From the NCBI GenBank assembly GCA_903813345.2, contig CAIIXF020000001.1, positions 21,824,001-21,888,000 of the forward strand: a DNA stretch of 64,000 bases, read 5' to 3'. The stretch is from Owenia fusiformis. Taxonomy: Eukaryota. The notes beneath the pieces were generated by a model. That model was not told where the DNA came from. It saw only the letters and a list, made by a program, of their open reading frames with translations, and ran no database searches. A program made the position numbers and the translations under genes. Positions within the stretch are counted from its first letter, which is position 1, and every line of letters begins with the position of its first letter. This document shows, piece by piece, positions 1-64,000 of this stretch.

Positions 1-544
1 ATTGTTAAATACATAAATATTAGATTTACAATTGTACTTTTTTGTTACAATGTTATTCACCTTTCCACAAAGTCAGCCCATGAATATTATAATGAGCTGC
101 TTAGAAATCTGTGACGTCAATGAGAGAAACTTTTTCCCGCGATAAACAAATGCAATTGAGTTTACATGTACATCCTCGGTTGATTGCTGTAAGTTTTACC
201 TCTTCAAATGTGCAAGTTATCAGTAAATTATTGACGGATTTTTATTGAACATCAAATTGGCATTTATTTACGCCTTCTAAGCGATTGAAATATTAAATTT
301 CTGTTCATAATGAGTAAATAATTTGAAGAGAATTACTCCGGTCAGTTTTCAATCATGATTGGAACTGGATGTGAACAGGTGAAATTATCATGATCATTAG
401 TTCACTAACATTATAACATGTATCTCATGCATATAAATAAATAGATAGACAATCTATTTTAAGTTAATCAACTAAACGATTACTTCCTATTTATTTCTGC
501 AAGTCATATCAGATCATATCTTGAAAATATTATACTTGAAAACA

Positions 545-1036
545 TCAGGATATATAGAGATTATCCTATATGAGGTTCAGGATATTACGGCCCTCGGGCA
601 GATATATTATATTGGCCAAGGGATAATCCAAATATCCTGAACCGACTATAGGATGATTTGTTTATCCCATACCAATCACATTGTTCAATTGGCCAAAGTT
701 CAGAAACTTTGCAACCAACTGTAGAATTATTTTAAAATGTCCAGTTTTGTATGCTTGTTTCTTTTCCTGTTCAAATCTTTATTATTAATGGGGTATACTG
801 CTCCTTCCCTTCTTTAACGCATCAAACAGATCGCGATTGTCTGTGTTTTTCTCAATTGTGGTTTACAGTATGCGAACGTTACAAAAAAGAACCAATACGG
901 GAACAGCGATTATGATGTAGCGGGCAGATATACTATATCTGACCGCTCGGAGCGGGCTATATCTGCCCGCTGATGAAAATATAAGTTTTTACAAACCGGC
1001 TTTATGTACCCGTAACACGTCCAAGTATGGGATAAA
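545..1036 (+). mobile_element. Terminal-hairpin element, copy A (possibly a non-autonomous Crypton-like element)
   Basis: Hairpin arms ATCCTATA..GGTTCAGGATATT (563-586) and AATATCCTGAACC..TATAGGAT (631-654); inner IR TTTATCCCATAC (661) pairs with GTATGGGATAAA (1025-1036); related to 1063-1420 and 46671-47050. Confidence 0.6.
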
Positions 1037-1062
1037 GAATTGATATCTTGGAGGAGCGTGAC

Positions 1063-1620
1063 ATATATAGAGATTATCCTATATGATGTTCAGTACATTT
1101 ATATTGGGATTGTCCCGAGGTAAATATAATATATCTGTCCGAGGGCCGCAGCTAGGTCCAGAGGGAAAATATATTATATTGGCCAAGGATAATCCCAATA
1201 TCCTGAACCAACTATAGGATAATATGTTTATCCCATACCAATCTTGGTCATCTGGTTCACATTGTTCAATCGTGGAAATATTTTAGAATATTCATGTCCA
1301 GTTTTGTTTTCTTGGCCTTGGGCGGATTTTCCTGTTCTCTCAAATATTCCCACATCTATTTTCTCGAATTTTTGATTGATTAAGTGGATGCTCCTTCCCT
1401 TTTTTAAACCTTCAAACAGATCCCGTAATATATACCTGTAACACATCCAAGTAAACATGTATATATATTCCAATGTATATTTCCCGCTGCGTATCTCCCG
1501 ATCCAAATATTCCCGGGAAAATGTTTTTTATTCAGTGTAGAAACAGTCAATTTGTAAAAGTATCTTGCTAAAGCAAAACTGTCAAAATAGATCCAGCAGA
1601 CCGTAGAATTTTTCTTAACC
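1063..1620 (+). mobile_element. Terminal-hairpin element, copy B
   Basis: Hairpin about 1073-1221 with a GC-rich loop; 1227-1420 is closely similar to 46716-46910. Confidence 0.6.
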
Positions 1621-2434
1621 AAAATGATGATGGATTTCTTGAAAATAATGAGAATGAGAACGCTTAATAAAAAAAACCTGGATATGCAGGGTGTCCTGAA
1701 AACTTCACTTGTAAAACCTCACTTTTCAAAGGATTTAGTTATGTGATGATCAGTTTTGAATAATGATCACTGGGAAGATTTCAGAGAAAGAGCGTATATC
1801 ATACAATGTTTATTGATGATATGTTGACATTGCTGATCATTATTGACATCGCTGATGGAGAATAAGTACCAAAATGTAACGCTTTGTGCGAATGTTACTC
1901 ATGGTGAATTTCTGATGGAATTTCTTACTATGACATAGTAACAGGATATTGCATGACCACTATCAAATAATTTAATCAAGTCGTTTTTAACTTCTCAATT
2001 TACATTTTTTGTTTACAATCACACGAGACATGTGAGCCCTGGTATGTGAAGCTGATCTGAGAAGTCTTAATAAACAATAGCTCTGTAAAAAAAATGATTA
2101 AATTAAATTACATAAGATTCGGAATGAAAGTGCCCCGTAAATATTTAGTGCATTGGGCAAATAGAATCCTTTTTATTGCACTTAATTCAAAATATTCCTA
2201 TGCTGGCTGTACTAATTCTTCAAAACTTTCAGGCATTGACATCATTGATTTGACTCATTTGCAACCAATCAGCGCGCCGGAAATTATCGATTTTCTTTAC
2301 TTTGTGGAAAGGTGAATATTAATTTCATATTCTGTCAATGTTTAATACACGTAAATATTAGATTTACAATTGTACTTTTTTGTTACGATGTTATATTCAT
2401 TTCATATTCTGTCAATGTTTAATACAAATACCTA

Positions 2435-2840
2435 CATATAGATATCTCAAACTGGGAACTGGAGACCAGCTTAGAAGATACATACATACATATAACATAG
2501 ATATCTCAAAATGGGAACTGGGGACTGGGGACCAACTTATAAGATACATAAGTCAAATACATAAATATACACAAACATAGATATCTCAAACTGGAAACTG
2601 GGGACTGGGGATCTTCTTAAAAAGATACATACAAATACATACATATTATATATAGCATATAAATATCTCAAACTGGGAACTGGGGACTGGGGACCTTCTT
2701 AAAATATACATACAAATACATACATATTATATATAGCATATAGATATCTCAAACTGGGAACTGGGGACTGGGGACCAGCTAAGAAGATATATACAAATAC
2801 ATACATATATAACATGTATACAATACACATATATCTCATA
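2435..2840. repeat. Minisatellite, about 60-80 bp unit with core GATATCTCAAACTGGGAACTGGGGACTGGGGA, about 5 copies
   Basis: Core recurs near 2441, 2500, 2580, 2663 and 2743, followed by AT/AC low-complexity sequence. Confidence 0.85.
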
Positions 2841-3646
2841 AATTAAAGCATATTCATAGATATCTCAATGTAAGATATTCATGAATTATTGTTATTTAAT
2901 TAACATATGCTATGCCAACTAATAAATTAATTGTTCTGTATCTAGTTCTATATATGTATCTAGTCTATCTAATTAACATATTCCATGCTTGTATATATAT
3001 CATACATATATATGAATACATATAATAATGTATGTATCTATCTAATTTGCATATTCTGTGCTGGCATATAATATATATATGCATGAATACATAGATATAT
3101 GTATGTATACATATATGTATCTATCTAATTTGCATATTCTATGCTGGTTTACATGGCCCATAAGCCACTAATTTTTGCAGGTATATGTCAAGTTTGAAAG
3201 TTTCCGTCTATAAGTAATGTCATATTTGATTAGAGAACCTGTAATATATTACATGTTTGTTTTCGTTTTTTGTGTTGTTGTTTTAAATGTATCAAATGAG
3301 CCCCCTGTTTGGTTTGAAACGTAATACATCTTGATTCTCGAAGCATTCATTCTGCAAATGCCTAGTTATGATACTTGCACTAGATTTATTCTGAAACTAA
3401 CCGGTAATTCATGTAATTCCAGTTAGCTTCATTTAATAAGACAGACGGAAGTTGTGTATGTCAAATGTGAAATATTAATTAATAAGTTTTCTACTCTCAT
3501 AACTGTCACGCTATGGTAACCGTCCTTTGGTTTATCAATATTAAACCTTCAAAAGTAACAATACAAAAATGTGCATAGATCTCTGGAAATGTTTCAGCTA
3601 AAAGTATTATATTGTGTAGTGTAGTGTTATGTAGTATAGTAGTATA

Positions 3647-3835
3647 CACTGTTCTCCCCGGGATTTTTTCTTAGGTAGGTGGAAAATTCTTGTTTTCACA
3701 ATTTAGACCGTTGGTCAATATATGCCTATTTTTCATGATTTTTCTCAATTTCATGTGGGTGCAAATGGATTTTCAGGTGGGTGCAAGCCTATTTCTAAAA
3801 TGTCAAGTCGATGCGGCATCAATTTGCTTTGATGC
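3647..3835 (+). mobile_element. Degenerate copy of the MITE at 20740-20945
   Basis: Shares CTCCCC..GGATTTTTTC..GCCTATTTTTCATGATTTTT..GGGTGCAAATGGATTTTCAGGT with 20740-20945. Confidence 0.7.
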
Positions 3836-4544
3836 TTTTCTCTACAAATTCAGTTTTGAAAGGGATGAACGAGTCAAAGATATCTCATCAGAAACTTGTT
3901 GAGAAATTACATACATTTGCATCATCATCAAAAAGGTTGAGATGAGTATTTGCTACTTCACTTCAAAGGAACCTCTTATTAAACATAATTTTATGCATGG
4001 TGACAGAATGATGGATGGAGGGGATGTGATGTGGAGGGTTAGGAGGATGGGGATGTGATGGGGATGGTGGGGGAGCACTGATGCAATCTACCAATGAGAG
4101 ATAGGTAATAAAATTTTGACTAAAAGAATTCTTTCATGCAAGTTGAAATTTTTTAGTCTCAACCACATTCTACCTATAGATATCTTGAGGAAATAGTTAG
4201 GGTAGATAATAATTTCCTTCAGATAGTGTCATTGTATTCTTATGGAACACCAGAGTAGAGACATGTCAACATGGAAACTGTTTGCTGAATCATTGTCTTG
4301 CACTCGTTCTCTGTCATTTTTGGGCTAGGTCATTATTTCCAAAAGCAAATTAACTTCATCTTAGATTGACCCCCTCCTTGCCCTTAACAGCAAAATATAT
4401 ACATAATATGGCAATGTGCAATACATAATTAGGCTTAACACTTATATTGTTTTTCGAATTCAAAGTCTCTCCATTTAAAAAAGTTCATGAGACCTACTGC
4501 CCTACTTACACAATGATAATATTAAGATTATTTTGTGAGTTGTA

Positions 4545-5522
4545 CAGGGTGGTAAAAAAAAAACGGCAACCCTAGTTTTTCCTAATATCTTTGTCATTCT
4601 AAGGAATAACTCCCTGATATTTTACACATTTGTACATCATTCAATTTCCTACCAAACTACCACATTTCATGACCATCGGACTGATAGTCACAATTTTATT
4701 TCATTTTAAGCAACATACCCCAGATGGCCACTTTCGGGTTGTCTGAACTGGTCTGTTATCCAAATAAACTCCATTTCCAACTTGATGCACTGGTAAACTC
4801 TAACAATTATGAATTCTTGGGAGCCAAGCACTTCATGAAGTAGCGGAGAGGCACCTTCACACAGACAGATGCACAGTTTAGTGTGTTCTCAGAATATAGG
4901 GTCCTTTTACCATTGATGATGCTAACAGATATGCAATAACTGTCAACATCAACCTCTATTTTGTGATTCCCATGGAGTTCTTGGGGACTTAAGGTGACCC
5001 CAGAGGGGTTGAAAGGCAGCAACAGTGGTTCCAACAAGACAGAACCATACCCCATACACCAAATGATGCACAATAATGGCTTTGGGGACCACTTCAATGA
5101 CCACATTATCAGCAGTACAACAGATAATGAATGGGCACCCCTTAGCCCAGATATGGCCCCATTTAATCTTTACCAGTGGGAATACCCCAACTATAGAGTG
5201 TAGGGTAAAAACACCAGAAAGACATTTGACCTCAATATAAAGATCACATGTGTCATTCAGGCCATACTTGCTGAGGAATGCTGTTATGTCATTGACAGGT
5301 TTGGAAAACGCGTGCAGGTTTGCCTACAGCACGATATTGGAAAACTGGGGCACCTTGTTCAAAGTGCTGTAACATTGCAACTGTCAGTCCAATGTTCATG
5401 AAATAATACAGTCTAGTATTAAATTGAATGATGTACATGTGTGCCTAATATCAGGGCAAAATTTCCAAAAATGACAAAGATATGAGGAAAAATTAGGGTT
5501 GCCGTTTTTTTTGACCACCCTG
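4545..5522 (+). mobile_element. Internally deleted Tc1/mariner-superfamily transposon with a decayed transposase C-terminus
   Basis: TA|CAGGGTGGT..CGGCAACCCTA and TAGGGTTGCCG..ACCACCCTG|TA, about 50-bp TIRs with TA TSD; ORF 4994-5203 contains EWAPLSPDMAPFNLYQWEY, resembling the WPPRSPDLNPLDFFLWGY motif. Confidence 0.85.
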
Positions 5523-6078
5523 TACAACTGTCCAGAGTATCTTTGTCCCTAAAAAATCAATAGTTTCAACTATTTTAGTAAAGCCCTTGTATATTTATGA
5601 TTGATTTTACGGTTACTGGAGTAATTTATTGGTGACTTGAGAGCTGTTATCGCTATGGAAAGTGATGGTTAATGTAGACTTTAGGCTAAGGATGTCATAT
5701 TTGATCCATCAACTTCCACTTAGCATTCATGTTTGCATCCATATGACCCGTGATATTTTCTAATTCTAAGAAAATCAAATGTATCAATACCTATTTAACT
5801 CTATAAAGATGAGGATGATTAGTCCTGGACAATGTCTTATATAGGTGCTTTGCCTAAATAGAGTTATCAAGGAACATTAACTGGAGTTTGAACTTGTAGA
5901 ATGTATGTTGTCATTTATCTATGTTCGTTTCTCTGATTTATTACATTGAAACGTAGCCCAAAGAATCATTTACAGTTTTACGATATTTCATTTCCGGGTG
6001 TTTTGCCTCACTCAAATTATTGTTCAACAATGACCTAAAAGTATATTTTTCACTAAATCTCGAAGCATAAACGTTTAA

Positions 6079-6336
6079 TCATTCAACATACTTGGCATAA
6101 CCTAGCTTCCATTGGTTGTAATGACTACTGTCGTAGCAATCCCGTTCGAAATGATCCGAACAAATTTGTGCTTTTCTCCTAATTGCAGTCTCTGGAGGCA
6201 TGTCCCATTTCCGCGTTTTCAAGACAAAACTGTGCCATTTTTTGGCGATAGAGAGGTCCTTTGGGAACTCATGCAACGATATACCGTCGTTTTCTCTCGA
6301 TTTGGAGCACCCTCCGAGTACACACCAGCGTACCAT
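6079..6336 (-). CDS. THAP zinc-finger (C2CH) domain exon, either the first exon of a THAP gene or a transposase fragment
   Basis: MVRWCVLGGCS..LHEFPKD..KKW..ICSDHF has the THAP C-C-P-W-C-H-F pattern; likely donor GTATGT after 6092; AAYATGGCG and TGACGTCA motifs just upstream. No downstream AVPT-box exon found. Confidence 0.75.
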   Translation of the reverse strand: MVRWCVLGGCSKSRENDGISLHEFPKDLSIAKKWHSFVLKTRKWDMPPETAIRRKAQICSDHFERDCYDSSHYNQWKLGYAKYVE

Positions 6337-6989
6337 TCTTCGTTTTATTTTCCCCCTATCTCCGCCATATTGTTTATGCGCAATGCATCCTGGAAGCTTC
6401 GGATCATGACGTCAGAAGCCAAACTATTGTATTTATGTTTTCGCTAATTTCAGACTTATTTGATTCGATCAAAAACACGTAAGTAGATAGATACAATGTT
6501 GATATAACATAGGATTGAATTAATTAACATTTGGGGACATTTTTTTGTGATTTTGCGTTCTTACAAGCACTTTAAAGCCCTTATATTGCTACATGTTGGA
6601 CATTGACCCTTTATCAATAGCCATTTATTAATCTAAAGGGATTACTTCCAACTCTCTCCTGACTGTTAATAGAACAATTGCTGATATATGACAGACAATT
6701 TATAGCTCTAATTTAGAAAATTGTTCAGACTGGCAGTTTCTTTACTATTTTCTGGTTAAGCATTTGATCACATGAAGGTTATATGACAAGTTAAAAACAT
6801 TATTAGTTTATATGCTACCAGTGCTGAGGATAGTTTTAAAGTCGAAGCTTTCTTTTAGAAGCATTGAAAAGGGTATTTAGATGGCATAAGTGTGCGTTAT
6901 TCACAAGTTATGCATTAATGTGCATTTTATATCCACCAGAGTTATTTCATATCTGTATAAATGCTGAATCTCCCAGCAACTTTCTCGAA

Positions 6990-7283
6990 TCAACCCCCCT
7001 CCACCTTCTTGTGCAGAGGGGTGAGGGAGGGGTCACAGTCGTTTCATCTAGGGCTACCTCCACTCTCTCTGAAAGATATTTGGTCAGAAAATAGATTAGA
7101 AAAGGATTAACCTACAGACGGAGATAAGTTACTAAGCATCTAAAAGCATCTGTCTTGAAACACCCCCCCCACCCTCTATGTCCCTCTTGTGTTGAGGGGG
7201 TCACAGTCGTTTTATGTAGGGGTACCTCCATTCTCTTTGAAAGATATTTGGTCGGATTAACCTACAGTCTGAGATAAGTTACT
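6990..7283. repeat. Local tandem duplication, about 170 bp x2
   Basis: GGGGTCACAGTCGTTT..TACCTCCA..GAAAGATATTTGGTC..TTAACCTACAG..GAGATAAGTTACT occurs twice. Confidence 0.8.
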
Positions 7284-7935
7284 CTAGGAGTAAAGGTATC
7301 CAAACAATAAACATATTCTATTCTATTTACTTGTTCTTAAGTGTGTAAACTTTCAGTTGTTATCATTATCTTATAATGGGTTCCCTTCCCCAAATTTATG
7401 AGCTGTTCAAAAGAAAAAGATAAGTGCAGAAAGTGAAATATACCAAGCTTATGTATAAATCATTACAATGAGGTTCGTGTAAAGTGCAAGATAACATGAA
7501 CTGTAGGGGGTTGTAAACAGCGCAACTCTCTACACTTGAACTTACTTCAACAAATTATTTATATTAAGTGACATAATCATCGTCTAGTGGTAAATTTTAG
7601 GATTTATGGAACTTTTATAGATAAACTAGCTATTGTTTTGGCACAAATTGGGTACAAGTTTACCATCTGTATATTTTTCTTGGAGGTCTTAAGTTGGATT
7701 AAATAATAGAGAATAGTTTTGTTTGAATAATCAGCCTACAATTTTGAATTCAGTAAATATAAGTGGTATTTATATATTTAAACTTCAATTAGCGTCTAAA
7801 ATTTTAAAAAAGATTTGGGAGACATCCACCTGTTTTTGTTAGCATACTGACTCCATTAACATCTGTTTGTTGTTCTAAATAACAGGAGGACATGTCCCAT
7901 AATTCATCATTGGCCCTATTTTAAATACCCTGCGT

Positions 7936-8480
7936 GCAGAGTCTAGTTAAACTACACTCTGCCTAGTAGAGACCATATTACAGTTTAGTAGCCCCGCCCC
8001 CACGACGGGTACTGGTGACAGTTTGGGTAAATCATTTTTGACCTATGCGCTGACCTTCCACCAATCAGCGAGCTTGAAGAAACATACCTAAATGCGTTCT
8101 AATTAAATATGCGAATGTCATCGGTCAATTCCGGGCTCAACGATGACGTCAGAAGGAATGACCATATAAAGAACGTCGGTCAAATTTGGCCGACGAACAC
8201 TGATTGGCGCGGTGAGTTCACAGGTTTATTTTAGTTTGAAAGAGTGAAGACGAAGCTCTCTTTTAAGAAGTGAAGTCAAACGAATGTAAAGGGTATATTT
8301 TAAAATACTCGCTTACCAGTTTGCAGTGTAATCACAGGTATGAAAACTTCAGGCCTTGGAAATCTAAGATGATAGTTTAGCCTTGAGCTCCTTTAAATAG
8401 CATTAAGGAGGACCTCGTGTAGGGGGATGGATACCCTCTGCAATACTTTGATTAAAAGTAGAGTCTAATTACTAAACTCT
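7936..8480. mobile_element. Putative element bounded by two related palindromic sites, with a CpG-rich core
   Basis: GCAGAGTCTAG-TTAAA-CTACACTCTGC (7936-7962) and AGAGTCTA-ATTAC-TAAACTCT (8460-8480); internal CCAAT boxes and TGACGTCA. Confidence 0.4.
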
Positions 8481-11400
8481 GAGTCAGGTTAAAAGATTGA
8501 ATAAGGAGAATGCCTGACTTACTTTACGTTTGTTCAGAAGAATAACACATGCTCATAGAGACAAAATTATAAGGATTAAACATGTTAACGTGTTTTTCAA
8601 ATGCACAGAATTAGATACATGAACAAGTATACAAAACTTCAAACTGTGAAAATATTACAATGTTTTTGTTCAGTTATATTGGCAATGCATATACCAATTT
8701 GGCACAAAATAGTTGGAAGGTGCAATTACCATGTCAAACTACATTTGTGCTTTCAAATATCATGTTACCTGTCAATATTTGAATACAAACATCATACGTT
8801 TTTTGTATCTGTCTTTATATTCATTTTAACAGTCCTATTTGAAGTCTATAAAGGCCATTTAAAGTCTATTTAAATTGTGATATATAAGTCAATAAATCTT
8901 TTTTATCTTCTGAAAAGTAAGTTTATATTATCGAGTAGAATAGAAATATAGCAATGGATAACATTTTATACAGGTACATTTTCAGTTAGACATATTGCCC
9001 CTTTAAACATGACATCTGAGGTTATAGGGTCTGACCACAAACCATTAATATATGTAGATCCCGCTAGAAAAAAGTTAAATATGAATGCAGACTAAGAGAC
9101 TAACACAGTTAGTGTATGTTTTTTTAGGACGGCATTTTACTATTACACAGGCACAGGTATATCTTATAGTTTAGGCAAAATAAGTTTTAAATGAAGATTT
9201 TAAGTATGTGTAGAACATGCCTTAATCAGCAAAACTAGAAAGTGAAATTGTTAGGTGACCGAAAGAGGAAAGCCGACTTGCATGAGAACGTTGAATAAAT
9301 CCATAGTAAGAGAGCTCAACAGGAAAAGCCATTAAAACACGGATGCAGGGGTTAAGTTATTGATGGATGGATACGAGTCAGGTAAGGAAAAACTTTAATG
9401 GTGGTCAGGAAGTTTTATGTCTAGATCTGGTCTTTTTGCGGAAATAACATCCCTAATGTCTTCGTACTTTTCAAGAATATTGATCCAAGCACAAGTTGTC
9501 TTGAAGATGGTGAACATTGTATCTGCATTAAGAAAACCCTCGACTCCTATAAGTGATATTTGCCCTTTGGCCTAAGGGATGTGAAAAACATTATTTCACT
9601 CAATAAACTTTTGAAGCATCATATTGATTTTGAATAAATGAAATTATGCTGTCTGTTGGTTATTGAGAATACATATCTGGGAGACTTGGCCCAGAGCATA
9701 CTAGGCTTATTATCTCGGTCATGGTCACCTCATGCCAATTCTTTTAAGTCATTTGATCTGAGCTATTATCAATTGTTTGTTAGGTTAACAGCACTTTTGA
9801 GATAGGTCTCATTTAGACATCAGTTATGTAACTAGGCATGAGGTAGACCTCACCAAAACTTTACAGAAATAAATTCAAGCAGATATGTTTTTCAAAAGCT
9901 GTAATAAATTTAGATTTATTAACTTTATTACGCAAACATACCCATAATGAACTCAAGTGTATACAAAGCAAAATTGAAAATATTTATATGAAGTCTAATG
10001 CTATATGTAGTATTTTATTCCATTTTGATGAAGATTTGCCTAGCCTAGTTTTGATCTATTTTGCCTCACCTTTAACTTGTATGAGCTATTGCCTCATCTA
10101 CTTATCTGCTTTAGTCTGACCATCAAACTAACTGCCAACTACAGTGACAAGTTTTACGTCTAACAATATGATTTCTGTTGAAATGATTTTTGTTCACAAT
10201 CAACAGAAAAAGCCCATATGACTTTAGGTTTATAATATCAAAATGGCCATCAATTTGTCTTGGACAAATCACTTAGAGCCATTACTTAAATTATTGCTTC
10301 TATTTTGATTAAAATGTCTAAGTTTGTTCTCATTTAATTAATCACAAATGATATAAAAGTCAACTTTTGAAAAATTCATCCAACTTTTTTATCACTGAAT
10401 AACAGCCACTATTCAGACTGGGGTTATTGAAAAATATCAAAATGGTCCTTATTTTTCTTGTAAGCAGAATTCAATCCAATATCCTAGATGAGAGTAGAAA
10501 TAATCTTGATTTATGACATTCAAAATTCGGTCAAACTGATGCCATATTTGGAATCCATGTAAAAGTTCATCTATAAATGTGGTTTTGAAGAGTTTATCAA
10601 CTTTAACATTTAATTTTCTTTGAAAATGTGACTTCTAGGCCGGGGAGATTCCTTATAAACCCCATGTTGTAAAATCACAAAAAGTGAAATATCTTTTCTT
10701 GTGTTGGGTAGATAATATTTTCTTTTACTGGACATATTTTAATTTGTATAACTATCAGATACATAAGGGTAATATGAAAAGTGAACCACTAAAACTGATG
10801 AATATTCAAGTTAAAGGGAACTTTGTAATACCCTGCCATGTTATTTCCCCCGAATCAGCCACCTGGTGGTGAAACTGGTAACTACCTACTCGCATCTGAG
10901 TAATTCTTTGATTTTCATTCTTTATATTTATAAGCATGTTCTGATTTTGAAGTGCCTCTGTACATGTAATTTGATATAGCAATAAAAATTCTCAAAACAA
11001 ATCAAAATGGCCACCATTTTCATTGTAGAAAACGTACAAGTACTTTTAAGCCATATCTTAGAAATGTCCATAAAAATTCAATCATTTTATGATATATTCG
11101 GTTTATCGTATCATAATTACTATTCTAGCAATAATATGAGTGGGCAAAATTCATGACGATTCAGTTGAAATCTAGCGTTCATATATAATAGGACCAACAC
11201 TACATTTGAGGCATATGAAAAATAATGCAATTTATTGGTTGAAAAACAAAAATGTCTACAATTAATTTTTACAATGCATGTCTACAATTATCTCATCACA
11301 CTGGCAATGCAACAGACATTTTGTTTCTGATTATTGTACTGTTATATAATAACAAGTCTGTCTCATGAATTAATAATGAAATTATTATATAATTACTAAT

Positions 11401-13690
11401 CATAACCTGATTATATGCATCCAACCAGATGATTTCTTCAATTAAGAAACAATTCAGTGGATTAATGTTTTGGATTAATGGAAATATCATTGACTTTATC
11501 ATAAATTAAATGACCCTTACAATAAAAATTGATATAATTAATCATTCTTAATATATCCTTTAATGTTTTGATCTGAATAAAGAATGATGCAAAATAGTAT
11601 TCCCGTGGGCACTTATACAATGTACGTTATTTCAAAAGTGATTTGGATTGACATTTCTATGGCAGTGCTAGTAGTATTTTACTATAAGGGATAGCGGCTA
11701 AATATCTATGTTGCAAGATTATAGCTACAGAAGAGAGCTTTCAATTGTCACACAATACTCATTTGCTAAATGTAGCCTCATCCTGACATCAGCTATTGAA
11801 AAAACATCTGTTTTGTCTCGGATTTATCCTACACATCATCGTGTAGTCTGTAACTACAATAAGGTAAGATAGTTAGATTCATTCATGTTTTCAACATTGT
11901 TTTGGTAATAATATAACATCAGATAGATATCTTGATATTTCTTGAAATTGTATATGTAATTCCATATGTTGTATTTATATATTATTTAGATTCTGATCTG
12001 ACAGATTCGTGTTTTGTGAACTTTGGGTCATGCTATCTCTTACCTTGTCCTGGGATATGAATTCTTCAAGTACATGTACAGTGTAATTGAAGGTCTGGGA
12101 TAGAAATATTAAGAATTTAACTAGTGCATAGAGTTTGCCAACAATCGGTGAATGTTAGCAATTTGTTCTTTTTATGAAGTTGACATATTCTTTACTGAGA
12201 TATAAAGCATTCCTTAGCTGTTAATTATATAACTAGATGCAAATCGATGTATCATAAATATAAATTTTGATCTCAGGTAATAGTTTATATTTATTACTTA
12301 AAGGATGTATATAACTATCTAGGCCTTAGAAAACGTTATGAACGACTTTTTGAGGATAATTATCAATTTGATTCCTTTTCATTTACTAAATCTAATAAAT
12401 GGACTTTTGATTTCTAATTGAATGTCAAAGTGCTCTAATAACGAAAATGAAAGTATTTGGCCGTTGTCAGGAATCCTCCCAAAACAAATGTCACAATGAA
12501 TGTCTCCATATCATCCAACGTATATTGATGACGTAATACTCGTAGCCCACTCTTGTGGAAATCCAATGTAATGTGACGTCATTCCGTAACAATGATATAT
12601 TTGGAGAAACCTCTCAACTCTTAGTGGATTCCCCAATTTTTTTACATTTATATACAAAATGAACCCTAACTAGGGTATAATAATTTCAAGGTTTGACCAT
12701 TATATCCCTTTGTGGCACACTATGATATGCATGGGCTCTCTTGAAAGCCCATGTGATATGTAATGCTGTTTGCTCGTATTAAATGCATTTTATGATACCG
12801 ATACCATACTAGGATTATAACGGTCTCTTTTATTAGCTTATTTTAGTGTATGATTCAGTGTATTTATATCTGTCATTTGGATTACACGGGATGATCAATG
12901 ATTGAGTAAGTTAATCGCTGCCATGCTAATTTAACCTCTAAAAAGGAGAAATACATCCCTTGGGATGATCATACTCAAGATGAAAAAGATAAGCTGTGGT
13001 TCTGCTGTTATCTAGTTGCTTAGTCAGAATATGGAATCACTTATCGTCCCATCCTTCACATAGAGCTTCATTTCTTTCTATAATGAAATAAAATTACCCA
13101 ATGGTAAGGATGACAAAGGGCGAATCATAAAATTGTTAAGAAACCTTTTTAACAGTATATGTACTGTTGTCCAGGATATGTTTTGTAATAGCTACTGTAC
13201 TTCTAACGTTTTTTTCCCGAACCAATAATTCAGGTATGTAATATTAAAGAACTTCCACATGCAGAATTTTATTTTTGTCTTTACCAAATCCCCCAAATGT
13301 TGTTTTTCTCATACATTCAGGTTGAGTCTTTTTCTAAAAGTGATTTCCTCAAGATCAAATGGTGATTCCCTAGATATTTGCGAAGTCTTTTGCATTTAAT
13401 TTTGAGGCTTTTGTTTCTTAATGCTCAGACTGACATTTTTATGAACTGGCTACTTTATATTATGAGTAATCGGCTAGAAAAACATAGTAATCAATCAATG
13501 AATATATTAAGCTGTCATATCTCGAATCTGATTTTGTCTTTCTCTCTGATGAATTGTAATCGTAAGTGTGTCAATATTTGAAGGGCTTGCTTGATGGTTG
13601 AAGTCTACTAATGGTACCTGACTGTGATAGGGATCTTCTCAGAATACATACATTGTCATTTGTCATATACAAGTTACAATTTTTTTTATT

Positions 13691-13835
13691 TCACCAGTGC
13701 CACAAGTGGTGACATATTGTTAGAGTCGCCGACTTTTTTATGGATGGTGTTCAGCATTTGGTGGTCTGTGTTCAGTGGTTGGTGTCTGTAACATATGGCA
13801 GGTGGTGACATTTTGCACGTTAAGGATTGTTTATT
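13691..13835 (+). repeat. Short interspersed repeat family (other copies at 16914-17083 + and 31485-31640 -)
   Basis: Shared CCACAAGTGGTGACATATTGTT..GTGGTGACATTTTGCA(C/T)GTTAA. Confidence 0.75.
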
Positions 13836-16762
13836 TGGTTACTGTTCCTAATTTGCAGTTTTTTCTGCTGAACAAAATTGATGTTTTATTCTAAATTACT
13901 ACGGTAGAATATATGAACATCTCTCAAAAAATCAAATCATGGTTTGTTAACTTTCAGAACTTAAAAAATCGTCATTTCTGCATAAAGGTATATTTGGGCA
14001 TATTTCCATCAATACATCCTGTCGTGGGAGATTTATTGCCCTTCATCCATTATTGCTGTTCTCATTTTTGCCAGATTTCTTTAAACAGTTAAATATACAT
14101 TTTTTTATTTTGCCAGATTTCTAGAAACAGCTAAACACACAAACAACTCTTCCTTCACATAAGGATATCTGTTATCAAATCATAATAATTTCACATTTTC
14201 TTAATGGAATATTTAATTTTAGATTTTGAGAAACGTTCTGCTACCACCCTATCGCAAGGTGAAGTCACATGCTATAACTGATCCAGAGCCTTGCAGATCT
14301 ATGTCTCTTATTCTTGATCTTTGGGGAATTTCTACTTGTACTAGTTAATTACTTCGGTAAAATAAACTATTTTGTTTTGTTAAAGATTAGAGTTTGACTA
14401 GGATATAGAAAAGCTTACTGACAGTTATATGTTTATTTATAAAAAATCATATTATTATTATCGTGAATTGTGATTTTGATGAATTGCAAGACTTGAATTG
14501 GATTATATTAATCCACATAGAAAATTGCATTGAATATAGAATCAAGATATCATATTGGTATTTTACTGATATTTGAGTATTAGGTTGTAGAATCAAATAC
14601 TAGTAGTTGGCTTGATCGTTGGCAATTGTGCTGAATGAATGACTGTCTATCTACGTAATATTTGACTAGGAATGGAAGTTTTAAAGGATTATACTGAATG
14701 TGGAATAATGTGACAATGACTGAGAGACACTAAGTATCGTTCAATTATTTTTTAAGGATATTACCCACGACATTCTGGCATTATCATTTAGACTGAAATA
14801 ATTAACGTTTCTGAACTGTTCTCGTTGAGAAAATTACTAAATTGGTAAGTTCATCATTTATACATGTCAGAAATAATTGTCAGAAATATGGTTGAAAAAT
14901 GGTAATTAACAATGACAATATAAGTGCTACGAATATACCAACTAAGTTATCGTTCTACGAAAATCTCATGAGCTTGTACGAGCTTGTAGGCAGGAAGCCA
15001 TGGTAGTCTTAAATCACAGTCTTTAACAAGCAGCCATTAGCTGTACAGGATAAATAACACCAGCAATGCTAGATTTGAAAGGCAAGAAAGGAAACTGACA
15101 GTAATTTTGAAAGATATGCAATTATTGGTGTTAGTTATATCCTTGGGTTTTGGAAACGCAGATGAATTACAATTGATTCCCAGATGCTGGGATGAAGGAG
15201 TGTCTCTTAGAATTTCCAGGATATTGCTTTTATTTTCTGTATTTTACTCAAATCTTTGAAGTTCAAATATCACTAAGGAGTTACAATCGTAAATCACCAC
15301 ATGTTTAAGTTCATGACAAGTGAAAAAGACAACATTTTAAAAAATTAAAATAGATCACGACTCATGTCATTGTGTCACAAAAGGCCCCAAAAAGCCAAAA
15401 ATCTGATCTCAAACATGGTTCATACAATTACTACAGTTTTTAACTTGATTGAGTATTGTACTATCATCATTTGTTGCATGTATTTTAAGGGTCACTTGCA
15501 ATGATATTGATAATGACTTCATTTTGCTAGACACTTTAAGAAACTCTGATGAGAAATAAATCTCAATTGATACAGACACTCTAGGAAGCTAAATGTAATC
15601 GTGTGGAAAGAAAAGGCATCCACCCATTCATAGTTTACTTAGAATGATACTTTTATTTGGTTAGCTCTTCAAAGTCTCTGTCAGAAGGAATTCCATTAGT
15701 TAGATCAGTCGATTGTAAGTGGGAGTCATTTGTTTGATGCAATGGTCCTTCCAAAGATTTCTTCTCAGAATATTATCTTTAAACTCCATTTTTACATATT
15801 CTTACGATGCAATATTGAAAACTGGGCTCAACAATTCTACATTTGCTCGACAGCAAGGGCCTACATGTTGCCAATGCTGGCAAAATCATGTTCTATTTAA
15901 TGTTTGAAAATAGCATATTTTTTGCTTGTCATGGACTTAAGAATCATAGGGTGGCATAGCATTGTTTCATGTCAGAATGTCAGTGATATTTGAAGTCACC
16001 CAATGATTCAAGCAAAATACCGATGATATTACTGGTGTCACAGTTATACAGGATCTATATCCCATGGCGTAAAAATACAGGATAAAGTTCCATCACATGG
16101 GCCACAGCCAGTCAGATTGCTAAAATATTCACCATCATATGCGATTGAATAATATGATTTCTTCCCTTCAAAACCATTATTGCTGTCATATTTTGTGGCA
16201 TTAATCAGACCTAATGGAATGGGTTGAAAATTTATTATTACCCAAAGTGCAGAGCTGTAAAAGTGAACTTTTTGTATGATTAATATGTGCTTCAGTTTAT
16301 CTTCTATTGCTTTTTAAGTGTCACGACATGACAGGAGCACAGAGTGACTTGTAAAGTACATGGCCAAGACAATACATAATACTAATTATATGAAAACGCA
16401 AAGATATAGAGAATCTGATTTGAAAGATTTTAATATTTGATTAATATATCAACAAAGCTAAATAGGAATTCCTAAAATAACATGCTGTTACTTGCTATAA
16501 CTTTCTGAAAAGAATGAACTTCAAATGACCTATATGTGACATATATAATGTTCAGTGGAATATTTGAATAACAGTGGCAAAAAATTTTATTGCCATAAAA
16601 TAAAACTTTGTTCAATGCTAAGTAAGCACAAAATAAGTGCTGAATTAGCACTTTTAAGGTCTAAATAAAAAGTAAACATAGACCTTCTGGATGCGTCCCA
16701 ATGTTAACCCATGTTTATGCATTTTTGCTTGTATTTCCAGATTTGTGGTTGAGTAAGATGGG

Positions 16763-19700
16763 ATGATGCGTATTCTAAGACGGAAGGTTTTTGTTGTATT
16801 CATTGTCATCGTAGGACTCATCAGCATCTGTTCCTTCTGGTTCAGTTGTGCCAGCAGCAATGACCTCACCAAGCAGGATGACGCCTTCTACAGGTTGGTT
16901 TACTTGTTTTCATGTCACCACCAAAATGTGGTGACATATTGCCATATCTACAGTTTTTTGTGTCCCCACCACAAGTGGTGACATATTGTTATGGTCTCTA
17001 ATTTATTTGTGGACAGTGTTCGGCATTTGGTGGTTGGAGTCTGTAAGGTGGTGGTGACATTTTGCATGTTAATGCCTTGTTTATGATTGGCATTCATCAT
17101 TCACACATGTGAACATTTGCAATATCTTACATTTTGACATACCTTGTTTCCTTTCTGTGATTTTCTTTTTTATCATATATAAAAAATGGTAAACTGTATT
17201 GTTGTATCATCTTTAATTTTGTGGGAATCAAGGGCAGGAAGGTTTTGTTATGAATTACATACATATGTATAAAGTATATTCTTTGACATGTGTTCTTTGA
17301 TGTGCTTGATTAGTTATTTTCTTCAAACTTTATTTCTGCACTTTCAGAGATGTAAGTCACCTTACAAACCGATATGCTCAGCCAGAATCACTTTTGATTG
17401 GTCAACAGCTTAAACAGTTACAAGAGAAATCATCAGAGGTGAAAGACGCTGATGCTGATCCCGATGATATTCCCTATGAGGAGATAGAAACTAGTGTCAA
17501 TGATGAGTATACAGTGGTAGGAAGACGTGAAGGGGATGAGGTCTATCTGCCATTCTTTGGCTTCATTCAAAAATATTTTGAGGTAAGGGGTTGATCAATG
17601 ATAGATTGTAGATATCACTGAGAGTTGCAGTAGAATAATGAATACAACATTACAGTTGATTAAAAAATGTGAGACTTGTATTTGTTATTGTACAATTACG
17701 ATTGTGTTTATGCATGTTTTTTTGTTTCTTGCAATTTTTTTTCACAGAATGAATTTATATTGTTATCGCTTTACGCTTTCTGTAATTACTATTCATAGGC
17801 AAATGAAAACTAAATGTCAATTGATTCATTTCATTTTCTAATATTTTCAATTGTTATTCTTGATCAGTTCAATGTAATTTTGTCCTAGCTTTTAGATTTA
17901 ATCCCCAGTACTTATACCCATCCATCAAATACTAGAATGCCCCATTCAAGAGATTTAATGAACCTATGTTCTTTTTTCCCTTCGCTTTCAAAATAATTTG
18001 ATGAGAGTATGCCATGTTGCAACATTTGCAGTGATTTGGAGTAACTCCTTTCATATAATTAATTGCTTCCGTTTTCTGTCATTTCATTTTGTATTTAATA
18101 AGAAGTATCGTATAGATTGGTTCAAATGTTTTGTAGAAGCTAAGCTGAGTCGATATGTATTCGTTGTCATATAAATGCTAAGTAGACCTCTGTCTCCTTT
18201 GGTTCCTCGCCTTCCATTGAACGATTGATATTTTAGCATTATTTTCGAGTTTTATAAACCATATATGGATATAAGTCGCATAACAAGGCATTTTATTTCT
18301 TAGTATAACGTGATTTCTCCCCTGATGCCATTAATCAGGATACTTAAGAGTCTCGACCTGAAACTAATAGTTCATTATCACCGTGTTTGGCCCTAAATGA
18401 TTTACTCATTCCATTACAACATCGCAATGTCGGTTATGTTCTACAGTTAGTAATTAACATTGATTTAAGATTAAAGATTAAAGAGCACTCCCGATGACAT
18501 TGAAATATTGTCTCTGTGGGTCTCATCATTGTTTCACCTTCAGAGCAATGAAGCATATCATGGTTTGCGTGACATTCATACATATTACGGCTCAGCAGCT
18601 TCAACTGGTTCACTCGGTTCAAACAGAGGACTGTCGTTATCAACTATAATACCACAGTCACCGATTTTCATTGAAATAGAGGAACTTGATCTCTAAAAAA
18701 TTTCTAAAAAATGTATATGATGAGCCATCAGTTTTTTCCATATAAGTTTAATTTCATATGATTTATTGTGTGAGAATAAATGTAATAGAAACAGATGTAC
18801 ATGGTATAATTAGAACAACAACATTTTAGAACCTTAGTTTGAATACCCACGATTCAATCCCATTGCATGTTTTATCAACATTATTTAAAATTGAACAATG
18901 AGAGTTTTTAGTGTCAGGAGATCAAATATACGTTACTTTTTCAAATCGTGTCATATTTTTGAAGTTAAGTGGTATTGCATTAAAAGGTTTAATCACAGTA
19001 AAAAAATCATTTATGACTTGTACAAACATCTATCTTAAGTTATAAGTACCTCTAATGCAACCCACAACAATATAATATAACCTTATTCAACTTATCGTGA
19101 TAAATCTTGGCTAAACAAGTTTTTTTTCATCAGGTAACATACAGTAGGGGAAAAATGAATGATATACTACATAATAAAAGCAATTGAAAAAATAAGAGGA
19201 TTGAGAGAAGCTCATATAAAAATGTGTTTATTTTTAAAACATATAACATACAAGTCAATGGAACATGCAAAATATGGTACAATAAGGGAGCAATCAGATC
19301 TTGTTAAGTTGACTCTATGTTAAGTTTTTCATCTTTGGACTTCTGTGATTCTACAATAGTCAATAGACTCTGCTTTAAAACCCAGGCCTATGAAATTGTG
19401 CAAACTCAGTCTTAAATGCATTCCCGACTGATGGGAGCCAAGTGAACGAAGATGGGTCTATGATGTCATGATTAACTGTTGTTAATCAGGAATAATATAC
19501 AAAAGTATATGAAGTGAACAAAATTGGTTTATAAATTGTGATACCTGTTCATCATCAAAGGCTATTAGGCTAATGATCAGCTGCACAGTGCTCCCAATTG
19601 CATATTGTAAATAACAAATACATGCCGTAAAAGTCAACTTTAATGAGTAGTCAGACACTGTTTCGACCAGCTAGATATTTTCACATTTTGAGCTCAGAGC

Positions 19701-22700
19701 ATATTGAGATTTCCTGATGTTTGTCACGGAATTCCAGAATGTTCATATTTTATATGTTATATTATTGCCTAATTTATATTTGAAGTTATCCTTATCAGAG
19801 TTTCCATGACAATCACCTGTTAGAAGAAATATATATCTGAGAATTGGACCAAAAATTTGCATTCATTTGTTTTATGTTTACAGTATTTCAAAATCACACT
19901 GAGTGGGTGACAAGTGTATGTATTCTTTGCTATTTACTAAAATGTATCACAATGTTGTTGCACTGCAATGTATTATGTATTTTTTACTGTTTACTTTTTA
20001 TCACAGTGTTGTTTGCTTCAGGTGTATGGCAGGCTAACAGATAACAAACAGAGGTTCATATTTGAACATAGCTACTCGAAGATCTACAAACCCAATGGCA
20101 TGTACACTCCAACTGGTATCTTCATGTCCTTTGAACACTACAATGTAGAAGTGCGGGATCGTGTAAAATGTATCAGTGGAATAGAGGGTATGTACGTTTA
20201 AAGCTCTCAGCCAATCAAATTGTTTAAATGTTTATTTCACGTGCCAGGACAACTGGCATGTTTCCATGGTAGCAAGGTGAAGTTAATAATGTTACTGATT
20301 GACAATAATTGTGATGTCACAATAACCCGGACAAAACATGAAAATATAGCAATGATGTGTGATGTTATCACATGTAAGATCCTAACTCCCAATTTTCATA
20401 GAAAGCCATTCGGAATGCAATAGAGAATGGAAGTCATGGATTATCCAGAGCATTGTTACTTGTCATTTTGAAAGATCACTTTTGTCTGAGGAATCAGCGT
20501 ATTGTTCCACTTTGACATTGATCAAATATTTCCACTAGTGCGATATTACACCGTAATCTACAATTTCATTCTTTATTCCCAAAGTGAATAATTACTTTTG
20601 CTCTGTGCCATTTGTGATATTCATAAATGAATGTTTTGGAAGCAGCAATCATATCAACATTTTTTTCACATCAGCTATTTCAAAGAATGCTATACTGTAC
20701 TGTATTATTTCTATTTCTTTCACATATAGCATGTTACATCAGTGGTCTCCCCAGGATTTTTTCTCAAGTGGGTGCAAAATTCTCATTTTCACAATTCAGA
20801 CCGAAATTGGTCAAAATATGCCTATTTTTCATGATTTTTCTCATTTTCAACTGGGTGCAAATGGATTTTCAGGTAGGTGCAAGTCTGTTTTCAAAATCTC
20901 AGGTGGGTGCTGCGCCCACTTGCTTTAATGCTGGGGAGATCACTGTACATAATATATTAATTATCAATATGTGTTGATTATTGAAATAAATTGCCAGGCC
21001 ATAGTGGACTTGGAATCCCATTTCTAAAATATCTGTTTTGGTCTTGTCTATTTCACTGTTTTCCTCTCTAGATCATGAATAAAGTGTCAGATTGTTCAGC
21101 AAATCGTAACAGTGTCGAGTATTCATGACCTTCAGGTTTTATTTTTTCGTTGCTGATTGCATCACTTTGACGTTATTTTGAATTTTTTACATGACCACAG
21201 GGACATTATTTCATGGCTTGTTTCTGAAAGTTGAAAGTTTCTACTTTATCATTTCTAGTGGAAGATTGCAGACAATTGGAGGAAAACTGATTGGCTTAGC
21301 TTGTAAATGATCGATCCTCGAAGACTAGTATATTCTCTGAATATTGTCCTCATAATGGATTCAGATCCCTTAGCAGTATTTCAAGAAGCCATTTCATGAT
21401 AAAATAAGAGATACTTACTTTAGGGTCATTAACTTTTTATTACTGTATTACAGGCAACTGACTTGGTTCTGTCCTGAAGATCTAAAAATATTTTTATAGT
21501 TATTTTATAGTTTGGGATATAGACTAATAGGTCGAGTGGGATGTATTTTGGATGTATTTTTGCCTTAATATAAAATGCATAAAGTTAATTAGACAGAAAA
21601 TACATTCTGCCTGGCTTACCTTAATATTTGCCTTAATGTTAGTGCTAATATCCCTGAACCTGAAAGTTAAAAACAATATTCTATTTGTGAAACTTGGATT
21701 AATATTGAATATTTGTTGTATACTTTTTAGGTGTCCCTCTATCGACACAGTGGGGTGCCCATGGCTATTACTACCCCATCCAGATAGCCCAGTATGGTCT
21801 TAGTCACTTTAGCAAGTTCCTTATAGAGGACAAACCAAGTGTCACCGTCTATGAGAATGGAGAGGATTGTACAGATATGGAGTGGCAGGTCTCAGGCCCT
21901 GCCTCCCACGTGAGGTGTGTCCCTGATGATGAAATTGACTCCGATGTCTTGGCTTTCAAGACTCCAGGTTAGTATTATCCACTTTTGAGTCAATACGAGA
22001 AGCTTTCTCAAAGTAACAAATTCCAAGGTTTATTTTTCTGTTTTCTGTTTCTATGATGTCCATGGCTACAACAATTAACCTAAGACCTATACAATTAACC
22101 CTGTAAATTGACGAAAGTTTCTTGTAATGACTCCCTGTTTACAAAAGTAATTCTAAATATTGTACTTTATCAATAAACTCAATTAAAGGAAAAAGGCCAA
22201 AGTGGTTATTTTATATCAGAAAATGTGTTGTTCCTCAACAATATTATGTAACAATACAAATCTGAAATGGATTTTTCCACGTAATGTCTTAAATTGATAT
22301 GATATATCCTAATGGTCTCCATTTTGTTCCTATTTAGGGATCATCTCACAGGTTTTACACAAGAGTCCAAGCCAAACATTATCCATTTTGTACATTCAAC
22401 GTCCACTCTTGCTTAAGAAAAAAGATTTTTTGAAGTTTAAATTGATATAATTTTAATTTAATGGCACCTTACAGTAGTGCCCATGTGTTATATTGGCATG
22501 TTTTGATTTTGCAATTTCTATTTATTTTCAGAATCACTAGGCAATCCTGGTGCTTTATTCCACTTAGACGAAGATTCCAATTTCTTCATGTCCCTCGATC
22601 TTAAGTTTATCACCAATGGGAGTATAACTGTCTTGGTAGAGACAAAGGCCAAATCCGCACCACTATTCCATATACACTATGCGTGCAGTCAGACACTAAT

Positions 22701-23565
22701 TCACGCAACTGGTAATGAAATATATTATGGGATTGGCGATCGCCAGACATGGAGTCACATGACTAGAGATATCCCGACAGATTTCCAGAAAGGGCTAACT
22801 TTGTTGTATCCCAAACAGAAAAAATTAAAGATGAAATTTGCAGTACGTAGAATAGTAAGCATAACATTACATGGTACTGGATACGTAGACAATATCACAT
22901 TTTCAAGTGTGACTCATTTAGCTCAATTTTATTACGCGGCCAATTGGCTTGTTCGTCACCAAGACCGCACGGGTGGATGGCCAATAATGGTCACACGTAA
23001 ACTAGGGACATTTGATTCCTTAGATCCTGGTTGGTATTCAGCTATGGCCCAGGGGCAGGCAATATCTCTGTTAACTAGAGCTTATATAAGAACTAAGAAA
23101 GAAATGTACCTTCAATCAGCATTACGAGCCACCAAGGTGCTTAATATAAACAGTCAAGACGGTGGGGTGCGTGCCACCTTCATGGACAAGTATGTGTGGT
23201 ATGAGGAATACCCTACAAATCCTAGCAGCTTCGTTCTCAATGGCTTTATTTATTCCTTGATTGGTCTTTACGATCTTAAGACCATCGCACCGCCAGAGCT
23301 TAGTGGCGAAGCTGAAAAACTCTTCAAGCAAGGCATGACGTCACTAAAACATATGCTCCCTTTGTTTGATACAGGATTGGGGAGCATATATGATTTACGT
23401 CATGTCACATTAGGCGTTGCACCAAACCGTGCACGCTGGGACTACCATTCCACTCACATTAACCAATTGCTGCTCCTAAGCACTATAGACAATGCCCCTA
23501 TATTGAAAAATACTGCCGAAAGGTGGACGGGCTATATGATAGGCAAAAGGGCAGCCCATAATTAG
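16763..23565 (+). CDS. GLCE: D-glucuronyl C5-epimerase (heparan sulfate epimerase), 5 coding exons, 600 aa
   Basis: Exons 16763-16893, 17348-17582, 20022-20187, 21731-21967 and 22532-23565; GT-AG junctions in phase, 1803 nt. N-terminal type II TM anchor; motifs [75 protein letters not shown] and KRAAHN. Confidence 0.97.
16914..17083 (+). repeat. Short interspersed repeat in GLCE intron 1 (family of 13691-13835)
   Basis: Same GTGGTGACATATTG and GTGGTGACATTTTGCA motifs. Confidence 0.7.
20740..20945 (+). mobile_element. MITE (206 bp) with CAGTG termini in a GLCE intron
   Basis: TIR CAGTGGTCTCCCCAG / CTGGGGAGATCACTG; TACAT on both sides. Confidence 0.8.
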
Positions 23566-23769
23566 CCTTTGAGGAACTCAACCATCATGTATTTCTATAC
23601 CAATATACAATCCTCACAGTTTTTGTCAAATATTTTGTTTTGATATCATAGATTTCAATTACATTTAATTAAATATCCATTGGTTTGGGAGACACAATAA
23701 TTTAATAATAATAGCATATTTTGACTAGTGTGTTACATTCGGAGGCATAATATAAAATTGATATAAAAG

Positions 23770-23851
23770 AGGGTGGGCTAAAACACCAACTTAAAATTGA
23801 CAAATGTACTCAATTCATCCAATAATTTTAGGGTTGATTTAGCCTACCCTG
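23770..23851. mobile_element. Very short mariner-like MITE remnant
   Basis: AGGGTGGGCTAAA / TTTAGCCTACCCTG|TA inverted ends. Confidence 0.45.
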
Positions 23852-24078
23852 TATACTATTGTGATCAAAGAATAATTATGTCTAACATACAGGATAAGTG
23901 TTTTCGAATTTGAAATCATTGCTCATGCTATCTTTTACTCCGATGAGTCAGTTTAATGCACAGTCACAAAATTCAGCAGTTGCTCCCTTTATTAACATAG
24001 AGCAGTTATCTAATTGGTATTGATTTTCGGGGGTTATGTGTTAAACTGCAATGGGAGAATTATTGCTGTTAACATATT

Positions 24079-24538
24079 CACTGTTCCACAGCTGGATGAC
24101 TCTAACTGCAGTTAGCTTCATTCAAGATGGTTGCCGAAATTATTTCGTTTTCGATAAACATCTGATTTCAGCTAAACTAAGTTGAATCTGGATTCCAAAT
24201 GTTTTGCCATGCAAATTAATAAAGCTACGATGGTAAATAACCACAAATAAATGCTCAATCAACCACGATATTGGAGAATATTAAAGAAAATGGCTTCACT
24301 TAGAATGACCCTAACTGAAGTTGATGATCAAGTAGATCATAGAAGAATTTTGCGGTGTTTGGGCATTTATTTGTGGTTGAATACAATCGTAGTTTTATTA
24401 ATTTGCATGGCGAAACTTTTGTAATCAAGATTCAGCTTAGTTTAGCTGAAATCGGAGGTTTATCAAAAACGAAAGAATCTCGGCATCCATCTTGAATGAA
24501 GCTAACTGCAGTTAGAGTAATCCAGCTGTGGAACAGTG
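24079..24538. mobile_element. Fold-back MITE with about 190-bp TIRs, CAC termini and a 5-bp TSD (Transib-like)
   Basis: ATATT|CACTGTTCCACAGCTGGAT.. and ..ATCCAGCTGTGGAACAGTG|ATATT; the arms pair over most of the element. Confidence 0.85.
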
Positions 24539-25594
24539 ATATTACTCTGGCTTCATAGAAATACATGATGGGTGTATACTTCAGGTTTTATGATTTTATT
24601 CCAATTATTCCTCATTTATTTATACTAGTCATGTCGTTCCTCAGTGGATTTTGATTATTCATAAAAAATGATTATTTAAAAGTGAACCATATATGTATGT
24701 ACATATAAGAATGATTATGATTTTCATAGTACTAAGGAAGTAGTGAAGTACACTCAGGGACTTATATATTTGAAGTCCATGGTGCATGAAAGTGTATTAA
24801 AAGGGAGACAAATACTAGAATAGAATAACAAAGTCATACATTTTGTACATTGTGAACAGTGGCGTGATGATATCTCTGTGTGTAATGTCTCTATTTTAGT
24901 AATGTTCATGGACAAGTTCTGTTTTATATTTGTAGGTTACAATGGCCTACTAAATTATACAAATTTTTCTCCAAAAATCAAAAATAGATTGGTGCCATTC
25001 TGACCTGGCTACGAATTAAGCTTGATTGGAAGTCATGCATTTGGAGAGTATTTCTATTATGTTAGGAGAATTTGATTGAAGAGAAGTTTTAGCTTTAGCT
25101 GATTTTACAGTATATTTTCTCAATCAAATTCTCTATATTACCTGTATTTCCTGGTAAAGATGGCAGCACTATAGTCGTAGTATTAATGGACTCCCAATTG
25201 CAAGCCCTGGAACCTTTTTATTATATCGTTGAAGGAGAGCACAAAAATATAACTATGAATTCTGGAAATATTTTGGGTTTGGGTTAAACAAAAAATATTT
25301 TGTGTCTGAATTCTAGAAGTTTGAAAAAATACTTCAGCTGTTAAGCTGAGTTAGAGGGAACTTTCTGATAAAGGGTAAAAAGTAGATCCCCAAATATCTA
25401 ATGGTCTACCTTTTGAAAATGAGAAAATTTTATGATAAGGTGGTTGTGGCGTTAAGTTAGTGTCCCACAAGGATGCTATATTTTAACAGTATTGACATTT
25501 CTTTTCAAAATTGTTTTGGGTTCTTGTGTTAAGTGATCAGATTCACTTTGCTGACTCATCCCCTCTCTGCTGTCTATGATTCTCCTACACTAAC

Positions 25595-25761
25595 AGTCTA
25601 AATGGGGCAATCATGTACATGTTTATATTTCTCCTACAATAAGAGTCTGAATGGGGATAGGGCCATCCCAGGCAGCAATCATGTACATGTATATATTTCT
25701 CCTACAATAAGAGTCTGAACGGGGATAGGGTCACACCAACAACCAATCATGTATATATTTC
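25595..25761. repeat. Tandem repeat, about 68 bp x2.3
   Basis: CAATCATGTACATGT..ATATTTCTCCTACAATAAGAGTCTGAA..GGGGATAGGG repeated. Confidence 0.8.
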
Positions 25762-26047
25762 ATTCCAGAAACTGAGCATTAATTATTGGAAAATAATGGT
25801 ATACGATATTTTAATGCATGCAATATTAAAAAATTCTTTTATCCAGTGAATCAAAAGTGAATGAGTGTATGGACTAATGTATGATACTAATGTATATTTA
25901 TAACCTACCTAGGAATAGCATGTTTGTAGAAATGGTAGAAAGTAATGGGGCCAGGGCCAAGACCCTTACTTTTAATAATCAATGTAGAAAGCAATGGTGT
26001 GAAATCAATTAGGGTGCTAATATCTACATATTGTACGTGATCATTTA

Positions 26048-26391
26048 GGGGAGGTATCAAAAGATTGATGTCTGTTTAGAAACTTTACTAATCAAGCTTG
26101 GGGGTGGGGGGTTTCAATACTGAAAAGTTTTCTATGGGACAAAATCAATGTTTTGAAATTTCATAAAATGTGAGCTTTACTGCCTTCAAAGATAAAGTAA
26201 AGTGACACAAACTGTATTATTGGAATGACCAGTTTAGATGCTTACAATCATTCTTGTAAAAATGTTTTACTTTTTTCATATCAATTCTTTGCCCCTATTT
26301 TCAACATTTTAAAGTTTTAAGGGGGTGGGGTCAGATGTCAAACTTAATTAGTTAAGTTTTTAAACAGACATTGAACTTTTGATGCCTCCTC
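26048..26391. mobile_element. PIF/Harbinger-like MITE with TTA TSD
   Basis: TTA|GGGGAGGTATCAAAAG..TGTCTGTTT and AAACAGACA..CTTTTGATGCCTCCTC|TTA. Confidence 0.7.
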
Positions 26392-26845
26392 TTACTTCTT
26401 GTTAACTGTACACCGTATATGAACTTTCCAGGGCTGGTCCAAATATGGACTTTTCAATGTTACTCCAAATATGGACAAGATTAGTCCAAGTATGGGATTC
26501 CTAAAATTGGTCAAAACTTCCTAAGGTTTCCAAGACCAAAAATTCAAATTCATAAGGAAACAAATGATGAAACATTGTGTAAATAATAGAGTATGTACTA
26601 TGTATACTATATATACCGTGTATACTATGTATACTTCAATGAAAACTCATTTTTAGATAAGCACTATTGAAAAAATTAAAAAGGTTTTACAAAAAGATGT
26701 CACTGATAAGAAGGTGTAAATATTCCTAATGTAAGTCTGGCTTTTTGAGAAGACATTGGAGCCTATGGTTGAAGGATTCCAGTGTTTACTGATAAAGCAG
26801 AAATTGCCAAGTATTGAGGTATTTATTTAAAAAAACATATTAAAC

Positions 26846-27244
26846 CAGGTGTCCCAAAAAATGTTGTACCGAGACAAAAATGGAATAACTGAGTGAGTGA
26901 TGAAGGAATATTCTTGAAATCTGGTCATCTGACAGACAATTTATTTACCATAGACATCCAAACGTTTCATTAAGTAGTTCTGCTTAGTATTAAAGAAAAT
27001 ATTGTTTTAACACCATCACCTGTTTTCCCATGTTTTAAACTGCATTCAGTTCTGCATCAATCGTGGTGGAGGTAATCTAGAGCATGTCATCTAAAATGTC
27101 TCAATCAGTTATTTACAAATTTCTATGATTTTTAGCTGCTGAAAAATGAATTCTCTTTAATATCATATGAAAAATTCAGCTTTTTTCTATGAATGAACAA
27201 AGAATCATTCCTGATTCATTTGGGTACAGTTTTTTGGGACACCT
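26846..27244. mobile_element. Tc1/mariner-like MITE
   Basis: AGGTGTCCCAAAAAA / TTTTTTGGGACACCT inverted ends. Confidence 0.65.
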
Positions 27245-28730
27245 AAATGACATCAGCAGATTTTGAATACTGCTACAAATTGTACATTATGTGTATATAC
27301 ATATGAAAGTGGTCCCCTCACATGATAATGGCATACCAACTCCCAGTCTTTGAAAGATTGGCGAAGGTGCAATTTTCTTTGAATTACCATGTTCAATCAA
27401 ATTGTTTTTAAAACAACTATTGCTTATCAGGCACTATATAACAAAGCAGTTATTTATTTAAATGGGAAATTTTGTCCAAATGTAACTTTGTCCACTTTCA
27501 ATAAATACATGTATTCATAAAGGAAAGAATTAAAAAATATTTTTTTGCAATAATCAATTTGTAAAAATGATTAATCTACTAATAAAAAACAATAGATGTA
27601 TGTAAGTAAATAAATGAATAAAACGATGAGCTATTATTTAAATAATGTATTTTGTATTTAAAACAGGTTTCTCTATAATAAAGCTGATTCATTACATTGG
27701 TCTTAAATCAAAATTGGGTCACAAACTGTGAACCAATTACATTATATCTGTAAATTATACATTATAAGTGTCAGTTTACATATACACAGGGTGGGAATAT
27801 CTGATTTTGTTTAGGTCCCCTAGCATGACATTTTACCAAGAGTTATCAAGAATTTCAAACAATTTATTTTTAACCTTAAAGGTGCAACAATTAGTGCAGG
27901 GGGACCATTCAACGATTAGCGACCAGTGTCAAAATATATTTAAGTTTGGATATTTCATCAAGACTAACATCGATTTTCATTATCTCCAAAGAAACCCCCT
28001 GGATGAACATTATTTCAGCTGATATTCCTCTTGAAACATGGTGGATCTTAAAAATCGATGAGTGGGACTCCCTTTATAGATACTTTGAAGTTAATTTACA
28101 CTTCTTAATGCTGAAATTGATAGTTTATACATACATTTTATGAAAATAGGTATGTCAAAGAAGGTGTTGAGCCAAATATTGACCTGATAGCTCAGAAAAA
28201 TTTAAATTTTCCAATTTTCTCTCTACAGTCCTTGTTGCCCCTTTAAAGCCAGTTCTGATCTAGGACAAAGTTATTAAAAATGGTGCAGGGATCCGACACT
28301 GAAAAAATACTTATTCGGTTAAACTTTTTAGCACATTTACAAAAAGACTCAAAACATTTTTATCTCAAATGTATTTGTTTTATTAAAAAATATTTTTTAG
28401 TAAAGCACTGGAACTGGTAAAGCTTAAGAACAAAGCAGTTGCCCCGGCTAGGACTATTAGTTGAAAAAGGCAAAAAACTGAGATTTAGACATTCACACCC
28501 TATGTGATACAGGTCATATAAGATTAAAAACTCAATGATATCTCAACAGTCTTTGTATACTTTACAGCACGAACAATATGTCAATGTAAATTTCAGTTGT
28601 AGAAAATGACAATAAAGTTCTATTATACTTAGATCTGAGTTGGTTTTATATTATTTGTTTTATAAAGAAATTATTATGCAAAATGACAATTTCCATTTTA
28701 AATGCATGCAGACAATATTCATGTTTCTTC

Positions 28731-29101
28731 CAAGGAGGATTGGCTCCCAGGATCGAAACTTAATATTTTCCAACAATGAATACGTCGAAATGTCATTATT
28801 TTCTTAAATTATAACTGACTATAAAATCAAAATCAAAAGTCCCAAAAGATTCGAAACACTATCTCGATCATTTCTTAAATTATAACTGACTATAAAATCA
28901 AAAGTCCCAAAAGATTCGAAGCACTATCTCAATCATTTCTTGTAAGTTTTGGAATCTTTCATTGGGAAGTAAGACCAAAATTCATGATTCAAATGTTGAA
29001 GTGAACAAAATGGCGACTGTTTGAACTCGAACTTTGTATCATGACATGCCCATATATGGGAGAGAATATCAATGTTGCACTCTGGAAGCCAATCCTCCTT
29101 G
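28731..29101. mobile_element. MITE with a 9-bp TSD (Mutator-like), containing an internal duplication of about 70 bp
   Basis: TGTTTCTTC|CAAGGAGGATTGGCT..AGCCAATCCTCCTTG|TGTTTCTTC. Confidence 0.85.
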
Positions 29102-29197
29102 TGTTTCTTCTATTAGTAGAATACACATCTTGGATCATGAATCGTGATCAAAGAATACTGAAACTAAATAAAAACACAGCAATTTGATGCCTTTATA

Positions 29198-30855
29198 TTA
29201 CCAAGGTCTCCAAATGCACCCTGAGTTGCTATCTGGTCCATGTTGAACAGTTTGTTGAGATCTTTGACATGTTCCCCTAGATGGTGTACTAGTGGCATGT
29301 TGAGATGACCCCTGTGTAACTAAGAAATAACTTGGTGATCTTGGACTCAATTGTATTAAAGTCACAGGGAACAGATATTGTCCATTACCTTCGAATAATT
29401 TCAGAATGTCTGTCGATATTTCTGATGATGGCTGTTCAAAATGTTGACATTTATTTGTACATGTCTGATCATTGGATTGATCTGACAGAATAGTTTTAGG
29501 GTTTGGATTGTCTTTTCGCTCAACACAGCGTAAATAATCAACTGCCATTTCTAGAATGTCTGCCTTCTCTATTTTCTGGGATTTGGTAGACTGAAAAAAT
29601 AAAACATTCCCATTGAATAATAAAGGAAGTTTAGCCTATGTTAGAAATATACGTTTTTTGGCTGGTTGGTTCTATTATGCCATTCTGCAAAGAATAATAC
29701 AAAATGTCCCATTTTTATTACCCACTCTGTATATACAATACAATTAAAAAAAAGTGAATTCATTTGATTGGGGAAATTCAAAAAATATAAATCCATGGAA
29801 CAAAGGAACCTAGTCACAGATGTTCATACAGATGTTAGAATTACATTAAGCAAATTTCCAATGGCATCTTCAGAATAGTTATTGATCTGGTTGTTCTTAT
29901 TATTCAATATAATATACAATATCAGTACATTCAACTCATGTAACATTCATTACCCCGAGCACAGAGTTAAGTAAAATAATGTAGATGAAGCTATCCTTTA
30001 AGAAGTTAAGTCAAACGAATGTAAAGGATCAACATTAAACTATATCTTACATACCTTTATATTACCAGCCTGGACAAGGATAGATTTAATTTCCTCCAAG
30101 TAATTATTGATTCTCTCTCGCCTTCTTTTCTCCATCAAAGGTTTCTAAAATATTTAAAAATGTTATTCCCTCATGCTATAATATTGAGTGTACAGTGACT
30201 CATCAAAAAGTGTAACACATTGTCACACAATGTAACACCTTAGTAAGCTATTATTAATAGAGTAAAACCTGTCTTAGTGAACAACTTTCTCACAACTTCC
30301 TCCTCATACACTCTATTGAATTCTGTGAACACCTCCAAACACTGAACATTTTTCTTGGCAAAAATGTTCGATACACAGGTTTTACTATGTTACAAAAGTG
30401 CAACAATTTGTCAAAGGCTTTGAGCACCAACTGTTGAACATGAGTCATAAAAAATTGGTTGCTAAAACAATATGTCACAACTTTGAAAAGTAGTATCGTT
30501 AAAAATGTATATTTACCTCTCCCAGAATTTATTTGGTGTTTTCAAATAAATGTTAGATTTAATTTAATTTAATTTTTTTAATTTTGGGTAGATTAGCAAC
30601 ATACCATTAATGTCTACATAATTAAATACTTACATTAGTAATATGCATGTAATACTATTTACTTTACTTACATTTTTACACACTTACTTACATATGTAAT
30701 ATGCATGTAATACTATTTACAAATACTTACATTTTTACACACTTACTTACATTAGTAATATGCATGTACTACTATTTACAAATACTTACATTTTTTCTCT
30801 TTTGAGAACAAGTTTTGAATTTAAGAGGTGGTTTGGTCGAAACTATTTGATCCAT
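29198..30855 (-). CDS. Hairy/Enhancer-of-split (HES) family bHLH repressor with C-terminal WRPW, 3 exons, 182 aa
   Basis: Exons 30790-30855 (MDQIVS..QKRKN), 30055-30144 (KPLMEKRRRERINNYLEEIKSIL) and 29198-29590 (KIEKADILEMAVDYLR..IWRPW*); both introns are phase-0 GT-AG. Confidence 0.93.
30260..30387. mobile_element. pogo/Tigger-like MITE remnant in HES intron 1
   Basis: AGTAAAACCTGT / ACAGGTTTTACT ends; same family as 38812-38989. Confidence 0.55.
30625..30795. repeat. About 60-bp tandem repeat x3 overlapping the HES exon-1 splice donor
   Basis: Unit AAATACTTACATTTTTACACACTTACTTACATTAGTAATATGCATGTAATACTATTTAC. Confidence 0.85.
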
Positions 30856-31484
30856 TTCTGGGACTATCTTTGTCCTATTTCACAAAACACAGACAATATC
30901 AACTTCGACCTTATATAGAATATATTCATTCTTGAAGGAAATTGATTGGTCAAGACTTATCCAAAATAGCCTACAATGCTATGTATGGAATACAATGAGC
31001 CACACGATGACTGTTGATAAGGGGGAACAAGAAAAGCGAATTGGAAGTTTTGTGCTATTGGTTCATAAGCCTCAGATTATTTGGATATAAGTTCTTCCGC
31101 ATACACCCATAGAATAAACTTAAGACTCCATCTTATTATAATATTGAAGCTGCTGCAACAAGGGAACATCTCACTTACATATTTTTTTTTGGGGGGGGAT
31201 GATGTGGTGTGAATGCTGCAATGAAGCACATATTGACTAGCACCACCAAAGAGATGATTTGAAGATGACGCGTTATAATGATCCTGTATGTTTTTCATTC
31301 AAATATTAGTTAATGCCTCATTCTATCAAGAACTCAAGTAGCAATGTTACTGGTATTTCTGGTTCACAGTGCATGAAGCATTCTAGTGCATTTTAGGTTA
31401 AATAAATTTTAGGTTAAATGAATGTTCCTTAGCTACTTGGTCAATTTTGATTTTTCATCATTATGTGTAAGACAACCAAAACCA

Positions 31485-31640
31485 TACAAGGCATTTACGT
31501 GCAAAATGTCACAACCTGCCATATCATACAGATGCCGACCGCTACAGATACAAAACACTGTTACAGACACCAAACACCAACCACCCAACACCGTCTCAAA
31601 AGTTGGAGACTATAACAATATATCACCACTTCTGGTGTTG
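31485..31640 (-). repeat. Short interspersed repeat (family of 13691-13835), reverse orientation
   Basis: ACGTGCAAAATGTCAC..AACAATATATCACCACTT is the reverse complement of the family motifs. Confidence 0.7.
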
Positions 31641-32963
31641 CCATAAAATGGCACAACTATTTACTATATATACGTGTAGTATAACATCTTACAAGTTTAC
31701 TTCATAAAATATAAATAAATATGTTTCTACTGGTAAACCCCATTCAAATGACACTTGTAATGTTGAGGATCACTCAATCCTACTTCATATTATGAATACC
31801 CCCAATACTGTCAATTTCCTAATTTGATTCTTGTATTTTTCTCACTTGTCTGAAGTTGAGTGGCCCTCCAAAACTTTTGAAACCTGTCAACAAGACTTAA
31901 TCCCATCAAAGCTCATTAAAATAGCAATGTTTTCCATAAATATTTAAATGGTTTAACCTTTATCCAGTTTCATTTTGAGTAAAATAACACACACTTCAAG
32001 GTACTCTATGTATGTCGTTAAGTACTTCTGTGTAATCCACATGCAACCTGAAGAGCATAAAAGCCTGTTATTTGATATATTGAAAATACAGGTTCTTCAG
32101 AGATCATGAGGCATCCTAAACATTTTCATAACTCCCTTTTCAAAAACTTCAAAATTGTGATATAGTTTTCAAGATTTGATAGGTCGCTAGTTGCATATGA
32201 ATATTAATTAATAAAAGATTGGCAAAAGTTAATATTCAACTGTAACAACATTTTGTTTTACAATGTTGATATAATTTTTCGAATAGTTTTTCAAAAATTT
32301 TCTAAGAGTTGCCTCGTCAGCTGTCTACCCTTGACGCCTCTTGACAGACTTAACGAAATGGGATTTAGCAAACGTTTGGCCCTCAAGTGGCTTTCCAGAG
32401 ATACTTTGTACACTTTCCTCTCCATATTACTTATTTTGTTATGGAACAAGAGCTTTCAAGTAATAAGATACCTGAGAGACAGACCTTTATTTGGTATGGT
32501 ATGCTATGCCGTGTTCATTTACTGAAGTTGAAAAATTTCTTTCTCTTTCTACACCTTTAACTATGAATGAGCATCATTTTTCTTCCATACAGATATATTA
32601 CATATGAATAGCTTTCAAATTCAATTCATAAATAACACAGATCAACATTAGCAGAATCAAAAAATACATAAAACAAGTTTAAATTAGACTATTAATTTAT
32701 CAATTAAAAAATCAAGTACAAAGTATCAAATTGTTTCTTATTCTGAAAACTGAAATGTTAATAGAATTTTCAGAATTTTGTATGTATTCCTTTTCCCGTA
32801 TGTAAGCACAAAAGATTATGAGAATTCAAAAGTGGAGTTGAACAAGAAAATATGCATGATGCAAAATTGAAGGAATTGTCATAATAAGGATGAGGGGATT
32901 GGGTCTCTTACATCCTTAAAGGCTGACAAGCAGTTTTTGTCCAAGTGAAATAAGCACTGTATA

Positions 32964-33525
32964 CACTGTAAATAGTGTTTTAATTGTTTCAATTGTTTCA
33001 ATCATTTCAATCAATTCAATGGTTTCAATGCTTGCATCATTTCCTACGTTTCAATGCTTACGTCATTTTGAGCATTTCAATCGTTTCGCTTTTGAAATTA
33101 ATTTAAAGTTTCGCTGTTTGCGCCTGTTTCGCCATTTCAAGCATTTCAATCATACGACCAATTCATGAAGAAAGGGGCCAAACGATTGAAAAGAAAAACG
33201 AACATGCACGTTTTTCATTTCAAGCATTTCGCCGGGGCTTTTCAACTGTTTCAATCATTTCAATCAATACGTCTCGAAAAATAAAATTACTGTTTCGCTG
33301 CTTTCGCCTGTTTCGCCGTTTCAAGCATTTTAATCAATTCGCCTAAGCTCTTTCACATTCTCTTTCATTTCAACCATTTCAAGCATTTCGGCCTTTTTTT
33401 ATTTTCTTACCTTATCTTACTTCATATAATTTGCGCATCAGATATCAAAAGCTCACCTTTCATATCAAAAGGGGAAAAATGTTAACACATTTCAACCCCC
33501 GTTTCAACCATTTCGCCTGCCAGTG
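32964..33525. mobile_element. CACTG-ended (EnSpm/CACTA-like) non-autonomous element with TTTCAA/TTTCGCC subterminal repeats
   Basis: TA|CACTG..CAGTG|TA with many short subterminal repeats; an inverted partial copy of 33395-33490 lies at 34627-34720. Confidence 0.55.
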
Positions 33526-33527
33526 TA

Positions 33528-34172
33528 CAGGCGCGTATCGTCATGTACGCAAAATACGCCCAGGCGTACTGTTTGAATTTGAAAAAACGTTTTAAAAAAA
33601 ACATGAAATTCAGTATTTTACTGTTATTTTCTTTGATGATGTGTAAACCTTTGTTGTACAAGTGTATTAACAATAAGTTCTTGATTCCCTCATTGTCATT
33701 CACTGTTTTCGTGATTCAAAGATTCAATTTTTTTCGTGATTCAAAGAGTTGCGTCATTCTTGTACGCTTCTTCAAGGCCGTATGGGGTATGATGGCGAAT
33801 CCCGGCAGAGTACACGCTCAAAATCAGCAAATTCAGTACGTATAAACCTGAGTATCACTTGACATTATTAAATGTAAGTAATTTAATCATTTAAACCGTA
33901 CGATAAGTGGATTTAGCTTTAACTACATTGATTAAGCCAATAAAAGCCCTTATGTGTAGAGCATTTCCAAATTCGCACGACCTTGTGCAGACGACTTTCT
34001 CTATTTTCGTCTGGTGTAGTGTTGACTCTTGGTGCTGCCATCTTTATATCGACCCAGAACCTATGGTAGGTCTGCACGAACGAAATCATACGCCAAAATC
34101 GCATTCATCTTCACACATTATTCATCCACATACGGGGGCGTACCCTTGCAAAATGACCACGATACGCGCCTG
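33528..34172. mobile_element. Non-autonomous TIR element with CAGG termini
   Basis: CAGGCGCGTATCGT / ACGATACGCGCCTG; CpG-richer than the flanks. Confidence 0.7.
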
Positions 34173-34901
34173 TGTATACACCCCTCTAGAAGAAATACTA
34201 GAATGTATATAACTTGTTCATGTATTCTGTTTTATTTTCCTTAGATGCCACATAGACCTTATTTCTGAATAGGCTCTGAAATGAGTTTAGAGGCAAAACT
34301 TTATTAATGCCAAGATCACATAATATATTTCCCATACCCTAGTGTTTTCTTGTAAAGTACAACAATACTATACAAAGGAAATACAATATACTACAGCCAT
34401 TAGGAACACCATATATCATGTATTCATACTGATGACAGACAACGTACGAGTAAACTTTATAGACTAAAATAATTCAGTTATTTTCTTTCTTAACCGTTGA
34501 CCAGAATCCAACTCACACGATACATATACCTTTTAAGCTTTTTAAAGCGTGCAAAAGTCATTTTTATTGGTACAACATGAAAAGATACTAATAATGACTT
34601 GTTGTTTACAGTTTATTTATTCTACCATGTGTTAACATTTTTCCCCTTTTGATATGAAAGGTGAGCTTTTGATATCTGATGCGCAAATCATATGAAATAA
34701 GATAAAGAAAATAAAAAGGGAAAGGATTAACCATATGTATGGTAATGTCATATTATTTCTCTAAATGTGATTTTTTTAAATAACTTTTGTACTGAAAACA
34801 TTTTCGCAATAAATAAAATGCTTTTAATATTGGTAACATAATTTTTTATCATTTCTAAGTCAATTGGCACTGTACTCTGAAAATTTATAAGTATTACATA
34901 A

Positions 34902-35270
34902 TTATAACATGCCTATGTGCAAAGTGTACACAAGACAGCGGGCCAATATAAGTTTTGAAAAGCCCGCGCCCGCTAACTTTCTGATTGGTCAAGGCGCTGA
35001 CGTCATAACCAATCAATCGAAGATAAAACTGCGCGAGCAATTTTTCTAAACTCATTTCAATCATTTTCAAATCATTTGTTTGTCAATTCTATAAGAAAAC
35101 GGTACTCTCTGACCAGTCTACATCATCATAGGTATGTTATAAATCGTTTATGTCACTATCGTGGCACATATGCCCTCGGTTCTCAGAGATCAATGTCCCT
35201 CCCAAGGTCGGGCCATATATCACTGAGATCTCGGGCATATATGCCACGATAGTGACATAACCTCTAAATA
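34902..35270 (-). mobile_element. Terminal-hairpin element upstream of the 949-aa gene
   Basis: Hairpin TTATGTCACTATCGTGGCA..TGCCACGATAGTGACATAA (35148-35260); inner IR TTATAACATGCCTATG (34902) / CATAGGTATGTTATAA (35127). Confidence 0.65.
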
Positions 35271-35548
35271 TAATTCATTTTTGTATAATTATGAAATTGA
35301 GTCATACCAGCACTTTTTAATAAATTAAACTTTGAGGACAAATTTTCTTTGAAAAGGTTACATTGGGACAAAGAGTTAGCAGATGGGCAAATTTTTAACA
35401 GGAAATTATTCATGCAGCTAAACAAAAATATAGAACAACTACTTACATTTATGAAATATTATTATTGTATGATATATCAACAGATTCACACAATAAAAAT
35501 ATGCAGTTAGTTATTTTTCTTTTTAGATCAATGTGATAAGGATAAAAT

Positions 35549-38398
35549 ATGACGCAAATCAAGAATATGAAGAAAATCACTTTGATGTTGGGTCTACTCT
35601 TAAATGTGACTTTGACAGTTTCACACCAACAAAATTGGAGGAACTTTTATCCAAATGCATTAAAAGTATCTACTGAATATAAAATTGATGAACAAATCAT
35701 AGACAAGTATATTGTAGCCGAACAGAATGCAAAAACAAAGATCAGACATTTGAGAGAAGCTCCTGAAACTGAACGTGATCATGCAGAAAAACAAGAGAAA
35801 AATGGCCTGATTGTTTATGCAGCATCACCAGATTGTTTCGCAACCATTCCTCAAAATGTCGCAAAGACAATACGAAGCCAATTTGCGAAAAATCTGCAAT
35901 GTAAAATATCTGATCATGTGGTTGACAACTCTAAACTTGGAGCTCTATACAAAATGAAAATTAATGTTGAGACACTTGGAGATGACGATACATCTCAGAT
36001 GCACTCAATAACACTGGATGCCATCAACCGTAAGAAGCAGCATGAATATGGCTTTGTACCGTACCAACTAGAGTTCCTGTCATCTGCCCAGCTGTACCCC
36101 TATAAGAACACTGTACAGAAGAACAATGTTTGCAGAGGAATTAACATCAAACTCAATGTCAGTAATTGTTATGTCTCTGACCTTGGACCAAGTGGTTTCT
36201 TTGATAAAACACTTAAAGTTGTTATTCTTGATGTGCTCAGTGAGTTATTCCTAAAGGATTATCAAATATGTGACCTTAATGGAGAAAAATCTGGAACATG
36301 GCACCCAATGTACCTCAAATGCTGTTACAGGAAAGAAGTTAGGCTACAAGCATCAGACTTCGACAACCCAGACACAGCCCAAACACCTCAGTATACAATC
36401 GGCTGTGAGGATCCCAATTTATGGCAAAAGATCCTATTGATATTCATACAGATCTCAAGCCTAGTGGCCTTCATCTTAAGCCCACTGACAGTCTACTGGT
36501 TGCAGCTATATATTCCTGATGATCAAAATCACACATCATGCTGGACTAGAATTAAATCATGTTGTAGATGCATGTTGAAAAGATCTAAATGTCAGAAAAG
36601 GAATAAAGACAACACTGAGGCTGATAATACAAATGATGATGACGTAGCTATGGAGAGTGATGATGTCAACAATGGAGATAACTGCACTAAAACTGGACTA
36701 TTGCTGTGTGTCCAATGCAAAAGGGAAGAGAATGCTATTGTTGCAAATGATGACAAACAAGAGAGAATGAGCAATCAAGCAAGACATAGAGATTCAAGTG
36801 AGGGAGACAGTGGTGTAACTGATGTACTAGTGAAAACGCCTGCAAATAAAACTGATGTTAACATTGAACTAGACAATATTGATAAAGATGTGCCAGTGAA
36901 CAGTGACGAAGACAGCTCTCAATCAGATGATAGCATAGATGGCCGAAAGAAAAAGGAAAATGTCTATTTTGATGGAAAGGCAGAAATGTCTTTCAGGTTC
37001 TCATATGTTCTTCATTATCTGTTTCTATGGTTCTTTGGTGGCTATTTGGTGACACTACTCCGAAGGTTTCTATTCATCTATCTGTTCTGCACTCTTCTCT
37101 TGTGTCAGGTGTATGTCCTGATGTCCTTCAATGGACTGGTCCTAGAAATGAATCCACTGATGATGTATCAGTCCATGGCCTTGAAATCCTTCATTAAATC
37201 TATTCTTGAGTTGACTGTTGAAACTAACACTGTTCACCAAAATAGCACTATGGAAGAAAATTTGGCATATGTCACTGAAAAAGCAAATTGGAGTTTGATA
37301 ATTGGTTTCCTAGTGTCTCCATTAATTGTAACAATTGCTATATATGTATTTCTGTTTAACCCATTGACGAGTCGCCACTCGATTAGTAAGATCCTGTCAT
37401 GGAAAGAGGACTATAGATTCTATGGGCAGCCTCTGCCAGATGATTTGCAAACAGAAATTGATCAAGGTGAGCCACCATTAAAGGTTGCCTACAAAAACAT
37501 GAAACATAGAATGTATCTTATATGTTCTGGTTCATTTTGGAGATTTTTTTGGAGATCTTTTATAAAGGGTGATGAAAGCCCAACATCTAAAGTTAAGAAA
37601 GTCTTGAACAAAATCAAAGTCATTCTTAAAGCAATCCTTTTTGCTGTTCCTTTGATTTGGTATTCATTCCCAATATTTTCCATTACAAATGGTATTCAGA
37701 AATACCTCAAAATGTACTACAGAACACATACTCGACCAAAGGCCATCACAATAATGACCTTAAACATAATTGGCGCAATCATTGTGTATTGTATCATTGC
37801 TGATTTTCTCTTCCTTCACATCCATGCCTTTACATTCCTGGCTTTGGATATACTATTTGGAGATTCCGTATCATTTCTAATTTTCATCGGTGCTCTTGTG
37901 TACTACCTTAAAAGAATATTTGATGATGTTGAAGATGAATATATTCACCTTAAGGGACTACTTTTTGAGGAAGGAATCACTCTTGATGAGGAAATGCTGG
38001 TGCAAGGGAAAATACTCCTATGCACAGATGAGCCATCTCGTCCCCTTATAGAGAGGACTGATGATGGTGATATCATGATGCCCAGGTACATCTTCAGCGA
38101 GGTTAGTGAAATGATCTTGCCCCTCAGGAAAGCAATCTACAAGGCTCTCAGGAGATTCCTTATTACTTTCTTTCTTCTTGGCTTCCTACTCATGGCTGTT
38201 GTGCGCAAACAGAGCATGTCCATTTCTCGAACTGATTCAGAAATATTTATTGCACTTTTCGCAGTTGCAATCCCAAAGTTGATTGGCTTGGTAGATTCCC
38301 AGCATACAACTGATGTGGCAGAAAGGAAGAGGCGATATAGAATCAGAAAGATATTTAAGGCTATGACAGTGATGGAGGAACGAAAATCTCTGTCTTAA
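35549..38398 (+). CDS. Uncharacterised 949-aa multi-pass membrane protein with signal peptide (CDS in one exon)
   Basis: Uninterrupted 2850-nt ORF; hydrophobic N-terminus, Cys-containing ectodomain, TM near aa 295-320, Cys-rich then acidic loop, roughly 7-9 further hydrophobic segments; splice acceptor TTTTTCTTTTTAG ending at 35526, just upstream of the ATG. Confidence 0.85.
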   Translation: MTQIKNMKKITLMLGLLLNVTLTVSHQQNWRNFYPNALKVSTEYKIDEQIIDKYIVAEQNAKTKIRHLREAPETERDHAEKQEKNGLIVYAASPDCFATIPQNVAKTIRSQFAKNLQCKISDHVVDNSKLGALYKMKINVETLGDDDTSQMHSITLDAINRKKQHEYGFVPYQLEFLSSAQLYPYKNTVQKNNVCRGINIKLNVSNCYVSDLGPSGFFDKTLKVVILDVLSELFLKDYQICDLNGEKSGTWHPMYLKCCYRKEVRLQASDFDNPDTAQTPQYTIGCEDPNLWQKILLIFIQISSLVAFILSPLTVYWLQLYIPDDQNHTSCWTRIKSCCRCMLKRSKCQKRNKDNTEADNTNDDDVAMESDDVNNGDNCTKTGLLLCVQCKREENAIVANDDKQERMSNQARHRDSSEGDSGVTDVLVKTPANKTDVNIELDNIDKDVPVNSDEDSSQSDDSIDGRKKKENVYFDGKAEMSFRFSYVLHYLFLWFFGGYLVTLLRRFLFIYLFCTLLLCQVYVLMSFNGLVLEMNPLMMYQSMALKSFIKSILELTVETNTVHQNSTMEENLAYVTEKANWSLIIGFLVSPLIVTIAIYVFLFNPLTSRHSISKILSWKEDYRFYGQPLPDDLQTEIDQGEPPLKVAYKNMKHRMYLICSGSFWRFFWRSFIKGDESPTSKVKKVLNKIKVILKAILFAVPLIWYSFPIFSITNGIQKYLKMYYRTHTRPKAITIMTLNIIGAIIVYCIIADFLFLHIHAFTFLALDILFGDSVSFLIFIGALVYYLKRIFDDVEDEYIHLKGLLFEEGITLDEEMLVQGKILLCTDEPSRPLIERTDDGDIMMPRYIFSEVSEMILPLRKAIYKALRRFLITFFLLGFLLMAVVRKQSMSISRTDSEIFIALFAVAIPKLIGLVDSQHTTDVAERKRRYRIRKIFKAMTVMEERKSLS

Positions 38399-38811
38399 GA
38401 TTACAATATCATTGGATAATCTAAACCCAAAACATAGCTTTGATAAACTAATTCAAGGATACACATATGATAGTGACATTCTAGATATCCTAAATGAAGA
38501 ATTGTACGCAGAAATGATAAGAGGCTGGTTTAAATATCATTTTCAATTTTATATACAAAATTTAATTATTTTTTTGGTGGTGGGAAAGAAGGGTTTAGAT
38601 CAGTAAGAGATCTTTTATTGGTTTTTGATTGAACAATGATAGCTTATACTGTATTACATATTTGAAACACTTCCTGAATTATATCTGAGGTCATGTGTAA
38701 TATAAGTTATACAGGCTGAAATTATATGAATATGTTATTTTATATAAATGAATAAGGGTACAGAAAGATGTCAGATCTGGTTATACAATACAAGACACAT
38801 GAATGTCTATA

Positions 38812-38989
38812 CAGTAAAACCTGTCTTAGTGGAACACCTTTGGTACCTCTAAAAAGGGTTCCACTTGTGAGGTCTTCCTCTTAGAGATGTTCATTTAACG
38901 TTAAGTCAGTTGGTCTTGGCACTCTGAAAGAAACTCCACTTACAGAGGTGTTCTACTTCTAGAGGTGTTCCACTTCACAGGTTTCACTA
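38812..38989. mobile_element. pogo/Tigger-like MITE
   Basis: TA|CAGTAAAACCTGT..ACAGGTTTCACTA with internal GAGGTGTTCCACTT repeats. Confidence 0.65.
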
Positions 38990-39193
38990 CATATTTATAG
39001 TAGAGAATTTTTAAAATATAAAGAGGAATATCAGACATCATTTTTCATACTCTCTATTTTCCATACATTACATGTACATTATTATGTCATCAATAAACAT
39101 ATCTTAAAATACCATACTAGTAGTTGGTCATGGATTATTTACTATAAGAAGTCTATCAAATAGCTTTAAATAAACGTATATGCCTCTGCACCT

Positions 39194-39429
39194 CATCCTC
39201 CTAAGCAGGTCTCCAGAATCCGTACCTCCTTCTTCCCCCTGCTATAACCAATTTGGAAGCGCCTGATTAAACTGAATCACGTGATCTTATGCGCAATGAC
39301 TTATACATGAATTTCTGTCGCAGTGTTGTCGACAGCCAATCAGATTGCGAGCTCTTAATCGGGGAAATGCTAACTGCTTAGGGTAAAATGAATAAATTCT
39401 GGATTTTGAAGCCCTGTGATCGGAGGATG
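39194..39429. mobile_element. 236-bp MITE with CAT..ATG termini and an 8-bp TSD (P-element- or hAT-like)
   Basis: CTGCACCT|CATCCTCC..GGAGGATG|CTGCACCT. Confidence 0.8.
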
Positions 39430-39766
39430 CTGCACCTCACCTTTCCAATTCATAGAAGTAGGCTATTGTATGTAAGAATTATTTTGCCATCAGATGTATC
39501 TGCCTCTAAAATCATTAAAGATGAGCAATTTTCCAGATCATTCACATTACTGAATATTTTCTTTGATCCACTTCAAGGATTGACATACAATGTAATATCT
39601 GTACCGATGGCGTCAAAAATATCAATATCAAATATGGCACAATTCAGTCAGTTGACACAATCACTTGAATATTACATTTAGACTTGCCTAGAATGTGCGA
39701 GACTGAAACATACACATGTTCCCATTATAGAACACATACATCTTTTACTCTTTCTGCAAACTTTGT

Positions 39767-39866
39767 CTGATGTCAGAGAACTCAACGATGTCAGATAACT
39801 CCCTGATGTCAGACAACTCCCTGATGTCAGGTAACTCCTTGATGTCAGGTAACTCCCTGATGTCAG
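39767..39866. repeat. 18-bp tandem repeat x5-6 in the putative MTG1 3' UTR
   Basis: Unit CTGATGTCAG(A/G)(T/C)AACTCC. Confidence 0.85.
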
Positions 39867-39913
39867 TCTATACTGCAATTATAATTAGATAATCCTAATC
39901 CAGCCTATGTACT

Positions 39914-42900
39914 TCAAGTCACTTTTGAGTGTATATAGTTTGTGTCTAGCATGACTTTGCCCAGTTTTCCTTCCCTAAAAGCCCTCAATGCAATTGCTGA
40001 TGCAGCATCAAAATTCCACCTGTACATATAGCCTCCTGCAATAAATGATATACACATACATGTACATGTAGTTTTTAAATCATGTCAAGGAAGGGGTCTT
40101 TTAAATAAGTTTTCCAAAGTCATATTACAAATATATTTACAATCACAAGTTGTAATATGAGGTTATATAATGGTTCTTTCTGTATATCGTGTTTATACTC
40201 GAGTGAGTATATGATATATTCACAAGTGAGCGTAGCGAACGAGTGAATATATTATATTCTCACGAGAGTATAAAATGCACGATATACAGAATGAACCATT
40301 ATATAATCTTATTATGCCACTCTTAGTTCAATTACAGTGATTCGAACACAATCATAACAATTAAAAACCATAAAAATATCCCATAGCCAACTCAATAATA
40401 CTATCAGTTATCACACGTTTCAGCATGTGATACGAGAAATATTCCACGAAAGTAAAAATTGTATCACACGTTTCAGCATGTGATACGAGAAATATTCCAC
40501 GAAAGTAAAAATTGTATCACCACGAAAGCGAACCTTGATTGGTGATAGCTTTTTGCTTGAGTGGAATATTTTCGTATCACATCAGCTGAAACGTGTGATG
40601 ACGATTTTATCATATAAAGTATGTTTTTATTTTATCATTATAACGTCATTTCCTAGGTATCAAGGTGTGTGACGTCAAATATTATTTCTGAACAGTTTGA
40701 ATAGTGTAACGTCACTACACTGGAGCTTTTACTTATATGACGTCAGTAATTAGTTACCACTAGTTACATGGTTGTGATATGGGAAATACCAGGAAGGCTA
40801 CAACCAATCAGATCACTGGAATTTTACATACTATGTGATAATGATGTTGATCTCGAACCATATATGACGTGGCTTGATTCTAGCAAATCATGCCGGAACC
40901 ATTTATGACGTCACTTGATTCTGATTTTTTTATTTATTAGTTCCCAGAATGCACTTCTACAGTGGTATACGCTGGAGTGTATACGGAGGAGTTGTATACG
41001 ATGACGATATACCACTCTCTACTGTATATCATTGTTATAGACCCATGTTATACAACTGTAATTGGACTTAGAGTGGTATAACATAAATTATATCATAAAA
41101 TTGTTCAAATTTTACCAGATTAAAGCTGAGTTAACACTTTTTCATAATCCTGAACATATTTCTCTGGAAGTGAGCCATTTCTTGTGGACATTCTTTTATG
41201 TTTAATCTTTATGCACTGAGGAATGATAGGAAATTTGAGTTACAGATGTATTGGCATCTGAATGTTCATGTTTTCAAAGCACTAAAGTTTAAAAAACGCT
41301 CTCAAACCTACATGTAACATTGTTGACGTCACAGTCTCATTCAAGATTAGCAAAAGGTCAATATGGAAATCTGTGTGATTAATACACTGTTATTTAAAAT
41401 ATTTGGATGGATACATTAGCCCCCAATAGGTTATAATTGACCATTTGTGATCAAATTATAGATATTACTGTCCTATTATCACAAATCATCAATTAGAAAC
41501 TGTTTAAGATTTGAATGTAATAGCAATGACCAAATTTGGACTTATTCTTGTTGTTTGAAACAGATGCACCACTGTACATACCTACTACTGCCTTCCGCTT
41601 TTCTATGTATCCCTGTTCTTTAGCCACATGTGCCAGAAACAAGGTGACATCATCAGTGGGAGCAGACAGTTTGAAGTGATCTACATAACTGGAATGTAAA
41701 CATATAAATCAACTTATTGTGATATTAGTTTGTGACTGATCCATAATTACTTGACAAAAAATATAAATACAATGTTTAGACAGTTTTTTAGTCAAGGACA
41801 TCTCTAATGGAATAGCACAAAAATCCCAGCTAAAAACTAATTTCAATTATCTACAAACTAAAATCCTAACTCAAAACATTGATCGAACCCTCATCATATG
41901 CTAAAGAAATTACATCTTATCACAGGGACCCTCAAAGTTTCTAATAATTAACATAAAAAGAAATTTACATACTCAAACTGTTTGTGTTTGTTCAACCAAT
42001 ACAGCATATAGTCAACTATCACATCAGGTCCAACCAAATGGTCTTTTAAATTGGCTGAAATAAAAAATAAAAAAATCAGATAAAATAAAAGCTAGTAAAC
42101 TACACGACAATTTACAATTCATATAATTTTACACAGATTTTCCTAAGTTTTAAATGTTTAAATGAATGATTATCACATTCACATTTTCCATCCTACCTAG
42201 AAACTTCTGGAAAATACATACATAAAATGTATTGTCAGAGGCTTCATAGGTGATTGAAAGAATGTTCACAAAAAGGTAACAGTCCACCTGTTTATACAGG
42301 AGAGCATTTGAAATTACTACCTACTGCCATCTTTATACTGAAACTAGAAAAACAGCAACTCCATGGAGAAGCAAATCCCACCTAACAAAACATATTTTGA
42401 TTATTAGTGGCCATCTTGAAAATTCCTTCTTGAGCAGAGCTTGTTTCTCCCTAGGTATCAACATGTAAATGCTTAGAAGTATATAATATGTGTATAATTT
42501 TAGCTATCTTCCCTTTTAGTTTTTGAGTGTGAAGTTTCCAATTTAGTTTGTCATCAACTAGGACACCAAGAAAATTAATGTTATCCTTCTTTGTAATAAT
42601 ATTTTTGTCATCAATTTTTATCTTGATTTCTTCAGGGTTATACATTCCTCTTTTATATGAAAAGAATAAAAAATTAGTCTTTTCAATACTAAGCGATAAC
42701 TTGTTAGCCATGAACCAGTCATTGACTTTTTTAAGTTCATTATTTGCAACAGATATGAGTTCTTCTTTCGACTCATTTGAATGTAAAATACTGGTGTCAT
42801 CTGTAAAAAGTAAAAACTTCAATATAGCAGAAGTAAAACTGAGGTCATTTATTTAAATAATAAAAAGTAGAGGTCCTAGCTATAAAGGATATGAACCTAT

Positions 42901-45900
42901 TAAAGAGACTCTATTGAGACTTCTCTGTGGCATTTTTTCTTTATTCCTTTTTGTTTTGAATTTTTAACACCATAACATTAACTAACTACTCAATATGCAA
43001 CTTTTCACCACGTAGAATTTTAAAATATTAAGTTTGAAAATTCCATTTTTATAATGGAGCTCAATTGGAAAAACTACATAATTTGAATTATTTTCAAACG
43101 TAGCGGCGCAATTTTGATAAAATTGACAGATATAATAAATATTGGTAAGACGAAATGTTTGATGAAAAATGAAGAAAATTCACCGTCCTGGTTACGCAAA
43201 CTATAGAAAAATCTGAAATAATCATAAAAACCTGTAAAAATAGATTGAAGGGGGTGATATTCATTTCTAATGTGCCTTTCACTACTACAGGGTAACCATA
43301 ATTTTGGTACTGATTTGATTTTTCAATGAAAATCATTTCTATAGTGTATAGTCAGTTTAAATAATACAATTATCGAAATCGTTGTTCCCTCTTCAAAAGA
43401 GAAGACGCGAAAATCTTTCCTTATAAGGGCAAAATATTTCCCATGATGCAGTTCGCGGAGGAACAAATTTATACTTCCTTATTTTCCCTCATAGGTTTAA
43501 CATGGGGATTTTCAAACCTATTTTTCAAACGATATATTCGTTCATATTCCCGTACGAGAGTACAGAAAAAATTATTAGAAACGATTGATCTCTCATTAAT
43601 CTTAATATAACAGCTATTTTTTTCATTGTATTAATTCATAGCGTGGTGAAAACGATGATTGAAAAGTGAGAAAATATTCCGAAAGAGAAGGTCACGTGAT
43701 CAGTAGACTAGTCGCCATATTGGAAAAAACAATTCCATTCGACTTTTAATACTTTCATGCCAATCTTACCGCACTACAAACTGCGACATCGATGCAACAA
43801 CTGAATAAAAGTATTCATCTTCAAATTACATTATAGAGTTACGTTGAAAACCCACAAACAACTGAGCAGTAGACCAAAGAAGACGCGTCGCTATTATCTA
43901 GGTCAATCTGTTCAGTGGTCCGAAAGCAAATGTATAGTACTCGTTTCCGAATTTTGTTGTTCATTGTACAATCTTTTATTGATTAAACTCGGTATACTGA
44001 CCATTAAAGCAATGACAAAGAAGAATACTTACGATGGTGTCATGGTTTTATTTAGCGTGCGGGTGTAAAAACAAAATTGAGTAATTAGTTTGATTTAGAA
44101 CTTTCGTGTCACGCAAATAGCTACGCGAAATGCATAGTGGGAAAATATTGACCAATCAAATTTTGTCCTTTTTGAGTGCTTTTTCAGTGCATATTTGCGA
44201 ACGTTCTGATTCAAAGAGCGAACTGCGAAAAGGAGAATTGCTATACATGTATTTCTTTACTGAACAGTGCAATCATTTATTTATTTATCAACAGTAATCC
44301 AAACTACATATTATATAGTTAGTAAAATATTAAAATAATTCTATTAAAATTAAAGCATTGAGATGATACTTAAATAATTACATATTATATTGATAGGCAT
44401 ATTATAGTATAGGATTTAAGCCAATGACTAAATGCATTGTAGATGATTAAATCTAACATATGTCCTGATTCTAGACTAAGAACGAGGGTGGTAGTCCGAA
44501 TTCAAAGCCTAGACTAGAAGACATAAGTGAATTGAAGCATCCACTATTCATTGAATCATGTGCTTTAATTCAATTTCACACATTGCAAAATATTTTTTAC
44601 AATTTCACTTAACAGAATGATATTTTTTCAAAGATATGTTGTACTTTTAGAATCATTTGCTTCAAAGAATTGAACTATGGCGGCCTTTACTCGTTATTTT
44701 ACGATTTTTGCTGTAACTCGAAAAGTAGTCGAGCGATTTTGTTCATATTTGGTATATGAATACTATAAGCATGGCACACTGTCTAATGACTCTTCTGGTA
44801 GAAGGCGGCCATTTTAACGTATTTTACTATAACACGGAAAGTAGTGGAGCGATTTTGTTCATATTTGGTATGTGAATACTATAAGCATGGCACACTGTCT
44901 AATGACGCTTTTGGTAGAAGGCAGCCATTTTGAAAAATGGCCGTCATTTTAACGTATTTTACTATAACTCGAAAAGTAGTAGAGCGATTTTGTTCATATT
45001 TGATGCGTGAATACTATAAGCGTGGCATACTGTCTAACGACACTTTTGGTAGAAGGTGGCCATTTTGAAAAATGGCTGCCATTTTTGCTGTATACTTTGT
45101 TTGTAAAAAAAATGCCAGCCATGGCTGTTCGATGGGATTTGCTACACTTTGGTGTTGCTGTTGTCTAGTTGAAGGATGGATGGACGGACAAATGGAGGGG
45201 TCTCCATAGCTTATCCCCTAATCTTCGTTGGATTGAACAATTGTGAATATGGTTATTGTTGGACAAATAAAACTGATTGAATGTCTAAAAGCAAATAATG
45301 AAGTGGTAATTTATTTTAAATCATTAAAAATCTCAAACATGCTTGCTTTGGTCTAGTCACTTAATTCCTAAATGTCCCGTAATTTGTATCTATATACCTT
45401 ATTAGATGCAGTGAAGGAGTTAAATCATTGGGATATGAATAAATCATGCAAAACATATTTTGTACATATTTCTCATCATTTAGGGTTACCCAGTAGTTTA
45501 CAAGCTGACCTTTGCAAAATATATTTCACTTACTATCCTCATTCGCTATCACGCTATCTAGTTTCTTTCCAAATTGGCCTGAATTGCCTGGTTTATTGGT
45601 TTTAGCGAACCGTCCATTTCGTTGAACCATCATTTTGCTAAGGTTGTTTGTGATGAATATACAATATTCAGTTACATATAACTGCAACTTTATGCAAGGG
45701 AAGGTAATTGTGTGAGAGCACATAAAGTACAAGAAGTATTGACCCACTTGTCTCAGTGAAACTTATAAACAGTGCATAAAGTTTTTTCTGTGCAATGATT
45801 GGCTCACAGTTACTTATAGTCACTGGCATGTAGCGATTATAGCGGTCCTGTCTTGGCTTATTGAATTGTTACGAAGTTACGTATGCGGTGCGGAAGTTAG

Positions 45901-48900
45901 AGAGCAAATGACCATCATTTCAATGTAATAGTTTATGCAGGAAAATTGAGATTAGGCCATTGGAGTATTTGTTTCATGCATTTGTAAAACGTTACCCACT
46001 CATAGGTCATACTTATCGTTAAACCAATAACTCAAATATATGCCCTTGTACACCGATCACCTGTTGAAATTAATACAGGCCGATTTCAACAAATGTAAAC
46101 GGCGATATATTTAAAATCGTATTCAAGCATGACCACGTCCCAACTTCTTTTGTTTTCTTTACAACTAAGCTATGACTGCAGTCTATTCAGTGTTGCGTAT
46201 CGAACCTTGTTTATTATAAAAATAGTGCAACAACAAGCAGAATTCACACATTTACCTTATACTTATTCTCAACTGAAGACATTGAATTTATCTCTTAGGT
46301 TTTACATTATAAATATCTTAACATGCAGAATACGAAAATAGAGGCTTAGGCCCAACTTTGTATGAATTTTATGAGAATAATCTGATTTTAGAGAAATGAA
46401 AAGAAAAATGTCCACACACTACACAAAATATTTATGGTTCCCCGGGAATACGTATGTGCTGCTTGTATATTAGAATCGTATTCCAGTTACAGAAAGAAGT
46501 ACATATCATGCTAAACTATATACAACAGTTATGCACTTGGAGGTTTTGGATACAGGGAATATCCCGAGGGATACATAATATGTCTTCCCTTGGTCCCTCG
46601 GGAAGAAATATTGTATATCTCTCGGGATATTCCCTGTATCCAAAACCTCCAATTGCATAACCCCTATATAATGGCCAAGGGATAATCCCAATATCCTGAC
46701 TATAGGATAATATGTTTATCCCATACCAATCTTGGTCATCTGGTTCACATTGTTAAATCGTGGAAATATTTTAGAATATTCATGTCCAGTTTTGTTTTCT
46801 TGGCCGTGGGCGGATTTTCATGTTCTCTCAAATAATCCCATATTTATTTTCTCGAATTTTTTATTGATAAAGTGGATGCTCTCTCCCTTTTTTAACTATC
46901 AAACAGACCCTGATTGTCTGTGTTTTCTCCATTGCCGTTTACAGTCATTCCGCGAACGTTACAAATTATGAACAAATATGCAAGCGGCGATTATGACGTA
47001 GCGGGCAGATATACTACATCTGCCCGCTTGGAGCGGGACGTAAAGCTTTATCCCATGGTTGCAAGGAGGATATAGATCGAATATCACATGATGATATATT
47101 TGATATGTGGATCAAGATATCATATTTTAGCAAACAATTTACGAACCATCGAATATCACTTTTAAACTATCGAATATCACATCTTAAATAGAGGATATCC
47201 TATGATTTATGAGTGATATGATTTTTATCCACGAATGGATATGATATCTGCACGAGTGAGCGTAGCGAGAGATTAAAATCATATCACGAGTAAATCATAG
47301 GATGTTCTTTATATTCCATAGTTAAAGTCATCATCAGAATCTTCGGGAATTAAGTGATCTAAAACGAATTTTCCAAACGATACGGCGATATTGACACTTA
47401 GCCTCGTTTTGAGTCTAAAGTAGCAAAAATCCATAAACCATGGCATACGGCGCCGCATGTCATGGCTAAAACACCGTATGCTATGGTTAAGTGAAAATTT
47501 GCCAAAAATATCATATTTTACCACTGATTTCAAAAATACCGTTTTTATTTTGACATGTTATCCTATGGATATCATGCTAACTATGGAATAATATAGGAAT
47601 ATCCTATGGTTTTGAAAAAATATCATTTATATCCATGAATGGATATTGATATCTTCATGAGTGAGCGCAGCGAATGAGTGAAGATATTTGTATCCATGAG
47701 TGGATATAATTGATATTTTTGAAAAACCATAGGATTGTCCGTTTATCCCATGGAAAATCATCATCAGCGAAAAAAGTTGAAAAATATAATTTGAGAAAAA
47801 TTTTGAAAAAATGAAAAAAAATTGAAAAAAATGTGAAAAAATGTTGAAATTATTTTTGAAATTTTGAATTTTTTTGAAATATTTTTGAAAATAATTAAAA
47901 AATGTAAAAAAAAATTTGAAAAAATTCGAAACCATCGAATATCACTTTTCAAACCATCGAATATCACTTTTCAAACCATCGAATATCACTTTCTAAGACG
48001 TGATATTCGATAGTTTAAAAGTGATATTCGATGGTTTGTGAATTTTTTGCTAAAATATGATATCTTGATCCACATATCAAATATATCTTCATGTGATATT
48101 CGATCTATATCCTTGCAACCATGGGATAACAAGGAATATCCTATGGCTCTGAAAAAATATCACTTATATCCATGAGTGGATATTGATATCTTCGCGAGTG
48201 AGCGCAGCGAATGAGTGAAGATACTGATATCCATGAGTGGATATAAGTGATATTTTTGAAAAACTATAGGATTGTCCGTTTCATCCCATTGGGAATTATT
48301 ATCCAGCGAACATTGAATAGTCAGATAAATTGCAATGGAAATTCCATTTCGTCTGACATTTTGATTGCGATAATTCAACGAACGTCATATACGTGACGTA
48401 ACAGAGTGGTTTGTATTTAATGCGAACGCCGTAAAAACAGGATCCCAAAAAATAAAAATATATAATAAATGTATAATTCAATTCAATTCAATTCAATTTA
48501 TTTCATATTTCTTATATAATATACACTATAAAAACAAGCCGCTAGACACCCTAGTGGGTATATGTTGCGGTCTAACAGAAATCATTTAAATGACATCTAG
48601 ACTACATATAAAAGAAAACACTTATATTATGTTACATGTAGGTATATAAAAATGGTATTAACAATTAATCTAAGGATGTACAATGTAAAAATGTTACAAA
48701 AATCAGGTATCAGTATAAAATCAACAGTATAGTATGATATTGGTATTATACATTATCGATAGATGAGTAGTTTTTTATATGAAGATTTGAAAATATTTAG
48801 AGTGGAGCATTTTTTAATATCATGTGGTAGAGCATTCCAAAGATTAGGACCTAGATAGCGAAGGGAAAGTTTAGAGCATTTAGGGATATGAAAATAATGC

Positions 48901-51900
48901 AATTGTCTTGTGTAATGATGATGAATACTAATGTTGATATCAAACAAGTCTTGAAATAGATTTTTTGGAAGACTGGGGTGCGTATTAAAGATTTTGTACA
49001 TGAACTGACCAGTACAATATCTGTTGACATCAAAAATATTTAATATGTTAAGATCTTCAAATAAGGGAGCGGAGTGAGAAAGTCTATCCTTATTTAAAGC
49101 TAGCCTTAAGAATTGTTTCTGCAGTTTATGTAGACGATCATAAAATGATTTAAATGTGTTACCCCAGATTATGTTGCAATAATTTAATTGAGAGTGTATC
49201 AATGAGTAGTAAATTGTTTTGAAACTGTCTATTTGAAGTAGATGTTTAATGTGATAAAGAGAACCAATGACGCGAGAAATCTTTGTTTCAATAGATTTTA
49301 TGTGCTCTTTAAATTTCAAGTTTTTATCAATAATAATTCCAAGAAAGTCAATTTTATCCCGGAAATTTATGTTCTCATTGCGTATTTTGAGATTCAGATT
49401 TGTTTGATTTTTTTGGGGTCCAAATAGAATAGCATTGGTTTTGCCAATATTAAGTGAAAGTTTGTTTGCTTTTATCCAGTCATCTATTGAATTCAAGTTT
49501 GCATTAGTTCATTTAAATCATAATCACTATCAAGAAGATTGGTGTCATCAGCAAACATAATAAATTTTAGATTAGGGTCAACAAAAGGCAGATCATTTAT
49601 GTAAAGAATAAATAATAGTGGTCCAAGCACCGAGCCCTGCGGAACACCACAATTTAGAGATGATTGTTTAGATTCATAATTGTTAATGGTGACATATTGT
49701 TTGCGGTCTTTTAAATAACTTTCAAACCAGGACTTAGCTATTCCTCTGATGCCATAATATTCAAGTTTTTGTATCAAAATGTCATGATTAATAGTGTCAA
49801 AGGCCTTGGAAAAATCTAATGTTATGCCAATGCTCGTTTTCCCCAAATCAGTTGATTTTCGAATTTGTTCAATGAAATATAAAATGGCCATGTAGGTAGA
49901 GTTGAATTTCTGAAATCCAAATTGATAAGTAAAAATAATTTCAAAACGTTCTAAAAAACCAGTGAGTTTGGCGTGCATGAGCTTTTCTAACAATTTAGAA
50001 AATACCGATAAAACTGAAATTGGTCTATAGTTCGAAGGATTTGTAGTGACTCCTTTTTTAAATACAGGTGTTACTTTGGCCAATTTGAGGGCGTCTGGGA
50101 AAATACCAGATTTAAAAGATAAGTTAAATATATACAAGAGCGGATCAATTAAAAACTGTCTTACAGACTTAATAAGTGATGGTAGAATCCCATCAGGTCC
50201 AGGCGAGGAAGATTTTAGAAGACATATTTCTAATTCAAGCTCAATTTTTGAGGTCTTTTTGAGATAAATAGATGATTGAACTTTTTGAGCTCTTGCTAGG
50301 TATTCATAAACAATCGTTTTGCTGAATTAATAAAAAAAATTGAAAAAATCAAAACCATCGAATATCACTTTTGAAACCATCGAATATCAATTTGAAACCA
50401 TCGAATATCACCTTTCAAAAAGTGATATTCGATGGTTTCAAAAGTGATATTCGATGATTTGGGAATTGTTTGCTAAAATATATCTTCATCCACGTATCAA
50501 TTATATCTTCACGTGATATTCGATCTATATCCTTGTAACCATGGGATAAATAAGGGTTATGTACTGGGAGGTTTTGGATACGGGGTTTTTCCAGAGGGAG
50601 ATATGCATATCTACCTGAGGGACCGTAGGGACAGAAAGTAGATGTGCATATCTCACGAGGGATGAACCCAATATCCAAACCGACCGTACATAACTGCTTT
50701 ATCCTATACCAAGTAGAGTTTTCAGTAGTACAAGGTGTAAAAAATAAACAAATCATTCATATGCAAAGTCATTTTATTGCATTTCCACTTTTTGGAAGCG
50801 GGAAGATACGCCCCGAAGCGGGAAGATATGCACCGAAGCGGGAGATATGACGGGAGATGTGGAGGTTCTTGATATGGAAACCTCAAAATCAGGATACGGG
50901 ATATATCTTACCAACTTATCTCCCTAAAACCCTACTTGGCATAGGATAAATCAAGATAATTTCTACTCGCATCTAGTCTATTCCACATGTTTGGGAAAAG
51001 TGTACAGGAAAATCTCCATGTTCAATTGATGTATGATCAACCCTCATAGGGGTCAATCCAGTTGTCCGAAACCCAGTTGTCCGAAACTCAATTCTCCGAA
51101 ACCCAGTTGTCTGAAACCAAGTTCTCCGAAAATTAGGGGATCTTATCAAAAAATACAATTTCTTAAAACGAATCTTGTCGCAACCTCTGCGAATCACGAC
51201 AGCATAACATTAAATTTTGAATCACGTTGACATCATTGCAAAATTAGGCTAAATATGCTAAGTCAAGACGTTAATTAGCCCACGAAAGTTCATGGGTAAC
51301 TTGAGAACTACAAAATACAACCAAATACTTTTCGAACGTACAATAGCAATATTTCTCACCCAACGTCTTCATAGTTTTAGGAACGTATTTTAAACGCATG
51401 ATAGCCAAATATATCAAGATACTATATCTGCCTAAATGAAGTTATCTAGTGTTGACAAAGTTTTGAAATATATTTTATCCAGATCCATCAGAAATTAACT
51501 TAGCCAATACATTTGTTCATAAGAATTCTTTAATTCTACCTCGTTCCCAATACGTCCTCAGACAGACAAGAAATTGAAGTCACACCCGTTTGTTTGCGTG
51601 GCATATTTATACGTATACGCACTTTCTCTGATTTTTGTCAAACAAATACATTTCAGGAGAAGAACATAAAAAACAAATGCCTGAAACGAATGCCGAAACA
51701 TAAATCCCAAGTGATTAAGTTTAGAATGTTTTATTCTTTTACGATTTGATAAGAGACTGAGACTAAGAAATTAAATGCGACGAAATATTTTGACAACGTA
51801 ATTTGTATACTGTTTTATTCTTAAAGTTCTATGCGATACCTTATTCTATCTGTTTCAAAATGTTTCATTTTATTTTGCCTATATAAAAGAGATTGAAGAA

Positions 51901-54900
51901 GATAAGATAAACTGTTCCGTAATATATATTGTGTTTTAATAACCTTTTTTAGAATCACAATGTAAAATAAATCTCCCGTTCCTGCCATTCTGGTAACGCC
52001 ATACAATGGATGCAATTCAAAGTGAGAGAGAGAGATCTATGAATATCAGAATGCGTCCATGCCATTAATTTGGCCAAATACATGGCATGAAACTGACGTA
52101 AGCTTAAGTAAGCTACGCCCCCCCCCCCCCTTTCTCTGGTAAATTATGACTTTATTTTTCGGAGTAATGGGTTTCGGACAACTGGGTTTCGGGGAATTGG
52201 GTTTCGGACAACTGGGTTTCGGACAACTGGGGTGTCAATATATACGAATCGAATGTATTCTCGTGTGCATTACAATATCGCCATTGAAACATTTTTGGCC
52301 TGCAATGGACGTATAATGAATTAGAATATGAGGCCGTGTTATCATTCTAATGTAAAGTCATGGTATTTACTGTAGTATTGGGTTGCAAGTTAATATCAGA
52401 TTCAATGCAAATTAATCATCTAATATCAGATGCGCGATCAGTCCAATAATCTAATTTCAGGTCATCAGTTCGATATCTAGCACTTGTTCTAACGACACGG
52501 TATTACTAGACTATCATATTATAAATACACACACATATAAAACAATCAAACTGGTACACGATATAAGCACGACTGCTCTTTCAATTGAGTATAAATGTTG
52601 ATAAACTTACCCGGAAGCCAAGACATACACGTTTAGACGATGCTATTTTCAGTTCAGTGTAAGAGTAAATGCCCGGATATCGAGGCTTTTTCGTGTAAAG
52701 TTTTAACCAAGCATCTAAAATCGGGTTATATTGCGTGTAGAATTTATCGATATCAGGGCCGCTACATGCCAGTGTATAGTGTAAGTTATTTTATTTCTAT
52801 ACAGTGTGGAATAGAGTGTATAAACTTTTACAGTTTCAAGCAGGTTTTAGTGTTTTCTGACCAATGATATATTCAGACTTATTCATTTCACGATTATGTA
52901 ATATCACTGAAGTATTATCACTGAAGTGCATCAATGACCTTACTAATATTCAAAAGCTCACCATGTGAGCTAAATATACCACAGTGATAATGAGTGGTTT
53001 TAGAACAGTTTACCATATTTTTGACTATCAATACCTGACGTGGGATTATAAATACCGTAGATTAACATGCTTCTGTACAAATGAAGTCCATGAGGGAACA
53101 TGCAGGGGTGAGTCTAACAATTTCAAATATTTGAATGCCTTAAAATGAACATTATTCAATATTTTCAATTCAGTCAATATCATTTTGAATAAAATCTTAA
53201 AAAGGACCATTTAATTCAACATGTTAATACAATCTCAATTTTCATGTGGCCTTAGATTGAACCAAACTTTTTTGGGCCTTTTGGGGTTTCAAACTGCTTG
53301 TAGTGATAAAATAAATGCTAAACTACATTACACACTTTCTCTGAATATTTTTACTCTTTTAATTACAGAAATCAAAGATGCAGAAATATATTTCACTGGT
53401 GGTAGGAACATTTGGGATGTGGTTGACAGGAGTCTTATACAGTTTCAACACATATGCACTTGCCTTGAAAAACACTTTCAACTATACACAGTCAAATGTG
53501 GAGTACATAGCTGCAAGTGGTGACCTAGGACAAAGTATTATGTTTCCTGTTGGACTAATATTTGATAAATTTGGACCAAGACCTACTTGTACATTTGGTC
53601 TGATTCTCACTGGAGTTGGATTTACACTATTATGGATGAGTACAATATTCAAAACCTATTTTGCTCATAATGCCTGGCTGTTTTGTGTCATATATTCAGT
53701 TGCAATGTTTGGAACAGCATTTCCCAATATCGCAAGTTTAGCAGTAAACAGTAAGAACTTTGAGGAAAAACACAGAGCTACAGTGCTAGTGGTTCTTGGT
53801 TGTGTATATGGGATTTCTCCAACAATATTTAGCACCATCTATCAAGGATTTTTTGTACAAGGCCACGTTAAAGATGCTGAGAATCAAAAGTACGGAGACT
53901 TTATGCTGTTTTTAGCTGTGATATCAGTAGCTATAAATTTGTTAGCCATAGCGCTACTTAAGGAAATACCAAGAAATGAAACAATCCAAACAGAAGGAAC
54001 TGAGTTGAATGAACTCTTCAAAACTTTAGAAAAAAACAAGGAAGATGATAAAACAGATGATGCTAAATATGTAGATGAGAAAACTACACTGATTCCAGAG
54101 GCTGCAGGTCGGAAGAACACTACAAGTCTTCGAGATTTGAACAGCTGGCAAATTATACAAACATTGCAATTTCATTACTTCTTTCTAATATGTATCATTT
54201 TGGGTGGAACTGGTGGTACATTTGTCAACAATATCACCATTGTCTTGAGATCTGCTCATCGAGAACATGAAGTGGCAATTTTTACTATCTGCCTTCCCAT
54301 TTTCAGTTCATTAGGCAGAATTTGTATTGGGTTAGGTTTTGGTTATATCTTCCAAAGATGGAATAACATTCCTAAATCATCAGGTTAATTGCCATGTTCA
54401 ATAATAATGTGCATCAGCCTTATTGTTATGATTTCCTTCTATCATAGTTTCATTGGGTTATTCAGTAGTACCATTATGATGAGTTTTGCATACGGGGCTT
54501 TTTTTTTACAAGTACAATGTGTCAACATTGAATTGTTTGGTTTAAAATATGTTGGACAGAACCTTGGGATCTTTTTTCTAGGCCATGGCATTGGAATGTT
54601 TGGATTTCATCAATTGTTTGGATTTAGTTATAAACTAAATAGCCCATTAGGATCAAATGAATGTTATGGAGAATCTTGCTCAAAACGGACATTTCTTTTG
54701 CTCATGATTTTATGTTTTTGTGCATTATTTTTAAACATTCTTCTTGTTAAAATTGAAAGAGATGCCAAAATGAAGCAAAAAGAAACCGTAAGAATCCATT
54801 GCCAAACCCAGGATCTGGCAGATCTGCCAAATTAAGCAAAAATATATTTTTTCCAACCACTGGTCTTTATATAATAATTTTACATAAAGTGAAGAAAATA

Positions 54901-57900
54901 TTTGTACAATTATTTCATACACCATATTAGAACATATACCAAAATATTGTATTGGTATTGTTGTTTATTAGAATGTATTACATACAAAGCTTTTGTATTT
55001 GATCAATGGAGCTGAAGGTTGGCTATATATTCCTGTATTATTAAGCCGCCAAACTTTTTTGCCAAGACAATCTTTTGATGTCATGTTTCATTTCTTCCAA
55101 ATTTCACTCGCACACAGACGTGTGATGTCATTTATATAAGGTAGCCATGGAAATAAAGGTATGTCATACAACAATTATGTTCGTATCATTGAATATATGC
55201 CTTCGGTCTGTCGTAATATAGCCCTCGCAAGCTCAGGCTATATTGATGACAGACCTCAGGCATATATTCAATGATAGGGACATAACTGCTAAGAATAGCA
55301 TTGGCATTTCAAAATCAATTCAATATCAATATGTATATTTAGTGCAAAACTACAATTAGTTGATTTATTTCATTGAAACATTTTGATCCTGTTACAAAAC
55401 AAGGGTAGTTTGTCCCTAGGCCACAGCATATAAAATTTGAACCAAATCAGTCGACTAGTATCTAAGTTATCAAAGATTACGTTCTTTTACGAAAAATGGC
55501 AGCCAATTTAAAATTGAACTTCCATCTTGAAAATCCCTTCTCGAGTAAAGCTCCTATGTCCCTAGGCATCAGCGTGTAAAATGTGAACCAAATCCATGTC
55601 CCTAAGCAACAGCATATAAAATTTAAACCAAATCGGTCAATTAGTATTTGAGTTATCAATGATTATATTTTTTACAAAAAATGGCCGCCATTTTGAATTG
55701 AGTGGCCATATTGTAAATTCCTTCTCGAGCAGAGGTCCTACACCCATGAGGCATAAGCCTATAAAATTTGAATCAAATCCGTCAACCAGTATTTGAGTTA
55801 TTGACTAACAGATGGATGGACAGATGGCAGGATGGACGGATGGGTGGCTTTTTATATCCCCCTCGAACTTTGTTCGGTGGGATAATAAAACCAATGTGTG
55901 TGATTTCTCTCTTTGATGTTCTTGTACATACCACACAGAGCAAGTTTCATTCCAACTTCCACATCTTTGATGTTTGGGTTCATTATACCAGGTGTATCAA
56001 ACACATAGATCTTTGGCCTATTGCACACCTAAAAGTACACAACATAAGTAAGGATATTTGTCATAATGAAAGTGTCACGAATAGCTGAATTGATATGGTA
56101 TACTGTATGTTAAAAATATTCAAAAAGAAGAAAGTCTCCATTTTTGTAAATTATATTTCAAAGTTGTCAATGTAATTCTCCACAATTCAATGGCAGCACA
56201 GAAGGTTTAACTCCGTGGAATATATATATATGTATGTATATGATGTGATATCATGTGTTGACGAATAAAAGAGACTAAAATAAATAAAGAGAGTGATGAT
56301 TCTTGTATTATTTTACCTTTCATGGATAGAAAAATATATAGGGCTTTGAAAGAGAAAGAAAAATAGTCAAGAAGTCTACCTTGAGGTTGAAAGATTTATA
56401 CATGATACCAAAACATTATGGTACATATCTTTCATGAAACTGATCGATCTAAAGATGATAGCTGACTCTATTGACCTTGACTAAGATCAGATGTGATTTC
56501 AATTTTCAATGTTTTAGAAACCCTATCTAAAATATTTGGGATAAAATTGCCTCGTATATACCTTATAATAGTGTTTTTGGCCATATCTAAAAAAAAGAAT
56601 TGTTCCTTACCCTGATTCTTTCCAAGACACTTCTAGTAATCCCTGGTACTGCACCTACACTTGTAGCTTTGCCTGAAAAAACAAATTAAGGTTCAAAAAG
56701 GGGTTTATTTACCTAACATGTGAAGATCTCCATTGTCACGCTGTGCTGAAGTTCTCTTCTGGTGTATTGATTTATCTAATTATTATTATTATATCTTGGT
56801 TACCGTCATATTTGGCGAGCAATACCTCATTGGTATATTCCGTATTTTACACTCGAAGATAGAGCCAGAATCCCCTCCTTGGAGGAGCCCTGTGTTCTTT
56901 TATGTGCACAGGTACATGTACACAGACATACAGGTACACACCACAGCCTTTTATATGAGTCGTGAACCACGTTATTCCAGATAATATGGTATATTTGAAA
57001 GAGAGGTAAGCTGGAAGTTACTAAAATAACTCAAATAAATAGAAAATATTTGAGCTACTATTCACCAAAAGTCATTTGAGGGCAATTTGTATGTCTTACC
57101 TCCTTTTTTTAATTGTGTTTGACGTATTGCATTTATAAAAGAAGATTTGCCAACATTTGGAACCCCAAGAATCATCAGGTTGAAGTCAACTTCCTAAAAA
57201 AGAACAAAATATGGTGAAAAATAGCATTAAGTGAAGTGACCACTTTTATCCTACATTTTACATGTGCTTTAAGTTTTATTGGTATCAAAAGCACCACAGA
57301 ACACCAAGTAAGCAAGAATTTTTTTTCTAAACATCTCAATTTCAAAATCCTAAGAACTTAAACCATACCCTATCATTATTCACATTTGCATTGTCATACT
57401 CAAGAGAAATTAATTCTAAAATCCACTCTACATGTATCATAGTTAAGAAAAACACAAAATGAAATTCTGCGCAAGGGGCTAATGTAAAAAATCATTATCT
57501 TATATTTATTACACAAAATACATGACATAATATATTAATAATGTTACCTGAGCTCTATTATATCTATCCTCAGACTCTATGAGCTTTTTGAAGGCAGGCA
57601 CAATCTGTAAAGGGAGAAAAACCTGTCATTTCTGTATTATGCAAGTACCTGTACATACAAAGCAACTTCAAGTATATAGCTACAACACTCTCCCTTTCTT
57701 TTCCCTGCTTTGAGAAAGTTTATGGTGAATTTGAATGAATTAAACACTTTTAAACCAGGGGCTTTCTATAGCCATGGTTAAACACAGGGAAGTAATTCAA
57801 AATTATTTACCCAGCCTTTTTTATTTTTAAGCATATTATTGAAATAACAGACTATGCCAAAATGGCAAGTATTTACACCCTTGATTACATAAATCCCACA

Positions 57901-59155
57901 AGAGGTATAACTATACCTCTTTCATTATTGTTTTATTGTGTCCATCTTTAGAATTTGTATACATGACATTTTCAACTCCCTCCTTCCTTAATTGTTCCTC
58001 AATCTGATCTTTATTACTAAGATCTGCAAGGTCCATCTTATTTAATATGAATAAATGAGGTCGAACAAGTAATGTATCTCGGAATTTCGGATTTCGTCCA
58101 CTGAAAGGTATCCTTGCATCGTGTATCTCAACAATGAGGTCAACATCTTGCAGTTTACTCTGCATTTGCTTCATGCCTGGAATATGACAAACATTCCTTA
58201 ATTAAACGAACATTACTAAAATATAACAAACATTCCTCTAAATATGACAAACATTTCTCAAATATAACAAATAGTCCAATAATATAAGATACATTGTACA
58301 TTTACTGTATAACTGTATAATTGTGTCTTATAATTGATTTTGTGAGGAAGCCAACTGTTTTGGCTTGAATCTTAAACCTACATTCAAAAATCTCATTTTA
58401 AAATAATTGCAATTAAAACTTCTCATATAAGCTGATAATAGAAATCCAAGAATGTTTTGAAAGAACACTTTTTATATAAATATGTTACAACTTAGAAATA
58501 TGAAGTTAGAATTGATCAATTTCAATCAAAAGTCTATTTCAACATTGCCTTAGAGAGTGACCAGATCAGCCTGACCTTGAATTTATAACACAGGTCATCA
58601 ATTTCACCCAAATATGGAAAGTACAAAAATAGACCTGTCAATCAAAGTTTGAGCTGTTTCAAAAAAGCTGAATTTCAACTTGATACAAGGATTCACTATT
58701 TTGAATCTATAAAACATTGTTATTGTGAAGTTTAAAATTACAATTATTTGTATTTGCACTAATATTTAAAATCCATTATATCCATTGTTAAATTGCGAAA
58801 TACTTATGTAATCTAAATGAAATTCAAAGTTAAATGATGAAGCAACATTGGACTCATTGCCAAAATAGTGAGTTAAATTAAAGTGGCCAATTGAACAACT
58901 GAGCTGCCTATAAGATATATTATATAAAACTTTGTGGATAAGTAGACGGGGCTGCCCCAGCTTTGATAAAATGGACTATGGGAGTTTTAACAAGTGTGTA
59001 TTTACAATAGCTCATCAATATGGGCTAAATCTAGATATGATAGATATGAAATATTCTAAACCTTTCATCATATGTCCTGGAAACCAGTGTGTTACATCTT
59101 TTGTGGCAAATGTAAACTTCCGTCTGAACTTCAACGCTGATGCTGCTTTGGACAT
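39914..59155 (-). CDS. MTG1: Mitochondrial ribosome-associated GTPase 1 (RbgA/YlqF family), 9 coding exons, 324 aa
   Basis: Exons 59062-59155, 57917-58176, 57548-57604, 57100-57193, 56611-56672, 55932-56028, 41973-42054, 41582-41688 and 39914-40035; 975 nt with all phases consistent. Motifs [47 protein letters not shown] and [12 protein letters not shown]. Confidence 0.96.
40155..41081 (+). mobile_element. Terminal-hairpin element in the last MTG1 intron
   Basis: Hairpin 40173-40305 with loop GTGAGCGTAGCGAACGAG; inner IR TTATGCCACTC..CAATTACAGT / ACTGTAATTG..GAGTGGTATAA; internal duplication of about 50 bp. Confidence 0.7.
42451..42880 (-). mobile_element. LINE (CR1/L2 group) reverse transcriptase fragment, decayed
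   Basis: [30 protein letters not shown] and [12 protein letters not shown]. Confidence 0.85.
44715..45085. repeat. About 120-135 bp tandem repeat x3 (possibly a Helitron/Helentron-type internal array)
   Basis: AAAGTAGT.GAGCGATTTTGTTCATATTTG..GAATACTATAAGC.TGGCA.ACTGTCTAA..GGTAGAAGG repeated. Confidence 0.8.
46529..50950. mobile_element. Cluster of terminal-hairpin elements, four in head-to-tail tandem (47188-47592, 47597-48129, 48132-50550, 50553-50950)
   Basis: Hairpins with GAGTGAGCG(C/T)AGCGA or GC-rich loops; inner IRs of the form TTAT(C/T)CCAT..ATGG(G/A)ATAA; subterminal 21-bp repeats AAACCATCGAATATCACTTTT. Confidence 0.7.
48476..50320 (-). mobile_element. 5'-truncated LINE (CR1/L2 group): RT ORF2 with one frameshift and a (TTGAA)n 3' tail
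   Basis: ORFs 49493-50137 ([36 protein letters not shown]) and 48753-49496; on the minus strand AATAAA is followed by (TTGAA)4 at 48476-48503. Confidence 0.93.
51049..52237. mobile_element. Non-autonomous TIR element with 15-bp subterminal repeat arrays (Mutator-like)
   Basis: (ACCCAGTTGTCCGAA)n at 51058-51131 and inverted (TTCGGACAACTGGGT)n at 52157-52232. Confidence 0.75.
53378..54835 (+). pseudogene. MFS transporter (nodulin-like/MCH1-type), intronless CDS interrupted by one in-frame TAA at 54386-54388; nested antisense in an MTG1 intron
   Basis: ORFs 53378-54388 and 54389-54835 share a frame and together give 485 codons with about 12 TM segments; MFS motif A-like [10 protein letters not shown] and [13 protein letters not shown]; acceptor TTACAG at 53368. 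Confidence 0.8.
55174..55287. mobile_element. Terminal-hairpin element remnant
   Basis: TTATGTTCGTATCATTGAATATATGCC..GGCATATATTCAATGATAGGGACATAA imperfect palindrome. Confidence 0.55.
55385..55890 (+). mobile_element. Helentron/HINE-like repeat with internal tandem units, GATG microsatellite and 3' hairpin
   Basis: Three units of CCTAGGC..TATAAAATTTGAACCAAATC.GTC; (GGAT/GGAC)n; terminal ATCCC..CGAAC..GTTCG..GGGAT hairpin; related pieces near 42350-42450 and 45170-45230. Confidence 0.55.
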
Positions 59156-59456
59156 TATGGAACTGCAATAAAATCAGCAAATGTTATACATGTACTGTAA
59201 CAGATAAACAAAAGATCAAAGATATTCTAAATAAAAACTCATAGCATTCTTTACCCCCTAGATACTAAATGTATAAGGAGATGGAGTGCACTCCTGATAT
59301 GAAACATACATGTAAGAGAATGGAAGACAGAGATCAACCAGCCCTTTATGAAGATGGCAAATTCTACACATCGCACAGTACTTATGATTGTATAAATTGC
59401 ATAGTGCATACCTTTTTACTGTACATCTTTTCATTCCTGTGAACATTGGTACTCAC

Positions 59457-59500
59457 CTAGTTACGCTGACGATACGTCAGCGTAACAAGATGGAAAAACT
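59457..59500 (-). promoter_or_regulatory. Putative MTG1 5'-UTR exon or promoter with a 12-bp-arm palindrome
   Basis: Minus-strand donor AG|GTGAGT at 59457/59456; acceptor TTGCAG just upstream of the ATG; palindrome at 59460-59486. Confidence 0.5.
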
Positions 59501-59989
59501 TCCAGGCTTCGTTTTTGATAAGATATTTTTATTTCTCGATTCTACACCATTTATAAGTCAAGTTGTAGACAATAATTTGGCTCAAAGTTAAGAAAGATAG
59601 TTTAGTTTGAGAATATTCATGTGGTTCTACGAGTATGTTTGGTATATTAACGAAGACGCAATTCACATATTTAGTCCCTCGTTTTTGTTACTTTGACGAT
59701 CGTCATGCATATTGCCAATGTGACAATATTCATGATAAAGAAAGGAGCCATCGTACCAAGGAATATACACACTATATATACTAGTGAAGGAAGCACATCA
59801 GAGGTGACGGATACAAGCAGGATGAGAAAACGCGAAGCACCCTGAGGCGATAACATTGAGCCTGCGCCAACACCCAAAGATAAAGAATTGCCAAAGCAAC
59901 CCCCTCTTTTGATCACCAATCCAGAAAGGGACGAGAGCCAAGACGAGTAACAGCTAAACAGAACAAAAGTGTAAATAGTTTACATAAAA

Positions 59990-62750
59990 TGAAAGTAATA
60001 TATACAAATATGGATAGCCTCCCTAATAAGAAAGATGAACTTGAATTGATGACCCACAAGATGGAACCAGATATAATTGGACTTGTAGAAGTGAACGTTA
60101 AACGCAGGGACAAGAAATCAAGCCAAAAGAGGAGTCTCTAGAGCAGTTAAAGAATTCGAATGTAATATAGCCAAGCCAGGCAAAATCTCAGTCAAGAAAG
60201 TTCTGAGGCTACAGTAATAGCAAAAGGAAAACACAGAGTGGAATCCCTCAACTTGTTAGAGAGTATGGATCCAGAACAGAGAACGACCTTGACAAAGCGG
60301 AAGAGCTTAACAAATTTTCTCTAGTGTTTTCACCCATGAGAATAAAGAGAACATACCAGCTGGGCACTATATCAGACTGAATAACTACATACAGGACTGG
60401 AGATTCACGGAGGAGGATGTAATGAAGAAACTGGAATTACTGAAAGTAAGCAAATCACCTGGACCAGATATTAGAGAGATTTCGCACATACGTGAAAGTA
60501 CAACTTATACGTATACGTATACTTTAAAGGGTCATGTCGAACTATTATATTTACTAAAATCAATTTCAAATTGTACTTAATGGAACATAACTATTCACGA
60601 TATAGAAAAGCTCCATCAACTAGAGACTGTGAATGCACTGTCATCTGCACGTGTAGATTATGCACATTATAGTTAAATGCTTGCTTCCGTGTCCTAGTAG
60701 TTGTAGTGTATTATAAACACGATCCTTTAAAGTGAGTCATGATCCTTTAAAGCGAGTCATTACATAAACAAGTTGATTATTTCAAAGTTTTCATGATCAG
60801 TATAAGTTCAATGAACTTACAAAACCGTATATATACGAGATGATAAACGTATAGAGTTGGATCTCCGTATAAAGCTTTACCTGCATGTGTGTGGAACAAT
60901 TGACCGTAAGCATTTTTTAAAAATAATTTGCTGAGTAGCAATAGTATCCAATCAAATACGTTAACCATCAATTTGAAACACCAATCAAACCAGAAGGTTC
61001 TAGCAATTTCTGGAAACGACCCATTCAGTAGCTCAACAAATGACATACAGGGTGTTTCATAACGAGCATCTAAAAAAGGCAATTTGAGAAGAGATATACG
61101 TACAACATACGTACTATATATGAGCCTATTTTATTCTAGACAAGCACATTTGGATCAACTAAACATGCTACAATTCATGAAAGAACAAAGGCATCCCTTT
61201 GACCTTTATTTATTACAGTCCGAGAAGATCTTTCCTGACGAAAAGCCCACATTATGAAACACCTTGTAAGTTTGCTTATAAGTATAAGTATACGTTATAA
61301 GTTGTAAATTCACGCCGTGCGAAATCTCTCTAATATCAAGCCCCGTATACTTAAGGAATTGAAAGAAGTAATATGCAGACCCCTATACCTGATATTTAGA
61401 AAATCTATAGATACTGCTACATTACCCCAAGATTGGAAACAAGCCAACATTTCACCAATTCACAAGAAAGGCAAGAAATGTCAACCTAATAACTACAGGC
61501 CTGTAAGTCTCACATCTGTAGTGTGTAAGATTCTGGAATCTATAATAAGAGAAAGAATACTATCTCATCTTTCACAGAACAACCTCCTGTCGCAGTGTCA
61601 ACATGGATTCCTACCTTGTCGATCCTGCGTAACAAACCTACTTGTGACACTAGAAAAGTGGACTGAAGTACTAGACAGTGGAAGCAACATTGACGCTGTC
61701 TATCTTGACTTCAAAAAAGCCTTTGACAAAGTTTCGCATGAACGACTGATTAAAAAAAATACAAAACCTAGGAATTGTGGGTACAGCCCTCTAGTGGCTG
61801 AAAGCTTTCCTTGGTGCGGAACCCGGAAACAAATATGACGTCCCAGAGAACAGTGATTTAGCAGAAAACTGCAACAGTAATCAAGACCAATGTAGGAAGC
61901 AGAGAGTAATCATTAACGAAGAATCGTCATCATGGACCGATGTAACATCAGGCATACCCCGGGGGACAGTCCTCGGACCTGTCATGTTCCTGATATTCGT
62001 AAATGACAGGCAGTAAACAGCCCTCTGATTATGTTTGCTGATAATACGAAACTCTATAGAGAAGTGAATAACTCAGAGGACTGTAACGAACTACAACAAG
62101 ATATAATTTCCCTTGAACTGGACTCAAGAATGGCAACTACAGTATAATAGTGAAAAATGTAAAATATCAAGAATAGGAAGATCTCCCAGTATATAACTAT
62201 AGCATGGGCAACAGGGTTCTTCAAGAAACAGAAGGTGAGAAGGACCTGGGAGTAATGGTTACCATAATTTGAAAAATAGCACACAAGTACAGACGTTAGT
62301 CAAAAAGGCTAATCAAATACTGGGATTATAAGGTTCAAGGACCTTCCAATTTTTAGATTCCTCCAATATGTTGCTACGTTACAAAGCAATGGTACAACCC
62401 CATCTGAAATACGGAAATACAGTTTGGTCTCCATATCTAGTCCAAGACACCGAAGCAGTTAAAGCTGTACAAAGAAGAGCCACAAGATGTATACCAAGCC
62501 TGAAACATAAGGATATCCCCAAAGACTGAAAGAGTTAAAATTACCAAAACTTGTATTTAGACGTCTTAGAGGCGATATGATCAAAACATGGAAAATCTTG
62601 AATGAAAAGTATGACATACCAATAACCAATATCCTTCCCCTCTCCCAGAACATTGGCAGAACTTGTGGCAATAATATGAGAGTTTCAAAGAAAAAAAATA
62701 AGACAATACTGAGACAGGGATTTTTCACCCAGAGAATATGGTGAAATAGG
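59990..62750 (+). mobile_element. Decayed CR1-group LINE (endonuclease and RT), split by a DNA transposon
   Basis: KVIYTNMDSLPNKKDEL..PDIIGLVE, KSPGPD, NYRPVSLTS, QHGF, YLDFKKAFD and PRGTVLGP; multiple frameshifts. Confidence 0.88.
60472..61332. mobile_element. Non-autonomous DNA transposon (ISL2EU/Harbinger-like) inserted in the LINE
   Basis: AT|TAGAGAGATTTCGCAC..GTGCGAAATCTCTCTA|AT; interrupts the LINE motif SPGPD/NIKPRILKE. Confidence 0.85.
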
Positions 62751-62899
62751 CTAAAAGAAAGTATAATCAAAGGAGCGATCCTTACAACTGGTCGACCTAT
62801 ACCGAGCTTGCTGAACAGTTCTCCCAGAAGGCCCAACAAGCCGAATCTGAGTATTGGGATGAGCTGTTCAAGGAGCATGATACACACAGACCAGATAAC

Positions 62900-64000
62900 A
62901 TTTGGCAAACTATAAACAAATCTCAAAACAAAAGAAACAAAAAAATAGTCCAGCCTATAATATCTAAAGATGGCAATACCATCTATTCTACATACTAGGG
63001 ACATAGCTCAAGCAATGGTAGCTCAGTATGGAAAACAACAACAACTGGTCCAACAGTTTAGCACATGGTTTGCATTTGTAACCAACAAAGCTACTGAAAT
63101 CATAAATAAAGAAATGGATATCATTGCATCTCCGGATTATAACAACTCATGTGCTCCGGAAAATAAAGACATTGACCTCACTGAGGTAATCTCGGCCATT
63201 CAACAGATTCTACTAAAACGACCCCCAGCCCAAGGGAAAAGATTTTGAGTATTTTCATTAAAAAAGGCGGGAGTACACTTCACAAAGCTCTTTGGTTCTT
63301 ATCCCAAAAATGCTGGGAACAGGGGAGGCTACCATCAGAGTATAAAATAGACCCCAAGATTATGCTCAATAAACCAAACAAACCCAACTACAACTCAGAC
63401 CGAGCCTACCGCCCTATCACACTTGAAACCCTCATAGGGAAAATACTCCAAAGGATCATAAACCCCCGTCTCTCTTAGAAAAATGAAATAACCAATTCAT
63501 ATTCCATTTTCCAGGACGCCTTCAGAGAACATCACTCCTGCTCCCAAACAGTGCTCTGACTAATACAATCCATCCAACAAGCCTGGGGAAGAGGAGAAAC
63601 CATGATTGCCGTAGTCCTGGATTATGAAAGTTGTTTTGAACGAATTTGGCGAGAGGGACTCATATACAAACTGTTTAACAAAGGCATCAAAGGCAGGATG
63701 CTTGTGTATTTACATGAATACCTTAACAACCGACAATTCTCAATCACAACCAATGACTTTACCACACCACTAATGACATCAAAGGTGGGTATTCCTCAGG
63801 GGTCAATTCTCAGTCCATCCCTCTGTAACCTCTACACTGAAGACTCTATGACCTTTGTGAAATCCGCTACAGCAGGATTCGCAGATGATAATATCATGGG
63901 CACATGGTAAAGACATTGATTAGTTATCATCACAAATCAACGAAGACCTTAACCAAATAGCTGTTTCTTGGTGTGGAAAATGGAACATGGAAATTGCCCC
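62900..64000 (+). mobile_element. Second decayed LINE RT (different clade, I/Nimb-like), running off the window end
   Basis: AYRPITLETLIGKILQRII, LDYESCFERIW, GIPQGSILSP and FADD; contains stops and frameshifts. Confidence 0.85.

Follow-up and report, generated by a model that had tools for sequence, protein, structure and literature searches.

How do hairpin-ended repeats of different sequence families come to lie end to end, in one orientation and with almost nothing between them? The question is raised by a region of the window (the whole 64-kb stretch of DNA that was analysed, from the genome of a marine animal) in which the first-pass annotation had described a head-to-tail train of four units at 47188-50950. 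This train was confirmed, and it is in fact longer: it spans 46519-50982, where five units that each end in a hairpin (U0 to U4) are accompanied by two fragments, with U0 (46519-47046) and W (47047-47187) extending it to the left and F5 (50947-50982) to the right. All units lie head to tail on the minus strand; viewed on the plus strand, the long palindrome is the start of every unit. Judged by architecture alone, the region is probably a minus-strand, head-to-tail cluster of rolling-circle transposons that are non-autonomous and belong to the Helitron-like-element-2 class (HLE2; Helentron/Helitron2). In the published descriptions, non-autonomous forms of this class are named HINE or DINE-1-like and are moved by RepHel, an HUH nuclease-helicase.

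Architecture of the train

In the 5'-to-3' direction of the minus strand, one order is common to the units: a short inverted repeat, a body, a matching inverted repeat, a long palindrome and a tail. The 5' repeat (TTATCC[C/T]AT...) lies at or a few bases from the 5' end, and the body carries short repeats in tandem or a microsatellite-like stretch rich in A/T; a tandem-repeat search found central repeats of 22 nt (2.9 and 3.1 copies) and 20 nt (2.8 copies). The inner repeat copy stands just before the palindrome in 8 of 8 units, 2-10 nt away (54 nt in X, a solo unit elsewhere in the window). The palindromes measure 114-174 nt, and the tail after them, 3-10 nt long, ends ...TAT(A). With up to one mismatch, TTATCCCATRG occurs 18 times in the window (2.84 expected), a count reached in 0 of 100 shuffles. 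Folded as DNA and scored against dinucleotide shuffles, all nine hairpins (9/9) gave z between -4.2 and -15.1. When the hairpins of U1, U2, U3 and X are aligned, 15 of 48 predicted pairs retain pairing through changes on both sides, and the loop TCGCTRCGCTCACT is almost invariant. A 5' hairpin of the Helitron2 type is not clearly present in the first 45 nt (z -2.7 to +0.1).

U1 (47188-47591, 404 nt) has its 3' palindrome at 47188-47312 (arms 47188-47229 and 47271-47312; z = -8.6) and inverted repeats at 47312-47324 (3' copy) and 47578-47591 (5' copy, TTATTCCATAG on the minus strand), which pair at 13 of 13 positions. U2 (47592-48129, 538 nt) has the 3' tail TATA, a palindrome at 47596-47740 (arms 47596-47657 and 47679-47740; z = -10.7) and repeats at 47743-47753 (3') and 48119-48129 (5', TTATCCCATGG) that pair 11/11; its body holds an A/T-rich microsatellite-like stretch (47769-47925) and a tandem array of three 22-nt repeats (47929-47992), after which inverted copies occur. 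In U3 (48130-50549), the palindrome lies at 48132-48281 (arms 48121-48193 and 48217-48289; z = -7.7), 22-nt repeats at 50352-50460 and the 5' repeat copy at 50539-50549. Its middle part is split by other DNA, which includes a 5'-truncated, frame-broken non-LTR retrotransposon fragment (LINE; 48475-50331, minus strand) with an (AATTC)n tail at 48475-48498 from the tandem-repeat search, minus-strand ORFs at 49493-50326 and 48753-49508 (RVT_1, E = 2.2e-29) and a depth of about 6-27 times baseline. U4 (50550-50950, about 400 nt) has a palindrome at about 50554-50692 (arms 50573-50614 and 50638-50679; z = -7.0), a 20-nt tandem repeat at 50795-50849 and a 28-nt inverted repeat (I19, 89%) whose copies at 50695-50722 (3') and 50926-50953 (5') pair 25/28; reads place the 3' end of its family at 50546, four bases within the TTAT of U3. 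The proposal that an inner repeat pairs with the far end of each unit holds for U1, U2 and U4; in U3 the 3' copy (about 48283-48292) is degenerate, with 7 contiguous matches only.

By sequence comparison, U2 and U3 are one family. Identity is 93% between their hairpins (150 nt compared) and 89-93% between their far ends; U2 positions 1-177 match 48132-48310 at 89.9% and positions 314-535 match 50332-50549 at 88.8% (direct repeats D3 and D8). The U1 hairpin, about 81% identical to this family over 75 nt, marks U1 as a relative, and U4 is distinct, which gives three families, in line with the three or more first proposed. The three junction strings are present exactly as first quoted: CTATGGAATAA-TATAG-GAATATCC between U1 and U2 (47581-47604), CATGGGATAA-CAAG-GAATATCC between U2 and U3 (48120-48141) and CATGGGATAA-ATAAG-GGTTATG between U3 and U4 (50540-50561), with spacers of 0-3 nt. 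A check of the unit flanks for direct repeats found no target-site duplication at any unit, where the first-pass annotation had noted no obvious one, and a T/A-rich overlap of 4-6 nt leaves every analysable boundary ambiguous with respect to the T-T target rule. We simulated the random insertion of nine elements into 64 kb in 300,000 runs, counting junctions that joined intact end to intact end in the same orientation within 4 nt. One junction arose in 866 runs, two in 2 and three in 0; with its three junctions of at most 3 nt, the end-to-end arrangement is therefore beyond chance.

The margins of the train are less regular. U0 (minus strand) is a chimera that has lost its 5' end. Its body, with the 3' inverted repeat TTATCCCATAC at 46716-46726, was assigned to the V family by alignment with the units Va and Vb, and half of a V-type hairpin meets, at 46666/46667, a complete 152-nt palindrome of the U4 type with its own tail (46519-46670; arms 46519-46589 and 46600-46670, 87% complementary; z = -15.1). 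At 46667, 362 reads from V paralogues diverge; beyond the U0 hairpin lies single-copy DNA, where depth drops to about 7 (bin 46362-46542). W (plus strand) derives from an oppositely oriented U2-family element, of which the 5' end (141 nt) is present and the remainder absent; it begins TTATCCCATGGTTGCAAGG, extends to two 22-nt repeats and shares 94.2% identity with the reverse complement of 47994-48129 (inverted repeat I1). Of an unrelated, high-copy MITE with inverted repeats, F5 (plus strand) preserves the final 36 nt; it is truncated by the 5' end of U4, and its left part (about 380 nt) is absent. From 50947, 735 reads run leftwards into a conserved, different sequence (agreement 0.8), and 688 end at 50982 with unrelated flanks; the minus strand holds an uninterrupted copy of this MITE at about 10484-10905. 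Given the loss of the 5' end of U0 and of most of W and F5, some junctions are therefore other than clean insertions.

Related units, all on the minus strand, occur elsewhere in the window. Va (545-1040) is full length, with a repeat pair matching 12/12 (hairpin z = -4.2), and Vb (1063-1455) has a damaged 5' repeat (z = -4.8); separated by 22-26 nt and in the same orientation, they form a second small train (545-1455) of the family that supplied the U0 body. X (40148-40841) has a 174-nt palindrome (40148-40321; z = -11.7) matched in its loop by U1, U2 and U3, internal 53-nt repeats, the repeat pair ATATCCCATAG / TTATCACATAG (9/10) and a further candidate end at about 41096.

Independence of the units in raw reads

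The train is made of separate mobile elements. Raw reads identify the units as dispersed repeats, with depths some 10 to 75 times the single-copy level, and neighbours differ two- to five-fold (U1 283-531, U2 78-340 and U4 52-420, against about 7 in a single-copy bin). At 47188, 566 reads from U1 paralogues start, with unrelated, AT-rich flanks (agreement 0.44); at 50546, 372 reads (X16) and 99 contigs (X1) from U4 paralogues do the same (agreement 0.36-0.38). Since paralogues of U1 and U4 thus have unrelated 3' flanks, the train is not one composite element. The centre of the U4 family is variable, as paralogue joints skip 50723-50816. A joint from 48125 to 47588, seen in reads and contigs, connects a U2-type 5' end via TATAG to a U2-type hairpin, a form absent from the window. 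Among the 24 of 2,745 rows listed, none shows loose ends at the 5' ends of U1, U2 and U3, and the 5'-side independence of these units therefore rests on the differences in depth.

Alternative explanations and a possible mechanism

The units might instead be interleaved cut-and-paste MITEs, namely an inverted-repeat element, (TA)TCCCATGG...CCATGGGA(TA), such as a Tc1/mariner-like one that duplicates TA, and a short palindromic MITE, the hairpin, inserting beside it. Indeed, TTATCCCATGG...CCATGGGATAA can be parsed as TA + TCCCATGG...CCATGGGA + TA, the hairpin stems of V and U2/U3 bear a motif resembling the inverted repeat (ATCCTATGG vs ATCCCATGG), U0 combines a hairpin of one type with the body of another family, and hairpins without a recognisable body, for which no convincing repeat partner was found, occur at 55172-55288 and about 35143-35262. 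We nevertheless consider this unlikely. The hairpin lies on one and the same side of the body in 8/8 units, 2-10 nt from the inner repeat (54 nt in X), which is not expected from independent insertion; hairpins and bodies of U2 and U3 are similarly diverged (93% and 89% identity), as expected of one unit; the hairpins themselves lack a TA or other duplication; and the outer edge of the hairpin is where the U1 and U4 paralogues end. Solo 3' ends, moreover, are expected of rolling-circle elements, for which an excess of 3' ends has been published. Local duplication or rearrangement (a U2-to-U3 tandem, an inverted duplication giving W, or rolling-circle read-through multimers) could likewise account for the adjacency of two members of one family, for the 94% identity of W to the inverted far end of U2, which exceeds that of U3 to U2, and for the missing parts of U0, W and F5, which do show rearrangement; published work also describes Helitrons arrayed in tandem after the stop signal was bypassed. 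As a source of the whole train it is improbable, however: U1, U2/U3, U4 and the U0 body belong to different families, so that duplication cannot explain U4-U3, U2-U1 or U0; U2 and U3 are about 7-11% diverged and have unlike 3' tails (TATA vs TTG); and every family has many dispersed copies.

Two further readings concern the enzyme and the assembly. The first-pass annotation had offered both an HUH enzyme and a tyrosine recombinase of the Crypton type; by architecture only, namely the Helitron2/Helentron layout, the former is supported; the latter is not. A same-orientation head-to-tail array, imperfect palindromic ends of attC size and the lack of target-site duplications would suit tyrosine-recombinase cassettes, whether Crypton-like or integron-like, the latter with the hairpin serving as an attC-type site. 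They are very improbable all the same, as the short asymmetric inverted repeat and the 3' palindrome are, in the descriptions compared, the HLE2 signature. In one of these, Cryptons are described as having short terminal direct repeats, not found at the unit ends, and no terminal inverted repeats. The units are gene-free, and the 10 window ORFs of at least 130 aa, all scanned against Pfam, gave matches to reverse transcriptase, Glce, MFS and, at the borderline, HLH, with none to Rep, helicase or recombinase; the earlier remark that no recombinase gene is visible holds for these ORFs. Integron integrases, for their part, are a bacterial system. That the assembly produced the junctions artificially, by collapsing repeats, is hardly credible: high-copy repeats do make up the region and no listed contig spans the entire stretch, but a contig from another study (X12, 154 nt, 6 differences) crosses the U1/U2 junction (47533-47686), contigs of X5 and X12 connect the single-copy flank with U0, and raw reads are present in 30 of 30 bins.

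Under the preferred rolling-circle reading, the published model of the class suggests that a RepHel (HUH nuclease plus helicase) encoded elsewhere would nick the 5' end and unwind in the direction of the 3' end, at which the palindrome would act as the stop signal; a single-stranded circle would then be released and inserted at T-rich sites. A 3' tail (...TAT) followed by the next 5' end (TTATCC...) may resemble both the joined ends of such a circle and the T-rich sites used by such elements, and resident ends would therefore be preferred for cutting and insertion. New copies could thus be placed exactly against old ones with orientation kept, including those of other families served by one enzyme. 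U0 would fit the stop-signal role, in that the copy ends at the first complete, though foreign, hairpin, with single-copy DNA beyond. It is reasonable to infer that insertion was aimed at the end of a resident element.

Comparison with known systems

Insertion sequences of the IS200/IS605 type (IS608) transpose as single strands by a bacterial Y1 HUH enzyme without a helicase. Like the train units, IS608 is hairpin-ended, makes no duplication and inserts beside a short motif that is its own cleavage site; a target motif of this kind would turn resident ends into targets. This is an analogy only, and nothing in the train shows that the target supplies TTAT. Integron arrays resemble the train in their head-to-tail units of one orientation, with imperfect palindromic ends that would fold in single-stranded DNA. 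The train units, by contrast, lack gene, integrase and attI, and their implied class is HUH rather than tyrosine recombinase. The integron analogy is a loose one.

The likeness to non-autonomous Helentrons is closer. As described for HINE/DINE-1-like elements, such as mite HINE-Mo, Drosophila DINE-1 and oyster Cg_HINE (PMC4067079, PMC7492417), the units carry one inverted repeat near the 5' end and one upstream of a 3' palindrome, with tandem repeats and microsatellite-like stretches in the centre; they also have T-rich boundaries without target-site duplication, a high copy number, no coding capacity and a frequent landing in other repeats. They differ in the palindrome (114-174 nt with a loop conserved between families, against 5-10 bp or a 60-bp right module in HINE) and in the tail of only 3-10 nt. 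The described 5' repeat of Helitron2 lies 0-2 bp from the end and its 3' repeat immediately upstream of the hairpin (PMC3627910), a layout also given for Helentron/HINE (PMC4067079) and canonical HLE2 (PMC11417382). Accordingly, the units have an asymmetric 5' repeat 0-2 bp from a 5' end starting with T and a 3' repeat directly upstream of the hairpin, with the 11-13 nt repeat length of Helitron2/HLE2 in U1, U2 and Va. A 5' hairpin involving the 5' repeat, present in Helitron2, is weak or absent in the train units, and the distance from 3' repeat to 3' end is 130-180 nt, compared with 20-30 in Helitron2 (published overall range 20-60 bp). In the Helraiser experiments (PMC4778049), the hairpin loop mattered and the stem sequence did not.

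Tandem or adjacent Helitron insertions have been published for bat, maize, silkworm, Fusarium (FoHeli4) and Metarhizium, as have whole-element Helitron 'satellites' in oyster and one element inserted 2 bp upstream of the 5' end of another; the explanations proposed are that the stop signal is bypassed or that a 5' end receives the insertion. As in the train, same-orientation copies directly adjoin, different families included. Trains are thus already known for the Helitron class, and the present finding is real but fairly ordinary. Unlike those cases, the train has three successive 0-3-nt junctions joining at least three HLE2-type families, and no comparable multi-family train with spacers of zero to 3 nt was found in the published Helentron-type descriptions compared. 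Two features set it apart from the published cases: the length of its palindromes (114-174 nt), whose loops are conserved, and the joining of different families with zero spacer.

Units of the train and their 3′ palindromes

The train extends on both sides past the four hairpin-ended units that the first-pass annotation had placed at 47188–50950. These four, which read on the minus strand, are U1 (47188–47591), U2 (47592–48129), U3 (48130–50549) and U4 (about 50550–50950), and their junctions and hairpins were found in the sequence at the positions originally given. To their left lie a fifth hairpin-ended unit, U0 (46519–47046), and W (47047–47187), which corresponds to the initial 141 nt of a U2-family element and is oppositely oriented; on the right, U4 abuts F5 (50947–50982), a remnant of an unrelated MITE comprising its last 36 nt. 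The body family of U0, V, is also represented by a same-orientation pair 22–26 nt apart, Va (545–1040) and Vb (1063–1455), and a solo unit, X, begins at 40148.

On the minus strand, the units run from a short 5′ inverted repeat through the body to the matching inverted repeat and then the palindrome, after which a short tail closes with ...TAT(A). On the plus strand, each thus begins with a long imperfect palindrome, followed after 2–10 nt (54 nt in X) by a motif, TTATCCCATGG in U2, whose inverted copy lies at the far end of the unit. This pairing, which had already been proposed, is asymmetric and matches at 13/13 positions in U1, 11/11 in U2, 25/28 in U4, 12/12 in Va and 9/10 in X; it is degenerate in U3 (7 contiguous), and in Vb and U0 the 5′ end is not intact. 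Within the window, the end motif is over-represented, with 18 matches against 2.84 expected, a number reached by none of 100 shuffles. A T precedes TATCC at all six 5′ ends, and U1 carries TTATCCTATGG 12 nt from its terminal repeat. While the 5′ ends of U2 and U3 can form a 5-bp TATCC/GGATA stem, the folding energies of the 5′ ends are like those of shuffles (z = -2.7 to +0.1), and a 5′ hairpin of the Helitron2 type is not clearly present. A text search of the literature for the end motifs returned, in the 10 of 18 papers listed, only chance matches to primers.

The train draws on at least three families, as first supposed. U2 and U3 belong to one of them: their hairpins share 93% identity over 150 nt, and positions 1–177 and 314–535 of U2 match 48132–48310 and 50332–50549 at 90% and 89%, respectively. 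U1 is a relative of U2, with a hairpin about 81% identical, and U4 is distinct. Tandem repeats occupy the bodies of U2 and U3 (22 nt, three copies) and of U4 (20 nt, 2.8 copies), and U2 has an A/T-rich microsatellite-like stretch at 47769–47925; the body of X holds a 53-nt repeat in two direct and one inverted copy (40390–40610), the same layout as that of the 22-nt repeats. The middle of U3 is filled by other DNA, including a 5′-truncated non-LTR retrotransposon (RVT_1, E = 2.2e-29) whose frame is broken and which ends in an (AATTC)n tail. Retrotransposon debris is plentiful in the window, with further reverse-transcriptase fragments at 42451–42852 (minus strand; RVT_1, E = 1e-05) and 61308–61838 (plus strand; RVT_1, E = 1.6e-14).

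All eight units with a hairpin and an inner repeat share one orientation. They are antisense to two plus-strand host genes, of which coding exons were recognized: a D-glucuronyl C5-epimerase (22507–23565; C5-epim_C, E = 3.7e-71) and an MFS/nodulin-like transporter (53363–54835), whose frame is interrupted at 54388/54389 and so falls into two parts. An alternative parse of 47047–48129 as a single foldback element with a long inverted repeat was rejected as the main one, because U3 has the same hairpin-to-far-end organization without an inverted left arm. Elsewhere in the window, 24078–24539 forms a large foldback with two 184-nt arms, 90% complementary and 94 nt apart, which is probably another palindromic mobile element.

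The palindromes are 114–174 nt long, with a tail of only 3–10 nt beyond them. Nine of them, those of U1–U4 and five others in the window, were folded as single-stranded DNA and gave z = -4.2 to -15.1 against dinucleotide shuffles. When the hairpins of U1, U2, U3 and X are aligned, the loop TCGCTRCGCTCACT hardly varies, and pairing is kept despite changes on both sides in 15 of 48 predicted pairs. A second hairpin class, with a CCGAGGG-like loop in common, comprises those of V, U0 and U4 and a hairpin at 55172–55288. The stem bases of the V, U2 and U3 hairpins carry a motif resembling the end repeat, so that the 3′ region holds three copies in alternating orientation. As regards function, a passage on Helraiser experiments reports an effect of the loop and none of the stem sequence (PMC4778049).

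Two long hairpins, 55172–55288 and about 35143–35262, have no clear body and no recognizable inverted-repeat partner. They are 72% identical and have about 15 nt of left flank in common (AGGTATGTYATA...), and may represent solo 3′ ends of 5′-truncated elements. About 300 nt downstream of the second one begins an uninterrupted plus-strand frame of 950 codons (35546–38398), which has no Pfam match at E<=0.01. Its translation, with several long hydrophobic segments and a middle part that is acidic and rich in serine, suggests that the frame may form one large exon of an uncharacterized membrane protein.

Family ends, junctions and losses

We compared one raw-read run (X16, of which about 18% was read) and the contigs of three other runs with 46000–51400 at 85% likeness. 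Read depth in X16, summed over both mate directions, is about 7 in a single-copy bin (46362–46542), 283–531 in U1, 78–340 in U2, 78 in the hairpin bin and 107 at the far end of U3, and 52–420 in U4. The units are therefore dispersed repeats with tens of copies at this likeness, and the two- to five-fold gap in depth between neighbouring units shows that the train is not one composite element. Directly to its right, five tandem 15-nt repeats (CCAGTTGTCCGAAAC; 51058–51131) are followed 1.1 kb on by five reverse-complement copies (52157–52231); these arrays, with a depth of 70–150 against a baseline of 7, look like subterminal repeats of another inverted-repeat transposon.

Among the matches listed (24 of 2,745 loose ends and 15 of 304 joints), paralogue reads start at 47188 (566 reads) and at 50546 (372 reads, and 99 contigs of run X1), and the sequences preceding these positions in the paralogues are unrelated and AT-rich, with an agreement of 0.36–0.44. 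These two positions are the true family ends on the hairpin side. Also among the listed matches, U4 paralogue joints skip about 50723–50816, a variable centre, and two reads and one contig join 48125 to 47588, that is, a U2-type far end through TATAG to a U2-type hairpin. As this combination is absent from the window, exact junctions of this sort recur. Furthermore, a contig from another study's run (X12) crosses the U1/U2 junction with 6 differences in 154 nt.

At each of the three junctions between U1 and U4, at most 3 nt belong to neither family: U3/U2 reads ...GGATATTCCT-TG-TTATCCC and U2/U1 ...GGATATTCCT-ATA-TTATTCC, while at U4/U3 the read-defined family end overlaps the TTAT of U3 by four bases. 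At all three 5′ junctions with a known target (U3 in the U4 tail, U4 in F5, W in the V body), 4–6 bases fit both partners, and TTAT may be part of the element or may come from the target. F5 provides one usable 'empty' copy for the insertion site, with 4 nt of ambiguity remaining: an uninterrupted copy of this high-copy family lies at about 10484–10905 (minus strand), is about 420 nt long and has the terminal inverted repeats CTCAGATGCGAGTAG / CTACTCTCATCTAG. In the train, F5 is interrupted at 50947, since 735 reads among the matches listed run on from there into conserved, different sequence.

U0 is a chimera. After a V-family body comes the first half of a V hairpin, which at 46666/46667 gives way to a U4-type hairpin that is complete and has its own tail; beyond it, the DNA is single-copy. 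This is the form expected of a copy that ended at the first complete hairpin it met, and agrees with the palindrome acting as a stop signal. W matches the far end of U2, inverted, at 94% identity, and its inversion is an orientation for which the train model has no explanation. Since U0 has lost its 5′ end, and W and F5 the greater part of their length, the locus also underwent deletions or rearrangements; apart from the independent full F5 copy, none of the missing parts lies within the window.

Class assignment and formation of the train

By their layout, the units fit non-autonomous elements of the Helitron-like group 2 (HLE2, i.e. Helentron/Helitron2). For Helitron2, the relevant text in PMC3627910 places the 5′ asymmetric repeat 0–2 bp from the end and the 3′ one directly upstream of the hairpin, with T as the first base; for Helentrons and their non-autonomous HINE/DINE-1 forms, PMC4067079 describes subterminal repeats of 12–15 bp together with a 3′ palindrome and central repeats, as well as a T–T target and T runs at the ends without duplication; the canonical HLE2 layout is outlined in the same way in PMC11417382, and a passage in PMC7492417 notes tandem repeats in oyster elements of the HINE kind. 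Correspondingly, the 3′ inverted repeat lies directly upstream of the terminal palindrome in all eight units, short asymmetric inverted repeats, expected at 8–16 nt with the 5′ copy 0–4 nt from the end, are clear in five of the eight, and central tandem repeats or microsatellites, which are common in HLE2 and not obligatory, occur in U2, U3, U4 and X. The families may already be catalogued, for example in Repbase, Dfam or the end-repeat tables of PMC4067079 and PMC7492417.

Of the two enzyme classes suggested for these units in the first-pass annotation, HUH-type mobility fits this architecture and Crypton-type mobility does not. Cryptons, according to a published passage, have no terminal inverted repeats and carry short direct repeats at their ends, and we also took a tyrosine-recombinase gene in long copies as part of their definition; here, inverted repeats and a terminal palindrome are present and terminal direct repeats are absent. 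As had been remarked, no recombinase gene is visible: there is none among the 10 ORFs of at least 130 aa in the window, nor does any of them encode a Rep or helicase. Cut-and-paste MITEs (e.g. of the Tc1/mariner type, with TA duplication) have symmetric repeats at their true ends, whereas the read-defined family ends at 47188 and 50546 lie outside the hairpin, which makes the repeats asymmetric; moreover, no direct repeats flank any unit, in line with the original reading, and a TA duplication can be read for the inner body only. Integron cassettes, defined by an ORF and an attC site with an integrase gene and attI upstream, do not match either, as the units are devoid of ORFs save for the intruding LINE fragment and no integrase was found among the ORFs scanned. 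Searches of 45500–52000 with Rfam (gathering thresholds) and ARAGORN gave no matches and thus do not indicate a tRNA-derived SINE or known RNA family. In metagenome contigs, a V-family 27-mer pattern had no match, and a 20-mer of the 22-nt repeat matched one unrelated sequence that has the 20-mer alone in common (L001).

How, then, did these elements come to be joined? Chance is a poor explanation: when nine elements were inserted at random into 64 kb, one intact-end, same-orientation junction within 4 nt arose in 866 of 300,000 simulations, two in 2 and three in none. Local duplication would account at most for the U2–U3 pair, but these units differ by 7–11% and have different tails. In the reading that we prefer, which is inferred, the juncture of a 3′ tail (...TAT) with a 5′ end (TTATCC...) resembles both the joined ends of a transposon circle and the T-rich sites that the enzyme uses. 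The ends of resident elements would then attract cutting and insertion by every family that depends on one RepHel (HUH nuclease and helicase).

A possible accretion system and comparison with known systems

It is conceivable, if rather improbable, that the locus reflects a Helitron-like lineage with an exchangeable 3′ palindrome module and integration at a resident cleavage site, i.e. an integron-like accretion system in an animal genome. The long palindrome, with its conserved loop and end-motif stems, would then be a self-contained stop-and-recognition module, whose exchangeability is suggested by U0 ending in the hairpin of another family, and the enzyme would insert incoming copies where it cleaves a resident element. 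Such a cleavage site may be a TTAT-like motif that the target supplies, by analogy with IS608. If true, zero-spacer trains of unrelated families would arise by hairpin-guided, site-specific insertion.

Independently of this, the classification as Helentron/Helitron2-type elements, which passages in PMC4067079 and PMC7492417 describe as abundant in molluscs and other invertebrates, guards against describing the units as a novel cassette system or as Crypton-like elements. What is noteworthy about them are the precise heterologous trains and the great length of the palindromes, whose loops are conserved; the palindromes, together with the terminator swap in U0, could help to define the RepHel stop signal.

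For Helitrons, published excerpts report different families directly adjacent to one another, tandem copies attributed to bypass of the stop signal, and an insertion 2 bp upstream of another Helitron's 5′ end as well as three copies in tandem. For Helentrons, the same pattern is suggested in the pertinent text as a possibility; measured against that text, this locus is a clear case of heterologous zero-spacer head-to-tail joining in the group. Trains of this kind could plausibly also seed the whole-element 'satellites' that published passages report in oysters. At the same time, the units depart from the descriptions in the relevant passages: their palindromes (114–174 nt) are far longer than the published ones of a few bp (PMC4067079, PMC3627910), the tail beyond the palindrome measures only 3–10 nt, and, compared with Helitron2, a 5′ hairpin is not clearly there.
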